Notes: generated from the letters alone by a model not told the origin. Numbered from the whole stretch's first letter, positions 1 to 62,970 are shown. The stretch is 62,970 nucleotides of DNA, filler included, from Asterionella formosa (GCA_002256025.1; 6 parts of 6 records of this genome joined end to end with filler, not necessarily neighbours in it), one strand, 5' to 3'. Numbers and translations are program-made.

Positions 1-258
1 ACCAAATGCAACGCCTGTGCAGCTCATTATTAGTTGTTGATATGCCTTGTCATTGGCTTCATAGATTTTCTTTTCTGCATCAGTAGCAGAGGTTGCATAT
101 GTTGTGTCACTGCATGGTTTCGTATCACTTGCATAGACAAGGCGAAAGCCCTTGATCTTAGATAGCGATAGAGTTTTGATACTCCATTCATGCCAGTTTG
201 ATTCCTCTCCATCAACTTTTATCAAGCGAATGACCTCGCCCGATATCTCATCAGCCAT
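1..258 (-). mobile_element. Ty1/Copia Gag N-terminus (runs off the window start)
   Basis: ATG at 258 opens a frame not listed in the ORF track: MADEISGEVIRLIKVDGEESNWHEWSIKTLSLSKIKGF...NDKAYQQLIMSCTGVAFG. The 'DG..NW..W..K' and 'N.KAY..L..S' pattern resembles Copia Gag (UBN2/Retrotran_gag_2). The ATG lies 48 nt from an LTR. Confidence 0.75.
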
Positions 259-306
259 GTTGCTGCGTTGGTAATCTGTGTAAAGCAATAGGTCCGTTTA
301 TAAACG

Positions 307-575
307 TGTTAAATTCCTTACACCAGTAGCAGTACACGTTTGTACATGCTGTATGCTATAGTCTTTCTCTTAGACAAGTTAAATGTAGACAGCAACGTTT
401 TGCTTCTTTATTTTATTGTGAGCTTATAAAACTAGAAATCGATTTACAATCGATTCAACTCCACTTATTTCAGATCAGTTGGATCTTGGATCTTTTGTCC
501 AAACTTTCATACAGATAACCAAGTAATGATAATGATCTGTTCCTGATCATTCAATCATTCTTTTACTTCATAACA
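307..575 (-). mobile_element. 5' LTR of the Copia element (269 bp)
   Basis: Termini are TGTTA...TAACA (inverted, TG..CA), immediately upstream of gag. Shares the blocks TGTTAAATTC, TAGACAAGTT and TTATTGTGAGCTTA with 3908-4211. Confidence 0.75.
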
Positions 576-579
576 CATA

Positions 580-3156
580 TAGAATATTGTTTTACTTACA
601 TTGTCGGCAGCTCCAATGGCGACGACATGCCTGTGAATAGTTCATTACATAGAACATTTACCTTTCCAAATATTCCATCCCATCTTATTAATTGTATGTT
701 CGTCTTCATTAACATTAGTTCAAAATTTTCTCACCGGAAACAGTTTCTCTATATAATATTGACGACATGTACATTGATGGAATGCTGTTAACCCTAACTC
801 AAATCATCCTAGATTTTGTCACCAGCGTAGTAATAGGTACAGTTTCACAGTACTAGCCACGTCATGTTACAACCGGGTATTGAAACAAGGGAAAGATGGG
901 AATGTGGAAATTTTATTCATAGATGTTGGTGCCTAGTAATCTTACTTAGTTTACGCTCATACTACTTTCTACATCTTTTCTAAGTGACTCCAGCCATTCA
1001 GACCATCTAAGTTCTTGTTCAGTTTCTGGGTTTTTGGTTGGAGGCACTGTTGTGGTCGTGGTCATAAGTTTTTGTCGTTCTTAGTGCAACATGATGGACT
1101 AATTTATGAAAATTTTGATTGAAGGTTCAGATAAGGAATGTTTTCTATGTAATTGAACGCTATTAATTACTATTTATAAGATAAAATCGTTTTATTTTGT
1201 GAAACGTTTGAATGGCTGCCAACTACTATCGCCAAGTTCCTCATCCTCTTCTTCAAAGTCAAGGAGGTTGGTAGAATTTACGATCTTGGATGTATCCGAA
1301 GGTATGGGATCATTCCTTACAAAATTTTATGTTCTTGATTGTAATTATCCCAGTCATGCGTGGTCAACTCTTGAAAACGAAAATAGTCTTGCCTACCTTC
1401 AATGTCGGGCTTACCCTCACTGTTTGATACTCGTTCCTTTTCGATTACGTTCTGTTGTTCAATATTAACAAGAAACTTTCTATTGTACTTCAGTGTTTCA
1501 TCATTCCAAAAAAATTCAACCCATTGACTCGGCATGAACTGTTTCCATTCAGGTTATTGCGTCCCTTTGCAGATCCGCCAATCAAAACAATTTCTTCATA
1601 GGTAGAGGCGTTAAGGAAGTGTTCAGGAATATCAGTATCTTCATCCAGATACTGACAATTTTTCAGGGTGCTGTTAACTAGAAATTAACCGCGACCACTC
1701 AGGAAAGTATATGCCTCTGTGCTGGGATGAATGGAATCACCAACATGGGTGCCATCAAGAAGACACTTTCCTTGCTTGCTGAGCCTGTGCTTGAAGGATC
1801 TTACTGGACCCAGTAATTAATGATCGTGATTCTTGATTCCTGTTCGGAAGAAGCTGATAGGAGCTAATAAGAGGAGGAAAGCCCAGTAGTACTTGGAGGA
1901 ATGATCACAAATGTCCAGGTAAACAAACTGGTACAGAGAAGTAACCCAAAAAATAAAATCGGATTTATTAAACTCTGTAAAGTTGGTTTCGGTTACACCA
2001 ACTAACAAAGAGAAGAGAATAAGCAAACAAATAAAATCAAAAAACACACAATAAGGAATCCAAATAAACTTACTCAAAACTTAACGAATGAAATGGTTCA
2101 ATCTCAATCAGAAGTAATGAATACATTTAATGCACATTCCTCCAAACCTATGGTCAAAGTACTCCTTTCTTTCCTTAGCACTTCTTACCAATAGGAAATC
2201 GGTTCCTCTATGAGAAAATTCTTCAACAACATTCCAGATGGAATCCGCCAATTCAGAATCTTCCTTAACGGCAAGAGCGATTTCGGGATGACGTTTCAAC
2301 AAGAACCAAAAGGCACAATCTTGCATACCAATGACTTGTTGGACTTGATATTCCAATACTACTTGGCACACATGTATCAGCAGGATGTTTGTAATACTGT
2401 AAGGACAATGAAAGTAAAGATGGTTGGTAACGATATCAAAAACAAGGTGATTCGAGGAGATTTAAATGTGTACATGAACTTACCTGGGTGTGACAAAATT
2501 TTCTAGTATGAAATATTTCATCAACTACTTTGGTTGCATGAGAGGAAGTTATCGATGCAACTACATCCCTTTGTCTTGTATAAATAGTAGTGGCAAGGCT
2601 GGAATCTTTGTATCCACGATAGAAGAGTTATTCAGGGAAATTTTGCGTTCCAGTTGGGCAATATTATTATGAAGTTGTTGAACATAAAACAGCAACGGAT
2701 AATGATGCTTCTGATCAATCACTGTCACATGATTAAGGCGGAACTGTGATATATATTTGAGATCATCGTCATTATCGAGATGTAACTCCATAACATTTGT
2801 CTTTGGATTATCAGTGACTGTTGAATTGTCATTCCTTCCTTGAATGGGTGGATAAAAAGGCGGCACCTTCTTGTTACCACCAGGAGAGGACAGTTCTGAC
2901 AAAATATCATCATTGTCAGAATCTGAATCTTGATGATGATCTCGCTGCTTTGTTGAAGCAGTTGTATTTGTTACAAACTCTTCATACTCATAAGACAATT
3001 TCGTTGCAGGAGTAACCAAATGCCTGCTATGTATGACATGAACAGGAAGGCTTTTTTCCGAGTCTTTTCATCCTGCTGGTTACTGTTGCGGTACTTCTTC
3101 TGAGACAAGTTATCAACTCTAGAATTATCGCTTCTTTTCATTCCTTTACCGGACAT
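580..3156 (-). pseudogene. Degenerate, probably spliced ORF of unknown family (decayed gene or TE)
   Basis: Chain of minus-strand ORF pieces (2971-3156, 2561-3019, 2108-2371, 1317-1535) that read through scattered stops and frameshifts. Candidate intron GTAAGT (~2073) to CAG (~1929). No family recognised. Confidence 0.35.
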
Positions 3157-3706
3157 GACGATAACAATGTACAGGAGTCAAGGTAAACGGGCCGCCGATG
3201 CTTTAAAATCAAAGAACGAAACAATAATAAAAGATAAAAGTCTGATATTATTTTTGGCGCGCCAAGATTAAAAAGGGAGTTGGTCTCTTAGATCATGCAG
3301 AAATATTAATTTATCATTCACTACCTATGTTACAATCTGAGTACTTCAGCATTATATCATAATGATGCACTTCAAGTGTTTTCAATCATGTTCAAATACC
3401 TACCGGTAGAATTGATCCATACCGTAGTCAAACTTGAACATTAGAACAGTACCGACAGGAACATTGACAAAATGTATGGTACCAGGGTAGTTCCCGCTTC
3501 AATAACGGTGATGTACGAGGTCCTGTTACTGTACTCTACTGAGAATCATGTAAGTTCCAGTATTCCTCCATCATGTAAGTACCAGTTAAAAGAAATCGGT
3601 CTAAATAATAAAATAATTCATAGTAATGTCTCATAATAAAATCGTACGTGCATTGTAAAATCAAATAGGATTGGTGCTCATCATACCCTCAATCGTCAGT
3701 AATACA

Positions 3707-5023
3707 ATGGCACCAGAAGGAACGGCGAAGAGTGTTACGACATCGACACTGATGGATGCCGAAGCACCTAATATGGACAATGATAAGGAAGCATCGGCCG
3801 ATGCCCCCATTAATAGCTCCACGTCAGAATTGTCGTCTCATCCCAATCGTCCCCCAACATTGATGAAACTAGCTACTCAGTCTCAGTCAACCTGAATGGC
3901 CCATGTTTGTTAAATTCTTCTGCACTCTGACTGCAATGCTAGCTCTTTCTAGACAAGTTCAAGGTTTTAAAACCTTCTGTTCTAATCCCACCTTATTGTG
4001 AGCTTATTTGATCTATCTTGTAATCGTTCACATGACCAATTATTTAGGTTCTCTTCCCGAATTTGTATAAAGATATTCATTGTGTTGTTAGACATTCAAT
4101 TCTCAACGGACAAGTCAACTCCAATCACTTAGTAGAACAATCATGAATATTCAATGCTATCTTTATTGCATATATACCTTTCCTTCATTCAAATATTGAT
4201 TACTAAGAACATTCTCCATTCGAAATTTTACCTCGGTTTGCTGATATGGAATGAAAGGCCATGTTCAATTCCACAACGTTTCCTTCGCATATCCCACACG
4301 TCCTAATACACCCGTGTTGAGAGACTTTACATTGTCCATTCCCGCCAACACCTCGGGAGCATTGGTGGGGGCTTCAGGGGCTGGCAAATCCACTGTCGTA
4401 TCATTGCTTCAACGATTTTATGATGCTTCAGAGGGATCCATTACCATTGATGGAATCGCATTAGAGACATGGATCTCAAGTGGATGCGTAAACACATTGG
4501 GTACGTTCGGCAAGAACCTCAACTCTTTGGACTGACTATTCGAGAAAATGTGTGTTATGGAGTTGATGAAGAGGTAAGTGAAGAAGAAATGATGGAAGCA
4601 CGTAGAAAGGCCAATGCACATGAATTTATCATGTCATGGCCTCTGGGATATGAAACATTGGTTGGAGAACATGGGGTCAAGCTTATTAGTGGACAAAAGC
4701 AACGGATTGCTATTGCCAGATCCATCTTGGTCAATCCTCGCATTCTGTTGTTAGATGAAGCCACATCGGCGTTGGATGCTGAATCTGAACATTTGGTCCA
4801 AGAAGCCATTGACAATGCTGCTGTCGGCCGGACTGTTTTAATTGTCGCACATCGACTCTCTACCATTCGTCGTGCCAATCAAATCGTTGTAGTAGATGAT
4901 CACAAAATGGAAGATGTGGGGACACATGATGAGCTGCTTGAACGCTGTGTCAAGTACCAAGATTTAATCAAACGCCAAAGTGTGGTGGGTCCAGTATCCA
5001 CAAGTATTGTATTGGCACAATGA
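3707..5023 (+). pseudogene. ABCB-type (TAP/MDL1-like) half-transporter pseudogene
   Basis: N-terminus at 3707-3907 ends in a frameshifted 'PEWPM'. The NBD (4251-5023) has Walker A GASGAGKS, Q-loop, Walker B LLLDEATSALD and H-loop IVAHRLST. It has a frameshift near 4460, a signature degraded to KLISGQKQR, and no transmembrane domain. Confidence 0.85.
3908..4211. mobile_element. Solo LTR related to the LTR at 307-575
   Basis: Starts TGTTAAATTC and ends AAGAACA, with internal blocks shared with 307-575. The 5-bp flanks differ (ATGTT vs TTCTC), so there is no TSD. Confidence 0.65.
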
Positions 5024-5257
5024 TAAACAATTGTGAGAGAGGGGGCACAAACCATCAATACTCTTACATCTGACTTTTTGGTTGTTCTTTGTTGTTTATA
5101 AGATCAATGAAGGATTTGTCAAATGGTCAACAACAGACAATCGTATAAAACCTGGATACAGTTATGTAGTCTTTTTTTATTGGCATACAAGTGCTAATTC
5201 TGTTCCTGTCTCAAGGCTTATACTGAATGCCTACTCCACAACTATTTCTTCTTCCTT

Positions 5258-5416
5258 AGAGTATGGCTTAGTGTTTAAGCACATTGCCTTTGATTTGAGG
5301 TTGTGTAGATTGATTCCCACAATTGTTTTGAAGCAATTGTTGGGTTCAACTAACACACTCCTCACCATCCCGCATGGTTTTTTCTGGTGAGCAAGAAAAA
5401 GTGGGTCGTCCCTCTA
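5258..5416 (+). mobile_element. tRNA-derived SINE-like element, 3'-truncated copy
   Basis: TATGGCTTAGTGTTTAAGCACATTGCCTTTGATTTGAGGTTGTG...TTGATTCCC...GAAGCAATTGTTGGGTTCAAC aligns by eye with the heads of the copies at 10147-10505 and 51591-51929. Confidence 0.75.
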
Positions 5417-6913
5417 TTGGAATAAAAAGAGGGAGAGATTGATAAATAGATTGGAAGCAATGGATGATGAAATTGATGTAGCTTGTTCAGGACACAGCTT
5501 TTGTGTTTAAATTACTGGCAATCAAAATGATAGAGATAACACAGGGATGGAAGCATACTATTGCTGGAAGGGAGGTCTTGACAGTGCTGGCATCCTTGAC
5601 TTGTTCTGAGGTGTCATTGACTAGAATTGGAGTTGTGATAGGCTTAGGCAATATACAAATGAGCAACACTTGATGAAATGATGAATCGAATGATAGATTA
5701 GGAGTTGAGACAAGAGGTGACACTTGGATTGCCAATGCAGTAGAGAGATCAGAGGAAAGTGAAAATCCTATCATGGCCTTTGGTGCCAAATGGCAGAGAG
5801 TGTGGCTGGGCGGCAGCAATAGAAAAAATTTTCTTGGAATTTCCGGAGGGAGTCCTTTGACAAATGTGCTGGCAGAGGTGTTCAAAGTAGACTGATTTTG
5901 CTGTGGAGGTGCCAGCAGGTCAAACAGAGAAAATCGAGCATAAATAAGAGTGGAGGAGTGGTAAGCAAAGGGAGCGGCAGTGTCCAAAGAGGACATGGTG
6001 ACTGAGGAGGGTGTCAGCAGCAGCGATACAGACTCCTGACATCGGCTAAGTAGGTACTAGGACAAATAGAGGACATTGTGGATTTTAACCCGGAAAGTTC
6101 AAAGTTGCAAGGTTGAAACTATTATTGTATTCAATCTTTTTTAAATACATTTATACTATAATTGTATTAGTACCACTGACCATCATGAAACAATAATCAA
6201 CAACAACACAAGCAATGCCAATGACATTTCTGATGGCGATATCCTTGGCTTGAGATCTATTTCAACAGTCAAAGCTGCAAGTTGCTAGCTTGTTGTGTCG
6301 CATATTTCAAGCTGAGTGCTACAGGCTCAGGAAGTGCTGGCCTTGATGTTTTCGGCTTGCCAGAAGCATTCATAGAATCATTTCATCTGCTGCTTGGTAA
6401 TGATGCAGAAATATTTCATGCATGGTATAATTCTGGTCCAATAATCATATAAGTGATGTGATTGGCTTGCTTATATCAATATCAATCACGATCCAAGTCG
6501 TAGAACCTACAAAAATTAATAACATTGTAGGATTAGGTACAAACATGTTCATACTCTAGGAATTACTATCAATGCCATCACAAAACTTGGGCGTGCCAGT
6601 GCATCAAAAATAGAAATTCTATTCTTGGCTGATCATAGGAACAGAAACTGTTTGGACCTACAACTATGTATCTTTAAATGTTGCTATTGATACTTTAGAC
6701 CATGGAGGAAATGGTGATGAAGTTGGTTTGCTCATAATGTTTGGCAATCAAAACAGGGCCAATGTCTTGTAGTCTCCTCTAAGTAATATCAATTGTGGCT
6801 GTGTACATAGTGGGGTACAAGATACCAGGTTTTATGGTAATCCTGGGAGGTACAGACACAGTCTCATCAATGCATTATAGATTATTTACATTTATTAAAA
6901 CTTTTAAAAATGA

Positions 6914-8299
6914 TCAGTTTCTATTACGTTCACTTAAATTTCCACTGCCACAGCCACCACCATCTCCATATCGCACTCGTTTCTTGGGCCTGAGATCAAA
7001 CTCAGTAGTTTCATCTTCATCACACTCCTCTTCCTCCTCATCTTCAATATTGCTATCATCACTACTCTCAGCGCCACCCTTTCTCACCTTGTCCCGTGGA
7101 TGCCAGATAAAACCAATCCTATCAAGAGCCTCAATCCTCTCGCGTGAGATATGACATGGCTTACCCCGCTTGTACTCGCGATATTGCCTTCGTTGATGAT
7201 GCACCCATGTTCCCAATCGTGGATTGGTCGAATAATGCGTTGGCACCATGGAATGTCCATTCTTAACCTTGAACTGCTTTAACTCTCGGAGTCGTTCCCC
7301 CCACACAGCTTCTTGGGTGTCCCAACAAAATCCCAAGCCACTGAGTTCCACGTAGCGAGAGTCCGTCATATGCGAGGGCTTGCCTCGCTTGAGAAAATTG
7401 AAATGACGTCGTTGTTCCTTGACCCACAATCCCAGTTTGGGATAGTTTGGATGATTGACAGGAACAAGACAGTCACCGTTCTCTTCTTTGAAGGCCCTCA
7501 AGTCAGCCATGTGCCTTTCCCACGCAGCTTCTTGAGCATTCCATGCAAAGTCCACTTGTTCGAGTAAAGCAATGCGTTCTGCTGTAATGCTGGAGTTCCT
7601 CCCATAGAGGCGAAGTTTGTATTGCTTGCGTTGTTCAGCGACCCACACAGCCAAGCGCGGATTAAAGACGTATCCACGGGGAACAATGCAGTTCCCGTAT
7701 TCATGTTTGTACTTCGTCAATTCATTGTAGGATTCCATCCACTTGGCATTTCGAGCACTTGGCTTACTTTTGCGAGCCTTATATCCCGGTCGTTGCTTTG
7801 TCTTGCTGCCAGCCTTGTTCGACACAGCATTGCTGCTGTCGAAAGGATCCAACATGGAGTCTTCTTCCTTGATGGCTAGTACTCCGAGCTCTGTAGGGGA
7901 GATGGCCGGTAGCTTCTTGTTCTCTTGCAAGAATGAAGTAGTCGAAACAAGGGACCGATTCGCGAAAAGTGCTGAAGCCATTCTCACCGTGTCGGAAGGA
8001 ACTATGTGATTGCTTGGGATCACATGCTGCTGGCGTTGTTGCTGCTGCTGCTGCATCTGCTGAAACAACGCCTGACTGCTGGGCTGCAGCATGATTCGCT
8101 GCCGCTGCAAGAGCATCATTTGTGTTTCCAAGAGCGACGCCGGATATGCAGCAGAAGCGCAGCACGCAATTCCGTGGTGTTGTTGCTGAATCATTTGCAT
8201 TTGAGGAATGAATACCCCATTGTGATACCCTCCTGCGACGAGGGCTCGTTGCTGAGCCAGGAGCTGCTGTTCGTACAGGGAGGGGAAGCTAATGGTCAT
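6914..8299 (-). CDS. Helicase-associated (HA) domain protein with three HA repeats and a Q-rich N-terminus
   Basis: Three copies of W....EL..(F/Y)K..NG.C.VP..Y..NP.LG.WV..QR......RI..L..(I/L)GF.W in an intact 461-aa ORF. Acidic/basic tail with PKKRVR (NLS-like). Confidence 0.9.
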   Translation of the reverse strand: MTISFPSLYEQQLLAQQRALVAGGYHNGVFIPQMQMIQQQHHGIACCASAAYPASLLETQMMLLQRQRIMLQPSSQALFQQMQQQQQQRQQHVIPSNHIVPSDTVRMASALFANRSLVSTTSFLQENKKLPAISPTELGVLAIKEEDSMLDPFDSSNAVSNKAGSKTKQRPGYKARKSKPSARNAKWMESYNELTKYKHEYGNCIVPRGYVFNPRLAVWVAEQRKQYKLRLYGRNSSITAERIALLEQVDFAWNAQEAAWERHMADLRAFKEENGDCLVPVNHPNYPKLGLWVKEQRRHFNFLKRGKPSHMTDSRYVELSGLGFCWDTQEAVWGERLRELKQFKVKNGHSMVPTHYSTNPRLGTWVHHQRRQYREYKRGKPCHISRERIEALDRIGFIWHPRDKVRKGGAESSDDSNIEDEEEEECDEDETTEFDLRPKKRVRYGDGGGCGSGNLSERNRN

Positions 8300-10146
8300 C
8301 TTTGCTGTAAGCTTACTGTCAGTCGCACTCCTTGTTGCTTTTTCGTAAAAATGAAAAAATGAGAATCAGAAAAAACTGTATGTTAATATACTGCATTCTC
8401 CTGTATACCGTCAGTCGTGGAGGTTTGTTAAACCATCCTTAGATGTTCCGTCTTTGATAGTAAAACCGGAATACTTTGTTGCTTGTCCCAATATATATAT
8501 ATATACATGAGGGTGATCAATTTTCGGATTTGGGATTAGTATGACAAATGAGATCATGAGGAGACTTCATAGAACATTCAAGTTAGAAAAGCCACGTGAA
8601 GTTTTTTCTCAAAGAGCTATACATATGATCCAAGGCTTCTCAATCTGCCCTCGCTTTCATCATATTTGTGAAATGACATGCATTTCTACGGAAGAAAACT
8701 CCATACCTGCTCGACGACAATTTCGCGTTTCGAACAATGTCTGACCCTTTTTGTCAAAGTGCATTTCCATCTTTCGAAGCAGACATGGCTCCGGAGCTGG
8801 TACCATTCCAACGTGGTATATATAGTGGGCAACATTTCGGTGAAATGCCTTCATATCGGAAAACGATGGTATCTATTTTGTCGGAGTTATCTATTTTCCC
8901 TACTGTCAGAAAGAGACAGAACCTGCTTATAACGCTACTTCTGAGACAAAAGGAATAATCGAAAGATTGACCAATTAATGGTATTTTGGTCATTTTACTT
9001 ATAAATCTATGGAACGTGGTTGACGCGCACAACGACGACAGAAACCATCAAAGGTCGACCAATTATGATATCGAGTACCTTGGAACGTGGTATCCTATAT
9101 CCTGTAAACACACACAACGACGACAAGGACCATTGAAGATGATAATCCCGCACAGGTGACAAATTAATTACTTCATTCATACCATAGATTCTTTGGTGTC
9201 ATTCTGCTGGGAGCGGGTCATCGGTAATTTAGCTACATAGATGTATAAAATGATTTACTGGTAAATGATGTATCTAGAGAAAAATCGAAAAGGACAATGA
9301 TTTACTAGCATGTTGAAAATGATGACCAAAATCTATGGAACTGAGTTTACTTTATCGCTCATATCAATAGCTTTTCGATGTATTAATCATGATTTTTATT
9401 GTTCATTTTTATGGCTGGGTGCAAATTTTGATGACATCTGGTAGGTTCATGCAGACTTACCATAATTCCCATGCTCATGTCGTCCTCTCTCATGCTCTTG
9501 TCTCCTCGTTGTACATCTGGTACTACACACTTAAAAATATTAAATGTGCAGGAAAGAAAACATATTACTTTTTTATTGCAAGAAGCTACCAGCATGCATC
9601 ATATTATTTTGATCAGCACTGTCATCAAAATGACATCCTGTCAAGATGGAGAAATACTCTGACTATGTGGTGTCACAAATGGGAGAAGCTGTATGCAAAA
9701 TAGATGCCTAGGAGCTCATGTTCACATAATTGATACAGCGCGTTAAAGCTTTCAAGCGTACAATGGTGGAGATTGGTGAGGAGAAAGAGCGAGCTGCAGA
9801 TGGTGATGAAGGCTGTGGTTGTCTGAGATGGAAGAGAGATATGTACAATTGGGTTTCAGAAAACAAGATTTTGCTCAAATCATTGAGCTGTATGATGTAA
9901 GCGACAATCGAACAAAGAGGGCTAGGAGCAATCACAACCTTGAAGTGGATTTGTTTCAACTTTTTGATGACATCAAAATTCAAGAATAAATGGATTCTAA
10001 AGGGAGTTTCTTTGAATAAAGTTCAATAATCTTGATTGAACAAGGATAGATTTAATATATATGAACTAGTAGTTGAGCATTTTAAGACTTGAAACTGAAA
10101 TATTTAACAAAGAAAAGATGTAATCATTAAATGTTATCCAAATATA

Positions 10147-10505
10147 AAAAGTTAGAATGTTTTATAGCCCATTCGTACTCCCCTATTTCTAGGCGAGTCT
10201 GTCATTGTTCTACCTGCTGACAAGACCTGTGCTTCCCTAGTTTTGTTAGCGTAGGTGAGTCCCCAACCACCTTTCGCGAAAGGTGATTGTCTTAGCCGCA
10301 GCGTTAAAGGGGGAAAATCCGACCGCCTAGGAAGGCGGCACAGGCTGCTTGTAGGGGGGCAACCAACTATTTCTTGAACACCAGGCAAGACCGTGCGGAG
10401 TGTGGGAGTCAAACCCAACAATTGCTTCTCATAAAAATTGGGGAATCAAACCTCACAACCTCAGATCAAAGGCAACGTGCTAAACCACTATGCCATTTCC
10501 CTATT
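10147..10505 (-). mobile_element. Full-length tRNA-derived SINE-like element (359 bp) with 13-bp TSD
   Basis: A box TGGCATAGTGG (10485-10495) and B box GGTTTGATTCC (10442-10452) are 32 nt apart. The direct repeat TTATCCAAATATA occurs at 10134-10146 and 10506-10518. Two further copies are in the window. Confidence 0.85.
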
Positions 10506-10539
10506 TTATCCAAATATACTATAATTAAAGTGAATAACC

Positions 10540-11160
10540 TGTGAATCCAATGCTGGCCCAGGTAATTGTGATCGAAGACACAGTTACCTGGGCCCATATT
10601 CGTCCACCCATTGGGAAACATTGTGCCTCTCAATCTTTTCATATTCTAGGTTTTGAACCATAAAATATCCCATACAGCCTGCACATAGCCTTTACATGGC
10701 TTGTTAGTGACTCCCACATCCAGTACTTGAAGCTGGGATGTGTTGCCAGGGGTTATATCGTCGACCTCAGTGCTGCCACAAGAATATTTGATGGCATATA
10801 CACATTTGCAAACTTTTTGGACCGAAAAGTCGTCTATGTGCAGATAAGTTGGCTCTGGGTCCAGGGCTTCCAAAGAAACCTGTTCAATCCAATTCAAAAG
10901 ACAGTTTGGTCTAACCAAGCCCTGGCCTGGCAAGAGTATTTCACTGAAACCGGAAATTCGGTTGCTGGATTGATGGCTAACTGACTGCTTATCTGTCCAT
11001 CACTGGTTCCCTTGAACACAATGAATGGAGGATGGGGCTTTTTAATAGTCTAAGAGTTCTACCTAAGAGCACAGTGCAACGACCTGAAGTGCCTGAAGTC
11101 TTCGTTCCAATGGTTCTGGCTCCACGTTTCTCCAATGTAAATGGTCCATAATTGTCTCAT
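10540..11160 (-). mobile_element. pogo-like (DDE_1) transposase remnant
   Basis: Frameshifted read-through gives PPFIVFKG...QARAWLDQ..NWIEQV...LHIDDFSVQ...PGNTSQLQVLDVGVTNKPCK, matching the DDE_1 catalytic motifs. Confidence 0.8.
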
Positions 11161-12254
11161 CAATTTTTAAGGTAAAAAATTGACACACTCACGCACCTTC
11201 TGCACGACACAGCACTACTCTGCACTCAATTACACCTTAACAGGCGGTTGACAAGGTGTTTCCATAACCGCCATCCCCAATCGGCAGCGCCAGAAGTCAA
11301 TACTTATGTTATGTTGATATCAGGAGGGTTAGAATTTTCCAAACCCAGGCTGTTTACGCCAGGAAAATCCACCTAGCTTTAAGGCACTATAAATGAAGTT
11401 ATTATACATAATACACTCAATGCACCATTTGACTACTGGTAGCATTTTGAGTTAGCAAGTAGTAACAATGTCACGCTATTTCGAGGTACCAGGTAGTGTT
11501 GGATATGATCTCACATCATGACAATAAATAGCAATTCAGATCGAAAAATTTTGGTTTGCTAAGATTTAAATGGCACCCAAAAGTCCAAAAAGTCAAAATT
11601 TACTGTTTTGATTTGCGAGGTAATTATGTCGTCATGACGAACAATTTGTGGTAAACAAGCGAAAAACAATTTGGGGTTAGCTGACAGATTATGTAACCAA
11701 TCAATTCTACTTGAGTCGAGCTTTGTTTGACAAAGAATTGGCATGTCAAAGAAAAATAAATCACATGGAAAGATAAATTCAATTTGGATCCAATGAGCAT
11801 TCAATCGAAAACAAAAATTTCGGTCAGGTTTGTGTCTACTCGTTCGAAAAGTGCATACATAATGTTTGTTGTACAGGATTATCTATCATTATATGGCTGA
11901 TGAAGACTAGTGATGATTTATTTGGAGCAAAAATCGATTTGGGTCTACTGAGAGTTGAACCAAATAAAATAATTAGGTCTGCGTCGACTAGGTTGAAAAC
12001 AGCTTTGTTGCATCGGATAATCAAGGGTCATATCATGAAAGCTAAACCTGCATAAACTATTCAATTACTTCCTGCAAGGCCTACCAAACTGATAGTTTAC
12101 AAATACTTTGATGAACGGAACTCTTAATGTCAATATAGTGTACAGTTCCGCAATAATCTAACTCAAATTTTACTCCAAAGTACCGTACCGGTATATAGGT
12201 TACTTACTACCTGGTTCCCTGGTTCGTCCCTGGTTCCCTGGTTCCTGGTACCAC

Positions 12255-14528
12255 TTAAAAACTGTAAGCCACCGTTATTTTACTCTATCTTTCGACTAAA
12301 AATAATTATGTAATTCAACGATCAAAACTTGACGCAAGTACAAAGCTTATGTTAGACAATGCTCTCTGCTATACTTTCAAGAAATCAGTTTTGATTTAGT
12401 GTTATCTAGCCATGAAGAAATAATTTCCAAAGTCACTAAGATTATTGCATAGCAGTGGCTTGCAGTGCATATTTTTCTATGTGTGCATGTAAATATTTTC
12501 CCCCCAAACCGTGTTTATTTTTACTCCGTTAATACTACAAAAATTATTTTCTTATTACTTTACGTTTTACACTTTTGCAGGGCAGTATCATCGTTGGAGA
12601 ATTCTTCTGATGTATTACATTAATCTCGAGCTTGCTTCTTTGCATCCAATTACTTGCTTGCGGAGTCTCAAACTTCATCACGGAATGGTGGATCGGCAGT
12701 AGCAGTTGTAGAAGGAGAGGGAATAGTAACAGGAGGAGGTGCAAAAACAACAACCACAGCAATAGGAGGTGTATGGAGAGGGAATGGCGGCTGCTGGTCA
12801 CCACAGTGATTGGTGTCGTCGAATCTTGTAATCAGAGCTTGCCTTGTTTGTGGAACCAGTAAATCACCTGATCGTTTGTACCAACGCACCATTAATTTCA
12901 ATTCTAGCACAGACATCTGTTCTTTTGTTTTGTTCTGTTCCTTCAATCTAAGTACTTTTCCGCGAAGTGTATTGAATTCTTGTTGCCTTTTTGTTTCTTT
13001 TGTACTAATGACAATGTCTGAAATTCGCTTCCGTTCCAATGTAGCAGCAAGAATATTTGGCCCAAGGGTAAATGTTTGTGCAGAAGCCAGTAGTCCTGCT
13101 GTTATCCTCTTCTTGTGTCCCTCAATGTGTAAATCCGCTGTTTCCTTTCTCTTTCTAGCTTGGGCCTCCTGGTTGATTCCATTTCGCAGATTCTCGCATT
13201 TGCAAAACTCGTTAATTCTTCCAACAATTGTTCCAGCAAAGCCAGTTTGGAGGTTTAACTCATCAGGAGGGAGTCTCTGTGGGCGCATTGATGTTCTGTT
13301 GTGGTTGGGTTAGTTGAATCTTAGGGTGAAGCAAGACATTATAGTTCAGGGGGCCACCATCCTCATTCATAAATTGCTTTCTTGTTTGTGGCAATATTTG
13401 CAAAGGAATTGTCCCATGCCATATGCACCAGTCCAACAATGTTGACCTTGTTAATTGTAAGCTCTTGCCTGTGATCTGCTTTTAAGGTGAGCGATTTGCG
13501 TTTTGCTTTTGTTATCATGCTCATTTTGAAACAACCGTTTTGCTCACTACTGTCTCCAACCTGCCAGTAGCTTGTACCATAAGGAACACCAATACAGCCT
13601 GTCCAATTGTGTACTGGGTTGTTTATGTATTCAAGGAACAAATGTCAAATCAAGACCCATGTCCATCAAGTATTAGGAATGGTGGGGGCCCGTTGTTTCA
13701 AGGAAAGATGCCAGAGTCATCCCTGTGCTTTAGCATGCCAACCAGAAGCTCTGCAGTGATTGAGCCATTTTCTGACACACAGCAGTATGTAGGCAATTTT
13801 TCCCTTCCACATCACAGACTGGTCCTTGTGGATATTGTTTTCTCTTTCTGCTGTTGCCATGTATGTTTTCATCTTCTCCTTCCCAAGCAGCAAAAAGATG
13901 TAGGCCAAGCTTCTAGCTCCCTAATCACATTGTTAAGACAAATCTGAACACTGACCAACTCTTCAGCAGAAAATTTCTTTCAAGGCAAGGCATTGCCTTG
14001 TCAAGGCACTTTCGAGGTCATGATGTTGGTATTGTGATGGGTGATGGGTGATTGTTGTGTTTGCATTTAATTTTTGTACTCATAATTTGGCCGCACCAGG
14101 AATTCCTATTTGACTTTTTCCATTAGTGAATTTATCTCATTATTATGGCACACGAGCGAAAGCGCAATGACGTCGTAGCTATATTAAATAAATTTTAGAG
14201 GATACTAAATTAGTTTTCTAGCAGAGGAATATTTATATACCTGTATACCTATATAAAAGGTGATGCTTGCTCAATCGAGTAAACGTGAAAATATCCAATT
14301 TTCGCAATTTCATGTGGACAGCAACCTTTGGGCGATAATACCTAATTAACAATGTACACAATGCAACAATACAAGTACGGAAGTATTTACTCGCTGTATT
14401 AATCTGAACAACTCGTTCGTGACAATAAATAGCGTATCTTGTAAACAAAGTTCAAACCGTGCGTTTACTCCGTTTAGCGGTGAAAAAACAGTTCAAAAGT
14501 CGCCGTAGCGGTGGATTACAGTTTTTAA
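12255..14528 (-). mobile_element. TIR element 'A' carrying a decayed pogo-like/DDE_1 transposase
   Basis: TIRs TTAAAAACTGTAAGCCACCGTTA (12255) and TAGCGGTGGATTACAGTTTTTAA (ending 14528). Internal pieces read SENGSITAELL...PFLILDGHGS..FLEYIN...CIGVPYGTSYWQVGDSSEQNGCFK...AWDNSF, plus a C-terminal ORF at 12668-13288. Confidence 0.8.
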
Positions 14529-14911
14529 GGTTCCTGCATTTGAACCCCTAGGCAAAAATTAAAATATTGCTTAGGGTTGCCGAAATTCCCTGGAACTAAG
14601 AACTTTTATGTGCTAATTTGAATATCAATGATTCCGTTTGAAAAATTCAAATGAGTGGAAATTTGCGCGTACGTATATAGATTCCATTTCAAATGCATAA
14701 AATATGTAAAGATAGATTCTTCATCGCTGAATGTTTTATATTGCTACTCTACCGATAGTATACCTACTCGTATCATAAATATGTTTCACATGCACGACCC
14801 GGCGGCTGCAAAATATATTTGAATGTGCAAACTATCGGTACTAAGGTACTGGTTAGCGTGCACTACCATTTACTATGACGAATGATGATCAGTTACCTGG
14901 AACCGGTAGGT

Positions 14912-15017
14912 CTACCCGGTACTCTGTATTCCTACTCCGTACGGATTCCTGTTTACGGGTAAACCTACCCGGTACTCGATATTCCCACTCCGTACGGATA
15001 CCGGTATACGGGTAGGA
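14912..15017. repeat. Two tandem 53-bp units, each self-complementary
   Basis: CTACCCGGTACTC...TCCGTACGGA...TACGGGTA starts at 14912 and again at 14965. Confidence 0.85.
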
Positions 15018-15378
15018 TCGGCCAACACCCAAGAAAATGCTTCATGTGTATCCAGTGTGGCCGGCGTGGGATGGCACGACCTCGCAAACCGTGCCAATCG
15101 AACGGATGTAAGGATAACCAATCAGAATATGATTTTTACAGCGGGCAATTACATTGGAACTTTTTGTACACGAGATTTTACGACTACAAATTTTAGCACA
15201 AGACTACCATTCCGATGATGACGTTTCGGCGATTAGTGATTCTGATTCCGACGTTTGGGTGACCGTTGAAAAGGCCGATATTGTCGAATTTTTGGACGAC
15301 GATAGCTCAACGTTGGCAGGGTTTGAAGAAGAGTTAAGTACATAGGTAATCTTCATATAGCCCCAGAAGTTAACTTTC

Positions 15379-15501
15379 GGCGAGAAACTGCAGAAAGGAA
15401 CTTCGGTTTTTTTACTAGGCCAAATAAACGAGTTAGCCCGGTAAAATCCACTATTTTCAGCATAGTTAAAAAACCGAAGTTCCTTTCTGCAGTTTCTCGC
15501 C
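15379..15501. repeat. Perfect 34-bp inverted repeat inside element B
   Basis: GGCGAGAAACTGCAGAAAGGAACTTCGGTTTTTT (15379-15412) and its reverse complement (15468-15501). Also present at ~27713-27834. Confidence 0.9.
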
Positions 15502-16351
15502 AGATCCTATATCCTGACGATATATAGCGTTGACCTATACCCCTACTTTGATAAATTACTGTATTTAAGCATGTGGAAAGGGTGTGTATTGGTGAAAGCT
15601 CCGTTTAGCGATATACATTTACGTTTTACTCGTAAGAAGTCTATGGTTGACTACTCTGACTTAATATTATTTTTTAAACCCTACCTCGAGCTAGGGGTTC
15701 AAATGCAGGAACCTTAAGCCGGAGAAAATCGTTGTATAAGTCAAAATGGCCCCGGAGAAATTTTAAGAATTGACACAATTGTCTTCTCGTCGTCCAGAGG
15801 GTGGTATCAGTTACAGTACCTGGTACCAGGTACCAGGTAGTCTGCATTTTGCATTCTGCAAATGCATTGGTTGTAACAAAGGCGTGTACCAGGTACACCT
15901 GGTACATAGGGGACAAAAGTGACCGAAGTTGTATGTATCGGAGTATAATTACCTATAGTGTTACGGTACATAGATATGTATTCGGAGTAAAGCATATACA
16001 TACTATGTACATGTTGTTTGAAATCGATTGTTGCATTGCCGGTATACCGGGATGTATGAGGACTAAGGCTTTGAAGGTCCTCTAATCGAGAAAGTTAGCT
16101 CGGCTTTTCTTTTATTGTAAATCGTCTTTCCCCGGACCCTCCCTGCTGGCTCTAGGGCTTCACAGGCTTGACCGTGTGCGTGCTAAAATGCCTTCACCAC
16201 CATCCTCACACTGGTGGTATACCGGTAGATGTTCTCGTCAACCATCAGATCAGATCGTTTACATGCAAGTCACTCGGGAAGAAGTCCATCTATTAATCTA
16301 CGTTTTGTTCGTCACTTGCAGGGCGACTAATTGGCACATCATATTAACCTC

Positions 16352-17925
16352 ATGGCGCCGGGTCAATCGTCTGAAGGAAGCGGAACAATCGAGAAAAAGA
16401 GAATGCAGCAGATTGCAACAGAAGATGACCTCTGCAAGGCCCTTGGGATTGATATGCGAGATCATCTCACTCCCGGCGTGGAGATGGACACTCGAGAGGT
16501 TGAATACGTAGTAGTTCCAAATCCTACTGCTGATGCAGTTGATCTCAGCGATTTGAGAGGAATCAAGGCCCCACCCGATGCTGCTGAGAGGGAAGGTTAG
16601 TTTTGTTTTGTTGTTTGAGTGCCTTGCGTCGCATTCATCCGATTCAGATCTACATAACTGACAAATCTTCTCTTATTTTTAAATCCTTGACATCAGATTT
16701 CCTAGGAGAAGAGTCTAGTGATCCTGATTTGGAGGCTCTTGCTGAAATTGTTCCAAAACTGAAAACGAAAAGAAACACAACTGGGCATGCAATGACAATT
16801 GATATTCCAATGGAGCCAGATATGGAGAAAAGAAAGGTGGCTTCTCATCTCGCTTCTCCAACGATGGCATGTGTTGCCGAGGAAACGCCCATTGAAGTTG
16901 AGGCGGATTTACAAATAATGATGAACGACGAGGAGAACGAGAAGAAGGAGCAACTGGCAAACGCCAAGAACAAAGCAGCAGCAAATATGAATGAATCAAT
17001 GGTTGCCATGGCTGGTGATTGCACCGGTCGAGTTGATACTAACGACGCGCCCGAAGAATTTTTGCTCTTGGCTGATAGCATGAAAGTACAAGAAAGCGCA
17101 GAGGAGTCGGACGATGGAAAAGTTGAGCCAACGATTGCCAAGGAGGCTAAGGCTAGGGTCCTTCCAGCTATCGACAACGATGGAGGTGGTAACGACGAGC
17201 AAAATCTTGGAGGCTTTGACGATTCTGAATCCAATTCAGAGTGTGAGTTGAACCCCGATGAATTCGTTGCATCTTCTGCACGCATTCCCAATCTGCGGGA
17301 AGATCACCGTCATCACCTAATCTCGTCGGAAGCGTCAATGTCCACAGCTACTCAAACACAAACTCATGAAGCCCGTATGCCGCTGTTATTACCGAACTTC
17401 AAACCAGCAACTGGATGCACAAATGCCTCTGATTTTATTGTGCGGTGCTTTGTGGCTCGACTGAGAGCAGGTATTACTGTTGTGAAGCATGGCCGGTCTC
17501 GATGGTGCAAGTCTCGCCTCCGCGTCCTTCACATTCATCCAGACGGGCGCTCGTTGAGTTGGAAGCCTGCCGCAGGCGAGCCAGCGTCGAGCAAGCGACC
17601 ACCCAAACTCGATTTGAGTACTTGCACCGAAGTTCGACATGCGTGGTCACCAGACCCGTTGAACCCAATGTTTACGGGAACTGCTATTTTGCGACAAAAG
17701 TGCGAGGCAGCCAATGCTCACAAGTCCTTTGCTTTGATATTTCCGAAGCGAAGTGTTGACATTACTGCTGTTACCGCTGATCAATGTAAGGTGCTGATGG
17801 AAGGTTTTTCAGCCTTGTGTTTCCGTCTTCAAGTGGCTAATCTGGCTGGTCGCAGTGGCAATAAGGGGAGGGTTTCGATTGGAGAAGTTGCATCCCCTAC
17901 TGTGGGGCATGCTCGCGCTAATTAG
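16352..17925 (+). CDS. Acidic low-complexity protein with C-terminal PH-like domain; exons 16352-16595 and 16697-17925
   Basis: GT..AG intron 16596-16696 joins two ORFs in frame (G|AT = Asp). The C-terminus LRAGITVVKHGR...SLSW...SFALIF...VDITA...LMEGFSAL resembles PLC/Mcp5-type PH folds. The true start is uncertain. Confidence 0.75.
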
Positions 17926-18399
17926 TATTCCGCAATAGCTTATCCATGATACCTTAGCCATAAGTTTCACATGTCGTTAGTTTGGATTGCAGTGAATTGT
18001 GACGTATGTTGATGGTTCAACATGATTACGACCCAGTCAACTCTACATAGTGAGATACTCCTCCCAAGAACGTTTTATCAACGATAATTAATCCTGGTAT
18101 AATTTGTAAAAAAACTTCAATGCCAATTAATGATGTCAACCTTAACCTAGTAAACCCCTTGGTTGTGCATTGAACACCTTAACATAGATCACATGGTGCT
18201 TGAACCTTACCATTTTTCTTTACTGCCTCTTGTATTCGAGAAATTCCATTGCCTCCTTAAAATACAGTTCTGAAGATTACAATAGTATGTGAATCCATAT
18301 CTCAAATGATCCGACGTCATGATTTGATAATTTTTTATTCATTTGATACAACATATATATAATATATATATATGTATATTGTTATTCGCTGGAACATAC

Positions 18400-19460
18400 C
18401 AATGTAAGGAATAAACTTCGCAACACTATTTATAATTTCTAGTTCGAACATTACCCAAGATTTGCACAAACTTCCAAGGGGACAAGGCTTGAAGGAAGTA
18501 TACTTCAAATTTGTATGCAATATTTACAAGCGAATTTTCCAGAAGAAGAATCCAACCTGTCAAATCATGATTGATGGAGTAGATTTACCTGCTCAATCAC
18601 CAACCAGTAGACTCAATATCATGGTTGTTCCAAGCCTGTCCATTCAATGGGAATACAAGGACCCAACAAATGTGTGCTTTTTGCTGACTTGAAAGATTTT
18701 TCGGAAGAATCTACAATAGGTTCCAGATGTGAAAGACTGTGATTTTATCAAAACTAGTTGACAAGCGATTCAGCTAGGCGATCTAGAAGAGAAAGAGCAG
18801 AAGGAGCATGAAAGAGTGGCAAAGAACGAACAAGGCACAAAGAAAAGCACCATCATGATAATGACTATTGATCTCCCAGCAAAAAAAACCATCATGATGG
18901 ATATGTCAATGCTCAAGTTTCAGGCCGCTCGAATTTGCAAGGGGAAACCTGATGAGATTATTGCATAACTTGATCTATATGAGAGTTTCAAGCACATACT
19001 CCCTGAATACAGGTATCATGCAGCTGTATTGAATTGCTTTGATAGTTTAACTTCAATAAAAACTTCTGATGTTGAGATTACAAGGGTTATGACTTCCTCT
19101 GTAATTGATGACAAAAGTATCATGAGTGTCATCAGTGCTTTGTAAAATGAAGTTTCTCCTACAGAGGATTCCTTTCTCAGTACAAGCCCAAATGCGACGC
19201 CAATACCTTTAGCAATTACTCCTGCTGACAAGTTGGATGGTTCTCATGAAGGTGGTGGGATTTGTATTGACTGCCAAGTCATCAACAGTGAACACCTTTT
19301 AATTGATTGTAACAAATTTGTTTGTTTCATTTGTTGTGATGCTATTCGAAATGTACAAAACATTGGTGATTTGGCGCATGTTTCTCAGTGCACAACTCAG
19401 CTGAGAATGAACAAATTAGGCAGAATAAATATTCATGAATTTTGTTCACTTATAAAGTAA
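18400..19460 (+). pseudogene. Decayed ORF with C-terminal Cys/His cluster; candidate accessory ORF of the adjacent Harbinger element
   Basis: Plus-strand pieces (18462-18692, ~18790-19460) converge on the transposase and end in CIDC...EH..IDC..FVCFICC. Confidence 0.35.
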
Positions 19461-19639
19461 CTTAAAAGTAAGCTACCTTGTTATTTCTCTAATTTTACGA
19501 AATTTGTGATAATGATTTACAAGTACTAGTTAGGTTCGATTCCACCATTTGATTTGTTTACTGACAGCAGCGATTTCTTTATTGAAGTTGATGTGTATAG
19601 ATGAAAAATGTAATTCCATGCTGTCTCCTTGCAAAGTGA

Positions 19640-20990
19640 ATGCCAGATGCTGTGTGCCAGAAGCTGCACTGTCCAGATACCCATCACTGTCTAATGTCTA
19701 ATAGCATATTGTGGAGCATACAGCATGATGTGAACACTTTCTCGATATGCTCAGGTCGACTCAGGTTGTTCCAGTTTTCAAGGAATAGCCATTGACATTT
19801 GAATGTACCAAAAAAGTACATTCAATGTCTTTTCGAACAGACTCCATCATCCTACCTCAAGCCCTTTCTTTTCCATGTTCATTGCCATACTTTATTGGAC
19901 AAATCAACACCGGCCATCTTATGTATCCTCCATCACAGAATATAAAATAGTAGGCTTTGCATGGAATAGATGAATCATCAGAAAGTGCATGCCACTCTTG
20001 CCTGCAAAGAAAAGAATAAATATCATTTAGATTGGAAAGAGCAGCACTGAATTTGACTATGTGTTTGTCGTTTCTTGTTCCTGGATGCAGGTAGCTGATG
20101 GACAAAATTTTCCTTCTGTGATCAGAAACCACCTCAAAAGCAATTGATGGATACCCCTTGGAACCACTTTATATATTTTCTTTTTGTAGGAGGGACATTG
20201 ATTCCTTCCCATGTGTACATAATCAACTGAACCTATACACCCTGGAAGTCCAAGAGAAGTGTAATCTTGTAGAATTTGTTTCAGGTGCTCATCCTGTTCC
20301 GATTAATCATTCAGTATGAATATATAATTGTTCTTCTTTTCTGCAAATTTCGCAGTCCAATGAAGAAAATTGTCGGTACACCTTCTGGAGATGTCAGTTT
20401 GCATATTCACAGACTTTCGTCCCTTATAAATAGGAACTGAGTCATAAAAACCAAATATCTTATTATGCGATAAAATCTTCGTGATCGGGATAAGTCTGCA
20501 TCAGCCATGACATTTTCGTTGAACATTTCTGTCCTTCTTGAATCAGCAACAAGTCTCCGACCATTGCTAGCATGAAAGTACATAAAGGTACTTCTAGCTC
20601 CATAATAGGTATACTACTTCTTACATACAATCATTTCATACAGTATTATTGTTGCACAAAGTTGAAAGTTATTACGTACTATGTGAGTTAATTGTGGACC
20701 TAACTGAATTGCTGCCATCAGCTCGAAGCTTCTACCGAAGAATATGACGTCGAAAGCACACGATATTGCTCGCAAGGGTGATGACAACCATGAACAAGTT
20801 GCTTCCAGCATGTAAAAGGGTGTGAATATAATGGTCACAGCATGTCTTCATCGTATCCAGCCATTTTCGCTAGTACAGATTCTAGTGATGCAATGAAATG
20901 TGTTTGTTATCAATAGGGGTTCTCCAATCAACTTCTTCTATTTCTTGGACTCCATGCCAACAGTGAAACAAGGAAATCATAAAATCCTCC
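19640..20990 (-). mobile_element. PIF/Harbinger transposase remnant
   Basis: Read-through gives GLPGCIGSVD.VH...GYPSIAFEVVSDH.RKIL...PGTRNDKHI...CDGGY.RWP...MESVRKDIECT...CCMLHNML, with multiple stops and frameshifts. Confidence 0.85.
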
Positions 20991-21189
20991 ACCAATGTAA
21001 CCCTTGATGTCGAAATACCTTTAATTATGTAAGGAAAAAACGTCATCAATTAATATAGCTTACATTCAATGTATGTATATTCATGAGGAATTTTTCGTAT
21101 AAGCACATAGGTGAGCAACAGAATTGACCACTTATCAGAAAGTTTAACTCAGGACAGTAGTGGAGGCTTGCTAAATCAACCAAAACTAC

Positions 21190-21762
21190 CTAAACACAGG
21201 TTGCATTGTAACTTTTGGAGCATGTTGCTTTTTTATCCAGTAGTTGCGTTAGTTGCACTTCCCATTTTTCAATCAATATTGAGAGATGGTCTTGCCAACG
21301 CTCCATCAATGCATCGACTTCCTCACGATCGTGATTACTAGCTTCCTGTCCTCTGAGAAGTCGAATGTCTTCAAGCGTGGATCCCGTCGAGTCAATCTTG
21401 CACCCTAGTAACAGGGCATTACCAGTCATTTCGATTCTTGCCGGTGCTGTTCGAGTTGACGATACGCTACTGCGACTTTCACACAGGGCATAAGAATCCT
21501 TGTCAGACAAATTCAGTGACCCTTTCTTTGATTTCCTCTTCTTCGATTCTTTCTTAGACTTGTGCTTCTCCGTCCCTTCCTGTGTCCTTCCCTGCGCTCT
21601 AAGTTGGGAATATTCGCTGATGGACATTGCAACCCCCGAGGTCACGCTGCTTTCATCGACCCACGATGAATGCAGACCATCTCGGGAGTATGTAATTGCA
21701 AAGTCGTCTTCGCCTTTGAGTAAAAAACTGGCAAGTGAAGGATGGTTTGACGAAGAATTCAT
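21190..21762 (-). CDS. Hypothetical protein, 190 aa (Lys-rich patch, C-terminal helical segment)
   Basis: Intact ATG ORF with gene-like composition. No domain recognised. Confidence 0.5.
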   Translation of the reverse strand: MNSSSNHPSLASFLLKGEDDFAITYSRDGLHSSWVDESSVTSGVAMSISEYSQLRAQGRTQEGTEKHKSKKESKKRKSKKGSLNLSDKDSYALCESRSSVSSTRTAPARIEMTGNALLLGCKIDSTGSTLEDIRLLRGQEASNHDREEVDALMERWQDHLSILIEKWEVQLTQLLDKKATCSKSYNATCV

Positions 21763-22357
21763 GGTTGCTATCGTAATAAAATATCAACGAAAGAAAGATT
21801 GTTTGAAATGGGTGATATGTTATCTTGTTTTTCTTCGTGAACTGAACGCGAGGTGGATCTTCAATTTCCTGTGACGAGGCTGTATATACGACTAGCTGTG
21901 TTGTTTACATTTCTATTGTATATAAATACCGGTATTTGGTGGGTGTTTATACATCGCTTATCATTAGTATGAAGTTAGATGCTGGGCATCGCAAAAAGGT
22001 GACAATTTAATACTGATACATCGCTGAAGTTGTGATAGCCTTTTGTACATCGTACAGAGACATTTGACTCGCTGGGTTCTGATTTGTAGAATGTGCAGGT
22101 TCATGAAAATGATGCGCACCAGAAGAATCGTTCAGTAACAAAAGGTGCCAGAGGTACCAGTACCCTGCTACCCTGGTACCATTCCGTGTAAATATGCATA
22201 CCGGTACGTCTAGTTCGTAATTTTCCGACACGTAGATATGATTCCCGGGTGAAGTTGTGAGTGTTTTGAAGGGCAAGTACGGTAGGGGACCTACCGATAA
22301 TATGCTCATACTTCGCGCTTCAGCAATACCGGTATACTGCAAGACTTTTCCCCAATA

Positions 22358-22424
22358 AAGGTCCGATTATCGAGATATTTATCTTAATCTTTGCGAAAGT
22401 AAATAACGTGTTTTACCGGACCTT
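22358..22424. repeat. ~70-bp mini-element with AAGGTC...GACCTT inverted ends
   Basis: Shares ATCGAGATATTT, AATCTTT and AACGTGT.TTACC.GACCTT with 42993-43063. Confidence 0.6.
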
Positions 22425-23723
22425 GAAAGGAAAGGAACCGTAAGTGCGCTAAGTATACACACCGTGGTTGAGTAACAAAGAACCTACCGTACAGGAGCAG
22501 GAGATACTCCAGGTTACTGTTCCATAAATGACCATACTACCGGCACGGTTGATGTTTGCGTAAATATTATAACTACCACGGTAGCTCACGTAGATCTAGT
22601 GCAACATAAAATCCTTATCCCTACAGCGGCAAGGAATATGGCGCCAATTTGTTTGCTTCGATTGGCTCACCACATTACTCAATATTGCTGCCATTTCTTG
22701 TGCAGAAGTGATTCCTTGAAGGCTTTTAGATTTGTTTATCTATTCATGAGTGGAACACTCTTGGGACTCACTTATCACATGAGATTCAAAAAGTTATAGC
22801 AATATGAGTTATGGCCACTATCAGTGCTGCCCTGCCCCCACCCTGCCATTCATGGTGTTTGGATGCAAGTCGATCAATTCAGGGAATATCTTCATGCAAA
22901 AATTCTATACTAAGGCCTACTTTTCCTACTATATTTTGATTTTCAGGATACAGCCATCCATATGGCTGGAATCATGATGCTCAGTGTACCTGAGGTACGC
23001 ACTACTAGCAAGACCTGTCTCCCCACATTCCAGTGCCTGAAGTCACTACATTTGGGGGATACTGATTGATAGTTGCCTCAGCAAGTAAGTATATGAACAC
23101 CAGGGAAGGAAATTCCAGTAAGCACTACATGGTCTACCCTTCTTCTTACTCTCAAGAATGTATAGACTTAATCGATACAGATAGGTTTTATATGTCATTT
23201 GTGAAACATGTGTTCCCATTCATGTTCCCATGACTAGAACAAATTTTGTTGTATATAATTATGCACACGAGGCAGATTGAACAAGACTTTGTAACAACTA
23301 CCTAGTAGTACATATATATTGGACAACACAGATTGCTGGGCATAACATTACTGACCTATTATGGTACAACAGGTGGCATGTTGCTAGATATAGCTAGCTA
23401 CCACCAAGGAGATGGCATAAGCCCTATATGACATTAACAACCTTATAGGCTCTTCTACAAAGGCTACTGGTATACCTGTTCTAACTCTCACCATCAATAC
23501 TAACACAATACACATGGTGTATGTAAATGTAACCCATAAGTGAAATTTTTTACATCTGAATGATTATGATGAATATGTGATGCCATGCATAGTAGCTAGC
23601 TCCTCCTAGCGTGTAGTTCGTTGCACATATTGCATTATGAACCCACCAAGACTACTAAATATGACTATGTCATAGCTATTGGAACTACATATGTACCTCT
23701 AGATTAGATGTATGGCTAGATGC

Positions 23724-24275
23724 AATTTTGGGGGCCACCGGGCGGGTAGACCCTGTAGGCCTAGTATTGTTAGCATAAACCCTAAACCTATGGTTTATAA
23801 TATTTTGCGCCTGGATTGGCATGTTAAAATCACATCCACCATGTTGTTATTATTCTGTTGCTTTACTCATGCGCCGTTTCAAATAACCTTCTTTTCGCCA
23901 TGAGTAACGCTACTAGTAAACACAGGAAGCGGCACAGGACGACACAATTCGGTTTATATATGAACTATTTTGTGTGGGCACGCAGATCCACGCCTAAATG
24001 ACCAATGGTTTCACACTCTTGAGCTTGATAGTGGGCAAGCTGGAGTTGAAACCATACAGGAATTTCTCAAATAAGGTCATGTAGTACTACTAGCATACAA
24101 CAACGATTTCACACACATCGCTGCGCAATGGACTTCGATTTCATGTTCGTCATGAATGAATACAACGACAACAACAACGAGATCGCGGATGAGTGTGTAT
24201 ACAAAATTTATTCATATAAATGTTATTTATGTTGAACATTTTACTTAAGCTAAAATTATGATGTACTGGTACTAG
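23724..24275 (+). repeat. Dispersed ~550-600-bp repeat, copy 1
   Basis: Aligns by eye over its full length with the reverse complement of 43200-43803. Confidence 0.85.
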
Positions 24276-24746
24276 CTTGATTATTTTGTACTGGCAGCTA
24301 CGATAACTACCATATATTTCAGTGACCTGGACCCCCTGAGGATGTAAACCGCCATGACTGAATTTACTTAAGGGGTCCAGTAATATGGAGAGATTTCCTT
24401 TAACCTGTGAGGTGCTGCAAGACAAGAAACCAAGCAATCAAGACAAAAGGAGGACACGGATCATGATTCCGGAGGTGTGTGATTATATAATATTTATGGT
24501 GAGGTTGTAATCTATTCATATATCAATGCACGCAAAAAGTAATCGCTCCAACAATGGCATCATCGTTAATACAGAACCGTTACTTTTTATCAAATGTTCC
24601 AACTTACGATCTAATGATAACAACCGTTTGATGAAGTCAATGGATCGATTGATCTAACATTTGGAGTGTTTGATCAAATACTACTTAGCTTTCGACCTTA
24701 TGCATTCATTTCTACAGATCTAAAGCAATCTTACTTTTGGTCAAAC

Positions 24747-25045
24747 ATATTATGATAATGTCGAATTCATTTGCAGTACACATCTATCATTAATGATAGA
24801 TGAACAGGTAAAGAGCATATAACTTACAACTCCTTTCATGGTTGATTGATAGGTGACAGTGTATCAATCCTCATTCTTGAATCTGCATGTAGGGACAAGA
24901 GATATTATGAATGTCGAATTCATTTGTAGTACATATCTATCATTAATGATAGATAAACAGGTAAAGAGCATATAAGAATTTACATCTCCTTTCATGGTTG
25001 ATTTGTAGGTGACAGGGAATCAATCCTTATTCTCGCATCTGCATC
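24747..25045. repeat. Tandem duplication of a ~153-bp unit containing the palindrome TCTATCATTAATGATAGA
   Basis: AATGTCGAATTCATTTG... starts at 24757 and 24910. Confidence 0.85.
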
Positions 25046-25408
25046 GTCTGCAAATAAAAAGGATCATGCATATAGGATCAAGGGTATTGTACGCTAAGTG
25101 GCATAGGATTTTCATGTATATGATAATTTTTGGATCAAAACTATGATCAAGGTATCCTGAAACTATGATGATTTATTAATATTTTATCGAACTTGAATTG
25201 TAATGATAAGAAGAACATTATCATCACACAATGTATATCAACTGAACAAAAACATTTCTTATCAATATCATAAACCTTCTCATTTTAACTTTGGTTGTTC
25301 CAAACATCATGTTCAATTTTCATTGATGTTGCATGTTATAATCATTCTCGTGTGTTTGATGCTTTTTGTATCATTTTTATTTATATTACCGTTATTCTGG
25401 CTGTCATG

Positions 25409-25855
25409 CTAAAATCGGCAAGTTTATTGCTGAGAAATTCGATGTGCCCCATATTGCCCCTAAATAATAATTACTCAAGAAATTACTTAGAGCCTAAAAA
25501 TTTCTTAGAATTACCCAAATGGCAAGACGATAGCTAGAGCAGGAATTATTTGTTTGATATACCACCAGTACATCGCTTTTTTCCTTCATTCTTAAAACCA
25601 ATCGTGATGACTTGCTTCGCTCTGAACTCCCTTTTTTGTGTGCTCCTACATTCTTGTACATATCATATGCAGATACAGGTAGTCGTGTTAATACGATTGT
25701 TACAAAGACAGTTCCTAGCAGGCTATCCCCACCCTAGCTATCGCCTTGCTTTCGATGAAAACTGTGGGTGTCTAAGTAATTTTTGGCACCTTTAAGTAAT
25801 TTTTTCATTTAGGGACAAAATGGGGCACAGTGAATTTTTCGGCAGTCAATTTTAG
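25409..25855. mobile_element. MITE-like element with long degenerate TIRs
   Basis: Left CTAAAAT...GTGCCCCAT.TTG.CCCTAAAT...AAATTACTTAG mirrors right CTAAGTAATT...ATTTAGGGACAAAATGGGGCAC...ATTTTAG. A third TIR piece lies at ~27410-27490. Confidence 0.6.
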
Positions 25856-26949
25856 GTTTGAGCAGCAGGGACCATCGAGCAACGTCAGGAGTAGAATTTT
25901 CATGGGAAAAAGTTTAGACACACTTCAAAAATACATGGACCACCGAATATAGTACCAGTACCGTTGTATGCATGAAAAAAACAAGAATGATTGTAACAAG
26001 CATCGAAAATTCGACACAATGTTGTTAAGCAACCAAAATATGAAGCAAAACCGAAAGGTAAGACGTGACAATGACAAGCAGGGAGTAGAGTAAAAATTGA
26101 AAAAGAAAAAGGGTGAGCGGAAAAATCGTGTGAAAATTTGTCAACGCATTTTCATTAACAATTGTCAACTCACACTTTTTCTTGTTGCAACGAAATTTCA
26201 GAAATTTTCAGATCGGGCCTGAAGGATCAGAAACCGAGGATGCCTGAATGGATTTAGATGAAGTGTTTCTGTATTGATTTGGACTTGTGTTTGCGGAGGT
26301 GTTGGAGGAGCAACAGCTTGATACTGGAGGTTTGGTGCTGGCGGTGCAGACTCCTGGTAGTATCCAGCAGGAGGAGGAGCAGGATGCGTCAAAAATTTAC
26401 TGGCTGATGTGGGCGTTTGGCTGTGGCTTGAAAATTTGAGAAAGACAGGTTTGAGTAGGTTGATAGGGACGAGCAATGGACTGATAAGTTGTTGGTGCTG
26501 GCGAGATTTGTTGCCCACATTGCTTGTTTGCAACCAGGAGACTTTGCAATCTTCATGTGAGTTTCGATAAAAGTGGCTTGCTAGTATTGGGAAACAGTAA
26601 AAGAATGATAATGGGACCAATATTTCCCTTGTTCTTGTTTCAGAACACAGTGGAAAGACAACTGTATCTCAGCAGTCCTAATGTAAATGCAAATGTTCGA
26701 AAAGAAATGGAAAAATTCCAGGGAGGTCAAGGCCATTAAAATATGCATCATGAGAGTTCCAAGCCAGGAGGCAAAAAGAGTCCCCGCCTCAAGTAGCATT
26801 GACATTCTGGATCATTGATGCAATTCGCCTCGTCATTGTTGTAGTTCTTCTTCCTTTGTGGTTGCGGTTGCAACTGTTTTGTAGTTGCCTTGGGAGGTCG
26901 CCTCTTGCCCTTGATTTGAGCCATTATTTTAATGTGAATTGACTTTTAT

Positions 26950-27225
26950 CTATTGCTCCTTCTTCGTATCACTTTCAATGACAATTATCTCTTCGAGCCT
27001 TACTTGGCCTTCACGCCATTCGCGTTCGACTCTAGTAGTCAACAATACGACTCCACAAAGGACAAGAGAAAGTAATCTCGAGAGAGGAGGAATCGGATCA
27101 AATACAAACAACGCAACGCATATAAAAAGGGACACTTTAGCAACAATTTTAAAGGGAACGTAACTCAATGCAGCCAGGAGAGAGGAAATAACAAGGCTAC
27201 CTCCGACTCTGGGTGTTGATGACAT
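26950..27225 (-). CDS. Small predicted membrane protein, 91 aa
   Basis: ATG ORF with two or three hydrophobic segments and a charged C-terminal tail. No family recognised. Confidence 0.5.
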   Translation of the reverse strand: MSSTPRVGGSLVISSLLAALSYVPFKIVAKVSLFICVALFVFDPIPPLSRLLSLVLCGVVLLTTRVEREWREGQVRLEEIIVIESDTKKEQ

Positions 27226-27500
27226 GGGAGGTTTGAGATTCTAGCCTACAGACCTTGGATTAATGTAAATCTTGGATCGGAGTTTTGCTAAAGGGAAGAC
27301 ACGACCGAGGGTGGCTGCTGAAGGCAATACACGGCCGAGGTGGTCTCATCCCAGCCGAGTACACATTTTTTACGAGAAGGCATGTAGCCACCGAGAAGGG
27401 TATTGCTGAGGCAATTCCCGCTCCAGCTATCGTCTTGCAATTCGGGTACTGCTAAGTAATTTGTAGGCTCTAAGTAATTTCTTAAGTAACATATATTTAA

Positions 27501-27834
27501 GGTTCCTGCATTTGAACCCCTAGCTCGAGGTAGGGTTAAAAAAATAATATTAAGTCAGAGTAGTCAACCATAGACTTCTTACGAGTAAAACGTAAATGTA
27601 TATCGCTAAACGGAGCTTTCACCAATACACCCCCTTTCCACATGCTTAAATACAGTCATTTATCAAAGTAGGGGTATAGGTCAACGCTATATATCGTCAG
27701 GATATAGGATCTGGCGAGAAACTGCAGAAAGGAACTTCGGTTTTTTAACTATGCTGAAAATAGTGGATTTTACCGGGCTAACTCGTTTATTTGGCCTAGT
27801 AAAAAAACCGAAGTTCCTTTCTGCAGTTTCTCGC
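27501..27834. mobile_element. Element B end, inverted relative to 14529-15713 and cut by the contig end
   Basis: TTAA then GGTTCCTGCATTTGAACCCCTAGCTCGAGG. Near-identical reverse complement of ~15381-15713. Confidence 0.9.
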
Positions 27835-27934
27835 NNNNNNNNNNNNNNNNNNNNNNNNNNNNNNNNNNNNNNNNNNNNTTAATTAATTAANNNNNNNNNN
27901 NNNNNNNNNNNNNNNNNNNNNNNNNNNNNNNNNN

Positions 27935-28061
27935 ACTGATTCAAATATTTCAAATGGAATCACGTCATTCAAAAATAGCTAATTAAATTCTTAATTCCAG
28001 GGAATTTTCGCAACCCTAAGCAATATTTTAATTTTTGCCTAGGGGTTCAAATGCAGCAACC
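27935..28061. mobile_element. Diverged opposite end of element B
   Basis: Reverse complement of ~14529-14650, ending CTAGGGGTTCAAATGCAGCAACC. No TTAA follows. Confidence 0.8.
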
Positions 28062-28219
28062 GGCATTGGCTAAACAAATCTAAAACTGGTACCCCGGAGC
28101 ATATCGATACCGAGAAGAGCAATCATTGGTGGAATACAGCTTACATACATACATAGGATTAGGTAATCATTTTGCGTGTGTCAGAAAATTGATTTGCTTC
28201 TGCATATCAGCCTACTAGT

Positions 28220-28957
28220 TTAAAACATAAAGCCACCGCTAAACGGAGTGAACGCACGGTTTGAACTTAGTTTGCAAGATACGTTAATTATTGTCACGAA
28301 GGAGTTGTTCCGATTTATTTAGCGAGTAAATACTTCCTTACTCCTTGTATTGTTGCTTTGTGTAAATTGTTAAATGCTTGTTACGGTCCAAAGGTTGCTG
28401 TCGACGCGAAATTGCGAAAGATGGATATTTTCACGTTTACTCTATTGAGCTGGCATCGCCTTTTCTATAATTGTACGGGCGTATGTACAAGAATGATAAT
28501 GTTATTCCGATAGAATCAATTTAGTATAATTAATTAGGGGTACGAGGTTATCATTCCTTCGAATACACTATGCGTCAGAAGCATTTGGTGATGATGCAAG
28601 CAAAAAAGGCATATTGTTTCGCGCCTAACAGGTGAAGTGATACGAAAAGAATTTCTATAGTATAAACGGGGAGTAAAAATGATCACGGTTTGGGGGGAAA
28701 ATATGCTCATGTATGTATAGAAAAATATGCACTGTAAGCCACTGCTATGCAACAATCTTATTTAATGACTTGAAGAAAAATTAGATCTTCATGGCTTAAT
28801 AAACTGAATCGAAACTGATTACTTATTCGTTGAGTACCGGTAGAGTGCATCATCATCTAACATACTCTTTGTACTTGCATCAGGTTTTGATTGACAAATT
28901 ACTTAAATATTTTCAGTCGGAAGATGGAGCAAAATAACAGTGGATTTTCAAAATTAG
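28220..28957. mobile_element. Non-autonomous derivative of element A (~740 bp)
   Basis: 28220-28560 matches the reverse complement of ~14155-14528, and 28630-28957 matches the reverse complement of ~12255-12570. The transposase region is absent. Confidence 0.8.
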
Positions 28958-29751
28958 GAGGAGAAGCAAATATTACGACTAGGAACAGGAGAGAAATAAA
29001 TACATAAGAGTTGCAAAATTATTTAAGGCGGAAAAGTGCACAATAATCTGTGTTTTACCTTTGTCTATTTATCTCTGAAATGTCACAAAACGTTGAGTTT
29101 CTAAAGAGTTTTTGTGTTAGTGTTTACAATGACCAAAAGGCACAACAGTACATGAAAAGCAAATAACATTTGAACAAGAAAAGTGCCATCGGCAAAACCT
29201 TTTGAATGATCTAAATTATCAAGGTGATTCATTCCTGTTGCTGGTACTGGAAATGCTAGTGATAGTTCTGGAACTACTTGTAACACCTGGAGGGTGGACA
29301 TTAGCAATGCAACACATCCTAAAATCAGCTAAACTCTATGCTATCATGTGAATTGTTTCATCGTAAATCTATCTTAAATATGATCATAATTCTAATCACA
29401 AGCATTGTTCAAAAAGGATTGGAATGGATCGTAAATTAATTAACAAATTTAGCAACGATATTTCTGTTTCGACAGCTACCCGAGGAATGTTTCTCTCCTC
29501 TCCACTCGTCTCAATCATCTAAGCCGCGAAATACGCCACTTTTCGAAATTTCGTCTACGTATGAGTGTTAATTATGTGGTACTTCACATGCATTAATGCC
29601 ACTCTTCACGTAAAAAAGATTACTTTTAACGGTTTCATGTGAAGTTTTAACNNNNNNNNNNNNNNNNNNNNNNNNNNNNNNNNNNNNNNNNNNNNTTAAT
29701 TAATTAANNNNNNNNNNNNNNNNNNNNNNNNNNNNNNNNNNNNNNNNNNNN

Positions 29752-29985
29752 CTTGTTTTGAACCAGTTTTTGAATATCATTTAGTAAATTATCACCAATT
29801 GAATCATAAGAGAGATCAAGTGTAGTCAAGACAGTATTGACCTTGAGAGCCTCTGCAATGGCCTTGGCTCCGTCAACATCAATTGAATTATTACTGAAAG
29901 AAAGTGTAGTCAAGACAGTATTGACCTCGAGAGCCTCTGCAATGGCCTTGGCTCCGCCATTACGAATTGAATTACTATCTATGCA
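29752..29985 (-). CDS. RI-like/NLRC3-type leucine-rich repeat fragment (28-aa repeats)
   Basis: NSI...GAKAIAEAL(E/K)VNTVLTTL.L occurs twice as an 84-bp DNA unit. Truncated by the contig end. Confidence 0.7.
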
Positions 29986-30949
29986 ATAAAATATGTTGTT
30001 GAAAGGGCTTTTGTGTAAATGATAGAAAACAGTCACACATATCATGTACCGATATTTATCAATATTTATCAATATTGCATATCTTCATATAAACTTATGT
30101 AGAATACATAATGGATCTTTTTGTATGAAAACGTTCCATGCCTGATGAGGACATTTTGAGAAATTACGAGCTATTAAAAAATAAAACACTTTTTTTACAG
30201 TGTACTGGTACACTGGTATCAGTACAACAGGTACATATATTAGTATTTAACATACCAGTAGATTTATAACCCCGAGGGTCATTTTAGCTTACCCGGTATT
30301 CTGCTAAGCAAAATTCCGGAAATGGATTGAGAATTTTTCCCTTTCCACTCGTACTGAAAAAATGTTGATACAAAAGCATCCCAGACAAAGTGGAAAGTGA
30401 GAAAGTAACCTTGCTTACCGGTCGGTACCATGTTTCTGTCTCATGATCAACCCACTATCATGCATGCATGCATCTGTGTTGTTTTCATACCCGATAGTAG
30501 TCTAGGAATACGGTTGCGTCTACTACTTTACCCCCGAACCTGGTACGTTCAGGTACAGCGCAGTCTGGGCGGTCTATGCCAGTATAAATAGCCGGTACAA
30601 ATACATTGTAAACACAGTCCACAGCTACTTGGTACGGGTGTATTGTTGTTACATTGGGGTACATACATGTTGTACATAATGGTATACCTAATACAACATA
30701 GGACTAACTTCCAGTCTATATCAAGATTTAGGGAACCTCTCGTCTATCAATATTGTTTGATGCAGTTTTTGGGTTCATGGTAAGAACAGAAACTCTGAGG
30801 AGCTGGTTATGAAAGGAGAACATTTACAAATGGATTTCAATTCTTGCCAAGTCCACAACCCCAGAAGGTATGCATAATGAAAAATGTTCCATTGAGGAAG
30901 CAATATTTGTTTGTCATGCATACTAGTAAAACCAGGAGAAAAGATTTGA

Positions 30950-31420
30950 TGGAAAGAAGTGGAAGCCAGAAGCAATGTGTATTCCAAAATACAAATAATT
31001 TTCTCCACAATTGGCAGCATCACAAGCAAAGAAAAAAAACTATGTATTATACATTGGATCCGCTAATTGACGCATTCCCAGATTCATGTCAGTGATGCTG
31101 CTTCATTTGAAGAAGCTAGTAATTGTTTCACTGCAACATCGGTTTGGTCAACAGAACTACTCTGAAGATTTTCATAAGTTATTGAAAGATCCTGGAAGTA
31201 TTCGTAAATGGGCTAGAAGAGTTTTTTCAAGGACTCAGTTTTCTGAGTGTGTAAATATAATTTCACAAAAGTATTTGTTCATAGTGCAACAACTGGAAAG
31301 AAGTGGAAGCCAGAAGCAACTTGTTTTCCAAAATACAATTAATTTTCTCCACAATTGGCAGCATCACAAGAAAAAACAACAACTATGCATTATACATTGG
31401 ATCCGCTAATTGATGCATTC
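30950..31420. repeat. Local ~130-bp direct duplication
   Basis: TGGAAAGAAGTGGAAGCCAGAAGCAA...TTGGATCCGCTAATTGA at ~30950-31078 and ~31294-31421. Confidence 0.85.
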
Positions 31421-31867
31421 CACATGCTACAAAGAGACCTGCTCCAGGGTCCAGCCTTGGACCTCCNNNNNNNNNNNNNNNNNNNNNNNNNNNNNNNNNN
31501 NNNNNNNNNNTTAATTAATTAANNNNNNNNNNNNNNNNNNNNNNNNNNNNNNNNNNNNNNNNNNNNTATGGAAGCCAAAGTACAAGATACAGACGGTGAG
31601 TGGATCAGAGTACAGTACAGGGCAGGAAAGAAAAGAAAAACAGAGGAGCCATGTTGCCAGTGAAGGAATAGGGATGGATCAGTCAGTAAGTATAAATATG
31701 CTGTATATATAATTGACATGAGTTCTGCTCATGCTCATGCTAATTATTTATTATTTATCTTGTTTACATCAATAGAGCCTCCTTTGTCGACTGTTTTCTG
31801 GACACTGAACTTCTTCTGGACATTGTTGTCTTATAGACACAACAGAATACAGTCCAAACTTATGGTT

Positions 31868-32473
31868 TTAACAGACATCACATTTGATAACATACCATAT
31901 TTGATAAGTTATGATAACAGAAGCAATGCCAATGCCAATGCCAATGACAGCACCAGCACAAACATCAACATTAAAATGCCAACCATCATGGACTCGGCTC
32001 CATGCAACCAGGAGTGCCACCAACATGGGGCTAAATGTGAGGCAATATGGTGCATTACGGAACTTTTCTTTAAGAAATAATGATAAAAGTAGCATGGCAG
32101 TGAAGGCAAGGCTGGAGTGACCAGAAGGAAATGACATGTTTGCATTTTGTTCATCGAACTCCACCATTTGGGCATAGTTAGGCCTCCTTTTGGGACAGTG
32201 CAACTTGAGAAAGTCAGTGACAAAACCTGTAAGTCCGATGGCTAGAAACCGCATGCAGCATCTGGTAAGGGCATCACTATCAACTGCAAAGCAGAGAATT
32301 GGTATAATTCCGCATACAACAAACAATGCCAAATTTGGGACCATTTCAACTAGATTGTGTTGTTCTAATGGGATTGCATTCATCCTCATGGGTCGAAAAA
32401 TCAGTGATTCCAGCTTGAAGAAAATATTCCCAAACAAGCAAATACAAAAACAGAGGAAAGCATGGGAAATCAA
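31868..32473 (-). CDS. PAP2-family lipid phosphate phosphatase
   Basis: Motifs C1 K(x6)RP (KLHCPKRRP), C2 SFPSGHS and C3 SR(x5)H(x3)D, with multiple TM segments. The start probably lies on a short upstream exon (ATGCG|GTACGT near 32610; acceptor near 32482). Confidence 0.88.
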   Translation of the reverse strand: MISHAFLCFCICLFGNIFFKLESLIFRPMRMNAIPLEQHNLVEMVPNLALFVVCGIIPILCFAVDSDALTRCCMRFLAIGLTGFVTDFLKLHCPKRRPNYAQMVEFDEQNANMSFPSGHSSLAFTAMLLLSLFLKEKFRNAPYCLTFSPMLVALLVAWSRVHDGWHFNVDVCAGAVIGIGIGIASVIITYQIWYVIKCDVC

Positions 32474-33381
32474 AGGAGACCTGGAGGGGATGTTGCGAAT
32501 AAGCAGCAGTTAGTTAGTTACATTATTGGAGAAGCACAGAATCTCTGTAGCACCCATCGCTCAATACCATATACCACACAAAGGGCCTTCTTCAGAAGAT
32601 CTGATAACGTACCGCATTATCATTCCAACAGGCATCATACTTCTTTTTTCACCTGATAAAGCTTGTTCGATTTGTTGTTGATTTCTTGTGTTTTGTGAGC
32701 CTGAGAAAAAATAATGAATTCTTAGACAATGGTATGTAGGATCTATTTCTCGTAGGCCACATACTAGGGCTACAAAGTTGCAAAACCACGGTTTTTCCAC
32801 GTAAACTCACTAAAGTTCGTCCATTCAATGTTTCCCCCAACTCCAGGTACCTGGTACCTGCATACCTGGTAGCCTACGACGGTCACACAATTGAAACTGA
32901 AATCAAGTACCGGTACCCGGTACAACTACCGGTACCTGGTACCAGTACCGGTGCGTGCATTCTGCTTGAGGTCGTTCCAAGATCATTTCCGATGTTTCCT
33001 ATGATCATATGGTGGTTGGCTGTTGGTACCCGGTACCACATGTCAGCTAGAGGCAGCGGTGCGTATCATTTGGTGCATGCATTTTTATTTTCGCGCTACC
33101 GGGTATTCTTTTGTTTCTAGAAAGGTAACGCGCTGAACATTCCTCATGTATAAACTATGAGTAACAGTTATGGATACTTGCTCAATTTGAACTCGCATTC
33201 AGGTGAACCTTGTCGTGCACACATTTGACCAGTGACCAATCTAGTTGGCATCAACTGGAAACTTGCCTACTTCTGGATGCANNNNNNNNNNNNNNNNNNN
33301 NNNNNNNNNNNNNNNNNNNNNNNNNTTAATTAATTAANNNNNNNNNNNNNNNNNNNNNNNNNNNNNNNNNNNNNNNNNNNN

Positions 33382-34430
33382 CACTATCTAAAATAGAATG
33401 AAATGCATCGAAATTTAGAACTATATTTAAAAATGGTTCTATGTTTCTATATCCAATATCTTGAGTGGGTACAAAATGTTCAACAATGCTCTCATTGCAA
33501 TGATTGGTACTTTCACTTCCATCTTCAACTTGTGCTTCTTGCATTTTTGCAGTATAGACTGGCTGGTGTTCGATAGGCCAAAGTGTCTCGCTTTTCATGA
33601 ACATCTACAAAGTAGTGCTTTTGTTGAGTTTTGTGTCTAAACCCAACTGCTGCCATCCATTGAAATGTTCCAGATACATCAAAGAATACGCTCCTGTCTT
33701 CAAAGGTAAGGAACTAGTACGATGACAAAGAAAATCTGATGAGACATGAAAATTACGAAGCCAGAATCACTGTGGTACTATACATAGACAGTCTCATGCT
33801 TCTTTGTGGTGCATATCGGCCTGCTATCATGCTGCGTTTCAATCCTAGATGTATTACGTTCTTGTTAGAGAGACGATGATATGGAGAAGTAGATTGTGCT
33901 GTTCTATAATGGATGTTGTTTAGCTATGAATGAGGTTGTAACACTGATTGATGCTCTGGTGACAGACCGGAAATATTCGTCTTGTGTGATGAGCCATTTC
34001 GTTTTCATTGGATTTCTTTTCAAGCTCTTAACGGATTGCATAGTACGAACATACTGTGCACTGTAGATGATGATTCATCGAAGAAATATGATGACTTGAA
34101 CGACAAATGAAGATTTTGTCACAAACAATTGTTCCTCTTGACATGGCTGTTTTGTCGTTGTTGCAAGAATCAGAGTGAGGACTGCAGAGGACAATAAACC
34201 AAACCATATTACTTTAGCTGGTAAATTATCCTACCAAGAAATGTAAATAAAGGAACCTAATAGAAATAATACATATAATAATTAAAAATACATTGTCAAA
34301 AGGGTTACTATTTAAATTACAATGGCATTTATCAAAATTATTAGATGATATAACGAAAAATTATGATCAGATGATCATAATCCTATGATGCATCATAGGA
34401 ATATGATGGTTTTTCTTGCAGACGCAAGGA
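33382..34430 (-). mobile_element. IS630-Tc1-mariner-like DNA transposon remnant, copy 1
   Basis: About 900 bp shared with 40845-41750. Encodes GFRHKTQQKHYFVDVHEK..TLAYR (Y.D.HE...YR motif). Confidence 0.65.
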
Positions 34431-35511
34431 TTCACTAATCAGCTCATATATTCAACAAATACTACTACTTCTATACTTTGACACTTCACCAGGTACCCTG
34501 AGCAGCATGAGTCCAGCCAGCATTCATATGGTGGTATCATGATGGTATAATAGTTTTATTGGGTACCACCGGTTGCTAGTATGTATGATGCTAGCATGTC
34601 AATATTCAAATCCTAATTGGTATACTTTAGTACAGTTCATTATTGATTGTTTTCATCATTTCGGCCGGAAAAGGAGAACAATTTTGAGTGTGGAGAAAAT
34701 AAAACAAAGTAAGCAATACTTGCTTACTTTTGCTACAGACGTCCCCTCCATTTTGCCCCAGTCATTTTCATTTTTCAGCCATTCGCCCTCGATTTGACCT
34801 TTCCGCATTTAGATGGAAATAACTAGCTTAAAACCTTCTATGTCACTTACAATTCATGATAATATCGGTTCAACGAGAAATTTGATGAAGTTCTTTATTT
34901 AGTTCTTAAACAGTCTGACCTGTGTCATGCATGTTTTCCATTTCAGCGAAATAACTGCAACTTGCTGGAAATGACTTTTGATGTGCACCTTCATAGTTTC
35001 AGCTTGCTCCCGATTATTTGTTGCATGCCTGCCAGGTGAGATAGGTCCGCTTTCGATTTCAAATATTCCTTTAAGTAATTTAAGAAATGTTTATCTNNNN
35101 NNNNNNNNNNNNNNNNNNNNNNNNNNNNNNNNNNNNNNNNTTAATTAATTAANNNNNNNNNNNNNNNNNNNNNNNNNNNNNNNNNNNNNNNNNNNNGGAA
35201 AACGAGGTAATATTTTCTAACCGTTTACCATTAAAAAGTATATATACATGATGAAAAATATATGAATGGCTTAAGACCACTAAAATGCAAAATGAACGAC
35301 TTAAAAAGTTGGATATCGCAAGATATATCCTTCCAATTGTTAAAATGATTCATTTATCTAGTGCTTGCATGCATTAGTTGACCTCTGTTCAAAGGGTTTT
35401 AAATGGCGTCGGCTGAACATTTTTCTAATTTTAGTCCAAAAACGGGGTAATATAGTGGTCTTAAGCAGTTTTTGACTGGTACCTGGTACCACCTAAAGAC
35501 TGAGAGTCAAC

Positions 35512-35676
35512 TATTGAAGAAATCACTAAGCTACTAGCTGTAATGGTAATCGATGAACTGATAATTTATGAGTGGTTTAGAGACAGTTGTTGCTTCGGGC
35601 TGAGTGGTCATTGGAGTGACGTCATGCTGGGTCAATAAGTCGGGAAACCTGTAGGAAACCATTGGGGTTCTCAACA
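35512..35676 (-). mobile_element. 3' LTR of a CoDi-type Copia element (165 bp)
   Basis: Begins TGTTGAGA directly after the PPT-like GGGCGAGGGTG and ends TTCAATA (one mismatch from TCAACA). Confidence 0.7.
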
Positions 35677-38180
35677 CACCCTCGCCCATGTAGGATGGAG
35701 CAGAATGGTGAGCAGAAGCGCCAATCGGCGAAAGGGGGCACACAGGAGGAGGAAGCAAATATTGGTCACGCATGCGGCGGTGGTGTGATGGCGAGTGATG
35801 CTTAGTGAAGTAGTCAGCTAAATTGTTGGAGCCTGGTCACCAGTGGACGATGAATTGCTTTTGCCACACCCTGTCGCGCACCCAAGAATAGAACCGCATG
35901 TCAATGGCTTTGGACCGGCGCTGTTTGACGGTGTCATTGATGATGCCATCAGCACAGGCATTCCTGCGGCAACCCGTACATGCCCTTGCGGATTTCGACC
36001 ATAACATTGCCATTATGGAGGACAAGGGGGAGCAGATTGTATTGTGACATGATGGAGGGCGGAATGTTGCTCACAAATGGGAATACGCATGTATTCAAAT
36101 CTCGCCATTGGATTGTTAAGGTAAAAATTGGCGATGTCAGCGGTCACAAATTTGGCCTGGGGCGTGGAGAGCACACTGTTCAACAGGAGTTTGACGGTGG
36201 TGAGGTCGGCTGTGGGGGTGCTGACTTTACCAGGGAAGTCAATTTGGTTACCGCCTACTGTGAATCGCTCGCGTTTGGTTTCGGCTTTGAGCGGGCGAAG
36301 TTCTGCAATAATGCGCAAGTAGGTTGCGCGTCGGTCTGCAGGGATGTTGGTGTGCCTGATGAAATGTATGGTGTTGGTGCCACTGGGCATGTGGGGAAGA
36401 CGCCCTGAGCTAAGCGGCCAATTTCATTAGCTGCACTCTGGATCCAGTCCGCTCCGGCAGGATCTTCGCGAAGTTGGCGGTATGACTGGGCGGCGCCTGA
36501 CGTGGGATCTATGATTGCGTGGGCAGAGGGGGAATACCCGACTTCCTAGTGGGGTTCACACGGCGGAGCTGTGGTAGGGAGAGGACTGTTGTTGGTTGCA
36601 AAGGCTAAGCACATGGCAGCGAAGTGGGTGGTGCCAGGGGTCGGACGTTGGGAACGGCGTTTGGAAGCGTGGTGGCGCATGGTGGGGAGAAGCCGTGGAG
36701 GAGAAACGACGGGTGTGAGCTGGGCTTTGGCGACAATGCGACGGCGAGGATGCGTGGCGTTGCCCGTGACAGTGGCATAGGTTGGTGGTGCTAGTGAGGA
36801 TGGTACTGCTGGTATCGGAGGCGCCAACCTCGGACATGGGGCAGCTGTCGTTGGGGCCGGATAGTCGGTTGGTGTCAGCGTCGAGGGTGCCGGGAAAACA
36901 GTTGGTGGAGCCAGGAGGGGCAGTGGTGGCGGCCCAGGGGCAAGCGGCATTGGTGCGGCGGGGAGCGGCGGCAGCTGTTGGGCATGTGTCAGGGGTGTGG
37001 CCACCCTCGCAAGTCGGGCCGCGTGGTTTGCTGGAATGTGAAGTGGAAGAACTTGGGGTGACGGGCAGGGGGAGGTCTCGTTGGCAAAGATGTGTGCAAG
37101 TTGTGTGAGGGCGTCACGTTGTTGGTCGTTGATGGTGGCTATGGGCGTGGCATGTGCTGGGTGAAGTAGGGCATGGATGAGAGCTTGGGCTGCTGCCGTG
37201 GCGGCGTCCACGATGGACTGGACTGGTATGGAAACATGCCGTGGAAACCAGGCAAAGGTGTCGGCAATGCGTTCAGCAGCTGTCTCCTTGAGATACACCT
37301 TGTAGCACCGATAATGATGCATTGCTGGACCCAAGTACCATCTGTGGACTGCATGTGGTGCCCAGGTACCCCGCACGGAGCTTTTTTCATGAATCATGAC
37401 GCGTGTGCCTGCGGGAGCAAGGGGCATGCGATTAAATTCGAACACGCCATGGAGCTGAGCCTGGGCGGAGAGTCGGGGATTAATTCTACTAGAGGCACGG
37501 AGTAGGTTCAAAGTATGGACGGCTTGTGGAAGAAGCCAGTCCCAGAGGTGTAGGGGAAAGTCGGGATCAGTACCACTGAGTCCAGCGATGAAGTGGTTCT
37601 TAAACGTACGGATGGCCTGTTCAGCAGAGTTGCGACGGTGGACATGTGGGGGCGCCAGTTGATAGTCGATTGACTTGTCAGTGAGAAACTGTTGGAGTGC
37701 CTGGGACGCCTCATTGTCAAGACGTTGGAGGCGTGGTGTGAGGCCACGGCTGGTGAGTAAGGCTATGCTGCTCTTGTAGGCTGCCAGGATGTCAGTGCCA
37801 GAGCAAGAGCGCAGGGGTTCAGCATGGATGTAATTGCTGTCGTAATCGTAGACCACCAGCATGTAACTGTTGCCCCGACTGGAGGAGACAAGGAATCGCC
37901 CTGTCATGTTTGTGGCAATTTTTTCCTGTCATGAGGTGGCAGTCCGCAAAGATGGTGTGGGTGCGGAGTGGGGCTGGGATCATGGAGTCAGTGGCTGTGT
38001 CTTGGATCAAATGGGGCTGTGATTCTGTGACAGTTGTTGGGGTCCTGGTGGTGCTGTTGGTCTGCGTGGATTGAAGGTTGGTGCGCTGCTGATCTAGGTG
38101 CCCTTGGATCATGGCAGATGAGAAAGGAGGGTGGCGTCGGATTTGCGCTGCTGTGAGAGCCGGCCAGGTGGTTAGCTGTT
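35677..38180 (-). mobile_element. CoDi-type Ty1/Copia pol remnant (pre-integrase, integrase, partial RT, RNase H end)
   Basis: GHLDQQRTNLQST; integrase YDYDSNYI...RLDNEAS...PPHVHRRNSAE.AIRTFKNHF; RT TVGGNQIDFPG.VSTPTADLTT...DIANFYL...KGMYGLPQ; RNase H SKAIDMRF...NLADYFTKHH. IN-RT-RH order, with frameshifts and an internal deletion near 35965. Confidence 0.95.
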
Positions 38181-38565
38181 CATGTTTTGCTTACACATCA
38201 ACATGCATTTCGCTTCTATCTGCCTTCACTTACCACAAATTGAGGATGTAACTGATGCATATTTCTGTAGAAGAATGTGTCAGTCAAAGATTGAATGAGA
38301 AGCAAAGTATCGATCAATTAATGGGCTCCAACACTGCTCTTTGTAACTTACAAATACTGTTTGTCTACCATTATCCTGAAAGAAGCAACACATATGTGTC
38401 AGTTTTTCTAACAGTTGTAGATTGATCCAAAGATGGCTGATAGCACTTACCGATTTCTTTTGTCCACATTGATGGTTGGCCAGCCACCAAATCGAAAAGG
38501 AGCTATTGAATCACTGAAAGGGGACGAGTCATTCCGTATTTGTAATCCCAGCAATTGATCATCTT

Positions 38566-38895
38566 GGCATTTGCTCTTGACAAACCGTGATGCTATGGAC
38601 AGCTTGTTGATTCCGCCCTTCTCCATCATAATCACTCATTCTTATCATGCTGTATTGTCACTTCAGTTTTTCGCATCATGTGTTGCTTGAGATCCTTCAT
38701 TTGAAGAAGTGGATGCAGCATGACAAGGAACATGAAAGGCATTTGCTCTTGACTTACCATCAATTGATTCCGCCCTTCTCTTCTAAGCCGCAAGTATCAT
38801 TGTGATGTATTATCACTTTCGTTTTCCGCGTCATTATCTGTGTTAATCCTTCATTTCAGGAGCAAAGTGTATGCATGACAAGGAACATGAAAACA
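38566..38895. repeat. Degenerate tandem duplication (~160-170-bp unit)
   Basis: GGCATTTGCTCTTGAC, TTGATTCCGCCCTTCTC and CATGACAAGGAACATGAAA each occur twice. Confidence 0.75.
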
Positions 38896-39949
38896 TGATT
38901 TCAAATGTTTCAGCCATGAATACATATATATATATAAAGATTTGTAAGAAGTTTAAATGCATGCATAGTTGAACATTTGCATAGTTTTAAACACGCTCAT
39001 TATACGGCACATCCTGTGTATACTAATATCAATTTTGATTATACATAATTCAAATATATACAATGCATGATGAGTTCATAGTTTTCCACGACCTGTTGAG
39101 TTTTTTCAATTTTTTGTGTGTCAATTCTTGTACCTACAAGTCAGTGGCTGATTTAATAAAGCCCCTTAATAAACGGGAGTCATCACCAATTTTTCAAATG
39201 GTCGAAATCATACATTTATGTATATAGACATATTGACCAAAATTCATATGGCCTACCGGTAGTACTGTATAATTGCTGGTAATTACTTCCATCATGGAAA
39301 TACCACAATAGTGCAGCGGAAAACTGAATATGCTCATGTGTTTAGGATCATTGGATCATATTTTAAAGATCAATTAATCCTGATTCTTGAAAATAAATGT
39401 TGATCGTTCATTTTCTCATCAACGACACCGTTCATGTTATGATCAAAGTTATAGGATAAACGAATCTAAAATCATTGATTAAAGATCATAGTTTGTACTT
39501 GTAAGAATTATCGCAGCATGCATGCATACTACATGACTCCTACTGGTATATACAATGCAGGAGTGATGACCACCAGACTACCAATCCTATAGGTCCTGTA
39601 GAATTATCGCAACATGGCTGCATATCTAATGAAAGGGCGGGAGGAGTCATCCATGCACCTGTATAGTATAAAATATGGAAATGATCAAATATAGCTAGTC
39701 TACACAAGGAGCAGTGCATCATATATGCCCTGCTGTTGTTATTTTAATTCCTATGAAATCTCTTGATCTGTTCTGCGCTTTTTCGCCACAATTGTTTTCA
39801 TTGGCTGTTTCACTGGACAGCATTCGAATTGATTGTGCTTTGAACAAAGCAATGATCAAAGTCCACCCCATTGCAGAATGGTGAGTCTTACAACTAAGTA
39901 TCAGCAAGTCGATTAAAATTGGACTGTCTTTTGTGCACCCTCGTTGTGT

Positions 39950-41750
39950 TTGTACTTGACTTGGCAGCTGTCAGCCAAGAGCAGCCATGGCATGGCACCA
40001 TCTATTGTCTATACAAGTTTCGAATGAGTTCAGCTATGATAACTTTTGCTCCCCCCTCCTAAACACTATCTCACTACCCTTGTCATATATTTTTCTTTAT
40101 CCTTGCTTGCTTTGGCCTCACAGGCCCAGGTTACTCAATGCCTTCATCTGCAAGGAGTTCAGCCAAGCAGGTCCACGTAGGCGTAAAGAAAACCTCAACC
40201 CCGATTTCCTCACATGCTCCACCCATTAACTTCTTCATTGATGAAGTCGAGGTAGCTATATTGACGAGGACATCAGGTGGCGCAGGCTTGTGTATAGATT
40301 GATGATGCTGAAAGCATTGCTTCCTTTTCCTGTAGGTACCTATTTGTCAACAGTCTTTTTTGGGTCAATCTATTCTTGTTCCCGCAAGACCAGAAGCAAT
40401 TATCTCTTTACTTCTCCTCCAAAGAACCTTCAATTCTCTTTCACAATTGTCCTGATGTTTGCAGAGCATTTTTAGTTCCCTTTTGATTTTCCCCTGGGTT
40501 CGATCCCTTTTGCATTCAAGTCAAGAAACAAGCAACTCATTGAGATTTCTGGAGGTTTTGGTCAGTGGCACCATAAAGCAACGATCAACAGATCATGGCG
40601 GCTGTTCTACATTTTCTGTAGCAAGTGACATTCAAGAAAAAGGGACTGGGATCATTGGGGAGAAAAATTAGTATGATTCTCTGTGTTTGCCCCTGCCTGG
40701 TGTTTGGCAGCCATTCTACCATTGCTTCCTCTTTATCAATACTAGTATAGCTAATGAAAACCGTTATTAGATGAAATGTGACTTCCGGTTTCTAATATAT
40801 TACATTGTTGCACTACTGAAACTTGAATCCATAAAAATGGTCATTCAACTTGTGCTTCTTGCATTTTTGCAGTATAGACTGGCTGGTGTTCGATAGGCCA
40901 AAGTGTCTCGCTTTTCTTGAACATCTACAAGGTACTAGTGCTTTTGTCAAGGTTTGTGTCTAAATCCAACTGCTGCCATCCGTTGAAATATTCCAGATAC
41001 ATCAAAGAATACGCTCCTGTCTTTAAAGGTAAGGAACTAGAACGATGACAAAGAAAATCTAATGAGACATGAAAATTACGAAACCAGAATCACTCCTCTG
41101 TTACTATAAATAGACAGTCTCATGCTTCTTTGTGCATATCGCCTGCTATGCTGGTGCTTGTAAATTCTAGATGTATTATGTTCTCGTTACAGACACGATG
41201 TAACATAGAAGTAGATTGTTCTGTTCTATTATGAATGTTGTTTACTATGATTGAGGTTGCAACACTGATCGATGCTCCGGTGACAGACAGGAAATATTCG
41301 TGTTGTGTGATGAGCCATTTCGTTTTCATTGGATTTCTTTTCAAGCTCTTAACGGATTGCATAGTACAAACATACTGTGCAATGTAGATGATGATTCATC
41401 GAAGACATATGATGACTTGAACGACAAATGAAGATTTTATCACAAACACTCGCTCGTTCCTCTTGGCAAGGCTGGTTTGTTGTTGTTGCAAGAATCAGAG
41501 TGAGGACTGGCGAGGATGATGAGTCAAACCACATTACTCTAACTGGTATATTATCATACCAAGAAATTTAAATAAGAAACCTAAAAGAAACAATACATAT
41601 AATAATTAAATTTCCATAGTCAAAAGGGTTACTATTAAAATTACGAGGGCATTTATCAAAATTATTAGATGATATAACGAAAAATTATGATCAGATGATC
41701 ATAATCCTATGATGCATCATGGAAATATGATGGTTTTGATTTGCAGACGA
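39950..41750 (-). mobile_element. IS630-Tc1-mariner-like DNA transposon remnant, copy 2 (includes catalytic C-terminus)
   Basis: Read-through gives VDVQEK..TLAYR ... IFLPNDPSPFF ... LLLVLRE...IDP ... DFINEE ... VFFTP...AEL.ADEGIE, matching the 'TPK.H.ELAGEGIEY.W' type motif. Heavily frameshifted. Confidence 0.7.
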
Positions 41751-41770
41751 TAGTGGTATTGTCTGGAAGA

Positions 41771-42270
41771 TTAGCAGCCGTCCCTCTGGCTCATGGAACC
41801 GCAGGGGAAGTAACAGGAGGGGTACCATGTTGGCGCAAGCTGCCACCCATCCGATTGCGATTTGTGGCACCTGTTTGATGGCCAGGTGCTGGGGTATTGC
41901 AGGAGGCACTGGTGTAGAGAACATTGCTGCTGCTGCCATGCGTCCAGCAGTACCCCCTGGTGGTGGGGGTCTGGTGGCGGCCTGTAGTTGCAGGTGGAGT
42001 GAATACCGCTAATGCAAGCTGTGCTCTCAGGGAGATGATTTCGGCTGCTAGGACAGTGGGGTCTGAAGAGAGTGACGAGGTGATGGTACCAGCTGTTGAA
42101 GGTTTGACATGGTTTGCCCGGGTCAGGCCGCCCGTCAAGGTGGTAGCCAGCGGAAGCAGAGGTAAGTGTATGGATACGGCGGTAATTGTCCATTTTGCGA
42201 AAGTGGACTTGGAAGGCAGCAAAGGATTGGGTTTCGGGGTCCAATAAGCACCATTCGCGGCATGCCATAT
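41771..42270 (-). mobile_element. CoDi-type Copia gag C-terminal fragment
   Basis: FQVHF...TSASAGYH and GYCWTHG...S..C..PAPGH...AT..NRMGGS. Same strand as, and upstream of, the pol remnant. Confidence 0.8.
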
Positions 42271-42326
42271 ATACTTCAAAGGCATAAGGGTCATTCAGAA
42301 AATCTATTCTTATTCACAAGTGCTAG

Positions 42327-42406
42327 TAGTTGTTGTCAGCAAGTTCTAGTCGTAGTCAGTAAATTTTAGTAATTATCAGCAAATCCTAGTCATTGTCAGC
42401 AAGTTC
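42327..42406. repeat. 20-bp minisatellite, four units
   Basis: TAGTTGTTGTCAGCAAGTTC / TAGTCGTAGTCAGTAAATTT / TAGTAATTATCAGCAAATCC / TAGTCATTGTCAGCAAGTTC. Confidence 0.85.
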
Positions 42407-42992
42407 TAAATGTAGGAAGGTAAGATTTCTATCTTGATTCCGTAGCTAGAAGACGGTTTGCTGAATCAATTCATCAGTTAGCAAATCGGAGTCGTGTTCC
42501 TCAGAGACTTATTCTGCAAATCGTCATTGGTCAATATGAGTTATGTATCACCAAATGCTTTTTAAATCGGCTGGCCACTTATTTGTGGGAAACCGAATAA
42601 AAAAAGCCACTATAATAATTATAACATGAATAGAATAATTGTCATTCAGTAACCTTTCTACAGTTGTTGCACCTACATGGACCATCCCACCAGATATTTA
42701 AGAGTGATTTCCTGAAAACGAGCATACCGTTGTTTCCTTTCGAATCCCTCATCCCCATTTTCACATTGTTCTACTGTTATGTCCCATTTCGTATGTATGT
42801 TGAGAATAAATGGTTCGAAGAAAATGGGTCCTCATGCATCTGCATTTTGCTCGAGATAGCTGTAAGCGAAAATCGAAAAAGCGGAAAATAAAAATGTTTT
42901 TTGAAATGTAGTTACCAATTCTAATCTTTCTCCCTCTTACTAACAGTACTACTGTGCACATATTCTCATGTACCTTGTTGCTCCTTCAGTAT

Positions 42993-43063
42993 GGAAGGTC
43001 AGGAAATCGAGATATTTTGCTGAATCTTTTCTTAAGTTTAAAACGTGTCTTACCAGACCTTCC
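42993..43063. repeat. ~70-bp mini-element with GGAAGGTC...GACCTTCC ends
   Basis: 8-bp perfect inverted termini. Homologous to 22358-22424. Confidence 0.6.
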
Positions 43064-43199
43064 TTGTCGACAGAATACTGTAGAATGCCTATCATGATAC
43101 AGGTTGTACATACTGGTTAGCTAAAACAGAGACGTATGGCTGGTTGCATCATGAAACTACATTGGGTAGCCATCGTAGCTACTGGTACTGAATATTCTG

Positions 43200-43292
43200 G
43201 CTACTAGTACAACCTAATTTTAGCTTAAGTTAAATGTTCTATATAAATAACATACATATGTATAAATTTTATGTACACATGCATCCATGATC

Positions 43293-43341
<49 letters not shown>

Positions 43342-43803
43342 CATTGCATTCATTCATGACAAACATGAAATCGAAGTCCATTGCTCAGCTATGGGTGTGA
43401 AATCGTTGTTGTATCTTCATTGCAACTACTATATGATCTTATTTGAGACATACCTGTAAAGTTTCAACTCCAGCTTGCCCACTATCAAGCTCAAGAGTGT
43501 GAAACCATTGGTTATGTAGGCGTCGTGGATCTCCGTGCCAAACAAAAAATAGTTCATATAAAAAGCAAATTGTGTCGTCCTGTGCCGCTTCCGGCGTTTA
43601 ATAGTGGCGCTACTCATGGAGGAAAGAAAGCTATTTGAAGCAGCACAGTAGGATGTTCTATTGTTGAGGAAAACAACAGAATAAGAACAACATGGTAGGA
43701 TGTGATTATAACATGCCAATCCAGGCGCAAAATATTATATACCATAGGTTTAGGGTTTATGCTAATGCTAGTCCTACAGGGTCTACCCTTTGGCCCCAAA
43801 AAT
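43200..43803 (-). repeat. Dispersed ~550-600-bp repeat, copy 2, with an expanded (GTT)n tract at 43293-43341
   Basis: Reverse complement of 23724-24275. Confidence 0.85.
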
Positions 43804-43849
43804 GGGATCCAGCCTTGTACCAGGTAGTGTCGCTATTCACACATACCGA

Positions 43850-44260
43850 ACTAGTACCGCCAGGTACCTGGTACCTGGTACCAGCTACTAATAGTACAGT
43901 CGCTTACGTACTGGTACCAGGTACTTGATACCAGGCACGAGAAGTGGTTGACGATGTAATCATCGCGCAGCATTGTGCATGCTGGCCGGCTGTGCGTGTG
44001 GGCGGACGAGGTGGAAGAAAATTCAATCCCCCACACCGGTCCGGAACAAGCCATGCAGGAGATTGGCGAAAAAACGGAGGTACCAATTGTAGTCTACGGT
44101 AGCTGGTACCGGTTGCTAAATTCCAACATACCTGGTACTGGTACAACCTTGGTAACCCTAGTATCTGGTACCAGGTACCTGGTACCTGGTACCTGCTGCC
44201 AGAGGGGTACGGTACCAGGTACCAGGCACCAGGTACTTCAGAATCAGCCATGTACCCGTA
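43850..44260. repeat. Dense GGTACC/CCWGG palindromic repeat cluster
   Basis: Runs such as CCAGGTACCTGGTACCTGGTACCAG and GGTACCAGGTACCTGGTACCTGGTACC. Confidence 0.85.
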
Positions 44261-44547
44261 AATACATACCTATATAATAGCATGTATGTAGCGGTAGTCA
44301 GTACATACCGGTATGCTGTACCGTATTAGTAGCAGAAAAATAAGAGACTTTAGTCTACGGTATTTACGAACCAAACCACAACAATCGTATCGGCAACGAA
44401 GGAAAAACTTTGTGTTTCATTAAATCTGTTGGACGACGCAAAGTCATCAGATTTATTCATTCATACTAACAACGAGTATAACATTATTAGGGAACCACTT
44501 TGCGTAACCATCCATCACCCAGTCCAAAACAATCACAGATACGAATA

Positions 44548-47500
44548 ATGGTTTATTCGAAAACGACTAGAATCCAATGGAAGGGCGTTACATTATGTCG
44601 TTTGAAACGACGACAACGAATACAGTTCAGTAATGGTCAAATCATTGAAGTTGTCCTACTAGTAATGATGTTGTGCCTGAGGATTCAGTCGACTTTTGCC
44701 TTTGTTGGTACTATTACCGGAAGCACACAACGACGACAACAACAACCACAAGTATTGTTTGTATGCCATAATCGAGGTTGCAGACGAACAGAACTATCAC
44801 TCCTTCAAGCAGTCAGTACTAATAATGATGGCGGCAGTTCCAGCGGTGATAAAACAGATATCGTTGTTGCTGTTGCAGCGGTCAAAAATTTACGAAAACA
44901 ACAAAGCACTCTCAAGATTACTAATACAAACAACAACAGGCAACAGCACGAGGAGAGTGTCCAAAAAAAGAAATCCATCAGTAAATATCCACCCGAATTT
45001 CTGCAGCTCAATACAGAAATTACTACATGTTGTGAGACTGCCCAAGACACTTTGAATCTATTGGCATCCCGGAAGAACGCATTGACTGGCCTTGCTGGAG
45101 GTGGGGCTGTCAATACTGTCAACTTTTCAACAGCGATACATCGAATGTCACGAGCCATGGCATACAATGTCGACGATAGAAAGGCGACGTTGTCCAATCC
45201 AAAGTATGCACTCTTCATATGTGCCATTAGTGAAGCATTTGCTGGAATGGATTATACACAACCACTCTCCTCCATGGCCAATGGTCGACCACTCATCAAG
45301 GGACCCAACACTCTCAAATTTGGATCCAGAGAAATTTCAAATATGGTATGGGCACTGGCCAAGGTCAAAATTGTGCCTCCTCAATCAGCACTCCCAGTTG
45401 ATCTGACGGAGCAAGTCTTGGATGACCTTGTGGCAATATCATTCAAGTTACGGACACAAGTGCTGGAGTCAGTTCAAACAAGACAGTCCAACAATTGGAT
45501 TCCAACACTATCGTTGCTATCAGCAAAACTTATGGACGCTGTGTCATATCAATTACTTGCACATCCCTTGTCTGCCAACAATAACAGCGACCAACAAAAT
45601 CAAGAAATTGCCAATCTCCTTTGGGCCCTCAGTACCTCCAAGCGTGCAACAGAACCTGTCTTTGCAAGCATACTAAAAAGCTTCAAAAAGAGCTTGGACC
45701 GGAAAGCTCCAAAGCCTCAAGAGTTTAGTAATTCCATATGGGCCATTGCAACGAGTGAAATTTATGCCAAGGGACATGAGATTGTGATTGAACGATGTGC
45801 TGACTTGTTAGATGGAGACGAGAAATGTGTCAAAATGTTCAAACCGCAAGAGTTGAGTAACATTGCTTGGGGACTGGCAACTATGATTTCGAACAAGCGC
45901 CAAGACTCCAAATTATCATCAACATTGTCAACGTCGTCACCTTCATCAGAAGATTCGGTGGCATTGAGAATATTGAGGCACGTGGCAAGGCAGTTGATTG
46001 TACGAGCAGACGATTTCAAGTCACAGGAACTCAGCAACTCATTGTGGGCGTTTGGAACTCTTGGCTTTGGTGTTACCCAGACAGAAGCAGCCATCAAGAT
46101 GACCATGAACGACTATGTTTTTTTAAAGTCAGATGATGTGGAAGGTGATAAGGACCTCATGGCTAGAGCCGTTGATGCAGTGGCCAAGTCCTCATTGCCA
46201 AGATTGGAAAAGTTTCGAGAGATGGAGCTCAATAATTTGGCATATGCACTTGCTAGACTTGAGAGGAAGGAATATCCTGAATTGCTCAAGGGCATTGCGA
46301 ACCAGTTTGGTCACCACTGGAGACAAAAATTTGATGGCCAGGACATTGGTACCACCATGTGGGCATTCGCAACACTTGAGTACTTTGACGCCGACAGCTT
46401 TCGGATGATTGCTTCGAAAATACGACTAGATCGTATCAACAAGTATCGCCCTCAAGAACTTAGTAACATGGTGTGGGCTGCAGCAACTGCCAGTGTGGTG
46501 CCAAAATACCTTGATGCTTTTGACACCTCCCTAGTTAGTAAGCGACCATCGTTTGCCAGCATCCAAGATGATTCCATCACTGTGATGTTTGCTGTTGCTG
46601 CCAAGGAATTAATGAACCGACCCGAGATTTTCAAGACCCAGGAAATCAAGGACACACTTTGGGCATTTTCCAAGATTGGTCTGCGGCATCCTATTTTGTT
46701 CAAATCTGTAGCTGAGCACTTGGTAGGCTTGGGAGAAGTCCCTGTAGGACAGCTTCACTGTGGTCGTGGAATGCAAGATTTCAGTCCTCAAGGAATGGGC
46801 AACCTACTTTGGAGTTACGCCAAGCAAGCTCAGTTATCAGAAGGCGCCAACCCAGATATCAATGGACGACTTGCTATTTACTGCAGAATATCTGTTGATG
46901 TTGGTGAAATGCTCATTAAACGATTGACGAATTGTGCTGCGGATACTAGCTTACAGCATCACGATGGACTGTCCAAATTCAAGACAAATGATATCTCCAA
47001 TATGGTGTGGGCCACAGCCACTCTCGGGATACGACATGGTCGTTTCTTTGATACTGTTGCCAATCAAGTGATGGAGCGAGCCCAAGACTTTTTGTCTGGC
47101 CGACGAAATGGTATTACCACATTCACTGGCCAAGAATTGACCAATATAATATGGGCATGTGCATCTGTCAACTTTAAGAAACCCATGCTATTGGATGCCA
47201 TCTCAAAATACGCTGTCAAACAATCCACCGACAAGTACAACAACTTCAATGCAAAGACAATTGCTCTGTACTTTAAACGCCAAGAGCTTGCCAATCTAGC
47301 ATGGGCATGCGCCGTGATGGGCCATTATCCCAAGGACTTACTACGACTTTGTTATCGTGGCTTGTTTGGCGAAGGCGAAGAGCAGGATCCCACATACATG
47401 ACGAAAGTCCATGGCGACGAGGGTTTGCAGAGTCATGCCATTATGAGCATGCTGTATGTTCAGATGGCCATGGACATTGACACCTCGATGAATGAGCTTT

Positions 47501-48051
47501 CATTGCCCGCCAACTTCCCTGTTGGTTGGGACATGTCTGGTGGTTTCACCCTCAATTCTGATGATGACGTGAACCAACTGCTAAATCTTACCACATCTGG
47601 TATTCAAAATAAGGTCAGTCGAACGTTGAAACGGATTGGCTTTCTTCATGTGGAGGAACATGTAATTTCTACTGAAGAGCTTGTCAAGAATCATGGCGTG
47701 AAACTACTGGGAACTCCCGTGGATGTGTTGTCCATTGATATTGCCGATCCTGTTCGCAAGATTGGAGTGGAAGTGGATGGTCCTGGTCATTTCATTCATG
47801 TCTTGGATACGTGGTCGCCTCAAGAGCCTGCGTTGGGATTTGCACGAATATTGAATGGAAGACTCGAATATCAGTTCTTATGGGATGATCGTATGGACAT
47901 GAATGGTTCAACAGCATTAAAGCAACGTTTGTTAGCAAAACTTGGATGGCATATTAAACACTTGCCATTTTGGAAGTGGCATGCCCTTCAAGGCAATCAC
48001 CAAAAGGAGGAAGAGTACTGTGAAAAGTTAATGAATGAAGCCAGCGAATGA
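44548..48051 (+). CDS. OPR/HPR-like helical-repeat protein with C-terminal RAP domain; probably organelle (plastid) targeted
   Basis: More than ten F(K/S)PQE(L/I)SN..WA.A repeats. RAP motif SIDIA...GVEVDGPGHF...NGSTALKQRLL..LGW....PFWKW. Hydrophobic segment ending STFA-F near the N-terminus. First ATG at 44548, alternative at ~44665. Confidence 0.9.
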   Translation: MVYSKTTRIQWKGVTLCRLKRRQRIQFSNGQIIEVVLLVMMLCLRIQSTFAFVGTITGSTQRRQQQPQVLFVCHNRGCRRTELSLLQAVSTNNDGGSSSGDKTDIVVAVAAVKNLRKQQSTLKITNTNNNRQQHEESVQKKKSISKYPPEFLQLNTEITTCCETAQDTLNLLASRKNALTGLAGGGAVNTVNFSTAIHRMSRAMAYNVDDRKATLSNPKYALFICAISEAFAGMDYTQPLSSMANGRPLIKGPNTLKFGSREISNMVWALAKVKIVPPQSALPVDLTEQVLDDLVAISFKLRTQVLESVQTRQSNNWIPTLSLLSAKLMDAVSYQLLAHPLSANNNSDQQNQEIANLLWALSTSKRATEPVFASILKSFKKSLDRKAPKPQEFSNSIWAIATSEIYAKGHEIVIERCADLLDGDEKCVKMFKPQELSNIAWGLATMISNKRQDSKLSSTLSTSSPSSEDSVALRILRHVARQLIVRADDFKSQELSNSLWAFGTLGFGVTQTEAAIKMTMNDYVFLKSDDVEGDKDLMARAVDAVAKSSLPRLEKFREMELNNLAYALARLERKEYPELLKGIANQFGHHWRQKFDGQDIGTTMWAFATLEYFDADSFRMIASKIRLDRINKYRPQELSNMVWAAATASVVPKYLDAFDTSLVSKRPSFASIQDDSITVMFAVAAKELMNRPEIFKTQEIKDTLWAFSKIGLRHPILFKSVAEHLVGLGEVPVGQLHCGRGMQDFSPQGMGNLLWSYAKQAQLSEGANPDINGRLAIYCRISVDVGEMLIKRLTNCAADTSLQHHDGLSKFKTNDISNMVWATATLGIRHGRFFDTVANQVMERAQDFLSGRRNGITTFTGQELTNIIWACASVNFKKPMLLDAISKYAVKQSTDKYNNFNAKTIALYFKRQELANLAWACAVMGHYPKDLLRLCYRGLFGEGEEQDPTYMTKVHGDEGLQSHAIMSMLYVQMAMDIDTSMNELSLPANFPVGWDMSGGFTLNSDDDVNQLLNLTTSGIQNKVSRTLKRIGFLHVEEHVISTEELVKNHGVKLLGTPVDVLSIDIADPVRKIGVEVDGPGHFIHVLDTWSPQEPALGFARILNGRLEYQFLWDDRMDMNGSTALKQRLLAKLGWHIKHLPFWKWHALQGNHQKEEEYCEKLMNEASE

Positions 48052-48324
48052 TTGTGTTTCTTATATGCTTGCTTACACAGGCTAAATTAGAAATGATGGA
48101 CAAAACATGGCTTACATCTACTATGCCTAGGAAGCAATTGATCTTTGTTTTTGCTTATTATTCACAAATTATTCTTATACCTCTCTCTTTTTCAGAGTTT
48201 GACTTTCTAATCATGTCGTCATATTCGTTGCTTTAGAAAAGCATAGAACATGGCTGCGACGGAGATATAGTTTTGGAATCATATACCTGTAGTGGTTCTC
48301 GCGATCAAGTTTGCTTGCTCCGGT

Positions 48325-49472
48325 TCAAACCGCATCCTCCAAAATTTGTTCTTCATCTGTTTTTCTCAAAAGGCTCATGGCCAATTGTAAGGAAATGCCT
48401 GTCAAAATGCCCAATTTTTGCTTATGTGGTACTGTGGGCATCCATACCCACACCAACATTAAGAATCCCACAAAGAATCCTAAAAGAAATCCCCATAAAA
48501 AGTCTCGATCTGTTCCCACAGCTGATCTAAACATGGCTGGATCGGGCCATTGTAGATTGTTTTGATTTAAATTAAGACGAAATTCCGACGATGGGCCTTG
48601 AGTTTGCATCCATGCATCTTCTTGGAGGAGACGACGACGGACCAAATCTGGTTCTTCCGAATGTATGTTTGGGTTGGTAAGTAAGTATCGATCAACGTGA
48701 CGGGAAAAGTAGGTCCGAATGGCAGTAATTTCATGTCGTGAAAGTCCGGACTATGATGTATGAAGATATCATACATATTGTAAATACGTATATATATAGT
48801 TAGGATATAGTGATGAAAGAGATTGAAACATGTGGTAGTTGAAAACTGCAAGCAAACATGTCCACACAACTTACACTTCTCAATCGATCAAATCCAATTC
48901 GTTCTCTTCCTTCTTCTTCATCTGTTTCCTCTTCAGCGTCCTCATTCCCTGAGGGGCGTTCAATCCTTCCTTGAGCATTGACCCCAGTCCCACGGAACCG
49001 CTGAGTCGTTCCTCGTGCCAACGCCGCTTGTTGACCTCCTCTGAACAAACATACATGGTGAGATTGTATAGATGCAAGTAGTCATTTCGATGCAATTAGT
49101 AAACCATCCTCAGTTTGCATGAAAAATCCATAATCCCCATGTAAACATGACATACCTGACCCCCTGAGCTGCCAATACAGCATGCAATACATCTCCACTA
49201 GCAAGACTAAATCCTTCCAAAGTGGCTGTATCTGGTGCCAACATTCGTCCTTTACAAATCAATCGTAAATATCGTCCTTGAGCATTTTCTCCAAGTGTTT
49301 CCAAAATTGCCTGTTTGGCCATTTTAATGGATGCGGTCCGAGCCAATGAAATTTCGCTGTCCTTGAAGGTGGATGCCTTGACGCGAAGGGTCATCATCGT
49401 CGTGTCATTGTTGTCCGTAGCAGTAGCAGTAGTAGCAGTACTCATGAGTGTGATATCTTGAGAGTTAATCAT
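48325..49472 (-). CDS. DSC3/TMUB-like protein (N-terminal ubiquitin-like domain, DUF2407-like C-terminus); exons 49472-49156, 49040-48875, 48750-48325
   Basis: Exons total 909 nt (302 aa) with GT-AG introns. UBL RYLRLICKGRML...DVLHAV; GFDRLRSSGLS..EI..IR..F; GTDRDFLWGFLLGFFVG...QKLGILTG. Confidence 0.85.
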
Positions 49473-51590
49473 TTGATAAAATTGTAGAATGGAATGGAAT
49501 CGGAACTGTCAACGATGAATAAATAATCTGGGAAGGTGCAGCGGGGAAATTCAGAAGGAAGAGCGGACTCTACCGGTAGACTACTCGTTGATTAATACAG
49601 CGCCAGAAAGCAATCTATGTATAGACCCGAACCGAATGGAGTGACGAGGAATGAACAAATGGAATGATGATGGAATTACTGAAGAGAAAGGAGCCGCCGT
49701 CCCGTCGTGTGAATGAATTATTATTCCTTAGGCCCTTAGTATATATGTTACGGCTAATACCTTCTGTGCATAATCGAACAACGATGCTTCCTAGAATACC
49801 GGTATTTCATTACCGGGAATAGCAATACAAACTGTATCATATCTCATCCCGGTAGCATCATAGACGAAGCAAAATCATGCTGTTTCTAGCTTTTACCATG
49901 CATGTCCTCCACTACTGATATTGCAGCCATGCATAAATGTATTGCAGCACTTCCCATGATATTCCCATGCGGCCCAGTTCCATCACATGCAGTCTACATA
50001 GGGTATGAAACCGTACTCTAGACTCTAGATTACTTGTAAACTGCAAAAACAACATGTTGCATGTCATTGGGACCAGCAGAGAGCAAATGGTGGTGGTACT
50101 GACAGTAAATTCATAATGTATGTTGTTCATCATATTGCAGCCAGTATGCACTTTCTTCTAGCCAATCAGCTAACTCTGCTGTGTGTTTTGTTAATCTGTA
50201 CAGAAGCAATGACACTGCATTTTTGTTTTGAACGATTGGTTGATTGTCTGATGTTGGTTGCACTGCTGCAACGATTACATGTCCCATCAAAGCAATCATT
50301 GTTTACTCCTGTTGTGCAATTTTTGCAATTTGGCTTTCATTTTTTTCTTGTCTTTTTCTGTAGCGAATAATGAAGCTCAGAAATATTTTGATGCAGAAGT
50401 GGTAAATTGCTCTGGTGTGTTGTTCCTTTTGTACTGGTGATGGCAAGCAATATTGGGTCAATGATTCTTCTTGTTGCTGGTGGCTCTACAGCATTTTTTG
50501 GAGTACTACACTAACAGGGACAACGGTATGACTTTCGTTCTGCTCATTTCATCATGGATAATACAATTTTTCAGAAGGTCTTTTTCTAATAAAAAATTGG
50601 TAAGTAATGTTTGAAGAAGTCAGGCTCAGAAATTTCAAAGGTCATCATGGTGTTGGTTGCTGCAATTGTTTGGTTAATTGCCATTTGGTGATGTCACATC
50701 CATCGTTCTTGCCCTTCCTTCTTGTGGAAATAAGAGAAGTTTGAGTGGTAGAGATGCAGAGCCTGAGGCTCCTTCTTGTTTACTTATGAACCCCTAAACA
50801 ATAAATCTGTAGCAGGAGGAATCATTGCTTGTGATGATGGAAAATGTTGACGGACAGATTGTCATTCCTTCGATAGTTAGCAGGTTTTTTCTGGAGAGTC
50901 AACAGCATCACACTAGGCATTCTTGGAAGATGGTATTGTCATCATTAAATCTATATCTAGGTACCTTTATTATATCTACCAACTGAACAGTTATGAATTT
51001 CATTGACCTGATTTTTCTTAATTTTTTTGTTTGCCTTGTAAATGATCACCTTGCTACCTGAACAATTCACATTTATAGTAAATTTGGACACCATGCTCAA
51101 TATCAAAGCGTGGAGGTAGAGTGTAGCAGTAGCATTTTGTTAGAACACCACTAAAAGGACCCTTTTTGCTCGTAACAATATCCATTTTGTCCACCATTGT
51201 GAAGGTATGATTGATGCTGATGAATTTTAGTGTAAAGGTGTTTTGCATATAGGCTAATGAAAAATGCTTTAAAAATTAATTTTAAAAAAAGTGTTGCCTC
51301 TATATGAAAAGGATCATGTTTTCAATACTATACACCAGCAGTGTGGCTGGTGCTTACTTTCGAAATGATGAAATTAACTGGGAACCACCTTGAATATAAA
51401 TGAAACATGGCTGACTCACATGAACTGACACGTCCAGGAACCAATACAAGTTAATGTCATTTTTGAGAAAGTGAAAATTGTATGGTTGGCTATTAATGAG
51501 GGGTGGTTTTCTCTTATTAGCGTGATGGAGTCGTAGGAAAGAAATTTATATATTTAGAAATAAAATATTTTGTTTGGTTTGGTAAAGACA

Positions 51591-51929
51591 AGGGAATGGC
51601 TTAGTGGTTTAGCACGTTGCCTTTGATCTGAGGTTGTGACGTTCTATTTCAGAAAGAATTGAAAGCAATTGTTGGGTTCAACTCCCACAATCCTTACCTT
51701 CCGCCCGCATGGCTGGTCTTAGCTGGTGTGCAAAAAATAGTGGGTAGCCCCCCCCCTACAAGCAGCTTGTGCCGCCTTCCTAGGCGATCATCTTTCGCGA
51801 AAGGTGGCTGGGGACTCACCTAGTAGGCTAACAAAATTAGGGAAGCACAGTCCAGGTCTTGTTGGCAGGTAGCACAATGAAATACTTGCCTAGAAATAGG
51901 GGAGTATGAATGGGCTATAGAACATGCTA
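51591..51929 (+). mobile_element. tRNA-derived SINE-like element, near full-length copy
   Basis: GGGAATGGCTTAGTGGTTTAGCACGTTGCCTTTGATCTGAGGTTGTG...GGGGAGTATGAATGGGCTATAGAACAT is collinear with 10147-10505, with an internal deletion of roughly 35 bp. No clean TSD. Confidence 0.85.
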
Positions 51930-52530
51930 TCCTGCTATTATAGTTTTGTTTAGTAATGTTTGCGATGCTATTGCCCTGGAATTCGAATCCTACTCACCAT
52001 AATGAGAAAAGCTCCATGCGGAATATTGTTCAGCCAAGAGTAAGTTCAGGTACATGACCATTAGTAGTACCTGGTAATCCACCAGGGGACCAAGGAAACA
52101 AGGCTATATTTCTCATTTACACGGATCATCCCCACCACATTCATATTGCAAAACAAGTCATGCATCTGTAGGCGCCTTCCTCCTGCCTGAGCGAATCTTC
52201 CATGGCTGTTGCTTTGACAAAACGAGAGGAGTGGTGCCATCTCCACATGCAACCTTTGTTATGAATGAGGAGACGAAGAAAGTGGACAGTGCTTAATGAT
52301 GAACTTTTAAAGAATTTCCAATTTGGACAATTTACAATGGAAACTTCAGGCCTCCACTTGGTATCAAAGCACGAGGATACAAGCCTCCTGGTGCCACTAG
52401 CTAGTTGTTATATGTATGACGCACACAAGTGCCATAAGAAGAGTTAGCTAGCAGACAAGATATAGTTATTACCTGCTTGCTGGTACTAGTCTCATTGCTC
52501 CTCTGTGCGTATTCATATTCCGAGGCTCCT

Positions 52531-52694
52531 GGAAGGTCCAGTAGCACACATTTTGTGTGCACCTTTTCAGTTTTGACCCACTTTGGAATGGAAAGTCAAC
52601 CTACTGGTATCTAGTCCAGTGGGCATGGGATAAGTCATTGGGAGTGAGTCAAAACTGAATCGGTGCACAAAAAACGTGCGCAACTGGGGCTTCC
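52531..52694. mobile_element. Fold-back MITE-like element (164 bp, ~52-bp imperfect TIRs)
   Basis: GGAAGGTCCAGTAGCACACATTTTGTGTGCACCTTTTCAGTTTTGACCCACT mirrors AGTGAGTCAAAACTGAATCGGTGCACAAAAAACGTGCGCAACTGGGGCTTCC. Confidence 0.75.
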
Positions 52695-53301
52695 TGCTAC
52701 TTGCTGCGACGTACAGTATGTATAAATGGCTGTGTTTCTTATTTGAAAAGGACGAGCATGAATTCCGGCGTGAGCGATCTATGTTGACATGCTATTATGC
52801 ATACTAGTAGGGTATTACCGGTAGCCAGCTATCCCGATTGTTCCTACATAAATCTGTTGTAAACGAGAAATTTAGCAAATTTTTTCCTTTGAGTTAGAAT
52901 CGTCTTATATATACGACATCTTCTTTTTTGGACGACAGTGGTATATTTATATCATATCTGTATCGTATCTAACGGTACATACGTAAAAAATCAAGACGAA
53001 TCATTCAGGATGCAGTACCAGGTACCTGGTACCTGCTATTGTCATACGGTAGTACCGGTAGCAGCGGTTTGCTTACGACTGCTCTGTACCGGCTTATGTG
53101 TGGACCGGGGGACATCGTATTCAACATACCAGGAAATAGTACCTGGTACCATTTTTTTCACCTGGTGCTACCAGTACTGGTCGTACGACCAGTTCCACTC
53201 GGCACGTCAGTGGAAATTTGGTTGGCTCTGCGGACAGCCAAATCCCCGCCATTCATCCCTGCAGTTGAACCCATAATTCATCAAAGAACAATCAATCAAC
53301 A

Positions 53302-53829
53302 ATGAAGCTCATCACTCTCCTCTCCGCTCTTTTGGTTGCCTCCAGCAGCGCTTTCGCCCCTAATGGAAAACCTGCCTTTAGCAGAACGACTCTGTTCATG
53401 GCGGATAAAAAGACGGGAGTTGTCAAGTGGTACGTTCGTTGTTCCAGGGGTGAATTGTTGCCCTTGTTGGTCAGTCTATGAAAAATAACGACCACATTGG
53501 TACCAGCAACACGTCAGTCAGTCGACCCGTGTAGGGTGCAATATTCATGAACTCACTTTCCTTCGCTCTACTCTTTCTATTTTACTAGGTTCAACACCAT
53601 GAAGGGATTTGGATTCATTGTCCCAGATGATGGTTCGAAAGATGTCTTTGTTCATCAAACTGCCATTCAAGCGGAAGGGTTCCGCTCTTTGGCAGACGGT
53701 GAAACGGTGGAATTTATGACGGAAGAAGATGATGGTGGTCGTATCAAGGCAACCTCTGTGACTGGACCTGGAGGCGTCAATGTCCAAGGTGCCCCCTTTA
53801 GCCCAGGAAATGATTATGATGGATATTAG
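53302..53829 (+). CDS. Cold-shock domain protein with bipartite plastid presequence; exons 53302-53429 and 53589-53829 (122 aa)
   Basis: [20 protein letters not shown]..., then [16 protein letters not shown] (RNP1) and DVFVH (RNP2). The GTACGT..TAG intron splits the Trp codon in frame. Confidence 0.93.
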
Positions 53830-55450
53830 TCACTGTGTTATACATTTTAGTATTATTGGACCCAAAAAACAGCAAGAACACTTGAATACAAACATTGAAA
53901 AACTAAGAAAGTACCCCAAGGATCATCCATCATTACACACTCACCCACCCAGCACGAGAACAACCAAGCATTATTAATGAATCATTGCTACTTTACTTAT
54001 GTACAGTTTTTAGTCTTGTACGTTTTACAAATATTTCCTTGGAGTTCGATAGACATTGACCTTGCCAGGTGCTTCAGAACGACCGACAGGAGTATGATAC
54101 TGCTCTCTTCCTAGTTTGTGTTTCATACTGCAGCACAATTCACGGTTTCTCACAGTCCGAAAAACTAAGAAAAGCAATGCGCCGCTATAGCTGTCAAATG
54201 ATCATTAAAAATAAACACATCACGCTCGTTATTACTGGTCATACTTGTTAAGTACAATAATTATGACTGTTTCTACCGATTGCCATCATACACACCAGAG
54301 TACCAGGTGCTGATGAATGCCAAGCATCAGTATGCTCATCGAGATATGCATTACCGGGTACTATCTGTGTATACCATAGATCACATGTATTGTCTGACCT
54401 AATACATACTACAAATGATGGCAATACTAGAATCCCACCCCCAAGTTAAATGATATCATGAAAATGCATATCATACATGAATGGGATCAGGATCATCAAG
54501 ATGATGTGCTCGAATTGGAAACTTGGTGCCTGATGCTGGCTGGTAAGTAACCCTCGATAAAGTGGTATGTACGCACTGCCGCCATTAACAAGCACATGAG
54601 GACTACCCGGTATTTTTGGATGACCCATAATAATTTTTTTAATAGATATTATTTTCTTTTTTATGTTCCAGTACCCCAGATACTCCTAACAGTTTATGTA
54701 CATCATATTAGCCATTATGTATTCATTGATCACATGTCGGAGTAAGTGCGACAGTGCGGGAGGTAGGGATACCAAACAGGACAATGTTAAATAGTAGTTT
54801 CGTCTGTGCGAATGCATTACTAGTAGATCCAAGTAAATATCTTAAGTTCTTAATAAGGTTGGCTGGGAGATGAAGGGAATACTTTACAATTGCTTCTTCT
54901 ACCTCAAAAGAAACTACCGGTATGTCCCATCATGTTTTATAGACTAGAATATGCAACTGGTAGACTTCTGTATAAACATTTGACTTTGGCATAAATAGCT
55001 TAGTTGTGATCGAGAATAAATCAAAACACTATGATACATAGATAGATAGTCCTCCGCATGCCGTGAGCGGTGATCCTTGATCAATTAATTGAATGTACAT
55101 GCATGACTAAACGGATTCCTTGTTCTTACTGTGAACTTGTTCCAGGGATACGGGATGGGAACACAACTGATTATTGCTGCTCCTCCTACAGTGATACCAA
55201 AGCATTGTATGACGACACATGATGCTCTCATTTGCCATGTTCCAAAATTTTTCTAGATAGATTAAACACACTGGCTAAATTTGTTGCTTGTTTCAATAGC
55301 CCATGCATACTACCGGGATCGCGAAAATCACACAAAGTGGCAGGGAAAGGAGTAGTGCCATCGTGGGCCACACTATCTGGCTATTCAAGACCCCGATTCA
55401 ATGGGCGGCAAGCATTGGTCATCATCGTCCCAACGAATTCGTGGTAACAG

Positions 55451-57356
55451 TCATGGAAACAATTTATCATCCCCGTTTTCACCGTTACCTGCCGACAGCT
55501 TTTCGTTACTCTCGTTTAAGCAAACTGCAGGAATTTTCCCATCACTCTCGTCAAAGTCTAGTTTTGCAGGCACTTTCCCATCACTCTCATCAAAGTCTAC
55601 TGCAGGCATCTTCTTGTCACTCGCATCAAAGTCTACTGCAGGCAACTTCTTGTCACTCTCATCAAAGTCAATAGTGTTTAGTTGCTGGTCACTATCGTCA
55701 AAGTATACTGACGGCAGCTGCTGGTCACTATCATCAAAGAATCCATTTTCTGATCGTGGAGGTTGCGCGGCTGCCAACGCCACTGACGGCGGTGTCATCG
55801 TTGTTAAAGTTGCTGGTTCCATTGTGTAAAATTGATGTTCTTGGTCTGCATCCTCATCTCCAGAAGATGGCGCTGTTTCTACTGTCATGTGCTTAGAGAA
55901 CTCATCTGTTTCATTGCCTTCTGTGATGACAACATCGTCACTTGTGTCAGTATTCCGTGTTGTGTCAGCACTTGTCTCACTCTCCGATGCTTCTTGCATG
56001 GAAAGAGCAATTGCCATGGCGACTTGCTCATCTTCTGTCAATTCATAGAATCCCCTTCCACCAAGGCGACGTTGACTCGAACTCAAATAATGTTGAATCA
56101 ATGGAAATCCATCTCTGGCATGTTGCGTTGCATTGAAAGTGCTGTTTTCTGGCACAGTCTCACCATTACGCGCTCGACGTGCTTCTTCTTCCATGCTCAA
56201 CAAAATGGCAGCCTCTAAAACAACCAAATCGTCCAAGGAATTGACTTGTTCTCCTCCGCCTCGCTCAAAGGACGAAACAATGTCATTCCAATTCCTTGGC
56301 CCACTGGCACTTCGTTCTCCTCTAATCCTGTCACCGCCATGACTTCCCATCCTTGCCACTCGTAACAGTGCCGCCTCCCGGATCCGCCCACTATTAGTTC
56401 GATAATATTCTTGTTCATTTTGTAACCTCCTTTGTTCTGCTTCCGCTTGCATCTGCAGAGCAAGTGGATGGGTATGTTGTGCTCGCATTTCCGTTTCAAT
56501 GGCTCGTCTGTCATCCTCTGTCATGCTGAGTTGTCGAATGAGTATTTCTGGATCCACATCATTCCCAACACTTTGTGATCGAATACGTTTCTCTAGCGTC
56601 GCCCCAAATTGATCTGCATCATGAATGTTTTGTTTCTGAATCTGCATAGCGATCGCTCGCTGCTCGTCAGCTTGCCTTTCTTGTAACTGTTCTGGGTCTA
56701 ACTTGCGGGCCACTGACACAAACAACTTTGGATTATTACAAAATGGACAGGAGCAAAGTTTTTCCTTTTGTGGGCGTACTTGCAAGAAGCATTCTGTGCA
56801 CATGTATGCCTTGCAGCACTGAGTCACATTGATCTGCGAGTATTGGAGAAAGCAAATGGGACATTCGAGATCGTTCATCGATGCGCGTGTGTCGTGACCC
56901 TCAAGGCGAGCTGCCAGTCGCCCATCGCCAATGAGACGACGTACTGCTTTGTCTTCCCATTGGCAGGAGGGGTAAAGGCTGTGACAAAATTGCAATAGAA
57001 TGCGAGAGTTAATACAGATGAATAACGAGCAGCGGGTCATCACCTCATTGTCAATTCCTGTGATTGCAAAACGTTACGATTAACGAAATTATCACTCCAC
57101 GCGTGCTCTGAAGTTGGAGCATGTTGATTGGCCGGTAAACGTTACGGTATATTGTCCCGAAAAGGGGAGTATCGAAGAACAAAATGGTGGATGACTGTTA
57201 TATAAACAGTACAACATTTACACAATGACAAACTCACCCGCTTGGCTGACATCGCTTGTCCAATTCCACCTTGGAAAGACCCAGAGCATACCTCTTCCCA
57301 AAGGTTGTGGGGGGCTTGACTCCGCCAGTTGATTCGTTGGAGAGTTGGTTTCCCAT
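55451..57356 (-). CDS. SIP5/GW2/DA2-like RING protein with UIMs; exons 57356-57238 and 56978-55451 (548 aa)
   Basis: MGNQLS start; GLY..C.W....VRRLI..GRLA; ECPICFL.Y..IN...CC...CTECF...CPFC; UIM-like LEAAILLSMEE and EDEQVAMAIALSMQE. Exons total 1647 nt in frame. Confidence 0.88.
55490..55745 (-). repeat. 36-bp coding tandem repeat (12-aa DFDESDKKLPAV-type units, ~7 copies)
   Basis: Visible at both DNA and protein level at the C-terminus of the RING gene. Confidence 0.85.
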
Positions 57357-59852
57357 GTCAATTCGGTTCAATTCAGGTGACAGGAAACTATTGATGATGG
57401 TGACGCTGCAGTCTGCAACAGCGCTATAGTATCATGCATACAGTTCTGGTTTTGATCCACACGAATGAATGAACACTTTCTGGTTTCTCGCGGAGAAAAG
57501 AACCTTTTTCGTTCTCCTTCTATGAATTCATGCATTTCTGTATTCATTCCCGAATATAAAGAAACTTATAAGAACATAACATCATATGTAGTGAGTATCC
57601 ATGATCTACCACAGTTAGACCTATGAAGACCCAGTACACGATTTACGTAGGAGTGACCCTGCCTTTTGACTCTTTCCTTGTGCGTCTGTGCGTGTCTCGG
57701 TATATTCATACCGGCATTTTGAATTCGTCTTTACATTCATTCAGTTGTATGCACCAATATCTGACACCTCTACTCCAGAGATTGCTGCAATCACGAGAAA
57801 GGAAAACAGGGGTCGATCGAAAATGATTTCTTTCATTTGTCAGCCAATCTTGGCCAGATTTTAGACTTAAGATATTATATATATGGCGAGGATTGGCTGA
57901 AAGATGAAGAAGTTGAAAATCGCGAAGTAACAATAATTTTATTTTTATTTTTTTCGGAGTTTTAGCACAGGTATGTTCCAACGTAGACACAATGAGCGCC
58001 ACAACAGCAAAAACATCTACAAAATCAAGAACAAGACTTTTTTCACAACAAACAACAAGCACAAAGGTACTGGAAGATCTCATTGTTCTGCAAAGAACCA
58101 ACGCAAGGCATAATGATAATCACATGTATGATTTCATTAAAATACATTGTCAGCATAACACTACTCCTTTACATTGTATCTTCGATGGCGATTTGATTAG
58201 AAATCGTACAGGTTCACTAGCGAATATGACATAGAGTCACACCATGGCTGATTCATGAAAAAAAGCGACGAAGCTAGTGAATTCTGTTCCCACTACTATG
58301 CTGTCCCTATTTTTGTATTGACAAACTCAACTTTTTACTGTAACAGTCGCACATAGTCTCCAATGAATCCAAATAGACAGGCCTGTTGCCTTTAAAGGTT
58401 GTTTTTAGATCTGTAGTGGTCTTAAAAGTTATCGCCATGGTCGTTTGAAAGACACAAGCTAGCTTTGTCGTGTTACTTGCCGGAAGATCAAATCAATTTT
58501 GACCAATGATTTTTACGTACTACTCCAAAAAAGTACTATAGGCTTTTATTGACAAGCCTCAAAAAAACTCTGCGAAACTAGCAAAACAAGCTTTTGCTTT
58601 AACAACGACCCCGGAAGACTGGAAAATTTTGACTACGGGCATTGTCGCATGTGTTTAAAATCGTCTGTATGCATGGTGATCACCACTTAGTGATGTAATC
58701 GGTTTTTTGATAATTGTATTCTTCAAAACAGGGAAATGTCATGAAAACACAACAACAACCGGGGCAATACCAACAACCAACAACAACAGCAACAAAACGT
58801 GATGAACATGGTGATGATGTCAATCATGTCATCCATTTTGAAGCACGAGGCACCAGAAAGAACAGATTCTACTGCCAGCTGTGTTGAAACCATTCAGGCA
58901 ATGACGAAATTCATGATAGCTTCAAAAATGATATCAGTGCAGCAACAAATGCAAAATCCAGATCAACTGCAACCTCTGATGATTCCAATGCCACCAACAA
59001 CTGCACCAAGTACCAACAATGCACCCCAATCTTTGTCTGGTTCATCAATAGAATTTCAATCACTAAATGATGTATAGTATGAAAGTAAAATTCAAATCAA
59101 TTAAATCTAGGAGTTAAAATGCATACCTGTTAGCACTTCTATGCAAATAAGGCATGTGACCGACTTTACTTGCCCGAAAATTGTAGAGCAACACAATCAT
59201 TTGCAGGGTTAGTTTTTTTAAAGTTTCTCTTCATAAAGAAAATTATCTTTCATCCTAGGAAAAGACCCCAAAAGGCATTGCATTCACCATTCCGAAAACT
59301 GCCTGACTGAAGTTGCTCAATGGTTTATACCAGTACTATACCAGGCAGCTACCGTCCAGGTAGTATGTAAGGTACCCTGGTACCACCATCTGCAGGTGCA
59401 TATTTTTATGCATCATCACGGACATCCCAGACTTTCTACGACTAATCAGAGTTGATTTTTCAACCAAAAAGGGAGTACAAAATCAACCGTCAATGCAACC
59501 GGGATGATTTTTTCTTTGTTGTACAATGCTGTATTTTCTCGTGATCAAGTACGGAAAAATACCGTCAGGTATTTACCATCCGCAGTAGAACGATACTTGA
59601 GGCCTACAGAAAAATACAACTTGGGTTGATTTTTACAAGTAATACCTGGTACCTGCTGGTACCAGGGGTAGTGAGTATTTCCGAGCAGGATGATACGCAC
59701 ATCAATCCGGACGATGGCTGATCACTTGCTTTTGTTAATTACATTTAGCGCTCCAGCCCTTTATTGTATATATTCCGTTTGTCTACATCCCATCTGTCGG
59801 CAACACTGGTCCCTAGCTTATACTACGTTATTACTTTTACCTTACTAGCAGT

Positions 59853-60299
59853 ATGGAATCAAGCGCGAAAGTAACACTCTTCGAAGACATCTTCGAGGTC
59901 ACCGCCTTGAACCCAGACGGCAAGAAATTCGACCGAGTCAATCGCATTTGCTGCACGGGAACGACCTTTGAATGTGACTTATTGTTGGACATCAATTCAG
60001 AAATATACAGTGTCAAAGAGACGGAGAAGATCACACTGGTCCTGGCGTCGACACTGCACTTGGACGCAAGCCCTGCCGATCACTTTAGCTACAATCCCAA
60101 TTCGCAAGAACCAACATTGGCAGACAACTATGAATACGTTATGCATGGACGGGTCTTTGAATTTTCACATTTAAAGGACAATGTGGTTGTCATAGCGGCG
60201 AGCTTTGGGGGTTTGCTCATGAGATTGACAGGGGCTCAGCAGCATTTGAATAACATTTTGCCTGATCAGAGATTGTACCTCTTATTGAAGAAGGATTAA
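59853..60299 (+). CDS. RPB8: RNA polymerases I/II/III shared subunit RPABC3
   Basis: LFEDIFEV..LNPDGKKFDRV.RI...LLLDINSEIY...LAD.YEYVMHG.V...SFGGLLMRL.G; intact, 148 aa, intronless. Confidence 0.97.
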   Translation: MESSAKVTLFEDIFEVTALNPDGKKFDRVNRICCTGTTFECDLLLDINSEIYSVKETEKITLVLASTLHLDASPADHFSYNPNSQEPTLADNYEYVMHGRVFEFSHLKDNVVVIAASFGGLLMRLTGAQQHLNNILPDQRLYLLLKKD

Positions 60300-60497
60300 G
60301 ACAGAGACTAATATATTTGGAGGTGGATAGGTGCTAACTTTAAGTTACAAACTGATGGTTTCAGCGCAAGTTAACTCTATAGACAAACATGAGCTATTAT
60401 GTTTATTCTATTCTTCCATCTAATACTCACATGCGACTACGAAAATGCCGGATGTTTTGTAAATTTGAAAACAACAGCACAATCGAGAAGAAAAAAT

Positions 60498-61715
60498 TCA
60501 AGAATTTGTCGCTGGTATATACATTTCAGTTACATCTCCAGACTCCATTTGGACCCAAGACTTGTAGGAAAAATATCCGTTCTCAGTATCCACCGACAAC
60601 TCGTAGACTCGTGCCCCCCGATCAAGATTGCCATACCCTCCGTAGCCTGAATGTCTACCAAAACAAAGTGACAATACCCCGTTATTCCTTGAAGTAGGAC
60701 AACAATACGAATTGCCATGATTGTGTCCCACTGCCAAAAAGTGGACATTGCCATCCTTGGTAAGATAATCAACAATCCCTGGATCAGCGTCAAGTGGGTC
60801 AAATCCACCATCACCATTGGTTCCAACACATTCTTTGTCATTAAATACATATTGTTGAGTAGGTACGTGTTGAAACACAACGGCTGGGGTCGTATTGTTG
60901 ATTCGCATGGTCGTCATCCAATCAAGCTGTGACTGATGAAGTGTCTTGGGCAAACTACCACCTCCACTATCCAGCATGAAAATCTGGACTGCGACGGTGC
61001 CTTGTAAATAAACATTCAGTACATAGTTGGACACTCCAAACACCTCCATTGGTGACTCTTGTTGGGTCATGCCATAGTTGTAGTGTTGAATGGCCTTTAA
61101 CAAGTCTTGACGTAATGTCTTGGCGTTGTGATGATATGTTTTGTTGCCAAAATCTGCATCGTCATGATTACCAAATATCAGCCCCCAAGGTGTATTGTAT
61201 GAATCCATGAAATCTCCAAGCTCCATGTAATAGTCTGTGGCATTGTTATTCACATCATTGGCTGTAATTTGGTCTCCCGATAGGATCAGTAGGTTGGCAT
61301 TGGATTCATGTGCTAGTATACTTTGGAGGGCATGATAGGACTTCACATCTTGTTCTGCACCCCAGTCTGTGTCTTGCGCCTCCCCAAGATGAATATCTGC
61401 AATTTGAATAATTTTAAATTTGTAAATGTTGGAAGATGTTGATGACGATAGGAATGTTAACTCTAATGATGGACCGATCTTTGTTTGATAGTTACTATTA
61501 GTAGTAGTCATCAGCATCATTTTCATCAGTATCAGAAGGGCTGCTGCTGCTGCTGCACTAAAAATAATAAGAGCAACTTTGGAATTCATCATCAACATGA
61601 TGATTCTTGTACATGATCGTCGTGTCAGTTGCAACTGATGGTGCTCTGAATTAACGACCATCATGCGCATGGGCCTATGGAACAATATATCTTCATCATC
61701 GTTGATTCTCACCAT
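60498..61715 (-). CDS. Calcineurin-like metallophosphoesterase, Dcr2/purple-acid-phosphatase-like, with N-terminal TM anchor
   Basis: Motifs FKIIQIADIHLGE, SGDQ, FGNHD, FQHVP, GHNHGN and LCFGRHSGYGGY. First ATG at 61715. Confidence 0.9.
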   Translation of the reverse strand: MVRINDDEDILFHRPMRMMVVNSEHHQLQLTRRSCTRIIMLMMNSKVALIIFSAAAAAALLILMKMMLMTTTNSNYQTKIGPSLELTFLSSSTSSNIYKFKIIQIADIHLGEAQDTDWGAEQDVKSYHALQSILAHESNANLLILSGDQITANDVNNNATDYYMELGDFMDSYNTPWGLIFGNHDDADFGNKTYHHNAKTLRQDLLKAIQHYNYGMTQQESPMEVFGVSNYVLNVYLQGTVAVQIFMLDSGGGSLPKTLHQSQLDWMTTMRINNTTPAVVFQHVPTQQYVFNDKECVGTNGDGGFDPLDADPGIVDYLTKDGNVHFLAVGHNHGNSYCCPTSRNNGVLSLCFGRHSGYGGYGNLDRGARVYELSVDTENGYFSYKSWVQMESGDVTEMYIPATNS

Positions 61716-62093
61716 TCGAGTTTCGTAGTTTACTGCTGTAGCAACAATTGTATAATAATACCAAATTAATGACTGTGGTTTCGTGAGAACAACAACCAAC
61801 AAACGACAACATGTCTTGCTTGCTTTTTAAAGACTCGACCTTTCTTAGATTTCGTGTCATGTATGGATCAAAATTACTACAGTATTACCCGTTTCATTCA
61901 ATATTGTGTTAAAAAAAATACAAGCAAGCATCATATATATAGATATAATAAAAATAGGAAAAAGATATTTCGTCCCCCTCTTTTTGATAAACCCTTAAAC
62001 CCAACTAGCCTACATAGTCTTCGTATAAACCACCAATACTTTTTTGCCACACGAATCTTAGTTGACTCCTCCATGACACTGCCGTGCTAACGC

Positions 62094-62638
62094 ATGCACA
62101 TCATTGTGTTCGAATTGACTCTGATGCCTCCTCAACCAAAGCTGTCAGAACCTATTGGGGACAATACAGAGGAGGGAGATGAAAATTTATCCGACGTCAA
62201 TCTAATGGATCAAGTCACATTTGATTCTCGGGAAAAATGCATTGAAGCTGTTACCAAGTATTATAAGGATATGTAAGCTCTGGAACATTCCAAAGCACCG
62301 ATTTTCACGAGCATTGGATGCTTCAGCATGAGACTTCATCCCCAGCAGCCAATGTCTCCTCTCCACGACAGAAGCGGCTGAACTCAATCCAAGAGACCCT
62401 ATATTCGGTAGATGCTGATCAAGTTCCCGTTTTATTGCAAAGACTTGAGGAAGCCACTTCTCGACCGCTACATATGCTTTCAAATCCAGTGGTCAGTGTA
62501 GTTAGGAAGCGTGGACGTCCTCCAGGCTCTAAGAACCGTGCTAATCAACGAGATAAGTCAAGATTTGAATATGTCAGTGGAAATCAATGTGGTAATTGTG
62601 GGGTGAATGGGCACAATTCACGTACCTGTCCCAAATGA
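62094..62638 (+). mobile_element. Internally deleted MULE/FAR1-like transposase remnant
   Basis: TFDSREKCIEAV..YY (FAR1/MuDR N-terminal-like) joined to KRGRP (AT-hook), RDKSRFEYV and CGNCGVNGHNSRTC (CCHC knuckle). No DDE core. Confidence 0.6.
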
Positions 62639-62970
62639 ATAGATATACTTATTTTTAGTAAATCATATCATATATATTTAGTCAATGCACTCTGAACTAC
62701 ACTTTGAATGCTATTACTTGTTAAACAAAGACTCAATTGTAAACACCTGGTAAATTGAATATTTTGATCAATATGTTGTAACAAAGAAATTACCTTTGCA
62801 CAATACCTGTTGATGCCACTGTCTACACACCCATCAGTGTTGGGCAATCTATTTTCTTCAGCAGCAGTTTGTGCTGAAAGTCGAATGAATAGCTCAAGAG
62901 AGGAATTGTGGACTAGACTATCAGAAGTTGCTGATACACTGCTGTGTGATTTGGGTGGGCTATCTTTCCA

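Follow-up and report, generated by a model that had tools for sequence, protein, structure and literature searches.

What is the 359-nt insert that lies on the minus strand at 10505..10147, with a direct repeat on both sides, and what kind of process would have placed it there? The window, that is, the whole 62,970-nt stretch of DNA that was analysed, consists of six contigs joined by linkers of the form N44-TTAATTAATTAA-N44 (27835-27934, 29652-29751, 31467-31566, 33282-33381 and 35097-35196), four of the six joined pieces being about 1715-1717 nt each. We consider that the insert, here copy 1, is probably a member of an abundant, non-autonomous family of SINE-type retroposons in a freshwater pennate-like diatom.

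The long frames in the window include those for an HA-domain protein, a RAP/FAST protein, PAP2, a metallophosphoesterase and Rpb8. For the Rpb8 frame the search gave 850 relatives, and 4 of the best 120 carry an organism name; those named among the matches listed are Fragilaria crotonensis (84%), Phaeodactylum tricornutum (81%), Entomoneis paludosa (75%) and Conticribra weissflogii (73%). Three of these four were checked and are Bacillariophyta, which supports the diatom-like host that the preliminary description had proposed. Runs containing the locus are labelled, among those that bear a label, as algae, freshwater, riverine or lake metagenomes. For a 445-aa frame at 16588-17922, Atlas features were uninformative.

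The window also holds other repeats. A series of inverted repeats (12266-15717 versus 27497-28946, 81-99% identity, 338 nt at 99%) crosses the first linker, and the end of the first contig together with the second mirrors the interval at 12.3-15.7 kb; the cause is either a large duplication in inverted orientation or an artefact of assembly or of haplotypes. About 900 nt are directly repeated between a small contig and the last one (33524-34413 versus 40844-41737, 82-98% identical), about 500 nt recur in inverted orientation (23770-24271 versus 43202-43765, 85-97% identical), and a 67-nt repeat family (16074-16140, 22358-22424 and 42995-43061) has inverted ends, AAGGTCC...GGACCTT, that lend it a MITE-like look. 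A fragment of a DDE_Tnp_4 (PIF/Harbinger-type) transposase lies at 19860-20168 on the minus strand (E 5e-06). The block at 36001-38000 is GC-rich (GC 0.57 versus about 0.40 elsewhere, GC skew 0.32) and contains a 460-aa frame (36546-37928, minus strand) without a Pfam match.

Copies of the element and their flanking repeats

Copy 1 was delimited by its direct repeat, BLASTN, a profile search and contig depth, and its 359 nt fall inside the short-SINE range of about 80-600 nt. The perfect 13-bp duplication reported around this minus-strand element is indeed present: TATATTTGGATAA, read on the minus strand, stands at 10518..10506, on the 5' side of the element, and again at 10146..10134, on its 3' side, where the empty-site joint described below marks it as well. 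None of 500 shuffles of the flanks gave an equal of this repeat, which reaches 16 nt if one mismatch is allowed; with the 16-nt form adopted, copy 1 becomes 10147-10502 and its first letters are AGGGAAATGGC.

The two further copies claimed alongside it were both found by BLASTN, on two contigs as stated: copies 1 and 3 belong to the first joined piece, copy 2 to the sixth. Searched with a profile made from six copies, the window yields these three sites and no fourth. Copy 2 (51578-51929 by BLASTN, plus strand; 51587..51936 from BLASTN, profile and a candidate flanking repeat) is full-length and older, about 72% identical to copy 1 (72.3% over 390 columns). Copy 3 (5263-5416 by BLASTN, plus strand; 5254..5426 from BLASTN and profile) comprises the head and the beginning of the body, without the 3' part, and matches copy 1 at 75.6% over 156 columns. 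An ABC-transporter frame (4451-5023, plus strand) ends shortly before this copy, which shares part of its length with an open frame at 5037-5387.

A single metagenome scan returned five loci, and three of them, on three other metagenome contigs, hold relatives at 80-88% identity: L005 is a nearly full copy (80.6%), in L003 the match covers the first 200 nt (87%) and stops where the contig ends, in what is presumably sequencing adapter, and L001 has the first 100 nt (88%). The remaining two, L002 and L004, have only 23 nt in common with the element and were judged unrelated. When the 3' motif and a mid-head motif were searched against collections of genome contigs and of viral contigs, each search gave 0 matches.

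All three full-length copies (1, 2 and L005) are flanked by repeats, and the tabulated lengths are variable, at 13/16, 11 and 12 nt, respectively. The flanks of L005 (TGTAAATATACA / TGTACATATACA) agree over 12 nt with one mismatch, which 3 of 500 shuffles reach. For copy 2 the candidate repeat (TTTTGTTTGGT / TTTTGTTTAGT), 11 nt with one mismatch, is reached by 7 of 500 shuffles and sits 14 nt upstream of the core. Indels between the copies are not multiples of three and break the frame, Pfam matches nothing in the 97-aa frame of the element itself, and a reverse-transcriptase or endonuclease domain was found by Pfam in 0 of the 86 frames of at least 100 aa in the window.

Abundance, sharp ends and the empty site

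How common is the family, and where does it stop? Contigs of three DNA runs (X1-X3) and one RNA run (X20) were compared with 9700-10950 at a likeness of at least 80%, which gave 11716 matching records in X1, 1047 in X2, 1030 in X3 and 698 in X20. Because summed contig depths are not copy numbers, we used only the contrast between the element (10162-10497) and its flanks: 524,330-1,991,879 versus 2,435-30,085 in X1, 1,087-3,897 versus 14-122 in X2, 1,087-3,628 versus 7-61 in X3, and 803-4,024 versus 0-90 in X20. With the element far above its flanks in all four runs, and 698-11716 contigs per run, the proposal of an abundant family is borne out. Within the SINE body, the stretch 10204-10287 has the highest or near-highest summed depth in X1-X3, up to about twice that of the head in X1, and in X20 about 2.6 times that of the head bin; this module might be common to another repeat, a second SINE family or the 3' end of a LINE.

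In each of the four runs loose contig ends gather at 10497; the other clusters lie at 10147 (X1), at 10157 and 10158 (X3) and at 10158 (X2 and X20). AT-rich flanks with poor agreement (0.41-0.59) lie beyond the loose ends. The clusters together with the unlike flanks indicate that the family ends sharply where copy 1 ends.

A site without the element is also represented. One contig each in X1, X3 and X20, three of the four runs, joins 10133 to 10506, skipping 372 nt (the element and one of its repeats), with 11 letters at the joint fitting either side; the same joint was looked for in the X2 contigs and not found there. In X1 this contig has a depth of 943.9, compared with 868-1093 in the exact flank contigs, and may be an allele or a paralogue. 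Other element-less relatives carry a 40-letter replacement of 10134-10545 (X1 and X2), and an RNA contig of X20 (contig 17, 1186 nt) spans both flanks.

The landing site itself is repetitive. Many X1 contigs cover the flanks, up to 26 at one place when counted with the variant letter, and the element therefore lies inside another repeated sequence. This multi-copy sequence contains an open frame at 10649..10999 on the minus strand, for which 29 of 30 matches by Atlas features fall in the DDE_1 set. Pfam was negative on this frame, even with TAG read as X, and a search for longer proteins gave two unannotated relatives, one of which has a weak match to a Brinker-type DNA-binding domain (E 0.0049). 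The frame is possibly the remnant of a decayed DDE_1 (pogo-like) transposase.

The head, the 3' end and the route of mobilisation

Judged by its motifs, the head of the element appears to be of Pol III type, with a sharply defined 5' end, AGGGAATGGC. An A-box-like motif, TGGCATAGTGG, lies at 10495..10485 and a first B-box-like motif, GGTTTGATTCC (GGTTCGATTCC in L003), at 10452..10442, both on the minus strand and 32 nt apart, just as the preliminary description had it. In the window, 0.02 occurrences of the pattern AGTGG-N25-45-GGTTYGANNCC would be expected and one is found; 2 of 100 shuffles contain a match. In the alignment of six heads, each about 110 nt long, the A-box motif is (nearly) invariant and its region among the most conserved parts; four heads start GGGAATGGC, copy 1 starts GGGAAATGGC and the head at w5258 starts GAGTATGGC. 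A second B-box-like motif, GGTTTGACTCC (10405..10415, minus strand), emerged from the repeat search, an Rfam match of L003 and the fold; it lies 37 nt from the first, within a T-arm-like hairpin of 4 bp (TGGG/CCCA), and of the two motifs it is the one with the better T arm and the one that closes an acceptor-like stem. At the level of motifs the head thus has an internal Pol III promoter, as conserved boxes at tRNA-like spacing.

Does this head descend from a tRNA? ARAGORN found no tRNA in the window or in the metagenome loci, and Rfam none at its gathering score. With the ARAGORN threshold relaxed to 80%, five of the six heads were called, all differently (Ala, His, Leu and Gly, and for L003 one undetermined plus Lys), and we treat these calls as noise. 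A likeness to tRNA-Gln or tRNA-Val, suggested in the preliminary description, finds no backing from any tool, the relaxed calls being mutually inconsistent. Searched alone against Rfam, the L003 head matches tRNA-Sec, of the tRNA clan, over its whole length at 17.6 bits versus a gathering score of 47 (E 0.24), the copy 2 head gives 15-nt T-arm matches only, and the heads of copy 1 and L005 give no match. The L003 alignment has an acceptor-like stem, GAGGGAATG with CACTCCTTA, a D arm, a T arm, TGGG-TTCGACT-CCCA, formed on the second B-box-like motif, and a 28-nt insert that contains the first B box. Laid over the six heads, this cloverleaf, a fold taken from one row, is 81.0% paired versus 29-48% when slid, and it has no covariation in these heads, 294 of 500 shuffles reaching its score. 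Of the proposed tRNA derivation, the box-like motifs stand; the tRNA-clan match is weak and concerns one head of four, and the tRNA searches at full stringency speak against the label. Given a weak single match and no covariation, tRNA ancestry is at most plausible and the isotype is not nameable.

Downstream of the head, RNAalifold and the repeat search point to a conserved body hairpin at 10264..10289 on the minus strand, formed by the palindrome CACCTTTCG/CGAAAGGTG; in L005 the stem is kept and the inner letters are changed. A 3' domain at 10147..10215, on the same strand, is predicted to consist of a stem of AGGTAGA (10215..10209) with TCTAACT (10156..10150), an inner hairpin and a T run (10150..10147). 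Across the three full copies RNAalifold pairs AGGTAG(A/C) with (T/G/A)CTA(A/T)C(T/C) directly before the tail (columns 337-343/400-406); one of the three sequences has both letters of a single pair changed, and so small a set does not carry a claim. Copies 1 and 2 end in TTTT(T), and the third full copy, L005, has no T run and ends CTTTATTCC. The consensus at the loose ends of X2, X3 and X20, read on the element strand, is ...GATTATCATTT; two of these runs show a fourth T.

We infer from this anatomy Pol III transcription, a LINE partner and target-primed reverse transcription. The internal promoter would yield an RNA that starts at AGGGAATGGC; the reverse transcriptase and endonuclease of a non-LTR (LINE) element encoded elsewhere would recognise the 3' stem and tail; the enzyme would nick AT-rich DNA at points staggered by about 11-16 nt; and target-primed reverse transcription would then copy the RNA in place, leaving the element between duplicated target sequences. 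Copy 1 would in this way have entered the frame of another repeated sequence, in like orientation.

The element might instead be a retroposon that Pol III does not drive, its A and B boxes being relics, its full-length RNA made by Pol II or by read-through from the host, and the reverse transcriptase that mobilises it possibly belonging to no classical LINE partner. T runs of the T5-T7 kind terminate Pol III, and a T5 run, a potential terminator, lies at 10433..10437 on the minus strand in the head alignment (T7 in L001, L003 and L005), so that a full-length Pol III transcript would need read-through. In four of six heads (copy 1, L001, L003 and L005) the run comes soon after the first B box, some 65-70 nt into the element; at the same position w5258 has T4 and copy 2 (w51578) no T run. 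As far as the sequence goes, it argues against simple Pol III read-through. Diatom Pol III may read through the run, in which case the terminal T4-5 would be no terminator either, or the full-length RNA may be produced by another route. A non-Pol III origin would also suit two further observations: the X20 RNA run carries the element within longer contigs (record 19, 856 nt, and record 20, 413 nt), from which the transcribing polymerase is not readable, and no LINE was seen among the frames of the window. Against it, the 5' ends of the six copies, and the loose ends in the four runs, fall within a few bases of one another where the tRNA-like head begins, and such uniform ends fit a start defined by a promoter better than read-through; the high conservation of the A-box region likewise speaks against relic boxes. 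We favour the promoter-defined start and regard the Pol III-independent route as unlikely.

A non-autonomous DNA transposon (MITE), one from a superfamily that makes 9-11 bp duplications, for instance, would also be short, non-coding and abundant and lie in AT-rich DNA, all of which the element is and does. Terminal inverted repeats, however, are absent from all three full-length copies, the duplications differ in length (13/16, 12 and 11 nt), and the two ends are asymmetric, a promoter-like head facing a T-rich tail, which makes this reading very improbable. Duplications of fixed length together with inverted termini had been named as what would contradict a SINE, and the copies have neither. 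LTRs are recognised by TG..CA ends, a 4-6 bp duplication and copies that stand in pairs on either side of an internal region. A solo LTR, or a part of a larger element such as a TRIM or LARD, would accord with a length of about 350 nt and can hardly be right on any of the points on which we checked it: the ends are not TG...CA, the duplication measures 11-16 nt rather than 4-6, the three copies in the window are solitary, two on different strands, with no pair around an internal region, and past both ends the flanks are unlike across contigs (agreement 0.41-0.59).

Relation to known SINEs and meaning for diatoms

How does the SINE-type family compare with established ones? In the sections available of two accounts, SINEs are 80-500 bp elements with internal A and B boxes, a family-specific body and an AT-rich or simple-repeat 3' tail, flanked by duplications of 5-15 or 8-16 nt (PMC5787218, PMC8825457); the second of these, in the same partial form, gives the tails as poly(A), poly(T) or low complexity and notes that not all heads have small-RNA homology (PMC8825457). 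The diatom element resembles tRNA-type SINEs in its 359 nt, its boxes 32 nt apart, its unique body, its duplications of 11-16 nt, its high copy number and its lack of coding capacity. Unlike them, it has a head without tRNA homology recognisable to ARAGORN or Rfam, a second B-box-like motif, an internal T5-T7 run and no poly(A). Its tail is only 4-5 T, preceded by the stem AGGTAG.../...CTAWC, and is lacking in L005.

The oomycete Phytophthora infestans is reported, in the available part of the source, to carry infSINEm, in 32 copies, and other SINEs (PMC3429519). Compared by description only, infSINEm shares with the diatom element a stramenopile host, a non-autonomous nature and a proposed internal Pol III promoter, and its 32 copies contrast with the 698-11716 contigs per run of the diatom family. 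Among diatoms, the portions available of three papers report 13 copies of a "putative SINE" (1,454 bp) in P. tricornutum, presented as the first in a diatom (PMC5859163), SINEs in Cyclotella cryptica v2 (PMC7466962), and a SINE class together with LINE/Ambal in Pleurosigma pacificum (PMC12803021). These share a diatom host and the SINE label with our family; as described in those portions, and compared by description only, they are classes from automated pipelines without described anatomy, duplications or empty sites. That SINEs are rarely reported from diatoms, as the preliminary description held, accords with what is available of PMC5859163 and PMC7466962. Our search of the literature, covering main texts without supplements, found no description of the anatomy of a diatom SINE family, and a search for SINEs in Fragilaria found nothing.

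We therefore put forward, tentatively and as somewhat less than an even prospect, that this could be the first SINE family from diatoms that is defined in its anatomy, high in copy number and recently mobile, with an unusual head in which a duplicated B-box module together with a T7 run interrupts a tRNA-like fold, with a 3' end of stem plus oligo-T, and common at 80-88% identity to diatoms of freshwater and marine-labelled samples. SINEs are an established kind of element, and the family leaves their known working unchanged. If the proposal is true, pennate diatoms have an active machinery for non-LTR retrotransposition, and either their Pol III reads through T7 or the element is a two-product gene that gives an RNA of about 75 nt as well as the full-length template for retroposition; a conserved internal T run would raise the question of how Pol III terminates in diatoms. 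Diatom repeat annotations, in the parts available of PMC5859163, PMC12803021 and PMC7466962, give SINEs as small automatic classes only. A defined and abundant family would show active target-primed retroposition in a diatom lineage, would point to the partner LINE and would supply presence/absence markers for freshwater diatom populations.
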